Source: Marsupella aquatica
Lineage: Eukaryota; Plantae; Marchantiophyta
Direction: 5' to 3'
NCBI GenBank assembly: GCA_973895155.1
Contig: OZ316894.1
Location: 3,620,944 to 3,684,943 of the forward strand
DNA length: 64,000 nucleotides
Below, in pieces: positions 1-64,000 of this stretch (position 1 is the first letter of the stretch; every line of letters begins with the position of its first letter). The notes beneath the pieces are model-generated. The model had not been told where the DNA came from. It did not search any database and worked only from the letters and a program-made list of their open reading frames with translations. The position numbers and the translations under genes were made by a program.

Positions 1-1473
1 ACTCTTTTGAAATGAGTTGAAAAATTATAATTCCGTTGGATTAAAGAGCCAAAGTTTCAAAATGTTTCCACCGCTTGTGGAGGTGGTCCAAAATTCTAGA
101 CAAAGCAAGCCCTCCTTGTCAACATTTACTTGTGGCAAATTCTTGTCATTTAGGATTGGTAGACACCATACTTGAATATGCCCACAATGACCTGCAACCT
201 GACCTGGAGTGCCCAGAGTGAAAGTGCATGAAAATACTATCCTCCATGGACCTCATTTACTTATATCTTACTCTGTCCCATTTCAGTGTTTGAATTTGAT
301 TTGTAAACAAGTGCAAGCAAATACTGAATATCTGGCAACATATTAAAATTCTCATATTTAAATTTATTTGCAACACAGAAAAAGAAAGAGCAAAACGATG
401 ATGATCTGGGGCATTAAGTAAATTTGCAAGAAATCATGAATCTTGCAGGACATATCCTTTTAATGTTTTAAATTTGATTTGTTAGGATGGAGCACCATGT
501 AGACCACATTTTGATGGTCCATGAGAGTTTGGGGCCTATCACTTGAATGATGATTATGAGTCCTATAATATTTTTTAGTTTTGCACCTGCAAGATAGTAG
601 AGGGTGGAGACTTGAAAAGAACAAGCCCAAATATTTCATGCTAAGTAGCACCATGATAATTAATGTAATGGAAATTATGCTTTTGCATTTTATGATGAAA
701 CCTCAACCAAAATGTCCGGTCAAAAATATATGGCAGTCAAAGTAATGCCCTGAAGTTCCCCTGCTGGTAATCACACATCAAAATGTGACTGTATTCATTG
801 ATTGAAAGAAAACAAAACTATGGTTATCACGGTATGCAGGGGTGTCCTACATAATATATATCATATTTTGATGTGCAATTACGGAGACCCCTGAAGTTCA
901 GTATGAACCTGCCGGTACGGTAGGTATTCATTTCTCAGTATTCCGCTGTAATACCAAAAAGGAAGGTATAATCACTTTTGAAGCTTCCCTCTTTTAGCCA
1001 AAAAAACAGCTACAGTAACTGCCAAAGGAGTAACCACTACTTCTGCTACAGTAGTTTTGTGGGTCAATAATCCATACAACAACAGAAACAATACTTCACC
1101 GACATTTGATGCAAGCAATGCCCCCATTTGTTCCAGCACTAAATAGAGGTAAATATAGCTGAATCTTGTAGCTGTTGAATATAGGATGGCTATTGGTGGG
1201 CATTGTTCCGCATAACTGGAAATGATGGGAAAAGGGGGACAAAGTTGCATTGCAGGCGGGACAGGGAAAGTTGAGAGCAGTTTTTTGGCATCTGTTGGGC
1301 AGGGTTCAAACTTTCTGCAAATTGGTAGAGCATTTACCTCGCATTTACCTGTATTGGTCTTCTTGGGTTTTTCCCTTCAGTTGTTGTCTCCCTTATCTGT
1401 ATGTGTACATTTTGGACCCTGTATGGAGCATTTTGTTCGTAGTCAGTGTGATAGAAATATTTTTAGCTGAATG
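1..1473. repeat. Copy 1 of ~1.4-kb dispersed direct duplication (partner 53481-54882)
   Basis: Collinear high similarity at an offset of ~53480, e.g. GGATTAAAGAGCCAAAG and TGACCTGCAACCTGACCTGGAGTGCCCAGAG. Paralogous short ORFs at 460-654 and 53939-54130. Confidence 0.95.
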
Positions 1474-2699
1474 CTTGATTTCTCTGCTGCATATGTGTTT
1501 GAACTCACTGTACAGGAGTTCTGAGCCGTGCATCTTAACTCATAACTGGACTTTGCTTAAGTACCAAAAGTCAGATTTAGAAAAGCAATCAAAACATTTG
1601 AAGTACTGAATTATTTTGGTCAAACGTTATTGCAACTTACTTGGTCAATGAAATTATGAGTGCCCGATCTTTCTTCTGGTGCACCTTTTGACACAAAGAT
1701 GCATCATGATGACTCATCTGTATTGAAGATAGTTTATTGACACATCAATCTTTTACATCAAATATTTCTTGCAACGGATGCCACTAGCCCCCTTCCCTGC
1801 CTGCCCACGTTACTGACTGCCTGACTTATTAACATAATGGTACCTTGGTTGACAATTCTGAATGGCATAGAGTAATGTTTACTTGCTTTCAGGCAAAGGC
1901 ATTGTAATTTTTCCCGAGATTTTACCAAACCAATTTGTTTTAATGAATCTATTTTTTCTGAATTTGGCTTATACGTACAGTCAAATTTGCTGCCTACTGT
2001 AGGTCTATAACAATAACACCATCTTCAGGGGCACTATGTCTCTGATAAGGTTTTTCATGCTTTTCGCAAGATGAAATCTGGAATTTAATTTCCTCCCCAT
2101 TTTCCAAGATTGTCAGCATAGTTTTCCAGTCCATTGTCTTTGAGTCGTCTAATTTTGTTTTAAATTATTTACTACCTGTGCAATTTAGATTATCATGACA
2201 GTGCTGTAGGGATTATCAAGCACTGAACTTTAGTATTTTGACTTACAAACACAACTTGGTTTCAAAAATGATAAGAAAGACATCATCTCGTTGAGGTGAT
2301 CATTAGTGAACTTCAGGATTACCCAGCTGGGGAGACAATACATGAAATACGAGTAAGCATGGGCGTTCCTCCTTTTCCAGGGTGCATTACACAGACCCTT
2401 AAGAATGACAATCGGATTTACCAGGGTTATGTTTGTGTAGCATAATGGCTCCATGTAGAGATTCAAAGAATATGCCAGTCAGCTGCTTCTGGGTCATTGT
2501 GTTACCTAATAGCACCGTAATCTCCTCCCACCATGTCACTCTACCCCAGTTGTAGAATAGGTGTTAGACTGTGCTTTTGAATTCCAGGTTTCATTGCTAA
2601 CAAATGCCATAATTGCAAACTCCCCACTTGCTAGCTCTACCATAGTATAGCAGCCGGGTTGAGGAAGTTTCCAGATGAATAACCTAACTTTTTGGAAGA

Positions 2700-3074
2700 C
2701 CCATCCTCCCCACACCCTTCACATCCTCACCGAAATACCTAATATGGACTGAGCTTGGATTCTTTCTTCCGGAGAAAAGGGCGAAAGAGGGTGGCTTGAA
2801 GCCAATTTTGTTATTCCTCATCTATTAATGGATGTATTCAGAGGAGTTCTCAATAACCTTACCTCATCGTATGGGGTTGCCCATCCACTTCTTGTTCGTT
2901 TACCTAATATTTCCTCCACCTGTGAGAAACCTTGTAATGCCACTGGTGTTCATCTTCTCTGATGCAGTTTGCGTGAAAAATACATTGTTGTTCATGATGC
3001 TATGAGAGATGTGATTGCCCAGGTACTCTCTACGTCTTTCGTCCATGTGAGGCGAGAGGTGGTGCTTGAATTAC
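2700..3074 (+). mobile_element. Degenerate CRE/R2-like non-LTR retrotransposon (CCHC zinc knuckle, start of restriction-like endonuclease), 5' half
   Basis: Translates, with frameshifts, to GWLEA...EEFSITLPHRMGLP...CEKPCNATGVHLL*C...VHDAMRDVIAQVL...HVRREVVLEL. This is the CxxC..H..C..(R)HD..RD..E pattern of RLE-type non-LTR elements. Left boundary approximate. Confidence 0.7.
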
Positions 3075-4013
3075 CACTAGAAGAAACCGACCCTATTTGA
3101 GACCCTACCTTACATGACTTGTATGAGACCTTCAAGAATAAGTGACTCCAAAGTTATTTGTGTCATGTTAGCTACACCTTATTAACTGAGTTTTACTGAT
3201 TTTTTGGGAAGTCATATCCATAACTATTTGGACAGTTGCAGTTGTAACTTAGTTAAGGCAACTCTTTCAAAGTCTTATAATTAAGTAACTCGTCATTGGA
3301 TTGTGTATGTGAGCACGATATTGAATAGTACATTAAATTATAATTATAGCCACCCTTATTGACCAGTGTTGCACATATGAACTATGTCCCTTTGGCCCAC
3401 ATCCCAAATCCAACCCATACATATGTAAAGCTTGGATACATACAAAACTGAAGGGGCCCACTAATTAACATGCATCATTTTCAAATTCCGCTCTCTACAT
3501 ATACTACCCCATTAGCCAATATCTAAACCCTAAACCCTATGCATATCCCCTGATCTAGTAATATTGAATGGACCAATTATCTAACCCTCTCTCCCTTAAT
3601 TGTCCAATCAAATGTCTAAAGATGTAGGACCACTTATCCCTACCCTTCATTGTAACTTGTGTTGCCCTCGATCGGATTCATCTAGCCCTTCATTCAACAT
3701 GGACCATGCCGTTCAACTTTCCAGGGTTTAGGGTTATGCCTTTGCCCGTCAACAAGTTTAGGGCCAAGGAATTGTTTCCAAAACTATTCGGAGAAACTGA
3801 GTCAAAGTGTCGTTCGTTGAGTGTTGACAGTGTTGCTCTTTAGCAAGCGGGAAGGTGCTTTTTCCGGGTTTCCAATTCCATCATAAGGTTACGAGCTTCT
3901 GTTGTTGCAGCTGTGACCGACAACTGAGGAGCTACAACCAAGAGCTGCTTGATTTGCAGCACTGCCGTGGACGAGGAGCTGTGGAGGGCCGGGGAGCTGC
4001 AAGAAAGTGGGGA

Positions 4014-7000
4014 AACACAGTGACGGACCAAACAAGAAGTATGACCACCAAACGAGAAGTGTGTTTTTGATTTCGCGAAAAACGGCAAAAATCACTAAAA
4101 TTAAGATCAAAAACGCTATTTTGAGGATGAATCCAAAATCGCATCCAACATCGGATTTCAAATCGAGATACTGTCGACACAAAAACAAAGAATTGTCACA
4201 ATCCAGAATTCTGATACATCTAAAAAAAGTGCAAATTCCAAAACCTAGAAAAACAATGCTTTTCACATGATCCTTCTAAAAGCTAAATCCAAGCGTCAAA
4301 CAAAACGAGTAAAACACAAGATTTCCTTTTCGCCATCAAATGGCAAATTGAAAATGGGATACGGCGTATCCCATTTCGGATTCAACCGTTGAACATGGAC
4401 GAAAACCGCACCAAATCATTCTCTTGACGCTTCCATTTAACTTCGGGTTAAAAATATTTGAATTTTTAACTGCGGTAAAACCGAAAACTGTGTGGGTTAA
4501 CCCGACGACATGTCCGAAATTTTTTTAGCCCATAACGCATGATGAATACGAGATGGGATCCAAGTATCTACTATCGTATTCAACCTCGATGTTTTCCACC
4601 TGCAACTTTGCATCAGGAGATCTTTCGACATGAATACCAACTGAGATCCATGGATCCCATTTTTTTCGCAAGTCCAAAAACTCATCGGGAAAATAGGAGG
4701 ATGAATACCAGATGGGATCCATGGATCCCATCTAGTATTCAACCTCTACATTTTGAACTTTTTGCATTGCATACCTTGATATTCTAGTTTGAAGACCAAC
4801 TGAGATCCGCGACGACTTCCTCAAAAATCTACAATTTAAATTTCAGCATTCCTTGAAAAGACAGACTCTCACTTTAAAAAACCCTTGTATGTACCACTCA
4901 GGGAATGCCAATAGGGATCCACGTATCCCATTTTTCTGAACAAGTCCAAAAATAACCCACTCAAAACCACTCAAATTTGCCCTTGCCGCACCTTGCACCT
5001 TGATATTGAGGTTTGAATACCAACACGGATCCATGGATCCTATTTGGTATTCACCCGCCAAAATTTGCCATTGCCACACCTCGCACCTCAATATTGAGGT
5101 TTGAATACCGACACGGATCCATACCGACACGGATCCATGAGTCCCATTTGTTGATTCAACTCCAAAACAATTTTGGATTTTTCCTTGCTCAGCACAACCC
5201 CAATCACATCCATTTTTTACTCTTTCAAAATATGTAGGACCAATAAACAGACCTACCTAAAAATGGAGGCAAATACCAAGTGGGTTTGTGGATCCCACCT
5301 CAGATTCAAAGTCCCGGATTGGCCCTCGGTCACAAGTTACTCATCCATTTTCACATTTGAATACAAAATTTGATTTCATTTGGTCTTTGTAAAATTATTA
5401 TCACACTTTGTAAAGTTCTTGATTTGTAAAATAACATGTTCTTATACCAAATGGGATAAAACAACATGTTCTTATACCAAATGTGGGATCCATGGATCCA
5501 ACTTGGTATTCATACAAGGTTTTACGACTTTTTCTCTTCTAGATTTGTGAAATAACATGTTTGAATACTACATGGGATACTTGGTATCCCACTTGGTATT
5601 CCTCTTGAAGTTTTGATCATTTGTGATTTTTTTACAAATGCAATCTGATTTTTTTGCAAGATTTTGCCTGATCTCAGATTTTTTATTTTTCTATTTTTGC
5701 AACGCCGAGTAAAGCGGCCAAAAAATCTCAAGCTCTTCTTTCTAACGGTATCAATTATAAGGAATTTGGATAAATACCGATAAAGATATGGCTTCCAAAG
5801 CGTGAGAGGGTACAAACTTAAGTTTTTGTAATTTTATAAATTTCACCCCACAACTTAATCTGATCATATCTTAGTCATCTTGCATTTCGCACCTAAATGC
5901 TTCATATTTAGAGGTTGAATGCAAAGTGGGATACCCCGTATCCCACTTCGCATCCAACCTCATTTTTTCACGTTTATGATACCCAAACTGGATTTTTGAA
6001 GATTGAATCCCAAATGGGATACGCCGTATCTGGACCGCCATTAGACTCACAAGAGAAAATGTTGTTTTCCCAGGAAAGCTAAAGCTTGAGTTGGTGTCTG
6101 TCACTGAACGGCAGCAAAAGCTTCAGTGCGTGTTTAGTCAAACTGCGCCTGCGAAACAATCAGCAATCCATAAGACTTTTCCCATCATTCCAAGAAAACT
6201 CTAGGTAGATACCACATGGGATACCCTGTATCCCACTTCGCATCCAACCTCATTTTTTAGCTAAAGAGAATCCAAAACTGGACATTTGAAGGTTGAATCC
6301 CAAACGGGATACGCCGTATCCCATTTCGCATTCAATGTTGAGGTTTTGACATTTGGAGTCTAAGATGCTTCATATTCGGAGGTTGGATGTGACATGAGAT
6401 ACCCTGTATCCCACTTCGCATCCAACCTCCTTTTTTAGCTAAAGAGAAATCAAAACTGGACATTTGAAGGGTGAATCCCAAACAGGATACGCCGTATCCC
6501 ATTTCGCATTCAACGTTGAGGTTTTGATATTTGGAGTCTAAGATACTTCATATTCGGAGGTTGGATGCGATATTGGATACCCCGTATCCCACTTCGCATC
6601 CAACCTTCTTTTTTAGCTAAAGTGAAACAAAAACTGGACATTTGAAGGTTGAATCCCGAACGGGACACGCCGTATCCCATTTGGGATTCATCCTCGCCAT
6701 TTCCATGAAGATTCTCACTTGTTAGTCAAATCTGATTTTTGGGGAATACAAGTTTGTATAGATGGTGTGCATTCGTCGAGAGTAAGAGGATACAGAGCGA
6801 GAAAAAATGAGCGGAAAATTCTCAAGCGGTGATCTCCTATTTATAGTTTTCTCTCTGACCGTGGTTAGTATTTGACTGTAGTTGCATCGCAGTCGGTTAA
6901 ATGTTACCGTTGAGAAGAATCGTTTGGGAATATTCTTGACAGGTAAACCAATATCGGCACTTTTACTGCGTTTGTTTTAATTTTTTTTGGAATTCCGCGG

Positions 7001-7194
7001 TTGGATCCGAAATGGGATACGCCGTATCCCATCTTCGTATTCGTGTCGATTTTTCCCATTTTTTAAATTTGAAAAACTAGTTTTTAGGGGGAATACTAAT
7101 TCCGTATCCAAGACTTTTTTGCCTTAGAAATTTTTTTTGCCGCGGGCAAAATGAGAAGTGTGGTCACACTTCTCGTTTGGTCTGTCAGTGTGTT
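4014..7194. mobile_element. Non-autonomous TIR element filled with ~20 palindromic units
   Basis: Left end AACACAGTGACGGACCAAACAAGAAGTATGACC; reverse complement of right end AACACACTGACAGACCAAACGAGAAGTGTGACC. Candidate 4-bp TSD GGGA at 4010-4013 and 7195-7198. No long ORF. Confidence 0.7.
4350..7045. repeat. Array of ~45-50-bp imperfect palindromes (core TGGGATAC-N3-GTATCCCA / TGGGATCCATGGATCCCA), including a ~179-bp tandem unit at ~6215-6700
   Basis: Examples: GAGGATGAATACCAGATGGGATCCATGGATCCCATCTAGTATTCAACCTC (~4698) and GAGGTTGAATGCAAAGTGGGATACCCCGTATCCCACTTCGCATCCAACCTC (~5910). Further copies near 4355, 4545, 4635, 4905, 5015, 5100, 5480, 5565, 6005, 6215, 6295, 6385, 6475, 6560, 6650 and 7005. 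Confidence 0.9.
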
Positions 7195-9548
7195 GGGAGT
7201 GATCTTGAAGGCCAACTATCTAGCGTGAGGTGGATCATCGTGGCTGCAACATTGACCAGGCCTTTTTTTGCGTTGGGCACTGTGAGTAAGGTAGTCTACG
7301 AAGGCGCGAAAGAGTCACGAGGAGTCGAGTTCAGCTACGGCAGTATTCACTTTAGATGTCCCAATGTGGTTGGCGTGAGCTGTAGGTGAGCTTAGCTGTG
7401 TGCACATTTCATGTTAGTCAGGTGGTCGGTGTTTTAGGCATTGCGGAACTTGATTGACCACCCCATGGCTAAGGTTTAAGGTGCGGACTACAACAAATAT
7501 GTGTTGTTACTGAAAGTGTTGGTGGTGAGCGACAACTGGTATTGTTTCAGCTAAAGGGAGCACATTGGAGCTTGTGTATGGACTTGCGACTGATTGTGGC
7601 TGCCTGCTGTTACAATCGCCGAATCAATCACGCACCCAATCGCCTGGAGCTCATTTGCCTGGAGTTCAGTGTTTAGGCCAGGTGAGTGACCACGACGAAG
7701 GAGCCGATCGCTCATTCTTTGTAAGTGCCCAACCTATTGTAGCTTAACTCTTGTTAAAAGTTGTCCAAGGCCTCGAGTTGCCTCGAATCAAGCTGCCAAA
7801 TACGGAGTAGACGAGCATCAGTTTTGCAACGCAACGCAGACTCCAATATCCAGCTCGTAGATTAGTTCTACTCTTGGTTTTTCTCAAGGAAACAACAGCT
7901 TGGATGTGAGGGCTAGTGGCAGTCACACTGGTGCGCCTGTCCCCGCGGGGCTTATGGGATTGGGAGGTTCCATTCATTTTGTTTCGTTTTGCTTCGTTGC
8001 CTTAGTTCTTTTAACTGTGTGATGCAAGCTGCATTTTATGATCGTGACTCGGGATAGGGTTTAAGGACCTGTGACCTTCATTTGTTGTAAGTGAGTAGTA
8101 AGACAAAGTGACTTCCCCCTGTGGGGGCCCAAAGTTTCCTTCCGCTCCCTTCCATCTCTCCCTCTTCTCCCTTCCCTCTCTCCCTCCCCTCCCTTCCCTC
8201 CCTAGCTGCCTGATGAGTGCCTCCTACTGCACCCGCCCTACCATCACAACCGCGGCCGAGCTATTTTTTCCTATCACAGATGAGCCTGGGACCCCAAACT
8301 CACATGATTGTCTGTGACTCAATGCCCGTCCGTCCTTCCTGAATCGCTCTCAGCTCAGGTTGAATGTGCTTTTTCAATCGATTGTGGGGATGGAGCTCCT
8401 CCAACAGCGGTTGGGTACAGAGTTTGTGGACTCTGTTTCAGTGTAGGCGAAAATGTTTTTGGTCTTGAGAGCTCATTCATTTGCACATTGTAATGCTTGT
8501 AAAATCTTTCAGAGTTTGTGAAGGTAAGATAGACTGTGGAGTCTCTCTGTCATTCTTCTTGTTCCAAGCCTACAACTCGTCCTTTTTGCCATGTCCTCTT
8601 CTGTATCCTGTTCTGTATCTTGTATTTTGTCACTTTAAATTGTCCATGATGTCGTGAGATGTTTCGTTCGTTCTAGTTCGCTCTGGTTCAAGTCATTACT
8701 CAGTAAGTCGAATCTTCCATGGTGTTAGAAATTTAAGACAGGCTTAACTAAATGGCAGTCCAATATTTGAGTTGGGGAAAATAATGAGGAAATGAATGAG
8801 GTACAGGATACACATTCCTGAAAATGACTGTGAGCTGCAGCTGGTCAGGTGGAGGGGATTGCAAACGCGCTACCATCAGCGACACATCTCAACCTTCCGC
8901 AGTGAGCGCTGTTGACATTCGGCTGGTTGTAAGTGTATTTCGAGCTCGACCCTAACTTGCTTATGAAAATTAAACACTTTGCTGTGAATATAAATACAGG
9001 AATGACATTTAAGGCCACCGCATGTTTGGTATTGGGTTCTCTAGAATTTTGGTACCCTCTTTCCTCACCTCAAATTTGAACAATGATGGTAGTCTCAGGC
9101 TCCATATTGCCTACAATCAGTGGTACTCAACGTGCGAGCTGTTGAGGCTGATTTTGAGCCGAGCTTACCTAAGCACACTTGGGAGCTGCTGCATTGACAG
9201 GTCTGAAACTCTGACGGGTTGGCTTAAATCCTTTGCTTCCTTGTGCTCTATTTTGGGGAGTTAATCAAGTTTGGCCTTGAAATGGTTACTTACACTTATG
9301 TTTGAAAGTTGACCTGTAACTCCCCTGAGACCGGTACTCCATCTGTTGGGTTCTTTCTAATTTTGGTAGTGTGTTTGTTGGGTTCTTTCAACTCCAGACA
9401 TATGAAATTTTAGCCCTCTCATTGTATCCACTGATGCGTACTCACTTATATTAAGCATCTTGACCTAGAAACTCAATACATAAACTCCAGGAGTCCCTCG
9501 GGACATGAGCCAAATTGTTTCAAAATTGGGAAGCTGCACCCGCACTAC

Positions 9549-9890
9549 TCAAACAAATGTGTTGGGCCTGGTGGCCTTGTAAGTCGTCTTTAGCTTTCGC
9601 GATGGAGGTTGAATCTTGCGGTACGTCAAGGGGAACTTGATCTTTGAATCATGGAACTGCTTGGTACTTTCTCGCTTGCACAGAGAGACAGGGACTGTCA
9701 TAGTCTTGATGATCTGGATGCAAGGGAACCGAACTCTATGACAAGAAGCCATCTCATCATACATCTACTCTACAGCTCCGTTCAACGTGGTATCACGATA
9801 TTCCTTGTACATGTTGTGATAACCTGTCCGACTCTGATACCTCACCCAGATACCGAAGTTCTTAATTGTGGTGGGCTTCTTTTTGAAGAT
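9549..9890 (-). pseudogene. RPL18A: 60S ribosomal protein L18a last-exon fragment captured in CACTA
   Basis: After an AG acceptor (9891-9892) it reads [62 protein letters not shown]...[13 protein letters not shown]. Premature TAG at 9765-9767. Upstream exons not seen. Confidence 0.93.
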
Positions 9891-10443
9891 CTGGTAGACA
9901 CATTATTCAGCATTTGCTAACTTCAAAACTAGAAGTGTAACACATTAAACAACAGAGAAACTCACAACATCCTCCTTTGGTCCTTTAGAGTCTGTACTTT
10001 GATTATGAAGTTTGACTGAGTTTCTGTTGACTGAAAGAATGTGACTGTGTAAGAGTTCCGTTTGGCAGTGGATTGGTTGAAGCACTTCATGCTAGTGTGT
10101 TGTCCACAGCTCTTCAACCAGCTTTTGTCTTCCTTGTCTTTCACCACTTACGATGACATCAATTCAGCTAAGACCATAGAAGGTTCCAAAGCATCTAACT
10201 TGTCAAATCGCAACTTGTTACATCAAGGACTAAGGTGTTGGGTATCAAAGGAGACAGCACAACAAACACGCTAAAAAGACTTCAGGACTGGGTTCAACAA
10301 GGTAGTGAAGGTGCTTACAGCCATAGTAAGTATGCATTCTGTATCTTTCTGTGTTGATGTGAGCTTGTGCATAATGGGAGTAAGTTGTAGTTGGCAAGAG
10401 TTCCATAAGGCCAAATATGAATAGATCCAGAAGTATGTATATG

Positions 10444-10482
10444 AACCAAGTGTAGAGTTGACTCTTTCTGAATATTGTAGTC
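10444..10482 (-). pseudogene. UBQ: Ubiquitin 13-codon fragment
   Basis: Encodes exactly DYNIQKESTLHLV (ubiquitin residues 58-70). The flanks are not ubiquitin. Confidence 0.85.
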
Positions 10483-11120
10483 TCTTTCTGAGGGCCAACG
10501 CCATGTGATCATGTACTTGCTCTATAAAGTTCTGAAGATATAAGCATTTTCTGTTAGACTAGGCAACTTGGGAGTTGGTAAGTGTCACCTGCATCTGAGG
10601 GGCTACACCGGGGGCATCAGTGGAGGTTCACTTGCACAACACGACAGCCAGTGAATTTTCTCTCTGGTGAAACCTGCAAGGTGAGACTTTCGGTCTTTCT
10701 GGATGAAAAAACAGGATCTTAATATGATTGATATACATGTCCGTCGAGATCATGGCTTTATCACCAAGCTCTTTGTCTTAGGAAACTCATAAACTCAGAA
10801 TCCAATATGTACTATGCACGTTTTCATGCTATACATGTGTATACTATGACCTGTAGTTGGAATTTTGTGTCATTCACTTGACAATAGGTACACTACTCGC
10901 GAACCTGTTTTTTTTCTTTTGAGGTGGTTTAGGGTTTGTGAGAATTTAGTACACATTATGTTAACTCTTTTGGCAGATACAGTCAGGGATATATGGAACA
11001 CAAATACCACCATTAGGCATCCTTGTTCACTGTTGTCCATGACTGCAGAGCTCCCAGCCTGTTACAATGCACCCTGGTCACCACCCTCCCCAGACCCAGC
11101 CCAAGGCATAGGCACTGCCT

Positions 11121-14100
11121 TTGCATCATCCCACAAGGATATCACGCCATGATAATAAGCTTTGGCAGCGTGAAAGGTTACGAACCAGACTTTCAAGAGC
11201 CAGTAGGATGAGATGTCCTTGTGCAATCTGCCAAGGATCCCGTACCAGGGGTCTGAATGAGGTTTGGTGGCATATCGCGGTTCATGGAAGACATCCACGA
11301 CATTGAGTTTGGAATGATCCTGCAGAGGAAGATTCTTCCGACGAGGAGTGGAGGTTAGAATTTGATGCTGCCAATGCTGCAAGACGGGCAAGTGAGGTTC
11401 TGCCTGGTGCATTTGAAAATGTTGTAGCTGGTCTCTATGGGTTGTCAGCTCTCCAATGGGATGGTGCTCAGGCAGCACCACGTGACGAAGGAATTCATGT
11501 GGAAGAGATGGTGAGAGAAATCTTCCAAGACTTGGATGCATTTCATGATGGGCTGGACAACGAAGAGGATACGGCTGCAGATGCAACTGTGCCCCCTGTC
11601 AAAGAGCCTCTTGATGAGTTTGAGATAGGGCAGGAAACCCCTGGGCATGATGGGATGTTTGGCTCTCCCCTGCAAATACAGGAAGGCAGGAAGTCTTTGT
11701 ACTCCGGTAGCAAATGTTCTAAACTGGGATTTGTCATCATGTTCCTGAACATTTGTGGCAACCACAATGTCCCCAACGTTTTGGTTTCTGAGTTGTTGGC
11801 ATTCTTGCGAACAACTGTGCTACCAGATGGTAATATTTTGCCCAAGAACATGTACAAGGCAAAAAGATGCATAATCTAATCTTGGATTGAACTATGATTC
11901 CATCCATGCCTGTCCTGATGGGCATGTTCTTTTCAGAAAGGAGTATGCAGAATCGTTGACATGCCCTAAGTGTGGGAAGCACAGGTATCGGAACTTAGGA
12001 AAGTCTATGGTTCCCGCCAAGGTACTTCGTCATTTTCCACTCATTCCCAGACTTCAGCGGATGTTCAGAAGCCGTGCCATCTTGGAGATGATGACTTGGG
12101 CAACTGACAAGAAAAGTGATGATGGGCTACAATGACATGCTGCAGATTCAAGGCAGTGGAAACTCATACATGAGATGTATCCCAAATTTTCTGCTGAGCC
12201 GAGGAATGTCAGACTTGGGCTGTCATTGGATGGGGTAAACCCATTTGGAGACAAGAACAACAAATTTTTGTGTTGGCCTGTAACTATTTTGAATTATAAC
12301 CTTCCTCCTTGGATGACTACAAAGCAATTTTTTGTTTGGTCCTACTGATACCAGGGCCAGATAGTGCTGTATCTGCCAACATAGATGTGTTTCGGGCTCC
12401 CCTAGTGGAGGAATTGAGAAAGCTTTGGGAGGAAGGAGTCCTCACATATGATGTCCTACATAGGCTTGGGAGGTTAAACCCATTCATCCTTAGAGCCATC
12501 GTCATTCTGACTATAGCTGACTACCCAGCCCATGGGATGATATCAGGCCAAACAACAAAAGGATATTGTGCTTGTACTATCTGTGGGCGCAATGTCACTA
12601 GTGAGTACTCCAGAGCCCTGTAGAAAGTGATATACATGGGCCATCGTCGTTTTTTGAAGGCAGATCACCCTTACAGAGAAAGACAGGCACTGATTGCACA
12701 CTTTGGCAATGAGATTGAGCAACATGGACCCCTGGCACGAGTGACCAAAGAGGAGATCAAGCAGTGGGGAGCACTGAGGGATGACTATATCAAACGAGGG
12801 GGCAGGGAAGATGGAGTGAGTGATCCAATAAAGCGATATGGTGTAAAAAGACTGAGCATATTGGACTTGGAGCTCAAGTATTGGAGGGTAAGCCTCTTGG
12901 AGTTGATGCTAATTGGGATACATGTTTAGGTTCAGAGCATGATTGTGCATTTGTTTTGAAGAGAGAGACTAAACTTGAGGCATTTGCTGACGCTTTTGCA
13001 TTGCAACGGTGCAGGAGTTTGAGCCAAGCAAACATAACATTGATGTTATGCACATTGAGAAGAATATTTGTGAGAGTCTACTCAGATTCTTGTGTGGAGA
13101 GAAAGACACTAGTTCAGTGAGATTGGATCTTGAACAGAGAGGAATGAAACCCCATCTTTGGTTGAGGCCACATGCCCACAGAGCTGATGTGCTCTTGAAG
13201 TACCAAGCGCCCTATGTTCTGACAGACATAGAGTGGCAACTATTTGTGCAGAGGTTGAGTTCTTTGAAGGTTCCTTCAAACTATGGCAGTGCTTTCAAGA
13301 AGCATATCATGACTAGAAAGCTTGGTAGTATGAAAAGCCATGACTACCATATGTTGATGCAACAGGTGTTGCCTTTATGTCTGAGGGGCCTGTTGCAGAA
13401 GCCTGTTCGTAATGTGATCATGCAACTCAGTGATGTGTTTCGTCGTATTTGTGTGAAGGTTTGGGATGAAACACACTTCCCACAACTGACAGAAGATGTC
13501 GCTCAGGTGCTGTGTGACCTGGAGATTTATTTTCCTCCCGCATTTTTTGATGTCATGACCCACCTACTTGTCCATGTTGTGGAAGAGCTACACCAATTTG
13601 GGCCTGTGAGTGCTCGTTGGTTGTACCCTTTGGAACGGTACATGAAGCTACTCAAAGGTCACGTGAGAACATATTACAAACCTGAAGCAAGCATGGCTAA
13701 AGGTTACATCAAGGATGAGACTCTGGGATATCTGACCGAATACATAGCACAATATGAGCATGTGAAGACCAAGGTGTGGAATTCTGATGAGGAGGAAGGG
13801 GTGATAGGTGAAGTATTGGAAGGGGCTGCAACCACAAAGAACCTGACCACATCTATGAGAGACTTGGCACATGACTAAGTTGTATTGCACAACACTGTGG
13901 TGATGGACCCCTGGATACAGTGAGTGCATACATGTGCTATAATCCAGTTCATGAGCTTAAATGTTGTGTGCGTGTGATTTTCTCCTTCAGCCTGTTCATA
14001 TTTACCCAAGCTAATGCTGTGTGGTTGTTTGATCAGGGAGTATGAGTCATTGAAGGCGGCCCATCCCACTGCAGGAACAACTTTTCCAGGTTTCATGGAG

Positions 14101-14805
14101 TGGATTAGAGTGGCAATTAGAGAGCATCATGAGACCCACCCAGACATGGATGCAGACGTTTACCTACTGTCTAATGCCCCTAGCCTAAAAGTGAAGACTT
14201 ACAAACGGATGAGAGCATATGGGAATCACTTTTGAGTGAAGGATGGTGACAGTGCCTACAAGGTGACAAATGACTGTGGGCTCATCACTGTATTTGAGCA
14301 ACAGAGCCACAATCACGACAGGGCCTGGATGGAGATGTGATATGTGGGAGAATTAGTTGACATATGGGCTCTGGACTATGGGGCGGTGTCCAGTCCTGTG
14401 ATTCTTATGAAAGGTTCATGGGTGCGGCAGGATTGGCTTGGTAATAGGGCTCCAATGAAGAGAGACAACGATGGTTTCTTGCTGGCCAATTTCAGAGGGA
14501 AATTGCCCGAATGGTCTGAGCCATTTGTGTTTCCCAGTCAGGTGGAGCAAGCTTTCTTCCTGGATGTGGAACACTCGCCAGGTTGGCGTGTAGTGTGTCA
14601 TAAACAGGCCAGAGAACGTCGGATGGAAGGATCAAACCTTGAGTTTCATTTACACTCTCATAGTGCCTTTGATCGTCGGCGTTCAGACCAAGTGCATGTA
14701 GTTCATGATAGCGGGGACTTCATTCCTGTGACAAGGGTAGATGCATTTGCTGAAGGAGGCAAGTTCAGAGATGCAGATCATGCCAACAGTGTGCCTGTGC
14801 CATGA
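11121..14805 (+). pseudogene. CACTA TnpD-type DDE transposase, decayed
   Basis: Motifs in order: CPCAIC...HIAVHG (transposase-associated domain), IHACPDGHVLFR...CPKCG...LRHFPLIPRLQRMF, RNVRLGLSLDGVNPF, ADYPAHG, DVMHIEKN, MKSHDYH, PAFFDVMTHLLVH...WLYPLERYM, EPFVFPSQVEQAFF. Multiple in-frame stops, a frameshift and small introns. Confidence 0.93.
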
Positions 14806-14957
14806 GTAATGTGAATTGTTTGCATGGACATTAGTGAGGGGATGTGTAATAAAGTAATTCTGAAGCAACACAGATGTATGGATGGATGCCTGGTGATTAT
14901 GGTTGCATTGTGTTATACAGGGTGACCATAGATGACATGTTTTTGTGGTCCAATAGG

Positions 14958-17900
14958 ATGGAACAGAGTGACACAGAGATGTGTGAGTATGAAAGGAAAG
15001 CTATGGAACAACAAGCATACGTGAAAGCCAAAATTGCAGAACTGGATCTGGAAAAGGATGTGGCTGAATTGTAAGGGAACGATTCTCAACTACACCCCTC
15101 CGCTGAGTTTGTGTGACATGAATAGTTCAATGTGGCACTGAAATTGTGACTATATCCTCATATTGGAATGTCGCAGAGCAACAGGTTTTTCAAAGAAACA
15201 AAAGGAGTACGCAAGAAGGGTGACCAACACTATCTCTGGGCCTGTGCGTCGGAGTGACATGTTGAGCAAGAAGGTCGTACCTACAATGGTAGAATGTGGA
15301 GATGACATGGATGCTGCGCAAGTGGGTGCAGACACTAGACAAGAAGATGCAGATGATGAGTATTTTCCAGAGGAAATGGATGAGGATGGGGGTTATGAAG
15401 ATGAATACATTGTAGAGCAGCCCCAAAAGAAACAGGTAAGTAGTTTTCCCAACAAGCTAGGTTTAGAGTTAAAAACTCTTGTTGAGAGGTTTCATATGTT
15501 CAGTACTACACCCTATGTACCTTGCTTAGTTCCTGACATTGTAGTTGGTGATGTGATGCAGCGTCCTGCCAGTTCTGTTTTGCCTGCAAAGCCTGTGCAT
15601 GCACCATACCAGCAGGGGGGCTGACCTCTGATCAAGGTTGGTGAGGTGGTAGTAGTGGTAGATCCCAGGCTGGTGCCCAATACTATGGCAGGGGGCAAGC
15701 TCTAGGTTATGCCCGTGGTAGAGGCAGAGCAGGTCCAAACCCACAGTCTCGTGGGTATGGACGTCCACCTCAACCATGGGGATGTGAGTATATATCTATA
15801 TGCCAGTTATTTGTGAAGGCATGGCACTCCTGAATTTCAGACTGCATATCAATTTTTGACATTGTTTGGGATGTATTGGATTCAGACAACATGAAATTCT
15901 GTCCACCTGCCATTGCATGCAGATTCTGCCAAACCTGATTGGGCAAATGCTGGTAATGATCAGTTCCAATGTTCACAAGGACAGACATGGGTTGAACCAG
16001 GTTGGGAGGATGGTGGTGGGTCGTGGAATGAACAAGGTTGGGAAGGTGGTGAAGGTACTTGGCAGGGATTTCAAAATACAGTACCTACAAATGCTGGAAG
16101 AGGGGCAGGTAATGTCTGATCTTGTCAGCAATGGAAGAACTCATTATATGTGGAGTCCATTGACGTGGGGGGGGATTCTGCACATGTATAATAATAGAAA
16201 ATGTATGTGTGCAGGTTGGACAGTCGAACCATCAACTCAAGTATTCACTAATGCCCCTATGCAGATGCAGCACGGAAGGGGGCCAGGTATGTTGGTGAAT
16301 GTTCATATGTTTTCCTATAGTTTGTACTTATTTTTAATACATATGTTTGCACACACATACCTAGAAAGTGACATCATCCGGCCCCTATACTAGACTGGAC
16401 AGGTGGTCCAGGGTCACAACAATTCCAGAGTGCAGTCCCTGCACAGGCATCTACAGGCAGAGCTACATGTATGTATGTTTGACGAATTTTTCTTGAAGTG
16501 AAGCATTGAATGTTGCCGTCATCCATTCTGCTATATGTAGTTCTCAAGCATGAATGACATTGTATTTTCCCAGGTGGCTTCAGAACCCCAGGTAGGGTGA
16601 ATGAAGGGGTGGCCAATACAACGCCCAGTACTACCAAGAGCAGTGCACGAGGGGAGGTGACAAAGGGCATGCTGATTTGAAAGCTGAAGTGTTGCGTTGG
16701 CTAGATGTGAGTGTTATTAATTTTAAAAAACAACATCCAAAAGATTGGAAAACTGTATGTGAAAATGTTGCTGCCAAATGGAATTATGTGGGCAGTGATG
16801 ATGGCGTGGACATAGGTTGCCTAGAGAGTACAGCAGGTAAAATCATAAAGCAAGAGAGGTGGAGAATGCATAAGGCTTGGAAGGAAGGTGGGGAGAAGCC
16901 AAATATGCCTCCACCAGCCAGTTGTGATGATAAAGTGTGGGCAAGGTTAGTAGCTTATTTTGTAACAGATGCTTCGAAAAAGAAGAGTTCACAGATGACC
17001 GAGGCCAGGTTGAGTGTTCAGAACCCTAATCTGACAGGAAGGACCGGCACTGCACCAATAGCAAAATGTTTGGTAAGAATCAATGGCCTAGCTATGTAAT
17101 TTATGCTACACTATGTACTGTTTTTTAGTGTAAACCCATACATGTAAACTTTGTTTTTTAGTGTACGTTCCCTGAATAATAATGATAACTTGTGTTTGCC
17201 ATGCATGTGCAGAAAGCCCATTCAATTGGGGCAAAGCCCTTCAAAAGAAGAGTTGAGGGCTGAAATTGTGAACACCCGGGCTCAAGAGGGTGCATCTAAA
17301 TCCTCCAAGCATGTAAGTTATATGAGTTCTGATTGGTAATTGAATGACCTACGTTGAATTTTAGGTGTACACTGTATATAACATTGATTGTGCATATATT
17401 TCCCAACATTTCATATGGAGTGATGGAACCTATACCCCTGTGTCATGTAGGGAGGTGGATCTTCACTTACAGAGATAAGTGGTCGTTTGAAGGCTGTGGA
17501 AACATGTCTTCCAGAGATCAATGAACGTTTGAATTCATTGACTGACTTGTTCCATGTGAACTTCAAGACATAATGGAAGCTGTTGTGTCGGTGAGAGATA
17601 AAATTGATTCCAATTCTGCAGGAGTTCCATCATCACCACTTGAGATGGCAAAGTCGATGCACTCTTCTGGCATGCCAACGACATGTAGGCTTGAAAGGTA
17701 AGGCCTTTACAGCTGTGGGATATGATTAGTAAATGTATAGTTTGAATTGACATTGTTTGTTGAATGTGTTATTTTCAGTAACATATATTGTGGTTGTTGT
17801 GTCCATAGAGAATAAGACCTCGGGGGTCTCACTATATGGGGACCTCCCCATCACTTACGACGCTTTTAGGCCTCGGACCCCCTAAAATGTAAGATTTTTT

Positions 17901-18912
17901 AATTTTATTTTTTAACCCCTATAAAGTTGGAATATTCCAAGAATATTCCAAAAATTGGATTAAAAAGACCCTAATGTTATTATAAGTCTCAAAATTGAAT
18001 TTAAAAGACCCTATTGTTCTTTTACAAAAATTCTTAAGTCTTCCCTTAGCACCAATAAAATGACCCTATCATTCGTCTCACGTGATATGCCATTTTTGTG
18101 GAACTGAAACTCCCGAGAATAAGACAGGTGTTGCAGAGAAGAAGTATGAGAACCTGGAAAATACTCGTTGTAATTTAGAGGCAACAAAGTTGTAGTCTGT
18201 ACAAGCAACTTGTTTGACAGAGGGCAGTCAACCATGTTTGGATGAGGATGACATTGGCAAGGGAGTGGATGATATCAATGTTGGGGCAAATGAGGATATC
18301 AGCAACCATGACAATGATACCATTGAGCCAGATTCATGCTATGTAGATCTTGACTCCATTGCAGAGATAAATGATTTGCAGAATGTATCATTCTCAATGA
18401 TAGGTGTGCCTCTTGTTGAGATAAAACCAACCAAAGAGTTAGTTGGTATGACACTCCCAGGTGATGAACTTGCTACTGTGACAGTCCTAACAAAGGAACC
18501 TACTGAGCCTAGCTTCACTATTGTGAAGAGAGGAAGCATGCGCACACGAAGCAAGTCTGCTGGTGGGAGCACAGCCACGTCAAAGGTTTCATACAAACCT
18601 CCAAGAACGGTGCTGGCAGAAAAATCTAAGGTGGAAGTGGGGAAAGCACCTAATGCTGAGGGACAAAGTGGCTTGTTAGCTATTGATGAGAGTGGAACAC
18701 GAGTAGGATTTGGCAGAGTGCAGGTTGGTTCCACAACGTTCCATGGCAAGAGGATTCCCCCAGGTTATTCAGTAGTGTTAGTCACATTACTAGTGAAACC
18801 TAAAGCTGTCCTTCCCATTCCAAACACAAATGATGATCCTCCTCAAAAGACACTTGGAGATGCTATAGGTTCTTTGGTATTATGGCCAAGCAAGTTCATA
18901 GAGGATCCATAA
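14958..18912 (+). pseudogene. CACTA second gene (TnpA-like), multi-exon, decayed
   Basis: 16677-17099 reads W..VCENV..KW...RWRMHKAW...PP..CDDKVWARLVAYF...KKSSQM..AR (Ptta/En-Spm-like). 18214-18912 ends GFGRVQ...FHGKRIPPGY..V.V...AVLPIP...TLGDAIGSLVLWP (TNP1-like C-terminus). GT-AG introns lie between pieces. Confidence 0.8.
17819..18117. mobile_element. MITE (CTCGGG...CCCGAG family), 299 bp
   Basis: Ends CTCGGGGGTCTCACT / GAAACTCCCGAG. 8-bp TSD AATAAGAC at 17811-17818 and 18118-18125. Interrupts the last TnpA exon. Confidence 0.88.
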
Positions 18913-21900
18913 CAATGTCATGCCATTATTTGTTTGTAGTGTGAGTCATGTTATGTAGATTTTAGATGTCAAGAAGGAGTACAAGAATCATGTCCTCTTG
19001 GAGATTCATAGTATCATGCATGTGCTTTCAGTTATCTCATCCTGCAGTCATCAATAATGAGTTCCTATTTTGTCTGAATTACATTGATCACATTGTAAAC
19101 TATTCCATTGGAATTCAAATGATCTAAATTTTAGAGCAAGATAATTATGATTCTATTTACATCTTATGAATGTTTTATGTAGGATCTGCTTATATGATGC
19201 TTTGTTTCATGTGGATGTCATTCATGCTATGTTCATTTCTTGTATTCAATGTGTTATATTTCTAAAGTTAGCACATCAGGTTTCAATCTATGTATTATAA
19301 TGTGGAGTGCTCTCTCTCCTTATGAACTGTCCCCTGGGCCCTTAGCGTTACTAATACAGGGAGGACGTGCGAACGATGCAAGGGTATTTTTAATGTAATG
19401 CAAACTAATTTTTATAATAATTTTTAAAGTTGGCAACATCCCTATATATACATTTGACACAATATTAGTAATAAGGCTCTTATCAAATACATGTCACATT
19501 ACTCTTATGCAAGGGTACCCAAAATGTCAAGGACACGCGTCACTATATGGTTGGTACACATGTCATGACTTCATTGGCACACCTGTCCATATAGTAAATC
19601 ACACATTTAATTATTTGTTCTCCTAAGACAAGTTTGTGTGCCCCCTTATGGTGGGACAAATGGGTTTTAGTAGACATGTTTACTCGCATTTTTAGGAGTT
19701 GAGTCGGGAGTTGAGTAAATGTTGGGTCGGGATCTTTGGGTCCAACTTGGTTGGGGCGGGGGTTGGGGTTTAGGGATTGATGGGGGATTGATGGGGACCA
19801 TGGATCAATACCCCCTCCATAGCACATAAACAAACAAGATTACTTTTGAAATGGGTTCAATCAAACGGCCAGGTGTGTTTGTGTGTGTGGGGTGGGGGTT
19901 TTGTACTCCCTTATCATTGGGGTGAGGGAGGTATCGGGGGCTGGCCACATTGGGGTTCACACAACAGGGTTTGCGTGACCCTCCCTTGCATTCCCCCTGC
20001 TTCTCTGCAGTTTAGGTCGTTGGATTTTAGACTGGCCATAGCGATCATTTGCTTGTTTGGGCCGGGGTTTGGGCTGCATGCGGCGTTGGATTTCAGACCC
20101 GCCATAGCTATGTTTGTTTGTTAGGCTACACGCAGGGTCCGTCCCGTGTGTATTCTCTGCTCTTGCACACAGTGAACTTATTCTTTCGGCTCCTCGCTTG
20201 GCAAAGTGAGTGCATGCCACCCTCTTGCTACCCCGGGCTTGCTACTTTGCGCGGTTGCGTTAACATGTACATGCCGTGATCTGATGTAACCTCTTTTGAT
20301 ACAGGTTTTAAGGCGGGTTTTTATTTCAGTCTTGTGTAGCTGACAGTTTTTGCACATGTTCTCACACAGGACTTTTGGTTGGTGGACTCGGTGAAAGCCA
20401 AAGTGCAGGAAGCAAAACCTGCAGAGGAAGATGCTCGAGCTTGGAAGGTATTGCTTTGCATGATCTCTTTTTGTCAATGTAAGTGTTTTGCCAAAAAGCA
20501 GCGAAATGCTTCTGAAGATGAGCTTTTTTATTGCAGATTGCAAGCAATCCATTCTGCAATGAAGCCAGCAACAAAGTAACCTGCATTTGGACAGCGACCC
20601 GGGACAGCGATCAATCGATGGCTTGGCATGGCGTGGCATGCGCAAGGAGTAATGCTGTAAGATGACGAGGACCCAAACATTGTAAAGAATATTGAGGGAA
20701 GGACGAGGGGAAGGAGCCCTCAATACGCAAAACGGCAGCAGTTGAGTCCAATCATTCATTTGAACTGCCCCCGGAACTGCCCCGATAATTGCATGTTAAC
20801 AAGTGAGTTGCTATTGACTTTTCAACAAACAGTTCTTCCATTTGTGATGTTTGTGTCGAGGAGTTGGGCTTGACTTGTCTGCAACAATGCTTACAGTGTA
20901 CTCGTAGAATGTTTTGTGGCGAAAGAGATAGAATGTGTGGTCTGCGTCAATGTTTTCCTTGTTTCGATCAGGCTATCTATTTTCTGAGCCCAACGTCATT
21001 TCCATAGCTTTCCTATTATTTAGTAACGTAAAGAGCACTGAAGTAGCTCTTCATTTGCTTTGCTTGGGAATGTTCTATTTCATTGAGACCAGACCAAAGT
21101 TTGTGATGGCGCGCTTCCGCTTTGCTACTGCTGGCGAACATGTTTGTCGAGGATGACAGTAAACAATCCCATTAGTGAGAAGCACAGTTTTGGCACGAGG
21201 CACAGGAAGAACCTCTTGTATGTGATCAAGGATAGCCTCGTTTTTGGGAACCAGTCCGTCAAGCACTGCTCGGCCATCATGTTCGTCCCCACCACCGTAC
21301 GTCACTCCTCCTCACCTTGTCACAGAGTTGCGTTCTGTGGCTATTTGGAAATTCCTTCATTCATTAATTCCTTGCATGATTTATTAATTCCTTCATTCAT
21401 TGAAGGATTTGCCTTAGGCAAGAAGGCAGGCAGGAGTCCCGACAGGAGTTTGTCAAAGGCTACGGGCCACAAAGGAGAAGAGCTAAACGTAGGGGAGAGA
21501 GGTAGATCGAGAATCAGGGAAGAGTGTGTGGCATCAAAAGAGGTCAGCAAGTATGGAAAATTTCATTGTGACAACACTCAGTTATCTCTACTCAGTTAGA
21601 ATATTGACCAATAATATCTAGTAACTAACTGTCACTGCGTACATGACAGGATCTAGTCGGAGTTACATTAGCTAGAAGACAGTTTCTCATTGAAGGACGG
21701 TCGGCGTGTTTGACAAAAACAGATGTAAGCCACTATATTCCTCAATGTATCACACTGTAAACCCTTCTGCATTTCCTCAACTTGGATCTGATGATTGCGC
21801 ATTGCATACTGCGCGACTTTGTTAGTTGTGTACCACTGCATTGATTCTATGCCTTTTGTGCCTCTGAGTCTACCATTGTCTTAAAGCCTCAGTCTTCGCT

Positions 21901-22275
21901 ATCTTCTCCGTTGCATTGCCTTCTTTTGGTCAACATATCGCTCCAACTACGTTTGGGATTGCAGTGACTGTTACGTGTTCCTTGCAGGTTCCAAATTGAC
22001 TTCCACAACCTCTGCTTTTGTCTCATTATGGAAGGTGAAGTTTCCACCATTCCCAGGCATGTTCTTTAAGTTCTTGTTGTCTGTCAAATTTTGGGTAAAA
22101 TTGTTTATTCTCGGAACGCCATCAGTGTAGTTGAAGTCTACAACATGCGTGCCATGATCGCCATAGTGGGCGATGCTTGAGGCGAGCCGCATCCACATGA
22201 CATGAATCTTGCGAGATTCATTAAATTAACATACATAGAGCAGTCCAGACGTATCAGTTCAGGGTCCAACCGTAC

Positions 22276-23053
22276 CTATGGACTGGGTAAAGAGCTCTGC
22301 TCTAGCTGTGTTTAACCCTTGAAGATGAAGTTCTGGGTAATGCCCTTCAACTTCAGCGACAGCTCCAATCCGATCGAAAAGCGAAATTCCAGCTCCAAAA
22401 TCTTTCAGCTTCCATTCAGTCCAGATTTTGAGTCCATTGTCGGCCTTTGCCAATCTCCACCCTACAATTCCTGTCCGGGTCATCGTAACAGACTTGATTT
22501 CACATGAAATTATTTTGTGCTGAAATAATACCTGAATTAACACTGTCGTCAGAAGGTCACATATTTTTGCAATTGTTCTTTCAATTGCTTCTCTGCAACC
22601 AGTCACACTGAACGGTAAACCCAGAAGCAAATGGCCAATCATTTTGGGAGAATTGAGCTAGAAACACTATTATATAAAGTGAGGCTCAGCGTAGAGACCT
22701 TGCGAAGCAATGCCGTGGCTTCCTCCTCAGACAGAGGAACAGTCCCTAGCTCTAGCGGCGTGCAGTTCCTCTCCGACAATCCCAGCAACGAGGGAGGAAT
22801 TAGTATAATATGCTTAGTACCCTCATTGCCAAGACTTTTCTCACCAAAATTCCAAAGATGGCCACCGCGCGAGAGTATTTGACGACAAGTTGTAGTTGTG
22901 CACCCCACAAAATGAAGCCGAGCTCAAAGAGGCGAGCGCTGAGGGGGACGAGGAGGACGAGGACGTCGCTCTCGCACGGAAAGAAGGTGATGAAAGGGCG
23001 GGCGAGTGGCGAAGCAAACTGCTGGAGCAGCAGATCAGGGACGCAGCAGCCAT
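22276..23053 (-). pseudogene. RAF2: Captured RAF2/SDIRIP1-like (plastid pterin-carbinolamine dehydratase-fold) gene, exons 1-2 with intron
   Basis: ATG at 23053 starts a Ser-rich transit peptide (MAAASLICCSSSLLRHSP...). After a frameshift: NFGEKSLGNEGTKHIILIP...LSEEEATALLRK, then GT donor (22698). Exon 2 reads VGWRL...WKLKDFGAGISLFDRIGAVAEVEGHYPELHLQGLNTARAELFTQSIG, then GT donor. Final exon not seen. Confidence 0.85.
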
Positions 23054-24717
23054 AGCTCGATTTCCTTCAGCTTTGTAGATCTCATCGAGCACCGCTTCCT
23101 ATATTCTCTTCGCCTTCTCTCTGCCTCCTACACACAATCATCCGGGGAGTGTTCTTTTATTCGGAGACTGTAGAGGGCTCCAAGTGATTTCAACCCGGTT
23201 TGGACTTGTCCCCGGCTCAGTCCAACTTTGCCCAGTCTAGCAGACTATCTCTTTCGCTGGTTTATGAGATCAATTTTCTCCAAGTCTCCAGCTGCTCTAC
23301 CTTGGTATCCACAACTTGACGCCAACGTACAGTAGTTGGCCGGTATTTTTGGCAGGTAGCAGGACTAAAATTATCGTAGAATAGATGCTAAACTATGGTA
23401 TCCTGTTGATATTTTGTAAGATTCTCTTTGTTGGTGGATTTGTACAGGTCTTGAAGTTTAATCAAGATTAGAATACTATCAATGAATGCCACCCCTGGTC
23501 AAGTTATTCTCGACACTTCTATACTATATTACAGGTTTGTTTTCTAATTGCTTGTTATCTCTGTTTTGTCAACTGCCAAGAAGTCCAGGACTGTGGCTAA
23601 TGCTTTTTGCATCTCCATTCATTCATTGTTGTTTGTTTGGAGCAGGCTTGTTGTTGTCAACTTCCAATGTGGATCTAGTTTCCGTCCCTGACCCGTTCAA
23701 GCAGCCAATGCAAATACACAAGTAAGTAAAGAATCAGTGGTGCCTCTTCTTGCAGTCAGATGCCCTACTTTCATTTTGCCGTGCATTCCTGATTGTACGT
23801 TGTCTCTTGTACAGTCGATTCATGCTTGTTGTCTTGTATGAATCCGCTTACAAACAGGGCTTTGTGTGTTTGCTCAGGTAAGCATTTCTTTATGTTTTGT
23901 GAATTAGGCTTTGTCTTTCTGTTGTAGAAGTAGGACCGTTTGCAGGTCCCATCAAATCCAAGGAGACCATTGGGGAAGTAATGCCCTCAGTGGAGATTGT
24001 CAGATTTCATCCCTGACAATCTAGCGCTCTTTGGAGGCGAAGCAGGTGCAGGTAGCCTGGGAGGGGGGGGGGGAAGATTGCTTAGAGCCTTGCCAGATAG
24101 GATTTGGGTGGTCCATGGAATGTTGCTATTCATGAATGGTCGAGCCTCTCTGAGCGAGTCTGTGAGTAAATAAATTTTGATCAGCCCATTGCACATGTCG
24201 AGGAGAGGGATTGGAGTGATGGGCCTGGCCCCGACTGCACATGGACCAAGCACAAACTGGGACAAGCTAATATGTTGGGACAAGCTAATTCAGGACAAGC
24301 TTAAATGGCCATGTGCAGATCTCATACTCTCTTGTGCTTACGCTGAAACCAGAGTCCTTGCATGCAAAGGGTACGTCCCTTCCCACCCGAAAGGAGAAAG
24401 CCGCAATGGATCTTAGACAAGCCAATTACCATGAGAAATGGCCGGGATGGGGCAAGGCCCTTGTGGAGTTGGTCTGGTGGATGCGGTCTTGACATATGGG
24501 CTTCCTTAGGCTACTTGTAGGAGGCCAAAACTTCCCAAATCCCCATGTTGAGCAATGTCATTGAATGGGTCGTTACAAAGTAACCCATAATTGGTTGAAG
24601 TGTTATGATTGTGTCCATTTTGATTGTGGTGCTTCTCTCTTGTCTTGTGCTATGTTTGCAGGCCTATGCCCCTAGCATATGTCAATTGGTTAGGGAATTA
24701 AACGTTGGACATAGAGG

Positions 24718-27700
24718 ATGCCGGCTGCCACTGTATTTCAAGCAGACTCTGAGTCAGGGGAACGGAAACCCCTGACATCATATAGCTACAAGATAGGTGA
24801 AACCTTTTATGATGCTAGAAAGAACTTGGAGTCAGGTTTTGACTTCGAGTTCCATTTCATGGACATCAACCTTGCTTGTAGAATGTTGGAGAAATTTGAG
24901 AGGTATAATCTGGTAGAGGATTGTGGTGGGAAGATTGTCATTATCCCAAAATACCCCAACAATTTTGTCCAAGGAGATGTGCAGAATGGGTCACAACAAG
25001 TCCTTGGAAGTAGCCATGCATCCAATGGACCTGGTAGCACATCTTGTGATACTCCCACAATAGATGAACCCTCTAACCAGCATGTAGGTGGAGCTCCATC
25101 TCAGGAGGCCCAACCTGCAAGTACCCCATCCCAGGATGGCCAGCCTATTGGTGGAGCCCCATCCCAGGAAGTTGAATCACAAGTCAGCCTAGAGTCTGAA
25201 TTAATGTCTCATGACCTCAAAATAGCATGGGAGACTTCTGTGACGAAGTTGATAGAGTGGATGACTTTTATTAAGTGTGTGGACCACAAATGGAAAGTCA
25301 GAACCTGGGACAAGGATGGTGTGTCTCGTGGGCATATTGAGTGTTGTGAATGTGACTTCAGATATCAAGCAGTTGCATGTAGCAGTGTCAAGGGTGTGGA
25401 TAAAACTATGGTCAATAATGTGTTTACAAACTTCAGAGTGAAACATTTGCCATCAAAAAAGCATGCTCGACGTGTAGCATCTAATAGGGGTGAGAAAGTG
25501 GATCACAGAGAGATTTCTCAGAGGGCTGAGGCTTGTACTCTGAATGATAGAGCCATACTTGATCAACATGTCAAGATTGTGGAGAAGATAAACTCAGCAC
25601 AAATTGCTGGTGGGCTTGTTGGGTGTGATACCTTTACAGTAATAGGTGATGTGGACAAAGAGCCCCTAGAGTTGATGAAGTTCAAACTTCGTTGTGAGTT
25701 TTGTGCTGAAAACTTGACATTGATTCCAAAACAACGCAATTTGGAAACAAATTTGGAAGCCCATGTGGGAGGCTTAAGTCATCTTAACTATGTCATGAGA
25801 AGTCAAAAGCCTGCTAGGGGTAACCCAGTGCACAGTGGAAGGCCTGGAAGACCTCGTGCACCAGATGGAAGGGATGTGAAAATAGCTGGGTTCTTAACTC
25901 GCCCCTCAACTGGAGGAGCTTCCAGTTCTAGTTCAAAAGACAAAGGTACTCTTGACAATCTCTCTTTGCTATGCTGGGGTCTCTGGCGTGATGTGGTGAA
26001 ATATGGTTCAGATACCAGGCCTATCAAGGAAATTTTAAATGATCAGCTTAAATTAGATGGGAACTGGTATGCGGAGCCCATAGTGAGGGCAGAGGTGTGG
26101 TGTTTGACGACTCAGGAAAACTGTGTGATCTCTGGTTTATTTAGACACAAAGAGTGTAGACGAATTTCGGAACTTGGTGGTGGGTTTATAGACTTATCCT
26201 GTATGCAATGTTTTAGCATAAAAACAGAGCAGGACTTTCGACTCAGAGTTTACAGGGAGTACAAAGCTCTTGAAAAAAGAGGTTGTAGAACTACTGGTAA
26301 AGGTAGGCGCTTAGACTATTTGACTATTCCAGAGGTCCAATACCAAGCTAAAAGTTATAGGAACCAAATTTTGAGAGAACGAAAGTTACAGAGAATCTTG
26401 AGTCACAAGCTACTCATGGCAAAGGCTCTAGTCTCCAGCATTAGTGAAGTGTGTCTTCACTATGAGGAACCAAACAAAGCAACTGTATTGAAATTCTGTC
26501 ATTCAATAATATTGGCACACAAACGAGGTGCCTTTGGTGGGAGAGGAGCTCTGTGGGATATGTTATCAGACATAGCACAGAACATCAATAGGGAGAAGAC
26601 AGGATATCGTTTTAGGCCTGGAACAAAACTTTTTTGCCAAACACTGTTTTTACATGGCGGAAGACGTGTAGTTGATTGTCTTGCAACCAATGGAATTGGT
26701 CCCACTCTCAACACCCTTCAAAGGGATAAGAGAGGCATGGTAGTGTTTCGTGCTGGAATTCATGTAGAGCAATTTCAGTTTATTGCGGAAGTATTTTCCA
26801 AATTGAAGGCTCGATTAAATATACATGGACCCATTCCATGCTTTTTGGCAGAGGACGAGACTTGTGTGAAGAGGACTGTGAGGTGACTATTCACTGCCTC
26901 CTCTTGCTCTAGTCATTCTTTTCCTTCAGTATGTATTTTTGTGCTACACAAAAATATTGAACAAGAACTAATGAAGAAACCACCTGCTATTGGTTGCAGA
27001 TGGCTGCCAAAACATGATACTCTTCTTGGATTTTGTGGGACAAAAAAGGATCATGAGTGCAGTGTTGGCTTGGAGATCATAGTGGGGGAAGGAGAAGTTG
27101 GCTTCAACAACATTGCAGATGCATTTGACAATTATGTTATAGCTCACCAGGCAAGGTGTTTGATAGTAAATGCCCTTGTTGCTGGATTCCCTCGATTGTG
27201 CATACTGGGGATGGGCACCTGTAACAAGTTTGATGCTCCATGGGTCAGGCGACAATGGAACAGCCTAGCCTCACTGTGGACAACTCATTGCCTAGAGTGT
27301 GTGGGGCCATTATTGGGTCATGCAAGCGATGGGGATGCACGAAGGAGAAAGCTTATGTTGGAAGACTACTCTGGAAGTGGAATACCAGGGCCAAGGCAGG
27401 ACCTAAGGTGGGAAGCTTGGAAATTGACCCACTCTATGACCACTACTGGACCATTGATCCATGCATATGGATTGCATGATCAAGATTTTATTCATAATGG
27501 GAAGAAGTTAGTGAACCCATTGGATTCTACTTCTCGTATTTTGAAATTAGGAGCGGAAATGGCAAACCTGAGTCACATCATATCCTGTTACAAAGTGTAC
27601 CTGAACAGTGATCATGGCTTGAATGAAGAGGACAAGTCAAGGAAAGATAGACAAAATTGGGCTAGTGCACAACGACTCTGTAGTCGCAAAGTACAGTCCT

Positions 27701-29415
27701 CCTTACGGATGCTTCGCCAACGTGGTGATGCAAGAGTTGAACAGACTCTTGGGACAGAAGTTTACACTAGGATATGTGCAGACTACATTGACATATTTCT
27801 GAATACTAGTCTGAGTTTGCGACAGAGGATTGTCCATTGTGGGAAGGTGGGGTTCTTCTTTAGACTATGGCGTCAATGGTGCTTTCATGGAAACCATTCA
27901 GTGGGAGGGAATACACAACCAATCAGTTTCACAAAAAAATGCATTCCCATGCAAAGTTTCCTTGACATTCAGATGTCAGTTCATTTTGTGGTCCTGTTGG
28001 TAATCCAATTCAGAGACAATTTTCGACATCTTCCAGTGCCATTGCATTTGACTGGGTCAGATGCTTGTGAGCAGTTTTTTTCTGCTGTAGGAGGTATGAA
28101 TGGTCATGAACGAAGTTATGACTTGGCTGAGTTAGTAGAATGTGCTACCAATCGAAATCGATTGGCTGCAATGGATCTGGCAGAAGGAATGATGGGTGCA
28201 GGGAAGAGTCACAAGAAACATGAAAACATTTGGATGAAGCTCACTACAATCCCAACAGGAATTCCTACTGTAGCAGATCAAATGGACTATATAGGGATTG
28301 AAACCAATGGAGAAATAGTGATTGCACTGCAAGAAGGTTTTCAGCTTGCCCAAAATGCATGCACTGAATTACAAATGAACCCTTCCACATCTTGCAAAGA
28401 CAAGGTGTGGTGGAATTCCCCATGGAAGATGGAGGCTAAAGGGGTCAAGTTTGGTAGTTGGTGTGATGTGAATGTTGATACATTAGTAGATGGAGGGGCA
28501 GATGTGGAGGAATCTGAGGAAGGTGAAACAACCTCTCATGAGCCTGCATCCTCATCTACTTCAACAGAAGTTGTAGAGCCTAAGGACTCTGAGTTACCTG
28601 TCCCAACAGAACAACTTTTGATATATGCAGACCCAGATGTAGAGGGAGTTGTTGCTCAAATGGAGGCCACCATGGGGATCATGCATTCTGACTTGATATA
28701 TGGAGCAGCAACACAAGATGTGAAGCCAACCGTTGAATACCAAAATCGGTCCATTTACAAAAGTACTTTGGTCAGCCAACTGACCCACAACCCTCTCCTC
28801 AGCAAAGACAGATTGACTCGGATAAAGCAAAATCATTACTTCAATAATTTAGTGGACAAACCCAATGTTAGGGCAGGTGTTCAAACAATGTTTGTAACAG
28901 TAGGTTCAGATTGTGGAGTACTATTCTTGGATGATACATACAGTGCTCGTGAAACTAGAAGTTCATAAGCAATTTCACGAACATTGAGAGGAAAAGGACA
29001 AAGAAAGAGAGGAAGCAGCAGATCAGATGATTTTGTTCCAAATCCGAAGAGGCCAAGAGGTGCAGCTGTGGCAATGTATTCAACTACAACACCAAAATAT
29101 ATGTGGTGGATAGGCAGAATACAAAGTATACACAAAAAATATGATGGGAAACAGGACAGAGCAAGAGGTGAATTGGATTTGCTTGATAGGCCTGGTGGTG
29201 AGGAGGCATGTAAAATTATGTTCCAATGGTTTTCTCCAATTGGAACTAGTAGGCATAAATTTGCCTACAATGTGTGTGATCCACAATTTATCGATTTGGA
29301 CTGTGTCATATCAACAGTCCACTTGACAGTGGATCCACTATGCCCAGGAGTTTTTCAATTGCATCCAGATGATGCAGTTTCTCTTGATAATTTTGCCAAA
29401 AACAAAATTCAGTAA
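24718..29415 (+). CDS. P-element-like DDE transposase: exons 24718-26882 + 27000-28968 (1377 aa); same frame continues past one TAA to 29415 (1526 aa)
   Basis: GT-AG intron 26883-26999 joins the two ORFs in frame (VR|WLPK). Ordered motifs AEDET, ASDGD, DQDFIHNGKKLVN, DRQNWASAQRLCS, GSDACEQFFS parallel the P/THAP9 DE, D, DxxHxxK..N, DK/R..A..+S and QD.LE.FF motifs. N-terminal CxxC...H...H zinc fingers. Confidence 0.8.
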
Positions 29416-29740
29416 TCTTATATATGTAACAGGGTAAGCAATTTTCAGTGTTTATGCATGTATCTTTTAAGTTTCTGATTGCTATGAAAGGCTTTTGAAT
29501 GAGATTTTGATCCTGCCTCTGATATTTCAATCCTTGTTGGATCACAGAGTTGACAGGGAAATTATCCACCATGTCTAAGTAACAATTTCAGTCAAAGAAG
29601 ATGTTATGGTATTACTCCCATATTTCTCAGTATTAATTTTCTTGTGTTATGAGTATTGTCTAGAATCAATTATTAATGTGTGGTTTGATAAATCAGGTTC
29701 AGAAGAAATTGCCAAGAACTTTGCTGATCATTTGGTGTGA

Positions 29741-29840
29741 AGGATGAAGGCATTACCTGGTTTGGATAGGTCAGGATGAAGGCATTACCTGGTTGGTTAG
29801 CTCAGGATGAAGGCATTACCTGGTTGGTTAGCTCAGGATG
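29741..29840. repeat. ~31-bp tandem repeat x3
   Basis: Unit AGGATGAAGGCATTACCTGGTTGGTTAGCTC, downstream of the transposase ORF. Confidence 0.9.
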
Positions 29841-30758
29841 GAAGAATTTAGCATGAGTGTATATGCAATTGTTCCTCTAGGGTACTAGAGCATCATATTC
29901 ACTTTCTTAGATGTAGTATTAGTTTAGTTCACCTTTCGGCATGATGTCTATAAGTAACCTGATATATTATTATCTGGTACTAGTTTTGTTTACCTATATA
30001 AAAGGTGTAGCCTGTGTAAGATCAAGTTTTTGATGCAAAACAATATCAATATGCATAATCTATATTTATGATTCTAAATCGTTTGCATGTTTATATAGCA
30101 TTCATACTTTTAAAAAGTCAAGGGTGTTTTCAATTATTTGGAAACCTCTTTTATAAGTTACTCAAGGGTCAAATTTAATAGTAAAAATTAATATTTTTAT
30201 ATTAACAAGAGATATTTTAATGAAGAAAAAAATATTAAGAAGGGGTACAAGGGGGGGGGTCTGTTCTCAGGGGGGTTCACTTAATATACTAAGAGTGAGG
30301 GCCCAGGGGAACTGTCCCTCTGTGTTCATTAGTCATGGTTACAACTTGCATGTGAACCTTATTAGTTATAAACATGAGTATATAGAGTCCCAAATGGTTC
30401 TGTTGTGTGACCCGGGGGTCTCCATTGGTCTCTCCTGTGACAATAAATGGTCACACGCTAGTCGTTGTTGAATGCGAGTAAGTCATGTATTTGACTTACC
30501 ATGTGACTCGTTAAAGTCATATTGCAGTCACGTAGAAACAAGACTAGACTCCACAATAAAGTCACAGATCAGTCACAAATGGGTATCAAGCAAGTTGCAA
30601 AGCCCAGTATCAATAGTGACTTCCATTTTTTGGTCTCAACTTTTGCAACTCCAAGGGTCACAGTGTGGGTCAAGTCACATTGAGTCACAATGAAGTCACA
30701 TGAGCCAAAATGAGTCACATATTGCAGTCTCAGCTCACCTCGGATTCTTCTAGTGTAC

Positions 30759-30980
30759 CTAGGCCTCCATCACAGCGGTTACAAGTTGACCTTACCATGG
30801 TCTATGACTGATGGTCAGTGTACTTTGGCAGATGTAGTGGGGCACACCTGTTGCGCCAAGACATCATCCGGACAGCGACAACAATGGCAAGGGCAGCAGC
30901 ATCACGAGCGACAATGACAAAAGAGACCAAATATGTTGCACGAGCTTCCTTTGATAGCTTCCCACGCTTCCAAGTTCTCC
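30759..30980 (+). mobile_element. 3' half of the CRE-like retrotransposon relic (RLE domain)
   Basis: Continues the pre-insertion frame: LPRPPSQRLQVDL...DGQCTLADVV.AH...ARAAASRATMTKETKY...SF. This fits the RLE D...DV.V.H...AA....K..KY pattern. Confidence 0.7.
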
Positions 30981-31793
30981 AGGATCCCACATGCTTTGTT
31001 TACATAATCATAGTTGATCACAATGACTCATGTAACCAGGCACATAACTTTGATACAACACTCTCGAGAACACTTAAAAATGTTTCCAAGTTTTTGTCTC
31101 TCATTGAATTTAAAAATTGCTATTAATAGGGAGATGGGGTCATCCAACTAATTGAATATGTAACAGATTCTATGTGGAGCCTAAAAGTATTATGCTTCAA
31201 TCAGCAAAACAAATGACTTATGAAAAGTTCCCAAAGATAGATTTTTGAATATATAAGATTGAGTGTTAGGAGATGTTCAAAAAAGTTAGTAGCCTGAGCC
31301 AAGTAGTCCCTGTGTAGTGGAGGCGTACCCAACTACAACTATAACGAACTTGATGCATTATTGGATTTGTGAGGGCCGACCTCCCAAAGGGTCTGGTCAA
31401 GTCCTGAATCCATTTAGTTTATGGTCCATCAAGTCCAGAGGGCTAAGGACAGTTTCCTTCCACTAAGTTATTCCAATTCCATCATTTAGTATCACTCGGC
31501 TACGTTATTCCAATTCGGTCATTTAAATAGGATAACTCTGATATAGAATCTTACACAGTTCTAACTGGCAGTTCGACTTCACAATCCGATTTACAGAAGG
31601 CACGGTTTTGAAGCCTGGGGATGCTGCTTTGTGTTTGAAGAAGCAACAGTAGATGTTGGACCAGATGAATAGCTAAAATTGTCGTAGATTTTATATCCAC
31701 AAGAGAGGACCGGGTCATGATTTCTAACAATTGCATTGACCACATCTACCGCCTGATCATCCTTCATATATGTAAGGAGAACAAATGCGGGCA

Positions 31794-33467
31794 CTATTCA
31801 AGGATGAAACCCAGAAATACCACAGGAGTTGGTCCAAGAGATTTAATCACTTTTTCATGACTTGCTTTAAAATATCTATGAGGCTTTCGGGCATCATCGT
31901 CCCTCAGTATCAAACATCTTTCAGCATCCCTTCGTGCTCCCTCTTCATCACGCATTAAATAGTTTACAAACCCCCTGTGTTTTCTGCATTCGTATTCATC
32001 TCCGATCGTTTTCAAGCTCGACGTCAGGTCTTCCAGAGCTCCATGTAAATCACCTGCCATTCGCTTTAGAATGCCCCTTTCTTGTAAGAAGAATGCTCGA
32101 CTCTGATAAGGTAACACTCTTGCATTGATGACGTCAAAGAGTGCCAAGGCACCCAAGAAGTCTGACCCCTCATCAACCTTCTGCATTGCTTGGGAATGCA
32201 CGGACAACATTAGGTTCTCATGCTCAAGCATGTCTTTCGATCCCTCCAATTTGAAATCCATATACGTCACTGGTTCGTCTCCCAGAGAAGGCAGAAACGT
32301 TGAGAGTTTTTTGCTGTGACGCTGCATGTGCAGAGCCATCTCCCCATCAATTTGTGCTCGCTCTAGATCCCCCAACAAGAAATTTACGTAGCCCCTGTGT
32401 TTCCAACAATCATACAGCAGCGACCTCCCATACGGTACCGACAAGAAAATTCCCAAAGCACCGGTAAGGTCTTTCAGAGCTCCGACCAGATCTCCCATCA
32501 TAAGTTTAGTGATGCCTTTCTCTTGCAACACAAACCCGTCGATATAGGGGTTTCCAAACTGATTAAGGCGCGACAAACGTTCCAAAGCTTCCTTATAGTC
32601 TGATTTCCTGACCTTCTCTATGAACTGTGCGTGAATCATCCTGACCATACGCCACTGCCCGAATCCGATCAAAGTTTCCGGACGCCATTCAGGGTCGTCG
32701 TCCCTATCTTTGCCACCTTCATTCAAAATTTGGTGTTTCCTTGAGGATGCACTAACTGCTTCCCAAACAGAATCCTGTTCATCGGGCAATGACCCTACCG
32801 ACCCTTTGAGTGCCTGATCAATCTTTGAATTTACTATCTTGACCACATTTGAATCTTCTCCGACATGAGGTAAAGATTTCAGAAGCCTTGCAGGGTAGGC
32901 GTCCTCCTCTTCCCCACCTTTATTCAAGATTTGGAGTTTCAGTGAGTCTGCTCCAATTGCTTCCGAAACAGAATCGTGTTCATCGGGCAATGACCCTACC
33001 GACCCTTTGAGTGTCCGATCAATCTTCGAATTTCCTACCTTGACCACACTTGACTCTTGTCCAATTCCGATCGAAGATTTCGGAAGCCTAGCAAGGTAGT
33101 CGTCCCCACCTTCCGCACCTTCACTGAAGACTAGTAGTTCCCTTAAGTCTCCTCCAGTTGCTTCCGAAACGGAATCGTTTTCATCGGGGAATGACCCTAC
33201 CGACCCTTTGGGCGCCCGATCAATCTCCGAATGTCCTAGCTCATCCTGTTCGTGCTGTCTTGCTAGATTGGACGAAGCAGTCGGTATGCTTCCTGCAAAA
33301 TACCCTATTTCAGAAAACAGAAATCCAGGCTCAAACGTCCATTTTAAGGGCATCATGTGGTTTAAACTCTGATTTGTAGCCGAGTCACGGAAAAAGAAGA
33401 AGCTGGTGGTTGAGAGTTTTGAGCCCATCAATGCCAAGAAGAGCAGTAGTAATAGGACACAAATCAA
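31794..33467 (-). CDS. TPR-like protein with three 67-aa acidic repeats and a duplicated TPR module (possibly part of a larger decayed gene)
   Basis: 557-aa open frame. KGSVGS(L/F)PDE.DSV.EA recurs every 201 bp (32788, 32989, 33190). Two copies of LQE(K/R)GI.K.M.GDL.GAL.DLT..L...Y.C.KHRG(Y/F)VN. The start codon is uncertain. Confidence 0.65.
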   Translation of the reverse strand: MICVLLLLLFLALMGSKLSTTSFFFFRDSATNQSLNHMMPLKWTFEPGFLFSEIGYFAGSIPTASSNLARQHEQDELGHSEIDRAPKGSVGSFPDENDSVSEATGGDLRELLVFSEGAEGGDDYLARLPKSSIGIGQESSVVKVGNSKIDRTLKGSVGSLPDEHDSVSEAIGADSLKLQILNKGGEEEDAYPARLLKSLPHVGEDSNVVKIVNSKIDQALKGSVGSLPDEQDSVWEAVSASSRKHQILNEGGKDRDDDPEWRPETLIGFGQWRMVRMIHAQFIEKVRKSDYKEALERLSRLNQFGNPYIDGFVLQEKGITKLMMGDLVGALKDLTGALGIFLSVPYGRSLLYDCWKHRGYVNFLLGDLERAQIDGEMALHMQRHSKKLSTFLPSLGDEPVTYMDFKLEGSKDMLEHENLMLSVHSQAMQKVDEGSDFLGALALFDVINARVLPYQSRAFFLQERGILKRMAGDLHGALEDLTSSLKTIGDEYECRKHRGFVNYLMRDEEGARRDAERCLILRDDDARKPHRYFKASHEKVIKSLGPTPVVFLGFILE

Positions 33468-34346
33468 CTTTCAATACAATGTTCCAACGTTCAATACGAT
33501 GTACCGACTCAGATTTTGCAGATATTGTTGAATAAAGTAATTCTAAGTAGTTCAAATCAGAAATCGTCAAGCTCATGAGTCGGACATCGTAGCATTTCAG
33601 GACATGTTAGCTCAGTATAATGTTTAGGCTAGCTCTGACCCAACAATAAATAAGCTGGGTAGATCGGGGACTCAATTACCACATCCTTGCTGTAGCAAAA
33701 TGATTTCACTAAACTTACCTCCTCGTTGTGAGACCATAAAGCTCTTCAGCAAGGTATCCCCAACCCATGGCGTTGCTCTAAGACTTGAGGTGCTAGTAGT
33801 CCCTTCCACACCAGGTACTATCCCATGGCTAGGGACATCAAAACCTGCAGAAATCAACCACTTCCATAATTTATGTTTCATAATCAAGTTTAAACAAGTC
33901 ACTATTATTCATCAACATGGTCTCCATCTTCTTCTGGAGATGTAAGGATATAATTATGCATCAATGAATATGGAGTAACCTTAAGATAACACCTAATTAA
34001 CATCTCCGTAGAATTTGATCATAAACTGTCTTTGTTAAATTAAGACCATGTAAATAACTTTGAACATACCTCACACAGGAGTCGACAAACCTCTATTAGC
34101 TTCCTTATAAGCATTAAAGTAAAGATAAGGACAAGTTACAAACTAATTTAAATTGTATTAAGAGTATCTTAAAGCCCATAGTTGACTAATTGAACCAAAT
34201 AGAAAACATTACATCAAAAACTATGTAACCAGAGTAAGAGCATTAAATAGGTATTGGAAAATATGCTATTCAACAAATTGGGGTGAATCAAGCATGAAGT
34301 CAAGTCAGAATGTACACTAAACCAAAATAAGCCTTATACAAGAGCT

Positions 34347-35340
34347 CTACAGTACTTCTTTTCTTAAATTCAGAAATAATATAGATTTGAATGCCATAAC
34401 TTGGAGGTAAAAATATAATGAGTGAATACCATGTACATGCAACAAATATGTTGCAATGCCAAGTGAAAGCACTATGGCAAGCCCATAAGCTTCAAAGAAG
34501 TCCCGCTGTGATCCAAGAACAACATGGCAGCCCAGCAACAACAGCCAGCTCGCTATAAGGAACCCCGTCCATGGGCTAGGGATCAAACCATCCAAAACTA
34601 TCACAAGAAAGGTGTATGTCAGTATATGGAAATCAAAACTGACTAGTGCTTTCAAATCTTATGGATTGGTTACCTCCAAAATTCTGAAAATTGCAAGAAG
34701 AAATTACTTACAGAGTGAAAGTTGTAAATGGAGGGAAACAACTGTGATTCAAAATTCGATCTGAAATTGAAATTGGTGGATGTAACCAGAAAACCACCTG
34801 AAATCCAAAACTCTCGTTGAACCTTTGCTGCTTCACTGTGTAATTTGAAGATGACTCCCGCTTCCACTTCTACAGTATTTGAAGCAATATAGACTCTTTT
34901 TGAAAACATGGGAAAGGAAGAAGGTTCTTCAAACAAGAGCTCGTCTAGTACATTCTCAATCTGCACAAAAAGGTAAATCATCATGTGATAGAAAAACTCA
35001 TGATAATAAGATATGACTTTTGCCTCCACACATTTACCTTCATTTGCATTTATAGGCCCTGGCAGAATTACTGATATAGCTACACCATTCTAACACTTTG
35101 CTATTTTAACTTATTGAAAATGATAACTAAGGACTTTGACAAAACAACACATTCTAGATCAGGGCTTTGAAAGAATGATTTCACTACAAGTTGCATGGTT
35201 ACCTTCTTGTACTGGAAGATGGTTACATCTGTGCTTCTTTCTGTTTCTGTGATTCCAACTTTCAAGGTTGCATTTTCAAGATTAAACCCTCTTACTATCC
35301 ACATTGGAGAATTGCCTGCATATATGGAAGACAACTTAGT
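34347..35340 (-). pseudogene. Decayed coding relic, hydrophobic/membrane-like
   Basis: Consecutive same-strand ORF pieces (35101-35334, 34670-35029, 34347-34655) separated by stops and frameshifts. The last piece has TM-like segments. Family not recognised. Confidence 0.35.
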
Positions 35341-35918
35341 TCCAATAAAAACAAAGTTAATGTAAATCCTAAACTGTAATGCACAGTTGCACCAAAAATG
35401 GCATGCTTGTCATTCAGATTTGGAGTGTCCTTTTGGTTGAGAATAATTGAACCTGTAAATATGGAACCACTATGGGTAAGAAAAAAAGGAGGATGTGAAG
35501 AAACCTAGACGTACAGGGCGGCCAGGTGTGCATAAACCAGGTACACAAGGATGCACAAGACAAGTACTATTGTACCTTCAGGTACATTATTCTTAGGAGA
35601 CCCAGGTACAAAGAGGATAGACCGATAGAGGTCCTGTAAGGAGGTACATTTGTACGAGCAGAGCACAACTTTTAAGAGAGAGAGAGAGAGGAGCGTAACT
35701 TCTTTCCCTTTGGAAGTTCGGAGTTTGGAGCTTTATATTCCAAGCCTATGTGAGCTCATAAGGGCTCCTGGCATTTAATTAGGACTTTTAAGCAAAAACA
35801 ACTACCAAATGGCCAGAAGAGGGAGAGCAATGAGGGAGAGTGAAGAGGAAGCAACGATGACTCCTGAGACGACCTGGCCCTCGCCTCGATCCAAACAATG
35901 TATTTTTTAGGTGCAAAC

Positions 35919-36091
35919 CCCTGGGCCCTCAGTCTTAACTAATATGTGGAGAACGTATGAACGCTCGAAGGGTAGTTTTTATTCGTAATAAGGAAACTTT
36001 TAATTGTAAAATGTAAATAACAAGGGGTAAACACGAAAAGGACCCGATCGTAGGGGGGTCCACTTCTTTTACATGGAGTGAGGGCCCAGGG
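35919..36091. mobile_element. 173-bp MITE sharing TIRs with the P-like element
   Basis: Ends CCCTGGGCCCTCA / TGAGGGCCCAGGG. 8-bp TSD GTGCAAAC at 35911-35918 and 36092-36099. Confidence 0.92.
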
Positions 36092-37239
36092 GTGCAAACT
36101 TTTGCCAGATTCCACATCCCCAAAATGTGTTCACCATTTTTTCCGCCACTTCTGCCAAAAGTTTGCTAGATTCTTTGCATATCATTGGCCACTCTCCCAC
36201 CAAATCATGGAACGCATTTGCCAAAATCAAACAGTTGTACGTAAATCTAGGGATAATTATGTGACAAAGAGGATATAATTCAAGAAAATTTGTTGAAGAA
36301 TACTCTAGCATGTCCTACCTTTGAGAGGCTGACATTTGCCACAATGGCTAGAAACAAAAAATTAATGTTTTAAACCCGGGACCCCAAGGTCCCATCCCCA
36401 ACCCTAACTCAATCTTGCCCTGGGTTCCAACTCCCCAACAACCCCTCAGTTGTTGTTATGTCTTGCCACTTTAATTTGTTTAGCACAAGAAGAGGCATGG
36501 GATGGGGGCCAAAATATCTGGACCAAAGTTGGTCCGGGGGGTGGTAGGTCCTTTAATGTTGGAAAGTGTTGCAAACCACACCACCACCCCAAGGGGGCAT
36601 GGTATTGGCGGCGAAGTAAACTTGGATGAGCCTACCAAAGGGGTTCCATGCAAAGAGGTAGGCAAATTGTTTTGTTAAAAAGTGGGCTGAGTCGTGCTGT
36701 TGCCCCAAGGGGAATTGGCATTGAATGGGGCGGCCAAAGCCAAGTAAGCAGCCACAGTCAACTTTAAGCAAACTAAGCTTAAAGTAACTAAAACAATTGG
36801 GGTTGCTGATGGGGTTCCAAGATATATGCAAGGGCAGGGAAAGGGCTGTTGAAAAGTCAGCCAAGCAACGCCGTTACCCTAGGGGGTCTCGACAGTGGGG
36901 CAGCCAATGCCAATTAAGTTATTGCAGCGGCTTTAAGTAAGAAGTTTAAGGTAACCAAAAATTTGGGGCCAATGGGGTTCTAAGATGCAAGGGGTGGCGA
37001 AGAAATGTTGTTGAAAAGTCAGCCAAGCCGTGTCATTATCCCAAGGGATCTTGGCATCACGCTCGGCATTGGGGCAGCCAAAGCCAAGTAAGTGGCCATG
37101 GTAACTTTAAGTAGAAAGCTTAAAGTAACAAAAACTCTGGGGTTATCAATGGGGCTTGAGGATGCAAGGGGTGGCAAAAAAGTGGCAACAACTTAACAAC
37201 TTTTTTACTTAACTTAACATGGTTTACTAGCAATATTTT

Positions 37240-38367
37240 CAATTGTACTTAAGAACATCTTTTACTTCACAACTTACATTTTTGTCAAACGACATTCCTT
37301 AAATACTTATCGACCATTTTGTACTTAGCAAAAAATACTTAATAACATCTTTGGTGAAACATCATCTTTTACCTGACCACATCTTGGACATAAAGACATC
37401 TTTGGCGCAACGACATCTTTTTTCTTCACAACATTTCTCACATGATAAGAACATTTTTTCTTCACGACACCTTTGGCAACACTACATCATAGTTCTTAAT
37501 GACATCTTCTTACTTCCCAACATCTTTCACATATAACGACATCTTTGGCAACATGACATATTTTTTCTTAACAACATCTTTGTCAACATGACATCTTTTT
37601 TCTAAACGAAATCTTTGGCAACACAACATCTTTTTTCTTAACAAAATTGTTGGCAACATGACACCTTTTTTCTTGACAACATCTTTGGCGACACGACATA
37701 TTTTTTCTTAACGACATCTTTTGTGCAATGCACGGGTATTGAGCTATCTTTCACATATTATGGACATATTGGGTGAAACGACACCTTTTTACTTATAACA
37801 TCTTTTACTTCACAATAACTTAGTTTGGCAAAATGACACCTTTTTCATATTGCCATCTTTCACATAATGGCATCTTTGGCAAAATGACTTCTTTTTTCTT
37901 AACGACATCTATTTACTACATGACATCTTTCAGATAACAACATCTTGGGCGACACTACATCTTTTGTGCAATGCACAGGTATTTTTCCTCAACGACGTCT
38001 TGGCCAAAACAACATCTGTTTTCTCAACGATGTCTTGGCTGACACGACATCTTTTTTCTCAATGACGTCTTGCCCGACACATCTTTTCTCTCAACGACGT
38101 CTTGGCCGACATGACATATGTTTTCTCAACGACTTCTTTGCCAACACAACATCCTCTGTCTCAATGACTTCTTGGCTGACACATTATTATTTTTATCAAC
38201 ATTGAGATCTTGGCCGACAGGACATCTTGGTCGACACAACATCTTTTGTTCTGAACGACACAACATCTTTCTTCTCAACAACCTCTTGGCCGACATGACC
38301 TATTTTTTTCTCAATGACATATTGGCCATCACGACATCTTTTGTGCAATGCACGGGTATTGAGCTAG
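37240..38367 (+). mobile_element. Non-autonomous Helitron-like 3' region with GACATCTT minisatellite
   Basis: Ends GTGCAATGCACGGGTATTGAG-CTAG|T (hairpin then CTAG, 38367). Two more hairpin copies at ~37723 and ~37965. Many ACGACATCTT-like units. 5' TC end not located. Confidence 0.7.
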
Positions 38368-39266
38368 TACATCTATTATAAGACCAATTTGATGGCTGCA
38401 TGAAAAGTAGAGCATTTGACAACTTTAAAACCAAAGAATCATCAAAAAAACTTACCGAGTTTGAATTTCTTCCCCTACTTGTTTGTTTAAGAGGGTTGCC
38501 TTGTACTAGGTTGTTTTTGGTTGGTCCTCCTTTTCTTAATCAAGTCTAAATTGCCTCCCCCCCCCCCCTCAAAACAAACCAAAAAACAAAAAAAACAAAA
38601 AACAACTTACCAGTTATAAGATCCAAGATGGTTTGTGGCGATCGATAAACATTTACTATGACAGGTGTCCAATCTTTTCGGAGCATCCAACATTTAAGGC
38701 CTGCATCTGTTTGTGACAACCCCATTTGTAACAACACCAATATCAGTATAACATATGGAGACAACAAGGTCCAGTCAACTACTACCTTCCAACTTTGTGT
38801 ATAGTAACCCATCCCCTCGAGTGTTGTAATCCACAAGGGTTGGAATCCCAAGGCCGGTTAGGCTGAGGGAATTCCACGCTTTGGCCCCCGAAGAGTGGAT
38901 GGGTTACCCACACTAGGCCTGACATGTTAATATCAAAACAGCTTTGATCCCGGACACTAATGTAGAGATTTAATTAAAACGAGGAATCCCAGGCCAAGCT
39001 GGCCACTGGATATGGGAGGGAAATGCTTACTAGACCCCCTTGTGGAATAAGTTTGCTTAATCAACCCCCTCTATATTTTTCCCCAATCTGGACCGTTGAT
39101 GGACCTTTCGATCTCAGATTTGGGCCGTTCATAGACCTCAGGGGGTAGATCAAGTAACAAGTTTCATTTTGAGGGTCATCAAGCAAATACCTCCTCGATA
39201 TGGCACCACAACTTTCAACTAAAGCAGGGGGATTGAATTGCTATTGGTGGACTAATTACAGAAAAT

Positions 39267-40427
39267 CTATCCAGGGGAGGAAGTTATGTTTCGTTTACCA
39301 GTATGTTTGAAGACGGCCACAGAATCCACCTGCATCGTACATTCCTTGTCGAACTTCTGTGCCATTGTCATGGGTTCAATTACTTCCGAATCTAAGAAGC
39401 CTTTCCACCAATTTCCGGTTTGGAGGCCAATTTCAATCCTCTTGTGCAAAACTCTCGAGCCAGGCATATTTGCTCGAGGCTTAATCCTTTCCACCAATGC
39501 TGAGATGCTAGTGCAATTGACAATGAACACCGCATATGGACCGGACTGAGGTTGAAGTTCTTCCACAGCCTTCTTCAATATTGCGATCCCTGCAGCGTCC
39601 ACAACAATGTACATCGATTCGCGTTGGCCTTCGCTGCTGCTTTCAACTTCACCAGAAGCTCCACGACCACTGCTTCCACTTGACAGATGACCATTCCTAG
39701 CATCTATCATCAGCTGCTGACTTCCACCACCGCTCCTCTCAGCTGGACAATCACTGGTGGTACTTTCCGAGGTCTCGCTCTGGGTGACTGAACCATCTTT
39801 ATGTTGACTTGGTGGAGATGAAATTGAAGGGTCTATAGCAAGACCATTACCTCGGCCTCCGGCTGATTGGTGACTGGTGCTTTCACCTGCCATCCCTGGA
39901 TCGTTAATTGTCACCAGTACATCCTGGGGTGCATCGCCAGTTCTCGCTACTTTAAGGCTCTTTCCTCCACTGGTGGCATCGCGGGTGTGAACTAAATCCT
40001 TCAGCAAGCGGAAACAAGGTTCTTTACGTTTGAAAAGCCACCAGAACATTGTTATTACAACCACAAAGGCGGCACCAATAATATACGGGAGCACCCTTAT
40101 CACTCCAAAGCTTCGCTTTGCCGTGATGGAGGAAATGTCATTCACCAAAATTTGTGCTGGGACCGTCAAAACGATGCTCATTATCGGTTTCTGAAGAAAC
40201 TGTGCGTATTCTTTCCACAAGGAAGGTGGCTTGCTGTTCGGTGCCATTTCTGCAACAAGGGAACTCCAAGAGATAGAAGGAGCCGAATTGCCACCAGCAG
40301 AAAGCTCCACGTGCTTAGCTCCCGAGGTGAAACCGCCTATGAGCAATCAGAGAACAGTGGTAGCTGTCAGGATGATGAACCAAATTGAGATCAACTCCAG
40401 TTTCAACGTTGGCAGTTCTCCGCCCAT
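39267..40427 (-). CDS. Single-pass membrane protein of unknown family, probably pseudogenised
   Basis: 359-aa ORF with a TM segment (VLPYIIGAAFVVVITMFWWLF-KRK), a Ser/Gly-rich linker and a globular C-terminus. The upstream in-frame hydrophobic leader MGGELPTLKLELISIWFIILTATTVL is cut off by a single TGA. Confidence 0.55.
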
Positions 40428-41310
40428 AATGGTCAACATAACACAATGCCTTGCACGCGATACCTTGTCTATGAAGCCTACCTGCGTGAAGGATCGACAG
40501 AAGGCCGGTCACAAGCCTGCACGGACATCATGGAACGGCTGAATTCAGATTAGATGATGGGGAAATCACACGAAACTAGAACGTGTTACCAAGACTGAAT
40601 GTAGGATTAGTCCCCGTCCTGGACTAGGATTTTGAGTTGCCATTTTGAGTTTTGGTAAGGTCTTCATTTTCGGATCGTTTGACTGAAATCCTGTATCGTG
40701 TGAAATAACACAGGGGGCCTGTCTATTGTGGGATAGTGGATGAGCAGTTGATTACCCCGACGATAACCTTCCCTCGTTCGGTACGCGTTGTCTTCGATCA
40801 TGAAACTGGGCAGGTATCTCAGCCTGTTGCTCCAGTTCGACATGGTTCATGAAGGATTGACAATTGTCCTTGCAGAGGGTTCAGGCTGCTAGTGACCCCA
40901 GCTCAGAAAGAGAAATCGAATTCTAGCTCTTCCCGATTAAGACTCAATGACGCCCTTCAGGCAGCTATTGATGCCAGCTCAGAGATAGAGATAGAGATAG
41001 AGATCGATCTCTAGCTCTTCCCGGTTGAGACTCACAGACGCCATCGCAGCGATCCAAATCGATGAGAAAGATTTATTTTCTTCCCAGAATCCGACCAATT
41101 TGGAGTGTTCTTCTCAGCATGATTATTCCAAAGCAGCTCTTTCGAGCATGATTACAGGAGTCCGCAAAAGTCTGGCTAGTCCTGTACACTGACAGCAACG
41201 GGACTTCAGCTCCATTTCGGAGAAGGTCGCATACTCACGACTATCCCCCACAAGGCAAGTGCGTTTCGGAGAAGGTCGCATACTCACGACTTTCCTGCAC
41301 AAGGCAAGTG

Positions 41311-43138
41311 ATTCAGGGAGACGAGTCCCTGCATTATCACTCAATGCACCTCGATTCTCCCCATAAACCACCGGAATACTCTCTCCATTTTTGTGTCTCA
41401 CTTTAGTTTCAGGCTAGCCCCATTTTTGGGTCCAGGTTCAGTTTTGAGGAGGACACAGATTTTTGAGGAATTCTAATGTTTTGATGGTTTTAACTTATTC
41501 ACAAATAATGTAAAACTATAATATCAATTTTAAAAATATGAATATATTTGTTAATAAAAAATATAAAATAATTATAAAATATTAAATGGTAATGAGCATG
41601 GAGAATTGATGCACAGAAGTAGTGTGTGACCTAGTCGCATTGGAGGTCAGTTGAGACTATGATGTGGCGTGTTCAAGGCACACAATGGGCAACTTTTCTT
41701 TTCTTTGATTGAGAGCATGGAAAGGAATGAGGGTGTCTAATTGTATTTGAAAATGGAAATGGTAAATGAGATATATATGGGGGTTTCAAGTAATTTGGAG
41801 ATAGCAAAAATAACAAAGGAAACACCCATGAGAGCCAGGGAGATTAAATTAACCTATTTTGTTAATTTCTTGTACCTGCCCATTGTTGTGAGGTGCCAAT
41901 CATGTTCCTGGTGGGGTAGTTGCTTTCAGTTTTAGGAAGAATCCAACAAAAGAGGTTAGCGTGAGAAGCCAACAAAAGAGGTTAGAAGTCAAAAGGCAAA
42001 CAATATTAGCGGTGGTGTTCACAGGAGAAGAAAGGCCTTGTGCAACAACCTGAGAAACCAGTAAGACAAAAGAAAGCCCCTTGAAAAAGGCACAAAAACC
42101 AACCCAGCAGAAGGCCCCTATGAAGCTAGTCCAAAAGTGTGTGGTAGAGAAGACAACAGGGCCAGGATTGAGAAGTGTGCTCCAATTGACAGGTTATTTA
42201 AAGTTTGCAAGGAATTGGTGCAATCATGGGTCTTAATTCTTTGAGTGTCTTGACAAATGTGTCAAGCACAGCACCTTTGGTAGACTTGTTTTCCAGGGTA
42301 GCCAACTTAGACTATTTCCAACCTTGTATGTAGAAAAGATATGTGATTGAGTGATTAATTGTAGGGTGGTAGACTGTCATTGGCTTCTAGGTTTTCTATT
42401 GATTTGAAAACAAATTTCATGAATAAGGTTTTGCTTCTTATACAATAAGATGTGTGCTTACCATGAATGATTTAGGAGATAAATGGTTTTTTATGTGATC
42501 ATGTCTCCTCAACTTTTCTGTTGCTGCTATATGGCGCATCCTTGGTTCATATCCCCAAGTCCAATTTGTTTGGACATTATTTTAATTTTTATGCCTGGCT
42601 TTGATGGGTGTCTCCTTTGTTATTTTTTCTATCTCCAAAATTACTTGAACCCCTCATATATATTTCATTTACCATTTCCATTTTCAAATACAATTAGACA
42701 CCCCCGCCCCTCTAACGTTCATTCCTTTCCATGCCCTCAATCAAAGAAAAGAAAAGTTTCCTGTCATGTGCCTTGAACACACCACCTCGTAGTCTCAACT
42801 GACCTCCAATACCACTAGCTCACACACTACTTCTATGCGTCAATTCTCCATACTCATTACCATTTAATAGTTTATAATTATTTTATATTTTATCTTAAAA
42901 TATATATTGATATTTTAAAAATTGATATTATAGTTTTATGTCATTTTTGAATAAGTTAAAAACATCAAGCATTAGAACTCCTCAAAAATTTGTGCCCTCC
43001 TCAAAACTGAACCGGGATCCAAAAATGGGGCTGGCCTCAAACTGCAGTGAGACAAAAAAATGGAGAGAGTATTCCAGTGGGCTCTGGGAGAGAATCGAGG
43101 TGCATTGAATGACAATGCAGGGACTCGTCTCCCTGAAT
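41311..43138. mobile_element. Foldback/MULE-like non-autonomous element with ~530-bp TIRs
   Basis: 41311-~41839 is the inverted copy of ~42592-43138 (ATTCAGGGAGACGAGTCCCTGCATT...). 8-bp TSD GGCAAGTG at 41303-41310 and 43139-43146. Confidence 0.9.
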
Positions 43139-43586
43139 GGCAAGTGTGTTGACAAATCATTTCCGGACTGTGTTTTTCTGTAGGAGGTCGTTGAATGATG
43201 GTGACGCGAACACACTTTCAAAAGATTCCAGGAAATTGTAAGAGTGGTGATGTGGGATATAAGTTTAGGATTTAGGGGGGCGAGACTTTGGAACTGTACT
43301 CAATGAAGAACAAGAGTACAAACTTTGTACACGAAGGGCCAAATAGAATACACAAACCAAAATTCAATGCATTGTCAAGCTTTTTATTAACGTGTCCCCC
43401 AAAGTGACCTAAATTACTAATTTACCACCAAAATTATTTTAATTTTTAGGTTGGCCCCTTTATCATCTACATTAATCAATTAATAGTTTGAGTTAACCTA
43501 GGATAATTTTTCATTGGTGGACTAACACATGGCAAGGCACTATTGGCTCAGCCTTACCCTGGCCAAGTTTACCCTCACCGGGCTAG

Positions 43587-46500
43587 CACTAGTACATTTT
43601 TGCAGTTTTTCCAATGCTCCGGTCGCGGCCTAAAAGAGGTGTCCCATGCCCTTTCTATCGGACATGTCCGATATTTTAAGAAACGGTTTGTCCGATACAC
43701 TCAGCTTCGGAAACTACCGGTCCGATTTTAATAACTTCGGACCACGTTACCCATACAACCTACATCGGGCAATTACCAATGACGACCAAGTTGGACTTAG
43801 GTTCAAAATGTTCTATGGAGGGGTCCGATACCCATTCAATGGCATCCTAGATCCAATACAAAAAATATCGGAAATATTCCGATGGTAATAAAATGGCATC
43901 ACCCTTCTGAAGGTGGTCTGATGGCTGAGGTAGGGCAATGTGTATCCGACGCAGGAAAGATGGGAAAAAGGTCCGATGTGGTTAGTATGGCAAATGTGGT
44001 CCGTGGTTTGAATATCGGATAGGCCGGGTTTTTGGTTTTTTGAATGTTTTAAGGTGAAGGTTTGATGGTTTCGGTGATTTGAAACATGGGAAAGGGTATG
44101 GGAAAGATGGGAAATTTTCAGTATGCATGCATGGAGGATTTCCATCTGATCAAAGGACTTCAGTGAACAATATATCATTCATTCAAGAAATTCATATTTG
44201 AAGCTTGCATGCATGTCAATCTTTTGAGGTACATATATGTGTGGAGTAATTATTATAATAGGTAGAACCAGATATATATATGATTCTTTAATACCGATAG
44301 AAGGAAAACATAGAGGGGTTTTACCTACCTAGGGTTGCATGTACTATAGAGAGGGGTCCAAATCCTCCACTATGACTACATTTGGTTGATCCTGAACGGT
44401 GGATCGTGAGCGAGGGATGTAAGGCATGACAATGGACCACTCTGGGTCATCCGGATAGGGAAGATAAAATGCTTGCTCCAAATGATGGGGAAATGCAAAT
44501 GGATCTGACGTTCTCCAACTGGAACTAACAACACTACGTGCACTTGTCTTCAACCCGGGCTTCAACCGTGTGAAACCACAAGCATCCTCTTCACAAGTCC
44601 GGTTGTGGCCGACTAGATTCATTCGAAACCACTTGCACTTCAACACCACCTCCTCCAAGGTTGTATGTTGTTGATACTTGATGGTAAGAATCTCCTCAAT
44701 TTTCCCATAGTGTGCCACAGAACTACGTATATATGGGATTTCTATCAGATGTGCTACTCTGTGAATCTTGGATGAACCACCCCATCACCCCACAATCTTG
44801 TGTTGCTGCCCTCTTCATATCAAGATGTTCAACTTGAAAATGCCTCCCCTTTGACCACATGGTTGTTCGAGTTGTGACTGTAAGTAATGGACCATGAACC
44901 AAGGTGTGCATGTCACCGATGGCCTCTGGGAAGTGCAAAACACTCTCACCCCGACCCAACAAGGCATCAATCTCTGCCAACTTCTCCTTCATATTTGGGA
45001 GAAACTTTGGGAAGAGGTGTGGCCGTCGACTATTCTGCTTCTCCTCCTCATAATAGGTACTCCACTCCCCTGCAATCTCTGGAGAGTTATACAACATGAA
45101 TGTGGTGAGCTGGAGGCGCTCAGCAGACCCTAGTAGTCGTTCTCCCTTTGCTTCTGTGAGTCTATCATCCTCATAGTCTGCCTCTCGTGTTGCCTCATCT
45201 GTCCATCCCCTTGGAGCATTCGGATCAAGTGTAGCCACAATATTCGTACAATAGAACATACTTTTTTCTCCAAGGTGATGCTCAGCAATGCTACCTTCCA
45301 CCCTAGCACGGTTTGACACATACCCCTTCATGACTCCCATGTACCGCTCTATCCAATACATCCAACGACAATGTACAGGGCCTGCAATTGCCACTTCATG
45401 CACTAGATGTATGAGAAAATGAACCAAAGGGCATCCCGAAGATCCTCGCTGCCCAATCCGATAATAGCAACTGGAATAACATGCTGCAAAAGGCGATGGT
45501 AATCATGGGTCTTCAAGAAAGCTGGCCACTTTGGAGAGTCATCTCCACCAAATGCCTTGTGGAGATTGGCACCATACCTTGTAGGAAACCGCATTGATCC
45601 TATACGTTTGCAAAACTCTGTCCGCTCATTCCTCGTCAAAACCCATGGGGGATGGATAGTAAGGGGATGATCAGGATCATCCATAGATGGCCAAAAACCA
45701 TGAAGTCCATGCATCCCCATCTCCTCACAACTCTCTCTCCAGTTGCTGTTTTTCTCCCCATGTAGATGTCGGATCAATGACCTCCCAACATTTCCCTCAA
45801 TGTGCATAGGGTCCAATAGATGGTTAATGGGCATGTGGCCCCAATATGGAAGTTGTGATAGTGCTGACAAACGGGTCATTCCGCATCTAGCCAAGGGTAA
45901 TGGGTCATCTGGGTCAGTGACCCTCTCCCATACTTCCTTCCAATATGCTGGGTCTTTTTGTTGAGGTTGAGGACGTGTATCTGGTTGACCCAACTCTGTG
46001 TCATACAAAATGGATCATACCTCCATTCATGCTCTTCTGGAAGATACTTTGTGTGACCAATGTAAACAATCTTTCGCAGGGTGGTAGACTTTGGGCGCTC
46101 CACTCCCTCCAAATCGGGACCACAAGTCGGGCAAGCTCGGTATCCAAAAGTATGCAAGCCAGAAACATATCCAAACCCTTGAACAAGAATGGTAACAAAA
46201 CACCACAAATGTTTCAAAGTAAGTTCATTTTCAGAAGCAACGTACCTAAGGGACAAATCCTATTTAAAATTGAGCATACATATACAGATAGACCATGCAA
46301 TGCAAAGCCATATGTACGTAATTTAATTTAAAGGAAGTGCCAAAAATCCATATTCATACCTGGAAGATCATGCATGGTCCACATAAGAATGGCCTTCAAC
46401 TTAAACTGACGGGGTAAGCCCCCCGTATGCACTCGGCCATCATAGCAATCCACTCCTCTCCATAGCACTTTTCGCTCCTCAATCAATGGTTGCAAGTATA

Positions 46501-47332
46501 CATCAATCTTCTTCACTTGCTTAGGACCAGGGATAATCATGGACAGGATCAAATGACCCTTCTTCATGGCCATCCATGGTGGGATGTTGTAGTTAGTGAG
46601 GACTACTGGCCATACTGAGTATGGTTGGGCCTTGCCAGCCATTGCAAACGGGCTTATACCATCTGACGCCAAACCAAGGCAAACGTGACGAGGATCAGTC
46701 TTGAAATCACCCCAACAATCCTCCACAAATTTGTTTGCAGGGGAGTCAACCATCATGCGCATGGTAGGTGGATCCAAACTCATGTCTGAATGATGTTGGT
46801 AATGCCATACCATATACTTAGCCAACTCTGCACATCAAAATTGGTGACGCAAACGAGGAATAAGGGGAAAGTACCTCATAACCTTTTGAGGTACTTTTCC
46901 AGTCAACATATCCTCACGATATCTTGGGGCGTTGCAGGTGGGACATGTCACTGCATCCTTGTGCTCTTTCCTGAACAAAACACAATCATTCACACAAGCA
47001 TGTATGATTTCATACTTGAGTCCTATGGACTTCAACACTTTCTTTGCCTCTTTCCACGATGCTGGCAAGTTGTTCCCTTTTGGCAACATACGCTCATGCA
47101 ATGTCCTGAAAATATCATGAAGGAGCAAGTTGCTTGCTCCGTGTCTTTGTTGCAAGTTCAGTAATAACATGATTGCCAAAAGTCGAGATAATCTGGACCC
47201 CTCAAATATGCGAGTTCGTGCATGCTCCTGAGCCTCCTCCCATTGTTGGGAATGTGATTCCCGTGGAGGAACGTGACTAGAAGGAGGAGGTAAGTCAATG
47301 TCCTCCCAATCACCCATGTCATGATGTGACAC
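43587..47332 (-). mobile_element. Second CACTA element, truncated, with decayed TnpD (44344-47332)
   Basis: Candidate terminus CACTAGTACATTTTTG at 43587, with TCGGA/TCCGA subterminal repeats. Frameshifted pieces carry IHACVNDCVLFR...CPTC...MRYFPLIPRL, LGLASDGISPF, WTMHDLPG, DPMHIEGN, LKTHDYH, WMYWIERYM and DPFAFP. The other end is absent. Confidence 0.88.
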
Positions 47333-49600
47333 GGGTAACGTGTCACTTAACCAAACGCAGGTCCTAGATTAGGACTTATACGGTCATTAGGACCGTAGCC
47401 GTAGCGTAGAATAGCACGAATAGTCATCTTTGCCATTATGAATAGATTAGGAGTAGGTTAGTTGACTGAATGATTATGAATTAAGGAAAGGGGATTATTA
47501 CGATTGGCCGAGGTACGGTGGCGGCGGCGGAGTAAAAATCCATTAGGAGATCACGCTTGGACTAAGACGCCCAACTTTGGCTCATTATCAAAGACCAAAA
47601 TGGCCTCGCCTTCTCACGCTCGAGCTCACCCTAGCACCTCCATAAGAGCTGAGTCGATGGCGCTGCGGTCCATTTGCTCATTTCTACCTTTTGGAATTTG
47701 CGGATGCTGCCATTCACTCTCGCCTTTTGCTCAAATCAAGCTAACTTTTACGAGGAAATTATCAAAGGACAAGAGCGGATTGTGGCGGGATTTAGTCAGG
47801 GTGAGTAAGGCCGCCACCAGCAAGCAAACTGCCGGGCGGGAACGCGGACTTGACAAACCAGACTACAAAGGTTAGTATGACCTTTATAGCCTTGGGATTT
47901 TGGACCTTGTTTGGCGAGGTAGGTGCTAAGTTCTCTGAGACTTATTGGTATTCTTGCCCCGAGAAAGCCGCTTACAAACGAAGGTACGCGAAGTTGGTGG
48001 CTAAGGTAGCACAGGTTAACTGTGAGAAGACAGCCATCACCAAGGATTCCAACTACAACGAGTTGCGGGACTACATCACCGAGTTATATATCAGCGAGGA
48101 GGGGTTTAGATCGGTAGCAGAGGCGATTCTTGAAGTCCCCGCGAAGTTCTTTAGGCTGAGGGGTAGCCAGAGACTGACTCCAGCGGAGTTCGACAAGATC
48201 CCAGGATACATCGACCAGTAGATTGCAACAGAGGAGACCAACCACGGATTGTAAGCCGCTTGGAGGAAGAACTCATGGCAAAGGGGAACGAGATCGGGCA
48301 CCTCCAAATGCTAGTAGAACACCTCAAAGAGGAGGCCACTACCCGCCGTGAAGAGTTAGTCCGCACCATCGAACAGTGGGACGGACTAAACCAGGAGTTG
48401 AGCGGAGCGCAAGCAGATCTCAAGAAGCTAGTTGACACCGTTTGTTGAGGTCGGTCAGGCTGGTAACCTGAGCCGAGGCTGGTAACCAGCCTGACCGACC
48501 TCAACAAACAACGCATGTAGTCAACTCAGCAAGTCTCGGGGGGGTCACTATATGAAGGGTCATACATCACGTGCGACGGTTTGGGTCATTTATGACCCCC
48601 CTAAGTCACTTTCTAGAAAGTTGTACGGCACCAATCATGTGATGACACGTATGCATTTTGCAATTAAACAACCCTATATTTCCATAGAAGACTTAATAAG
48701 TCTTTCGCCAAAACCATTTCAATGGCCCTATACTTCGTCGCACATGATATGCCACTTCCATGGAAGTGACCCCCCCGAGCAGCAAGTGACTAGTCTCTCC
48801 GCCGAGCGGGATAAATTGTTGGCGCAGAACCAGACCCATCGTGACTCCATCGGCCAGCTCAGCCTAGAGGTAGCACGGCTCCAGACCGAGGCCGATGAAG
48901 CTGCGAACGGGCAGAGGAGTCGGTACGGGATAACAAGGCCTTGCAGGACCGCATTACCCTGCTCGTCCTCCAACGGGAAAAACCTGGGCCCACCTCTGAT
49001 CAAGGTGGCTTGAGGTCTCGCCCCGACAAGGGGACAAACCCTGGCCCGACCACAGCACGCACGTAAGGGGTGGTTAGCGAAGGGTGTGAGCAGGCGCCGT
49101 GTGGGGCAGTTGAGTCAGGAGCATCTTTTTGATTAGGCTTAAGGACAGAATATCTGTCATTAGACGCCGATTAGCGGCGCAGTAAGAAGAATTAGGACAG
49201 GATCAATTAGGATTAGCTGACGTAGGATAGAGTCCATCGACGGACTAGATTTTGGTCAGTAGACTTAGCCACTGCCACCCCGGTCAGTGCCCCTTGCCAC
49301 TGACAGTCAGCTGGTCAGAGGTAGTGCGGCCAGTTAGTCAGAAGGTAGTTAGTCAGTAGGCATTACCGTGGGAGGTAGTATCTCCCAGCTCCTTTCCGCA
49401 ACGTAGTATTTAGGCTTCCCATTCCGCTATGGAAGGGGGAGAGGGCTTAGTTATCTCAGCGCAAGAAAAGGCGAGGCACGGGGAGTCCTGGCCTGAGCAG
49501 GGTCAGAGTGCACTATAGCTCTTTTGCATTTTGAATGAGATCTGCACCAAACAGGGTTGGCCCATCCCCTTCTCCAGCTTTAAATCCCAATGACCTAGCT
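47326..49600. mobile_element. Probable LTR-retrotransposon-derived fragment truncating the second CACTA
   Basis: Abrupt switch to CpG-richer sequence near TGTGACACG (~47326). Coiled-coil ORF relics at 47850-48448. No RT or integrase motifs seen; boundaries approximate. Confidence 0.35.
48535..48779. mobile_element. MITE (CTCGGG family), 245 bp
   Basis: TIR CTCGGGGGGGTCACT / AGTGACCCCCCCGAG. 8-bp TSD CAGCAAGT at 48527-48534 and 48780-48787. Confidence 0.92.
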
Positions 49601-50121
49601 CGAATCAGGCGATAGGCTCAAATGTGGGCTTTTTAGACATAGAAAATATGTATACTATCAGGGTCTCTTTCCTTCAGAAAAGTGGGAGTAGGGTGGATCA
49701 TCAGGCCCCTACGAAGTGTGAGACCCCATTTTTGAAGGGAAATTATTGCAGCACCCAGCCAGCAAGGTCATCAGGGTTGGGATCCCAGTTGGGATTGGAA
49801 CTTGTGAGGGGGAGGGGCCAGCCCTGGTTGGTGCAAGACCTTTTCAAAAAATGGGAAAGTGCTAGCTGAGTGAGGGTAAGCTCGGGCAGGGTAATTAAGG
49901 TGGAGCCAATAGCGCCTCGCCACGTGTTAGTCCACCAATGAGAAATCTCCCTGGGTTAACTAAAACAGTTACTGTAACCCATATATACAATATGGGGGGC
50001 AACCTAGCAATTAAAATAATTTTGGGGGTAGGTTAGTAATTTAGCTCAGTTTGGGGGCAGGATAGTAAAAACCTGTTTATTCTAAAGTAGAATCTACCGT
50101 GGAGAGTTCCCATGGATAAAT

Positions 50122-50462
50122 CTCGGGGGGGTCACTACATGGAGGGTCATACATCACGTGCGACGCTTTAGGGTTTGACCCCCCTAACTTATAAGTGAAA
50201 AATAGTTTTTTGCAAAACCCTTTCTTTCTTTAAATTTTGACATTTTTTATTAAAAAATCCCTAAAAACTTTAAATAAAGTATTTTTTACAATTAAATAGG
50301 TCTATGTGTTCTTTATAGTAGACCAATCAATAAAACATGCCCTATGTGTTCTTCCACCAAACTTTGGAAGTCTCCCACCACACCCATTTAAATGGGCCTA
50401 TACTTTGTCGCACGTGATGTGCCACTTCCGTGGAAGTGACCCCCCCCCCCCCCCCCCCCGAG
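50122..50462. mobile_element. MITE (CTCGGG family), 341 bp
   Basis: TIR CTCGGGGGGGTCACT / AGTGAC(C)nGAG. 8-bp TSD GGATAAAT at 50114-50121 and 50463-50470. Confidence 0.92.
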
Positions 50463-51039
50463 GGATAAATGCGGCATGTGTAATTGCATCAATAACTCAG
50501 TACATCATTAACTGCAGGTTAGTCAAATAGCAGGTTGGTCAAATAGTCATACATATTTTTTTGAGGCTGCTATATGGCAGGACACTCTTTCTCTATCTTG
50601 TCTTATTCAAATTACTTACAATGTATTTTTATGTCAATCTGCTCTGATATATGCTTTTGTCATGTATTATTTAGAATTTAGTCATTTTTCCAGCCCCTTT
50701 AATTTTTTATTTCCTTAGTTTTTAAGAGGTTTCCTATATTTCCTATAATTTTATTTATCATTTTGAGGGCATTTTCCTTTCCTTACATGAGAATGTTGGA
50801 CTCTTCAACTAGGCATCTACTATTCTATATTTGATGCAATTCAACTTATACCTATTTGGTTATAAAGTTTACAAGGTTTATGGTTTATGGATCAAGGTGT
50901 CACCTAAATATAGAGCCCCTCACAATAGAACAGAAAATTGAAAAGGAACAAAGCTAACATACTCCTAGTCCCGGTTTGACCTTGCTTGTCAAATTGGGCG
51001 CTGGAGACCGTCATTTTGTCATCCTGTCATCCCGGTCTC

Positions 51040-51320
51040 CCGGGTTTGGGTTCAGGTCCGGGTAGCAGGGTTTGGGCCGGGTGTTAAAAGGGTCCGGGCA
51101 GGGTCCGGGGGGTTCTAGGGGGGTCCAGGCAGGGTTCGGGGAGTTTGGGGGAGATCGGGCAGGGTCCGTGCGGGGTCTGGGGGAGTCTGGGCGGGGTCCG
51201 GGGAGTTCAGGCCGGGTTCGGTTGGGCCGGGGTCGGGTCCGGGGAAGTCCACGCTGGGTTCGGGTGGGCCGGGGTTGGGTTTGGGTTGGGTCAAGCCGGA
51301 GTGTGGGGGAGTTCGGGGGA
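51040..51320 (+). repeat. G-rich low-complexity (GGGTCCGGG/GGGTTCGGG) array
   Basis: Dense runs of GGG separated by TCC/TTC. Confidence 0.75.
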
Positions 51321-53480
51321 ATCAGACAGAATATGCGTCAGATTGCACCTTTTTTGGCCGTGATTTGACGGTTTTACGTGCCCAGAAAGCCATCAGCTTG
51401 CCCATCAGGTTAAATGTGGCTCCTAGTTGAATCACAAAGCACTATACTTACTACTATAGTACATTCAAATTAATGTAATTTGTTGTCTCACCATAAAGTA
51501 CTGTACCTCTCTCACTTTTAAAAAGGTGTGCATGTTTCATTAAATTTTCTTAGATTCATTCTTTCAATATTTGTGTTTGGTCACATGAAATCTTGGTTAT
51601 AATCATTATTTCAATTTTTTTGGATAAGGCAAAATAGGCATGTATGTGGATGAACATGCTATGTCCCCTAACATTATGACATTTCTCTTTGTAAATGCAC
51701 CCAAAAATGAGCTGTTTGTAAGTGCAGGTCTACCAAAAGACATAACCTATATCTCATCTCCCCAAGATTGTGCACTTATAGAGGGTCAACTGTACAACAG
51801 GCACAAAGTCATTAGAGGAAGGTCACTTGCAAAAGTGCATCAGAAGGGACAATGGGCCAGACACTTGCACATATCCAACAATTTGATTGAGCCAATTTGC
51901 CACTCGTCACCACACCTAGTTCATGCCCATGATATATTATACAATCTGGGCATTTGTGTTACAACATGAAAGGAATATTCCTTGAGTTTGACACTATGGT
52001 AGTAAATGTTGACAATACCTTGGTTACAGCTCTTAGGACACTACAAACTGTCAGATATGAAATTGTTAGAAGGGTCACACTTACTACAATTTCCTACCCT
52101 CACAAGGGTTCTGTTTAATTTTATCAAGGTATGCGACTTGGTGAATATATCTTTCACTCACATATGTGGGCACTCGATGTATACAAGGATTCACCTACTA
52201 CAGTTACAGCAGTCTAGCCATATGTTATGCATTTTGTTTATGAAAACCCAAAGTTACTACTCAGGATGAATGCCCTGATGACCTAAAGTTTTGACCATTG
52301 AGATACAACTCAAGGTAAGTCCTGCAGCAAGTAGACTTTGCCTTAAAACCAATACCTACGGATATAAAAGCCCCATTAGCAAGTAGACTTTGCCTTTAAA
52401 CCACACCTACCTATATAAAAGGCCCATTCCCTGCCATCTACTACTCCCTTGTGTCTAGCGGTCAAAAGTATGCTCACCATAAAAGGTGGAGCACTCACCA
52501 CAGAAATTGGAGCTCAAGTCCATTCCTACTGAATCTGTGCCGTGTAAATAGTTACTCATCAAATGACACTACTCTGGGTTAAGTCTTTTACTTTTGCCCT
52601 TGTTAAATCGATCAGGATGTTTGATCACAAATTCGTCAAGGTAATGTAGTATGATGTTGGAAGTAGCTGGCTCAGCACCAAGCCCTGCGAATGCCTTTGT
52701 CACCTATGACCTGACCGGAAGTTCACAGGTTTGGACCCGGATAGCATCAGGTTCAATTTTACCAAAAGGAACTTAGATTCGCCAAAGTGGCTCCTCATCT
52801 CGAATAGCAATCAATGGCAGGTTAGCAAGACGATCTTGGGCTTTCCACAGTCCAGCTGCAAACTACAAGGACCCGTCAATCCCACTTTTAAGACATGCTT
52901 CCAATTCAGTCTCCCACCACTTACGTGGCAAGGATGAGTTGTACACTTTGGAAGTCTTCTGGCGTTCCCTGAAAGTCCAGCGATAACATTTTAAAGATAT
53001 TTTTGGAGTTTTTATCCCAGTCATTCAGTCAGTAACAATATTGATTGTGCAACATGCGACTAGCGGAATAAGATTACTGAAGAAATGGTTGGTCATAAAT
53101 TTGGAGAGTTTGCTTCTACATGGAAAACCTCATCCTTGGGTAAGAGAGCTTTTCCCTCGAAAATCCAAGCCTCAGGTAATGCCGGGGGGGGGGTATGCCC
53201 ACATGTATACTCAGGACCTCAGTAATGAAAAGGGGAGCTTTCGTCTTATATTCAGTATTGGTTTTTACCAAAACCAATACTGAATAGCCGCCCTGTAACC
53301 TACTGAGAAAACTAGTGGTACTGCAGGAAAAAGTAGGCCTAGCAGAGCAATGACTGTGTAGGTTGTTGATAAACCAAGGATTTTTTCACCAAAGCAGGTT
53401 GGAGGGTCACTTCTTGTTCTAAGATAGACTCCTTTCAGAACGAAGTTCAATAAATGTAAATACCTTGGACAAAAGAGCCA

Positions 53481-54882
53481 ACACCTTTGAAATGAGTTTT
53501 AAAATTATAATTCTGTTGGATTAAAGAGCCAAAGTTGCAAAATGTTTCCACCACTTGTGGAGGTGGTCCAAAATTCTAGACAAAGTAAGCCCTCTGTATC
53601 AACATTTACTTGGGGCAAATTCTTGTCATGTAGGATTGATAGACACCATACTTGAATATGCCCACAATGACCTGCAACCTGACCTGGAGTGCCCAGAGTG
53701 AAAGTGCATGAAAATACTATCCTCCATGGACCTCATTTACTTATATCTTACTCTCCCATTTTCAGTGTTTGAATTTGATTTGTAAACAAGTGCAAGCAAA
53801 TAATGAATATCTGGCAACATATTAAAATTCTCATATTTAAATTTATTTGCAAGACAGAAAAAGAAAGAGCAAAAAGATGATGAATCTGGGGCTTTATATG
53901 TATTGCCAGAAATCATGAATCTTGGAGAACATATCCTTTTAAAGTTTTAAATTTGATTTGTTAGGATGGACCACCATGTAGACCACATTTTGATGGTCCA
54001 TGAGAGTTTGGGGCCTATCACTTGAATGATGATTATGAGTCCTATAATTTTTAGTTTTGCACCTGCAAGACACTAGAGGGAGGAGACTTGAAAAGCACAA
54101 GCCCAAATATTTCATGCTAAGTAGTACCATGATAATTCGTCTAATGGAAATTACCCTTTAATTTGCATTTTATGATGAAAACTCAACCAAAATGTCTGGT
54201 CAAAAATATATGGCAGCCAAAGTAATGCCCTGAAGTTCAGTATGAACCTGCCTGTAAGGTTAGTATTCATTTCTCAGGCTTCCGCTGTAATACCAAAAAG
54301 GAAGGTCTAATTAATTTTAAAGCTTCTCTCTTTAGCCAAAAACAGCTACAGTAACTGCCAACAATGGGGTAACAGCTACTTTAGCTATGCCATTTTTGTT
54401 TAGCCAAAAACAGCTACAATAACTTCCAAAGGAGTAACGGCTACTTCTGCTACAGTAGTTTTGTGGATCACTAATCAATACAACAACAGAAACAATACTT
54501 CACCTACATTTGATGCAAGCAATGCCCCCATTTGTTCCAGCACTAAATAGAGGTAAATAAAGCTGAATCTCGTAGCTGTTGAATATAGGATGGCTATTGG
54601 TGGGCATTGTCCCGCAATAACTGGAAATGATGGGCAAAGGGGGACAAGGTTGCAGGGCAGGCGGGACAGGGAAAGTTGAGAGCAGTTTTTTGGCATCTGT
54701 TGGGCAGGGTTCAAACTTTTCTACAAATTGACAAATTGGTGAAGCATTTGCCCCCGCATTTACCTGTATAGGTCTTCTTGGGTTTTTCCCTTGTTGTCTC
54801 CCTTATCTGTATGTGGACATTTTGGAACCTGTATGGAGCATTTTGTTCGTGTCAGTGTGATAGAAATATTTTTAGCTGAATG
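53481..54882. repeat. Copy 2 of the ~1.4-kb duplication
   Basis: Aligns with 1-1473. It lacks a 141-bp segment that in copy 1 is flanked by CCCTGAAGTTC repeats, and has a local TTAGCCAAAAACAGCTACA duplication. Confidence 0.95.
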
Positions 54883-55544
54883 TTATAGACCCTACCATGA
54901 CAGTCCAAATCACAACATGAAGAAAGGCAAGAAGGAAAAGCAGGGGAGGTTGACTTGGAAGGAGGCACCAGAGATTCTAAACATACAGTCTTAGACTATA
55001 GCTTGAAAAAAGGAAGTGTCCGAGAGGGCCCTGGAGGGTAAATGGGATGAGGTAGAGGCAGCACATATTTGAGCAGATTGTTGGAGCAGGCCCCTTTATG
55101 GAGTCCAGGCTTCTCCTCTAGTCAATCTCTAAAACTCTTCTCACCCATCACCTATAAACAAAGGATAGGGCTTTTTAAATTGATTGCAAAGAAAAAATAG
55201 AAATGTATTCAAAAGAAGATTAGAGAGTTTTTAATCAATTTTGAGACTTATACATGAATGTGATGTTTTTAAATGTCAGTTTGGGGAGTATTCCAAGATT
55301 ATTCCATATTTCTAGGGATACAAAAATGTATATCTTTGGGGAATTTAATTCCTAACATTGCAGGTGACATTGGAGGTTCCATATAGTGACACCCCTAGGT
55401 CTCTCCCTCTTCTAATTCCCTTAATGCTGGTTACAAGCACTGTTAGTGCTGCACAAGAACTCCATGACCCACCAAGAAGGTGCCACATAAGTGTTCCTCA
55501 CCAAGCTGGTTTCGTCACTTTGGATCCCACCAAGCTCATCTATC
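54881..55544 (+). mobile_element. Possible LTR remnant
   Basis: Begins TGTTA exactly where the duplication homology stops. TATA-like CTATAAA at ~55153. Ends ...TATCA followed by a degenerate PBS-like GGTAAAGAGC. No TSD. Confidence 0.3.
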
Positions 55545-56357
55545 AGGTAAAGAGCATAAAAAGGGGAAGGGAGGGAGAGGAGGGGTTGAGGAGGGGTAAC
55601 AAGGGGGAGGGGAAAATGGAGTCACCAAAACTCAATGGGATTTTGTAGAATCAATTTGATCCTAATTAATAATAATTATTTAGCACTATCTCACGTACAT
55701 TAGATGTACCACTTGGAGCCACATCATCAGGTTCACTGGTCACATTAATCTAAAACTCAACGGGAATGGGATTTTCTAGAAAAGATACGATCAGAATGAT
55801 CTTTGTCATATAGATCAGAGTTATGAGCTTAGAATGGCCAACCCATGACTTGTATGCTCCCCAGTTTTTAGCCCATCAAATCTTCCCATGAATGAAAAAA
55901 ACCCATCAAGTCTGGGGAGCGTCAAATTATGCAGGGCTCTAGATTGCGGTGATGCAATGCCAGTTCATGTGGCACACGCGCGAAACAGTAATTATAATGC
56001 AGTTTAAAAAATAAGGCTTATGATCTCATCGGCTTCCCTGGCCATAAGAACTACCTCGTATGAAAACTGTCTAACCATTTGTCAATTTAATAATTTGACA
56101 GACTATTGATTCTTCGCTAAGTCGTTACCGCCTTGAAGAAATTGTAAGGGATGCATTGGCTCCCATCCTGTAAACACATACCAACCCACTGGACAGGTCA
56201 GACCTTCGTGAGAGAATAACACAAGTATGGGGAATTAAAAGTCTGTGAGACCACATGATAAGGAGCAAAAGAGCCTTCTTCAAAATGCATTACAACTAAG
56301 TGCAATCTTCCGATGTTAGTTAGAAACCGAAGATTTCATTTCGTCCTCTCAAACTCG

Positions 56358-59300
56358 CTAAAGCTTTACCCAGTACTCACTCTGTGCAAGCCATGATTCA
56401 ACCTCCTCCACCTCTTTTGGAGCAGCAGCTGTGAGAATCTGTCAACCAGTGAGCTTTTTAGATCTGATATATTTTGCCATGAACCATTGTTTGGAACTGG
56501 GCATCATGGTGAGTAACACCTTTTCCACCCACTAACCTTACATCCTTACCCTACTTAATTGAGAAAAACCTCAAAAGTAGAAGAGGACATGAAACACACC
56601 TCATGCCCGGTTGGAGTTATCAGAACTTCATCCTCTATCCTAACTCCAATTCCTTGATACCTGCGGAAAGCGTATGTCGAGAATCAATTTGTTTCAATGA
56701 CGGTAAAGAGAGATTTAGAAAGTCAGTGCAATTGGTCCCTTACAGATAACTACTCGTCTGAGAATCTTTCAAGCGTCCCCTTAACCAACCCATATTCCAC
56801 TATCCCACGTACATTAGATGCTGCCAAAGATTATGTACATGCAAATTATGACCATTGTAATGTCAACAACATCATTTTAGACTGATAACAAGTATACAGG
56901 ATCTCGGAATCTGTATTCTCTAATTGATGCATTGAGCATTTTCATTTCATGTATCACAATTACCTCTCTGGAACCGTTGATCTTACTGGTATGTACAGAG
57001 CGGGCTCGATTGTAATAATCTGTAAGACCCAAACTCAAGTTATATCTTTTATATAATTGAGAACTCTATCCTCAAAACCGATTCCACTGCTCTAACTCAC
57101 GTAAACTCTGGACAGCTCAACTCATTTATTCAAAGCTGAATAGCGAACAGTGTTAACATTTAAAGGTATAAATTTAGCTTCCGATACACCGTAGGTTCAG
57201 AGAGTCATGCGCTACTGTATGGAAACACAAACTACTTATAAAGAAATATGAATGACATTTTCAGTTCATTTGCAATGCTTCAACGAAAGATACCACTCCA
57301 GGTTGAAGGGGAACGTCCAGGCTGACAGCTCCACAGTCGTGTACATCCATCCCCAGATAATGACCTGCACAAGTGAGTGCATGGGTAAGAAAATGCACCC
57401 AAACCTTCACCTTCTACTCGCTAGGTGAGCCTTAGATTTCATCAGCAAGTTCGAAACTTTCTAGAGGTTACAATATACCAAGTCACTTGGATACCATCAC
57501 AGGACCAGAGAATTCTGTCGATACTTGACATCAAATAATGTCGAGAAAAATCCAGGTGGTCGCAGCATAGAAGAGCCTCACCAACTGCGCTTGGATTAAA
57601 GCTCAAGTACGTGCGTCCAAGGCTGTTGCTATTCTTGGCGAGGCCAAGCTTAAGAAGCCCCCTTGACAAAATGAGTCCCTGTGCACCAAATAAGAGTACA
57701 ATTTTGTGAACAATGGAGACTGAAGAATTTGCAACTTGAGCTACGTCTAGTGTAGCACACTGTTGTCGCAAACTGTGGTGAGCTATTCTTCACTAGTCCG
57801 CAGGTAGAGGGAGCTAAACCCCTTGTTTCTGCTAAAAAAATTGCCTTCTCATAATTTCTTCGAGGGCTTTTGGCATCCCTCAAATTATTCCTGGTCTGGT
57901 TCTCTAGTAAATCTCGTGTTAATTCCAGATAGGAGGCAGTGATCTTTTACCGATTGAATATGTATTTCACGCAGTGTGACCTTTGGTCTGCACATCTTCA
58001 AGCACTCCTTCATGGCCTCCAAAACTACCTCATAAACTTCCCTCTGAATTTACCAAAACGCAGAGAGAAGATCCTAGCCATTAATACTCAAATACTGCTT
58101 GATTGAGTGAATGCATCAAAGTGCCACTGACCAACTGATTTCTAGTGTACGAATTGGTTCAGAACCCTAGATAGCAGTTGAAATTCAGAGCTGTGCCTGG
58201 CATTCTCATCATAACCATAATGTCCTTAATGACCAGTAGGTTGGAACATGATTGCTCTAGCAGGTAGAATAGTTCACAAAGCAGAAAAGTCCAAGAGGGG
58301 GACGTAATACTTGAGCATCGGAGAAAGTTCCAGAAGGAGGCCAACAACGAGTCATATCGCTGACATAACCATGAAGTTCACATCCAGCGTCCATTAAAAC
58401 CATATCTCCTTGCCCAATCTGGCATTCCCATTGAGGGTCAAACAACATTGTCAACAGGCAGTTTCACATATCACATATGGCTTGTCAGCTCAATATAGTA
58501 GTCCTGGCCCGGAACCAGTATCTTCACACAGAATACAATGACATCCGATAGAGAAAAAGAAAATGCGTTCAAAATCCACCGTCATGTACGAAAAGTTTTA
58601 AGTCGCAGTCAGGACTTACTCGTGAGTCGTTTCGGGAATAATGAATCACGCTAGCATTGGCTCCCCCACCCACTACTGGTGGAAATCTGACAGCAAAAAG
58701 GACGCTCAGTTATGTTCACAATCTCTTGACACCGCTAACGAACTGAAATTGTATAAACATACAGATTCCCCAAAACGAGCAGAGTTTTAGACACTCCCCG
58801 AGTATAAGTAAGGTCTTTAAGATCAATCATCCATGTCACTGTTGAATTGAGCACGTATAGAAGAAACATATGATCAATTGAGTGCGACAATTTTCCTCAC
58901 AATTTACCGCTACACAATATCAATCAAAGGTTGACGATCTCAAAAATTGTATCAATGTGAACTTAAACAAAGTCCTACTGCATTTCCAACTGGAGAGGGT
59001 TGATGAAGACGTGATAGAGCCCCCAGGAAGAGTAATCACGCCCTATACAGACTAGCTGTTTGATGAGTCGGTCAGTACTCGTTTAGAGGTTTTTAATAGC
59101 GGGTTTAATAAAGCGTAAGGGCCTCGCTTCCCCATATTTCTGTTTTTCTTTGCCGCAATAGAGTATCCAGAAGATAGCCAGGAACGAAAGACACCTTTTT
59201 GGGTCCCATAAGTCCCTTTGCTCGATCCAACCCATCTCAAATGGCTTTAGTTTTGCACCATCAAAATGTTGCAATCAGTCATCCATGCCAGGTTACAGCA

Positions 59301-62300
59301 GGCCTGGTCTCCATGATCTGGAATGTAGTCTTATGGAAATGCAAATCATTCACATTCGTATACAGTATCTTTAGTTCATATGGCGATGTAACTGTTTGAA
59401 GCTAGGCAAGAATTCTTACGACATCCGTTGTGCTCCCCTAATCTTGCATTCGTATTCCATTGTTGCTGCCAATATGCTTTCATGGGGCCAACGTTTAGAC
59501 ACAAGCATTGTCTGCAAAAATGCCTGACAAGGGGAAGACGTGGCAGAGTGAAAACTTCGAAATGTCTGGCAGAAAATCTTTCTCAAGAAACTGATCAACC
59601 ATGACATTCTTGACGTTTATTGAAACGGCTACAGATGAGCTAAACTCTAAATACCAAAACGCGTATACGACCTGCTCGGTGTTGCAAATCAAACCAGATA
59701 ACCTCTTTCCAGAATCCTGGCCCAGCATAGAGGAAATTCAGATAGCCTAAACTGTACTTTACATAACAGAGCACAGAAAATCGTGCAGACCTGGCAAGTA
59801 ATTTCTGCCACCTCTCGCATGCGCTCTATTTCAGAAGAGGATTTAATCCAGCGAATCTGATGAGAGTAATTTTGAATGGGCTGCACTTTCTGTAGACGCA
59901 CAGCCTCCTGAATTGAAGGTAGGCTCCAGATCACCTGTCTCTGGGATGAAGTATCAAGCAAAACAGCTTTCGCTTTACCAATCTTGTCCGGTAGAAACTG
60001 CATACAAGACAAACAGTAAATCATGAGAATTGGATCTAATAAATCAAAGAGATATTGTCAGAATTTATCTTCGATGGGTCCAGTCTCCCAGGTGGTCGAG
60101 AAAGGGGAGGCCCGCATTCTATCCTGCTCTTCAGACCTCTCTAGAGTACTGTCTCTCAGGAATCTATGAATCATAAAACCCTCACGGAGTTCCTTGCTGC
60201 CTCGAGTCTAACCTCTGTCAACATCTCCAGTCAAAAGAAACAGTTTAAGTCCTCAAAACTTTGTGATCCTCAAGACCTCAGGGAGTTGTTTTATACTGTA
60301 CGTCTGATCTGCTCCAAAGGCACGTCCAGCTGCAAGGGAATCTGCTAGCCGTCCATCCCAAAGCTCTCTCTGCATCACCGAATTTCACCGATGAGGACTC
60401 AGTGGAACCAAAGCAACTGAACGCCTCAATTAAGCAGCAACCTCACAAAGACAAGAATTTTTAATATTGAGAAGATACTTCACTGAGAATCAGACTTTTA
60501 CTACATGGCTGCAAAACAAGTCAAGATTAATAATAGTCCACGGTGTTTAGACTATTGCCTTGACTAGAATGAAATAATTTTGTGCAACTTCGAGTTAAAC
60601 ACAGCCAGAGGAATAACGGCACACACATAACCCATGGCAATCGACTAGAAATCGAAAAACCCGTCGCCTAATGTCAATTTCAGCCCTTTCGAGGACTATA
60701 ATTATAACTTTGATCATTAAAATAACATTCAAGCTTCCAGCGTTGTCCAAATCTTACTACTCAAACACATGCGGGTAAATTGGTCTCGCAAAGAGTGACG
60801 TACGTGCCTTTCAGACAAAACGGTAATGTTAAAACAAAAATTAATTTTAGTGAGAAAATCCCTTGACCTCTAGTGACATTTTGAGCTTTAAAGTTATCAA
60901 GTACCTCTGGAGAACGATCTGGCATGAACATACACAGATCTGACGAATCATCAATTATAGCAATCCCACCAGGCTGCTGGCAGCCTGTAAAGTAAAGATA
61001 GTCTGCATCTTGGCGGAATGGGTAAGGCACCACATCTGTCATTTGCTTCGCTGTAGCAGATGCTAAGATCACCAGACTCCCTACTGGCACTAATTCTCTG
61101 AGCTTTTGCCTTCTTAATCCAAATTCTTGTAGAGAAATGCCAGGCATGATCTCTCCAGACGCCAACAGCTACACCATGAACAAGTCAACTTTAAGGATGG
61201 AGTAACAGCATCGGCGAAGTTGTGAGGGTAGCCATCCTACCAAATTATTACAAATTACAAAACGACAATATTACAAAAAGCACATTGTGGGTCTCTTAAA
61301 GGGAAACGTAAAGGTGATTCTAAAACTACGTGAAGTGGTGCTGGTGAGACCAGATCCAAACAAGGCCATACAAATTACAATCTTGAACAGCAAAGAAATT
61401 ATCACATTTTTTCAGGATCAAATGAAAATCAGGAACTTAGAAACTCAGACCGGCGTGCAAGGTGCAATCATAACATTGATTTAGAATCATGTGATCCGAC
61501 AAAGGACCAACAATGTGTATTTTCTGACTTTTTGGCATGGCTTATCCTGATAGATTTCCATTTGCCATGAAACTGATACAGCTGTAACTTGTCTTACCTC
61601 AGGATGTGTTTCAAATGTTGGTTGGCCAGCATCGAAAACTCCTTTGGCTGCTAAAGCAGCAGAACTGGAAAAGTCCCTAAAGATTCCACGATGTTGCCCT
61701 GGCTCTCCCAACTGATCCAGGGAAGCCAAATGACCACCGTCAGCATGAGAAGTTGCTTAACTATGTGAGATTCCAATATAGATAGTTGTACTGGCCAAAT
61801 GACAGTATTGTTTCGGAGAAGTCAAACAGGAACAGTTATGGTTGCCGCGACCCCATGATAAAGTCACTGAGATAAAGCTGCCCGCATTAGGTTCTATCTT
61901 CAAACTGGAAAGGGTCCAAGATCGTAGAATCTCAGGCACAGTCGAGAAAATGCACGATCCCACTCATTCAAAAAGGTAAATGTTCGCTTACATGCACGAA
62001 ATTTCATCCCTGCTTTTGTACTCTATACCTCAAAATTGACTTGCTTGACATCCTGGTTAATGAAGGCCTTCTAGCATGAAGTTTCACTGCCCGGTTTTGA
62101 GTTTTAGCCCCATACAATCTTCGATACTCTAAGAAGCTCTATGAGCCTCTAGAATACCATCATTCAAGGAAATGTGTCAAATGAAACATTCTCTTCAGTT
62201 CAAGAACAACAGCTTGTAAACATTATATTCTAAGTTCACTCTTATCCTGTCCGAGCAAATCTCTGTCCAAAGCAATTTCCTAATTTCTGCAGATCGCATT

Positions 62301-62556
62301 TTCTGTACACAGGAATTTCAGATTTCGGTAAATAGCAAACTTCGTAATTCTTCTACATAACTATAGCAACACTGTCGAACATCAGCGATGCGGAATTCGG
62401 GGTAGGGGTTTAGGGTTTAAGGTCAGAACGTGACAATTTCACAACTGCATCAATTTGTAGACGCCCACCTCTTAATGCATGCTTGTCCATTACCTGGAAT
62501 AGGCAATTGGAGGACGCTCTGAAGTGCCGCAGAGCACCACGCCTCCATCCTGCCAT
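56358..62556 (-). CDS. ICP55: Mitochondrial intermediate cleaving peptidase 55 / Xaa-Pro aminopeptidase 3 (M24B), 14 exons, 492 aa
   Basis: Exons 62556-62494, 61711-61598, 61168-60905, 60369-60277, 59997-59791, 59523-59420, 58686-58620, 58418-58311, 58043-57951, 57678-57582, 57364-57294, 57019-56964, 56660-56600 and 56438-56358; all GT-AG and phase-consistent (1479 nt). Motifs GQPTFETHPE, YPFRQDADYLYFTG, LMDAGCELHGYVSDMTR, GHYLGMDVHD, TIEP, GVRIEDEV. Confidence 0.95.
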
Positions 62557-62956
62557 TAATCTCCACCACCACCAAAACGAGCCTTCGCTCCTCTTAGATG
62601 TCTACTCAAATCCTTCCTTCTCCTTGTTCGTCTGCTATTTGTCTTCCTTCTAAAGGAGAAGGATATTTGCATTCAGCCACAGTCACTTCAGCAACCATGA
62701 ATTCACCACTGCAGACACGTTCATGCACTATTATACTAGTAACTTGGTTCGCTATCTTTGATAGCAATTTTTTTCTGGGAAAGCTGTGAACCTCACTGAA
62801 AGTCAGTCATGAGAGTTGAACCCAAAAACTATCGGTTTCTACTCAAGTGAAGTGAGCTGTCACAAAGTCATGTCTCTCTAGGCTTGATAGCAAAAAATTA
62901 AGTTTACTTTAGGCTTTCAAGGCAAAAAACATTTATTTGCTTAATTGAAAAACAAA

Positions 62957-63170
62957 CTTGCTTCCCAACACGTGAGTTAGCTATTGGAGTTTATTCCATA
63001 GCTCTACCTGACTTTTCAATAATAGGTTATATAATCTTGCTTCCAAACACCTGAGTTAGCTATTGGGGTTTATTCCATAGCTCTACCTGACTTTTCAATA
63101 ATAGGTTATATAATCTTGCTTCCAAACACATGAGTTAGCTATTGGGGTTTATTCCATACCTCTACTAAGC
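62957..63170. repeat. 79-bp tandem repeat x~2.7 upstream of ICP55
   Basis: CTTGCTTCCAAACAC.TGAGTTAGCTATTGG.GTTTATTCCATA at 62957, 63036 and 63115. Confidence 0.9.
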
Positions 63171-64000
63171 TTTTCAGTTGAGTAGTGCTTTAGTTCTTTT
63201 ATTGTTCTTGGGACTCATACTTGGCTCCAAGGCTTTTTGGCCCTTTGGTCTTCTGCATTTTTCCTTTGGTTTCTCCCTCTTATTGGGTAGCATGGTTTTG
63301 CCATGTGTGTCCCAGTTTGGTGCTTTTTCTATTCTTTTGTAATAATTAAATATCTAAGTCATAACTTGGTTTTTCATGTTTGATTGCAAAAACTTATGTT
63401 AACAATCTTCCAGATGTCTCTATATACATTTCCAGTATTTTGCTGGCATCTAGCCAAAACAAGTGTCTGCGGTCTATTCCAACAGAAAACACATTTCCCA
63501 GGGCATTTCACCTCATATAATTTTTTCAGATTGTCATGTCTGGAATTGAATATACTCTCCATTTCCTGAAATGACTCACATGTTCTTCCAGTCCACAAGT
63601 TTTGAACTGTCACTCCACTTGCCCTAGACGCTAGAAAAAATTATAATTTGTTTTTTTCATGAACTTAATCACAAATAGAATGAATGGGACAGCCTTTTAA
63701 CTATGGCCTAATGACAAGCACAAGTGATCTTTAATAATCTCTGAGCACAATTGACACATCAAACAATTAACAAAGAGGATTTGAAATGCAGCAACCCTTA
63801 AGGATGATCAGGTTCACCAGAAAATAATAATTTATCTATCTAAACACTATAATATGTAATATGGCTCTTTCTTTTCATGATCTATTTATTTATGACTTTC
63901 TATTTTAGTGCCATTGGATTAAGGTCAAATTTTTCATTAACCAGAAGATGAATGCCCTAAAGTGCCCTGAACCTTTAGGCAACTTGTCACTCTCCTCACA

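Follow-up and report, generated by a model that had tools for sequence, protein, structure and literature searches.

The element of ~11 kb at 19332-30308 of the 64-kb window (the whole stretch of DNA analysed) is a DNA transposon, bounded by inverted ends and flanked by an 8-bp target-site duplication (TSD). It is very probably a divergent, THAP-less member of the P superfamily that has lived for a long time in liverworts, ferns and probably mosses. A divergent P-superfamily lineage had already been proposed in the first-pass annotation, and the fold of a homolog model, the conservation of the DDE and DxxH residues and the 8-bp TSDs all support it. The P superfamily itself is known, and a THAP-less branch in land plants is a variant within it. 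P is not among the six TIR superfamilies of land plants in Table 1 of a 2022 review (PMC9033089). In 2025, 1007 plant genomes were surveyed with Pfam profiles for 17 superfamilies including P, and the available text of that study gives recently active elements in seven superfamilies, P not among them (PMC12973397). A Pfam-based survey reporting no P would be explained by a family that has no Pfam P match. The available parts of PMC6431247, PMC8616336 and PMC13182070 contain nothing on P in bryophytes, for which supplementary repeat tables may list 'DNA/P'. We lean towards the view that the land-plant branch is still undescribed in Repbase, Dfam or further papers.

Termini, target duplication and empty site

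The element is delimited by the following features, and its TSD is exact at a length of 8 bp only (lengths of 1-14 were tried).

19324..19331, no strand: left TSD, GAACTGTC, 8 bp; empty-site joint in runs X2, X3 and X6
19332..19342, plus strand: left TIR, CCCTGGGCCCT, 11 bp; subterminal motif ACGTGCG at position 34
30298..30308, minus strand: right TIR, 11 bp, perfect reverse complement of the left TIR
30309..30316, no strand: right TSD, GAACTGTC, 8 bp

The perfect 11-bp TIR and exact 8-bp TSD named in the first-pass annotation were both found, and a scan for such pairs returned four in the real window and none in 20 shuffled windows. An empty site was detected in sequencing runs X2, X3 and X6, where the joint omits 10985 bases, that is, the element plus one TSD. 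Another joint, from 19330 to 30325 with seven other letters, was rejected as an excision footprint because diverged CACTA copies account for it. Rfam gave 0 matches across 19200-30500.

The termini of the canonical P/THAP9 branch begin with CA, and the ends of the present element had been called atypical. They do start with CCC rather than CA, and termini starting with CA were found neither in the window elements nor in the loci, where the starts are CCC or CTC. Nevertheless, they are not as unusual as had been claimed, because all of them retain the terminal 3′ G, the base which, according to the available text of PMC7776569, contacts GTP in the Drosophila complex.

Miniature and full-length relatives

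Four miniature elements lie in the same window.

17819..18117, plus strand: 299-bp miniature element, CTCGGG subtype, TSD AATAAGAC, within the CACTA element
35919..36091, plus strand: 173-bp miniature element, CCCTGGGCCCT ends, TSD GTGCAAAC, 76-82% similarity to either end of the large element
48535..48779, plus strand: 245-bp miniature element, CTCGGGGGGGT end subtype, TSD CAGCAAGT
50122..50462, plus strand: 341-bp miniature element, CTCGGG subtype, TSD GGATAAAT

Counting the large element, the window has five elements with C-Y-C…G-R-G ends, and the exact 8-bp TSD of each differs from those of the others. The terminal 15 bp of the 245-bp element are identical to those of a complete element of 6096 bp in locus L003, which has a 26-bp TIR, an 8-bp TSD and one open frame of 1520 codons. 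Other copies with the same ends and 8-bp TSDs, the search for which had been suggested as a check, exist both in the window (the four miniatures) and in L003. Of the 38 loci scanned, only 1 combined paired TIRs with an exactly matching TSD; in L001 TIRs are present and the flanks are unmatched. The sequencing runs contain many diverged copies. The TSDs total six, too few for a target consensus.

The transposase gene

The transposase is encoded on the plus strand in two exons.

24718..26882, plus strand: exon 1, encoding a predicted ubiquitin-like domain (aa 1-82), a pair of C2H2-type zinc fingers, an AT-hook-like GRP motif, a Cys/His module ahead of the coiled coil, the HTH region and catalytic D713
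26854..26856, plus strand: catalytic D713, in exon 1
26883..26999, plus strand: GT-AG intron, 117 bp, from homolog alignment and a contig joint of spliced length
27000..29415, plus strand: exon 2, encoding the RNase H core with D832, D884xxH887, the helical insertion domain and D1076/E1079, an acidic stretch and the conserved C-terminal domain
28966..28968, plus strand: premature TAA, codon 1378, downstream of the whole catalytic core

The protein has 1377 aa up to the TAA and 1526 aa when read through, as expected from the earlier description of a two-exon ORF intact except for one late stop, and every motif named there is present in the stated order. Support for the intron comes from a Calypogeia fissa protein of 1529 aa (56% end-to-end identity), whose alignment runs over the exon junction with no gap, and from a contig joint in run X6 that matches the spliced length. 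The late TAA would cost just the last 148 aa. At 28966, G makes up most of the contig depth in all four runs (depth not being read as copy number) and the frame of the homologs is open at this position; the late stop is absent from most other copies.

Fold and catalytic residues of the core

Pfam searches of the three ORF segments of the window revealed no P-domain match and nothing significant, and the first family profile (A1) found no real match, including no P transposase, among PDB sequences. P0204, searched alone against the PDB sequences, matched only through its PHD finger. A profile of 34 family members did match P transposase by sequence (E 2.1e-6), its best stretch spanning P residues 95-247. 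The Pfam P HTH was detected in 3 of 56 A1 members, the rotifer ones (best E 1.3e-4), and in 3 of 36 further relatives. In the Atlas, P transposases were the nearest named clusters, and unnamed Basidiomycota clusters ranked just above them (score 0.95).

The structure compared was the predicted core of a homolog, P0027, which is ~45% identical over the core to the window protein (mean pLDDT 88.5, pTM 0.86). Foldseek was used, with a second look by VIA-align at its top 1000 chains. The best Foldseek matches of the P0027 core were the P transposase structures 6p5a (E 2.6e-10) and 6pe2 (E 6.2e-10), with TM-scores by target of 0.73 and 0.71, followed by RAG1 (E 2.8e-4). VIA-align gave Z 23.6 against 6p5a (rmsd 3.6, 411 residues), with Transib (Z 10.2), Hermes (Z 8.9, rmsd 8.3) and ISCth4 (Z 8.4) next. 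P transposase was ranked well above Transib/RAG, hAT (Hermes), the IS256 (MULE-related) ISCth4, Tn5 and mariner, so the comparison with P, hAT and MULE structures proposed in the first-pass annotation came out, for this homolog model, in favour of P. Identity in the structural match was only 13%. A long helix at 537-570 of the model is the predicted coiled coil, ahead of the HTH and RNase H.

The residues of the window protein are in register with D230, DTPH and D528/E531, which we take to be the catalytic numbering of the Drosophila P transposase. In 124 aligned cores the catalytic residues are kept almost throughout (D713 and E1079 124/124, D832 121/124), as is the DxxH motif (D884 121/124, H887 122/124). 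The P superfamily makes a 17-nt staggered cut at its ends and a 7-8-bp TSD. Of its features, the element has a DDE core of RNase H type that holds the P-type helical insertion (in the homolog model), the DDE and D(2)H residues, and the HTH with the coiled coil; the TSDs of the five window elements and L003 are all 8 bp. Three of the eight GTP contacts listed in the available text of PMC7776569 are identical in the window protein (the S409, D444 and D528 equivalents), in a mapping made through low-scoring HMMER stretches; among the 124 relatives, only 42 have D at the position of D444. In the predicted GTP pocket, K385, V401 and N447 of Drosophila P are replaced by G, W and L, respectively.

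N-terminal and C-terminal domains

The first-pass annotation reported no THAP domain, and none was detected: with Pfam, exon 1 had no THAP match up to E 1, and the 56 A1 members had none up to E 0.1. The conserved Cys/His pattern of exon 1 differs from that of THAP. THAP structures were also absent from the fold lists obtained for the N-terminal model, lists that the ubiquitin-like domain filled. A predicted ubiquitin-like domain and zinc modules occupy the place where THAP would be. The C-terminal domain of exon 2 is conserved and left without an assignment; its BAH-like look was not supported by PDB sequences, Pfam or the Atlas (best 0.75).

Distribution of the family

The family comprises 7236 representatives at E up to 0.001. 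In trees containing family members only (canonical P, Galileo and THAP9 being absent), all six named land-plant proteins, from Calypogeia, Riccia and Adiantum, fell into one clade with support 0.995, while marine-animal relatives formed another. The lineage proposed earlier is thus not plant-only. The branch to the rotifer-type group is long (1.54), and rotifer proteins are weak direct matches. Among viral contigs, 18 pattern matches included 0 relatives; in prokaryote genomes 1 of 21 pattern matches was a relative, located on a 2.1-kb contig of a MAG and likely derived from putative eukaryotic contamination.

Cargo and enclosing element

22223..23216 (approximate), minus strand: host gene fragment, Pfam PF01329 (E 1.6e-9), pterin-4a-carbinolamine dehydratase fold
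3075..30755, plus strand: enclosing CACTA element, CACTAGAAGAA ends, 3-bp TSD TAC

Within the fragment are a 5′ region and three exon-like blocks with two introns. Of a third intron only the start is present, the final exon is lacking, and one of the acceptors is non-canonical. It is presumably RAF2-like, our own evidence reaching the level of the Pfam family. Contigs of runs X1, X2 and X3 join 22205 directly to 23217, leaving the cargo out, and the ~1-kb host gene fragment was likely picked up by the element, which itself sits ~440 bp inside the right end of the CACTA element.

Alternative assignments

The land-plant family could be its own superfamily, P-like in its working and distant, standing as sister to P together with the fungal and rotifer P-like elements and set apart by its different ends, DNA-binding region and altered GTP pocket. 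The 13% identity in the structural match, the lack of a Pfam P domain in the window protein, the 7236 representatives, the branch of 1.54 to the rotifer-type group and the three pocket changes fit such a rank. We nevertheless consider it quite improbable: the domain order, the fold of the insertion domain, the DxxH and the D..E at the third catalytic site are P features, as are the 8-bp TSD and the terminal G, and Pfam P matches emerge step by step as members become more distant.

hAT and MULE elements, both common in plants, give TSDs of 8-9 bp, so a hAT or MULE element merely resembling P in its motifs had to be weighed. The TSD fits hAT, for which 8 bp is the typical length, while a MULE would usually be expected to have a 9-bp TSD, not 8 bp, and long TIRs. 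Gene capture is typical of MULEs according to the available text of PMC8277862. Neither superfamily is among the 15 Pfam families matched by the 56 A1 members, and because the fold comparison favours P (Z 23.6 versus 8.9 for Hermes and 8.4 for ISCth4), this highly unlikely reading is refuted unless the P0027 model is wrong. That the sequence is a domesticated host gene flanked by repeats that arose by chance, a reading to which the nearly intact frame and the intron would be suited, is extremely unlikely and is refuted by the empty site, next to which stand the shuffled windows without TIR and TSD pairs, the four miniature relatives, the many diverged copies in the runs and the nesting in CACTA.

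Proposed mechanism and implications

For the P-type transposon, a dimer of the transposase would grip both ends of the element, the HTH probably binding the TIR and the zinc modules probably the ACGTGCG motif ~35 bp inside. D713, D832 and E1079 would carry out excision, and the terminal 3′ G would then be joined to target DNA at positions staggered by 8 bp. The miniature elements may be mobilised by the same enzyme or by that of a sister family. The present copy would have jumped into the CACTA end, likely took up the host gene fragment and carries the late stop. A bolder picture, which we regard as rather unlikely, is that of an unrecognised, Pfam-invisible P branch that goes back to the common ancestor of land plants, continues to move in liverworts and captures host genes, and which swapped THAP for a head of ubiquitin-like domain and zinc fingers, remodelled its GTP pocket (an aromatic residue at V401) and transposes without GTP, the defining cofactor of the Drosophila enzyme.

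Proteins of the family sit in databases as 'hypothetical' or 'unnamed', and Pfam-type pipelines would miss them. Recognition of the family would extend the mobilome of bryophytes and ferns by one superfamily and would assign a group of small elements to their owner; the 64-kb window alone contains four of these. Intact single-frame copies such as that of L003 make it testable whether the GTP cofactor and the long staggered cut are general to P-type elements or confined to the THAP branch.

Comparison with known systems

The predicted HTH and the RNase H with helical insertion are shared with Drosophila P (6P5A, 6PE2) and with THAP9/zebrafish P-like transposases. Unlike in Drosophila P, no THAP was detected here, its place being taken by a predicted ubiquitin-like domain together with a pair of C2H2 fingers and another Cys/His module; the protein of ~1526 aa, compared with 87 kDa, has an extra C-terminal domain. 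The TIR of Drosophila P begins with CATG, whereas the TIRs described here are 11-26 bp long and begin with C-Y-C. The element also differs in its 11-kb length with gene cargo, its land-plant host and its GTP contacts, 3/8 of those listed being identical. According to the available text of PMC7776569 and PMC3698922, Drosophila P shares the DDE, the DxxH, the coiled coil before the HTH and the acidic stretch after the core, as well as the 8-bp TSD, the terminal 3′ G and the occurrence of non-autonomous derivatives.

Rotifer P-like proteins carry the Pfam P HTH and form separate long branches in the trees. Among fungal P-like transposases, presumably the RepeatMasker class 'P-Fungi', unnamed Basidiomycota proteins are the nearest Atlas clusters (0.95), and no named fungal protein is among the matches. 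P-like transposases occur in Pucciniales and Allomyces according to the available text of PMC5751038. With Pack-MULEs and Pack-TIRs, as far as the available text of PMC8277862 describes them, the element shares a host gene fragment with introns between its TIRs, but here the fragment travels in a P-type element that encodes its transposase rather than in a MULE.

Ends, nesting and mobility of the large element

The TIR and TSD read by the first-pass annotation were both upheld. In the window sequence, the TIRs of the large element (19332–30308) form a perfect 11-bp pair, and when flank lengths of 1–14 were compared, an exact direct repeat was found only at length 8. Perfect 11-bp TIRs combined with an exact 8-bp TSD occurred as four pairs in the window and in none of 20 shuffles. 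We consider it very likely that the large element is a genuine P-type transposon of a divergent kind, which probably inserted recently.

Features of the window
6–1473 and 53486–54882: direct repeat of ~1.4 kb, 86–93% identity, possibly LTRs or another dispersed repeat
3075–30755: CACTA element with TAC duplication, enclosing the large element
6318–7018 and 6496–7018: 11-bp inverted ends with 7-bp flanking repeat, lying among tandem repeats and perhaps a repeat artefact
~22223–23216, minus strand: host gene fragment in the large element (PF01329, E 1.6e-9)
31794–33470, minus strand: ORF of 558 codons, internally repetitive, with weak matches to TPR
41311–43138: 1828-bp element, TIRs of ~550 bp (87% alike, first bases ATTCAGGGAGACG), exact 8-bp TSD GGCAAGTG
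44723–47368, minus strand: further CACTA-like transposase fragments, family judged by eye

The large element is nested in the CACTA element, whose right end lies ~440 bp away. Without the insert the CACTA element is ~16.7 kb long; its transposase genes (DUF4218, Transposase_24) are broken, and it hosts two P-type insertions, the large element and a 299-bp miniature one. The ends of the 1828-bp element are unlike those of the P-type family, which places it in another superfamily, possibly as a MULE or foldback type.

Contigs from three of the four sequencing runs compared (X2, X3, and X6) joined 19323 to 30309, and the 10985 bases skipped correspond to the large element plus one TSD. The flank is itself a repeat, the CACTA element, so what these contigs show empty may be sites in its other copies. 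With relaxed criteria, C-Y-C ends were detected on five elements of the window, each with its own exact 8-bp TSD and no two TSDs alike, namely the large element and four miniature ones of 173–341 bp. Eighty related loci were retained from metagenome contigs, and among the 38 scanned for ends one (L003) was complete, 6096 bp long, with TIRs of 26 bp and a TSD of 8 bp; its terminal 15 bp are identical to those of the window's 245-bp miniature element. Other copies with such ends and TSDs, as a family would be expected to have, were found. Another locus, L001, has a 15-bp TIR and flanks that do not match; L001 and L003 each contain a single intronless open frame of >1500 codons. A terminal pattern was matched in 12 of the 80 loci; an ACGTGCG-like motif ~35 bp inward is common to many of the ends.

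Transposase gene and gene cargo

Removal of the intron at 26883–26999 gave a protein of 1377 aa up to a TAA, or 1526 aa on readthrough. Among named proteins, the closest comes from Calypogeia fissa, a liverwort (1529 aa); it is 56% identical from first to last residue, aligns without a gap at the splice junction and has no stop at codon 1378, in agreement with the predicted two-exon ORF interrupted by one late TAA. One X6 contig spans the intron at the exact spliced length, for which RNA and an intronless copy are both possible sources. The TAA sits past the catalytic core, and its first base is G in most contig depth of all four runs compared (X2, 343.8/343.8; X1, 1465/1675; X3, 3810/4112; X4, 836/942), so this stop is private to the window copy or the assembly.

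The host gene fragment encodes a pterin-4a-carbinolamine dehydratase domain with a Ser/Ala-rich start resembling a transit peptide, and we take it to resemble the plastid Rubisco chaperone RAF2. It comprises three exon-like blocks with donor sites and one non-canonical acceptor, the last exon being absent. The simplest reading is that it was taken up at the DNA level, as in Pack-MULEs. Contigs of X1, X2, and X3 join 22205 to 23217 without the cargo, indicating that some copies lack it. Elsewhere within the 5.4-kb 5′ region, short charged ORF pieces lie between splice-like signals (19950–22200 and 23300–24700) and may represent a spliced leader or an accessory gene that has decayed. A drop in contig depth at 20704–21455 was confined to X1, and the 3′ region holds four copies of a 31-bp repeat (29730–29854).

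Fold and catalytic residues

The window ORFs gave no significant Pfam match. A model of the homologous protein P0027, from HTH to core, was built with a 56-sequence alignment (pLDDT 88.5, pTM 0.86). Foldseek ranked two Drosophila P transposase structures on top (E 2.6e-10), followed by RAG1 (2.8e-4), and VIA-align separated P transposase clearly from the others, which supports the P-superfamily identity proposed from motifs.

VIA-align scores of the P0027 model
P transposase: Z 23.6 (rmsd 3.6, 411 residues)
Transib: Z 10.2
RAG1: Z 9.2
Hermes: Z 8.9
ISCth4: Z 8.4
Tn5: Z 7.5

By sequence, P transposase was not found with the first family profile, while the profile enlarged with more distant members matched it (E 2.1e-6). 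Matches to the Pfam P HTH came from three relatives in a set of 56 and from another three in a set of 36, and the nearest Atlas clusters were P clusters and unnamed Basidiomycota clusters. From 259 proteins examined, 127 spanned the core and 124 remained without duplicates; D713, D832, E1079, and the D884xxH887 motif are conserved in 121–124 of these 124 cores, and the motifs noticed earlier lie in the order stated. Since the sequences were gathered by profiles of the same family, the counts characterise that family and do not amount to independent proof.

Host range

Named matches came from the plants Calypogeia, Riccia fluitans, R. sorocarpa, and Adiantum nelumboides and the marine animals Amphiura, Mytilus, Clytia, and Desmophyllum; rotifer proteins matched weakly, and no seed plant was among the named matches of three protein searches. 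At E up to 0.001, the family profile collected 7236 representatives. All six named land-plant proteins and the window fell into one clade of 24 (support 0.995) in a FastTree tree built from 65 chosen cores; within this clade the window groups with Calypogeia (1.0) and next with Riccia (0.977), and a second Calypogeia lineage forms the deepest branch. The named marine animals form a separate clade, and a 115-sequence tree was concordant. The 65-core tree, whose members are mostly unnamed and which is rooted by no recognised P sequence, is compatible with a long vertical descent within land plants. Judging by these relatives, the host is probably a liverwort. In an archaeal MAG, a contig of 2.1 kb (L081) encodes a relative at 33% identity and is likely eukaryotic contamination.

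No description of P elements of bryophytes or ferns was found in the literature covered, which lay outside most subscription journals, Repbase Reports, and Dfam, so an earlier description is possible. In published surveys, the TIR superfamilies of land plants are given as Tc1-Mariner, hAT, Sola, MuDR, PIF-Harbinger, and CACTA (PMC9033089), a Pfam screen of 1007 plant genomes for 17 superfamilies, P among them, detected active elements in seven others (PMC12973397), fungal P elements are rare (PMC5751038), and the Repbase superfamily list includes P without host ranges (PMC4455052).

Comparison with known P elements

The P superfamily is already known, and PMC3698922 gives it 7–9-bp TSDs and a D(2)H motif. 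The large element has the P-superfamily features that could be checked and lacks those of the THAP-bearing branch, as the first-pass annotation had held. What is notable is the land-plant host, the Pfam-invisible protein, the predicted replacement of the DNA-binding head, the gene cargo, and a possibly altered GTP pocket.

The N-terminal model (pLDDT 72) opens with a ubiquitin-like domain of the beta-grasp type (77 residues aligned at a best Z of 8.5, rmsd 2.5; Foldseek support weak). After it lie a pair of C2H2-type fingers, a GRP motif, and, directly before the coiled coil, where P has THAP, a Cys/His module. The conserved C-terminal domain of ~150 aa received no fold assignment from PDB sequences, Pfam, or Atlas. 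Distant members (P0110, P0204, P0191, P0009, P0077, P0337, and P0342) carry SAP, PHD finger, Tudor, and PF02902 accessory domains, a variety suggesting that non-catalytic parts are often swapped.

Eight GTP contacts are described for the Drosophila P complex in PMC7776569. When these were mapped through low-scoring profile stretches, the equivalents of S409, D444, and D528 proved to be kept in the window protein, whereas K385 is replaced by G, K400 by N, V401 by W, F443 by I, and N447 by L. By the same low-scoring mapping, D occupies the D528 equivalent in 94 of the 124 family cores and the D444 equivalent in 42, while the residue matching V401 is W or F in 91. Because the mapping rests on such stretches, a changed use of GTP is no more than a lead. 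The ends, first described as atypical, are so in their CCC/CTC starts, but not at the 3′ terminus: all family ends seen retain the terminal G, as in Drosophila P, where GTP contacts that base.
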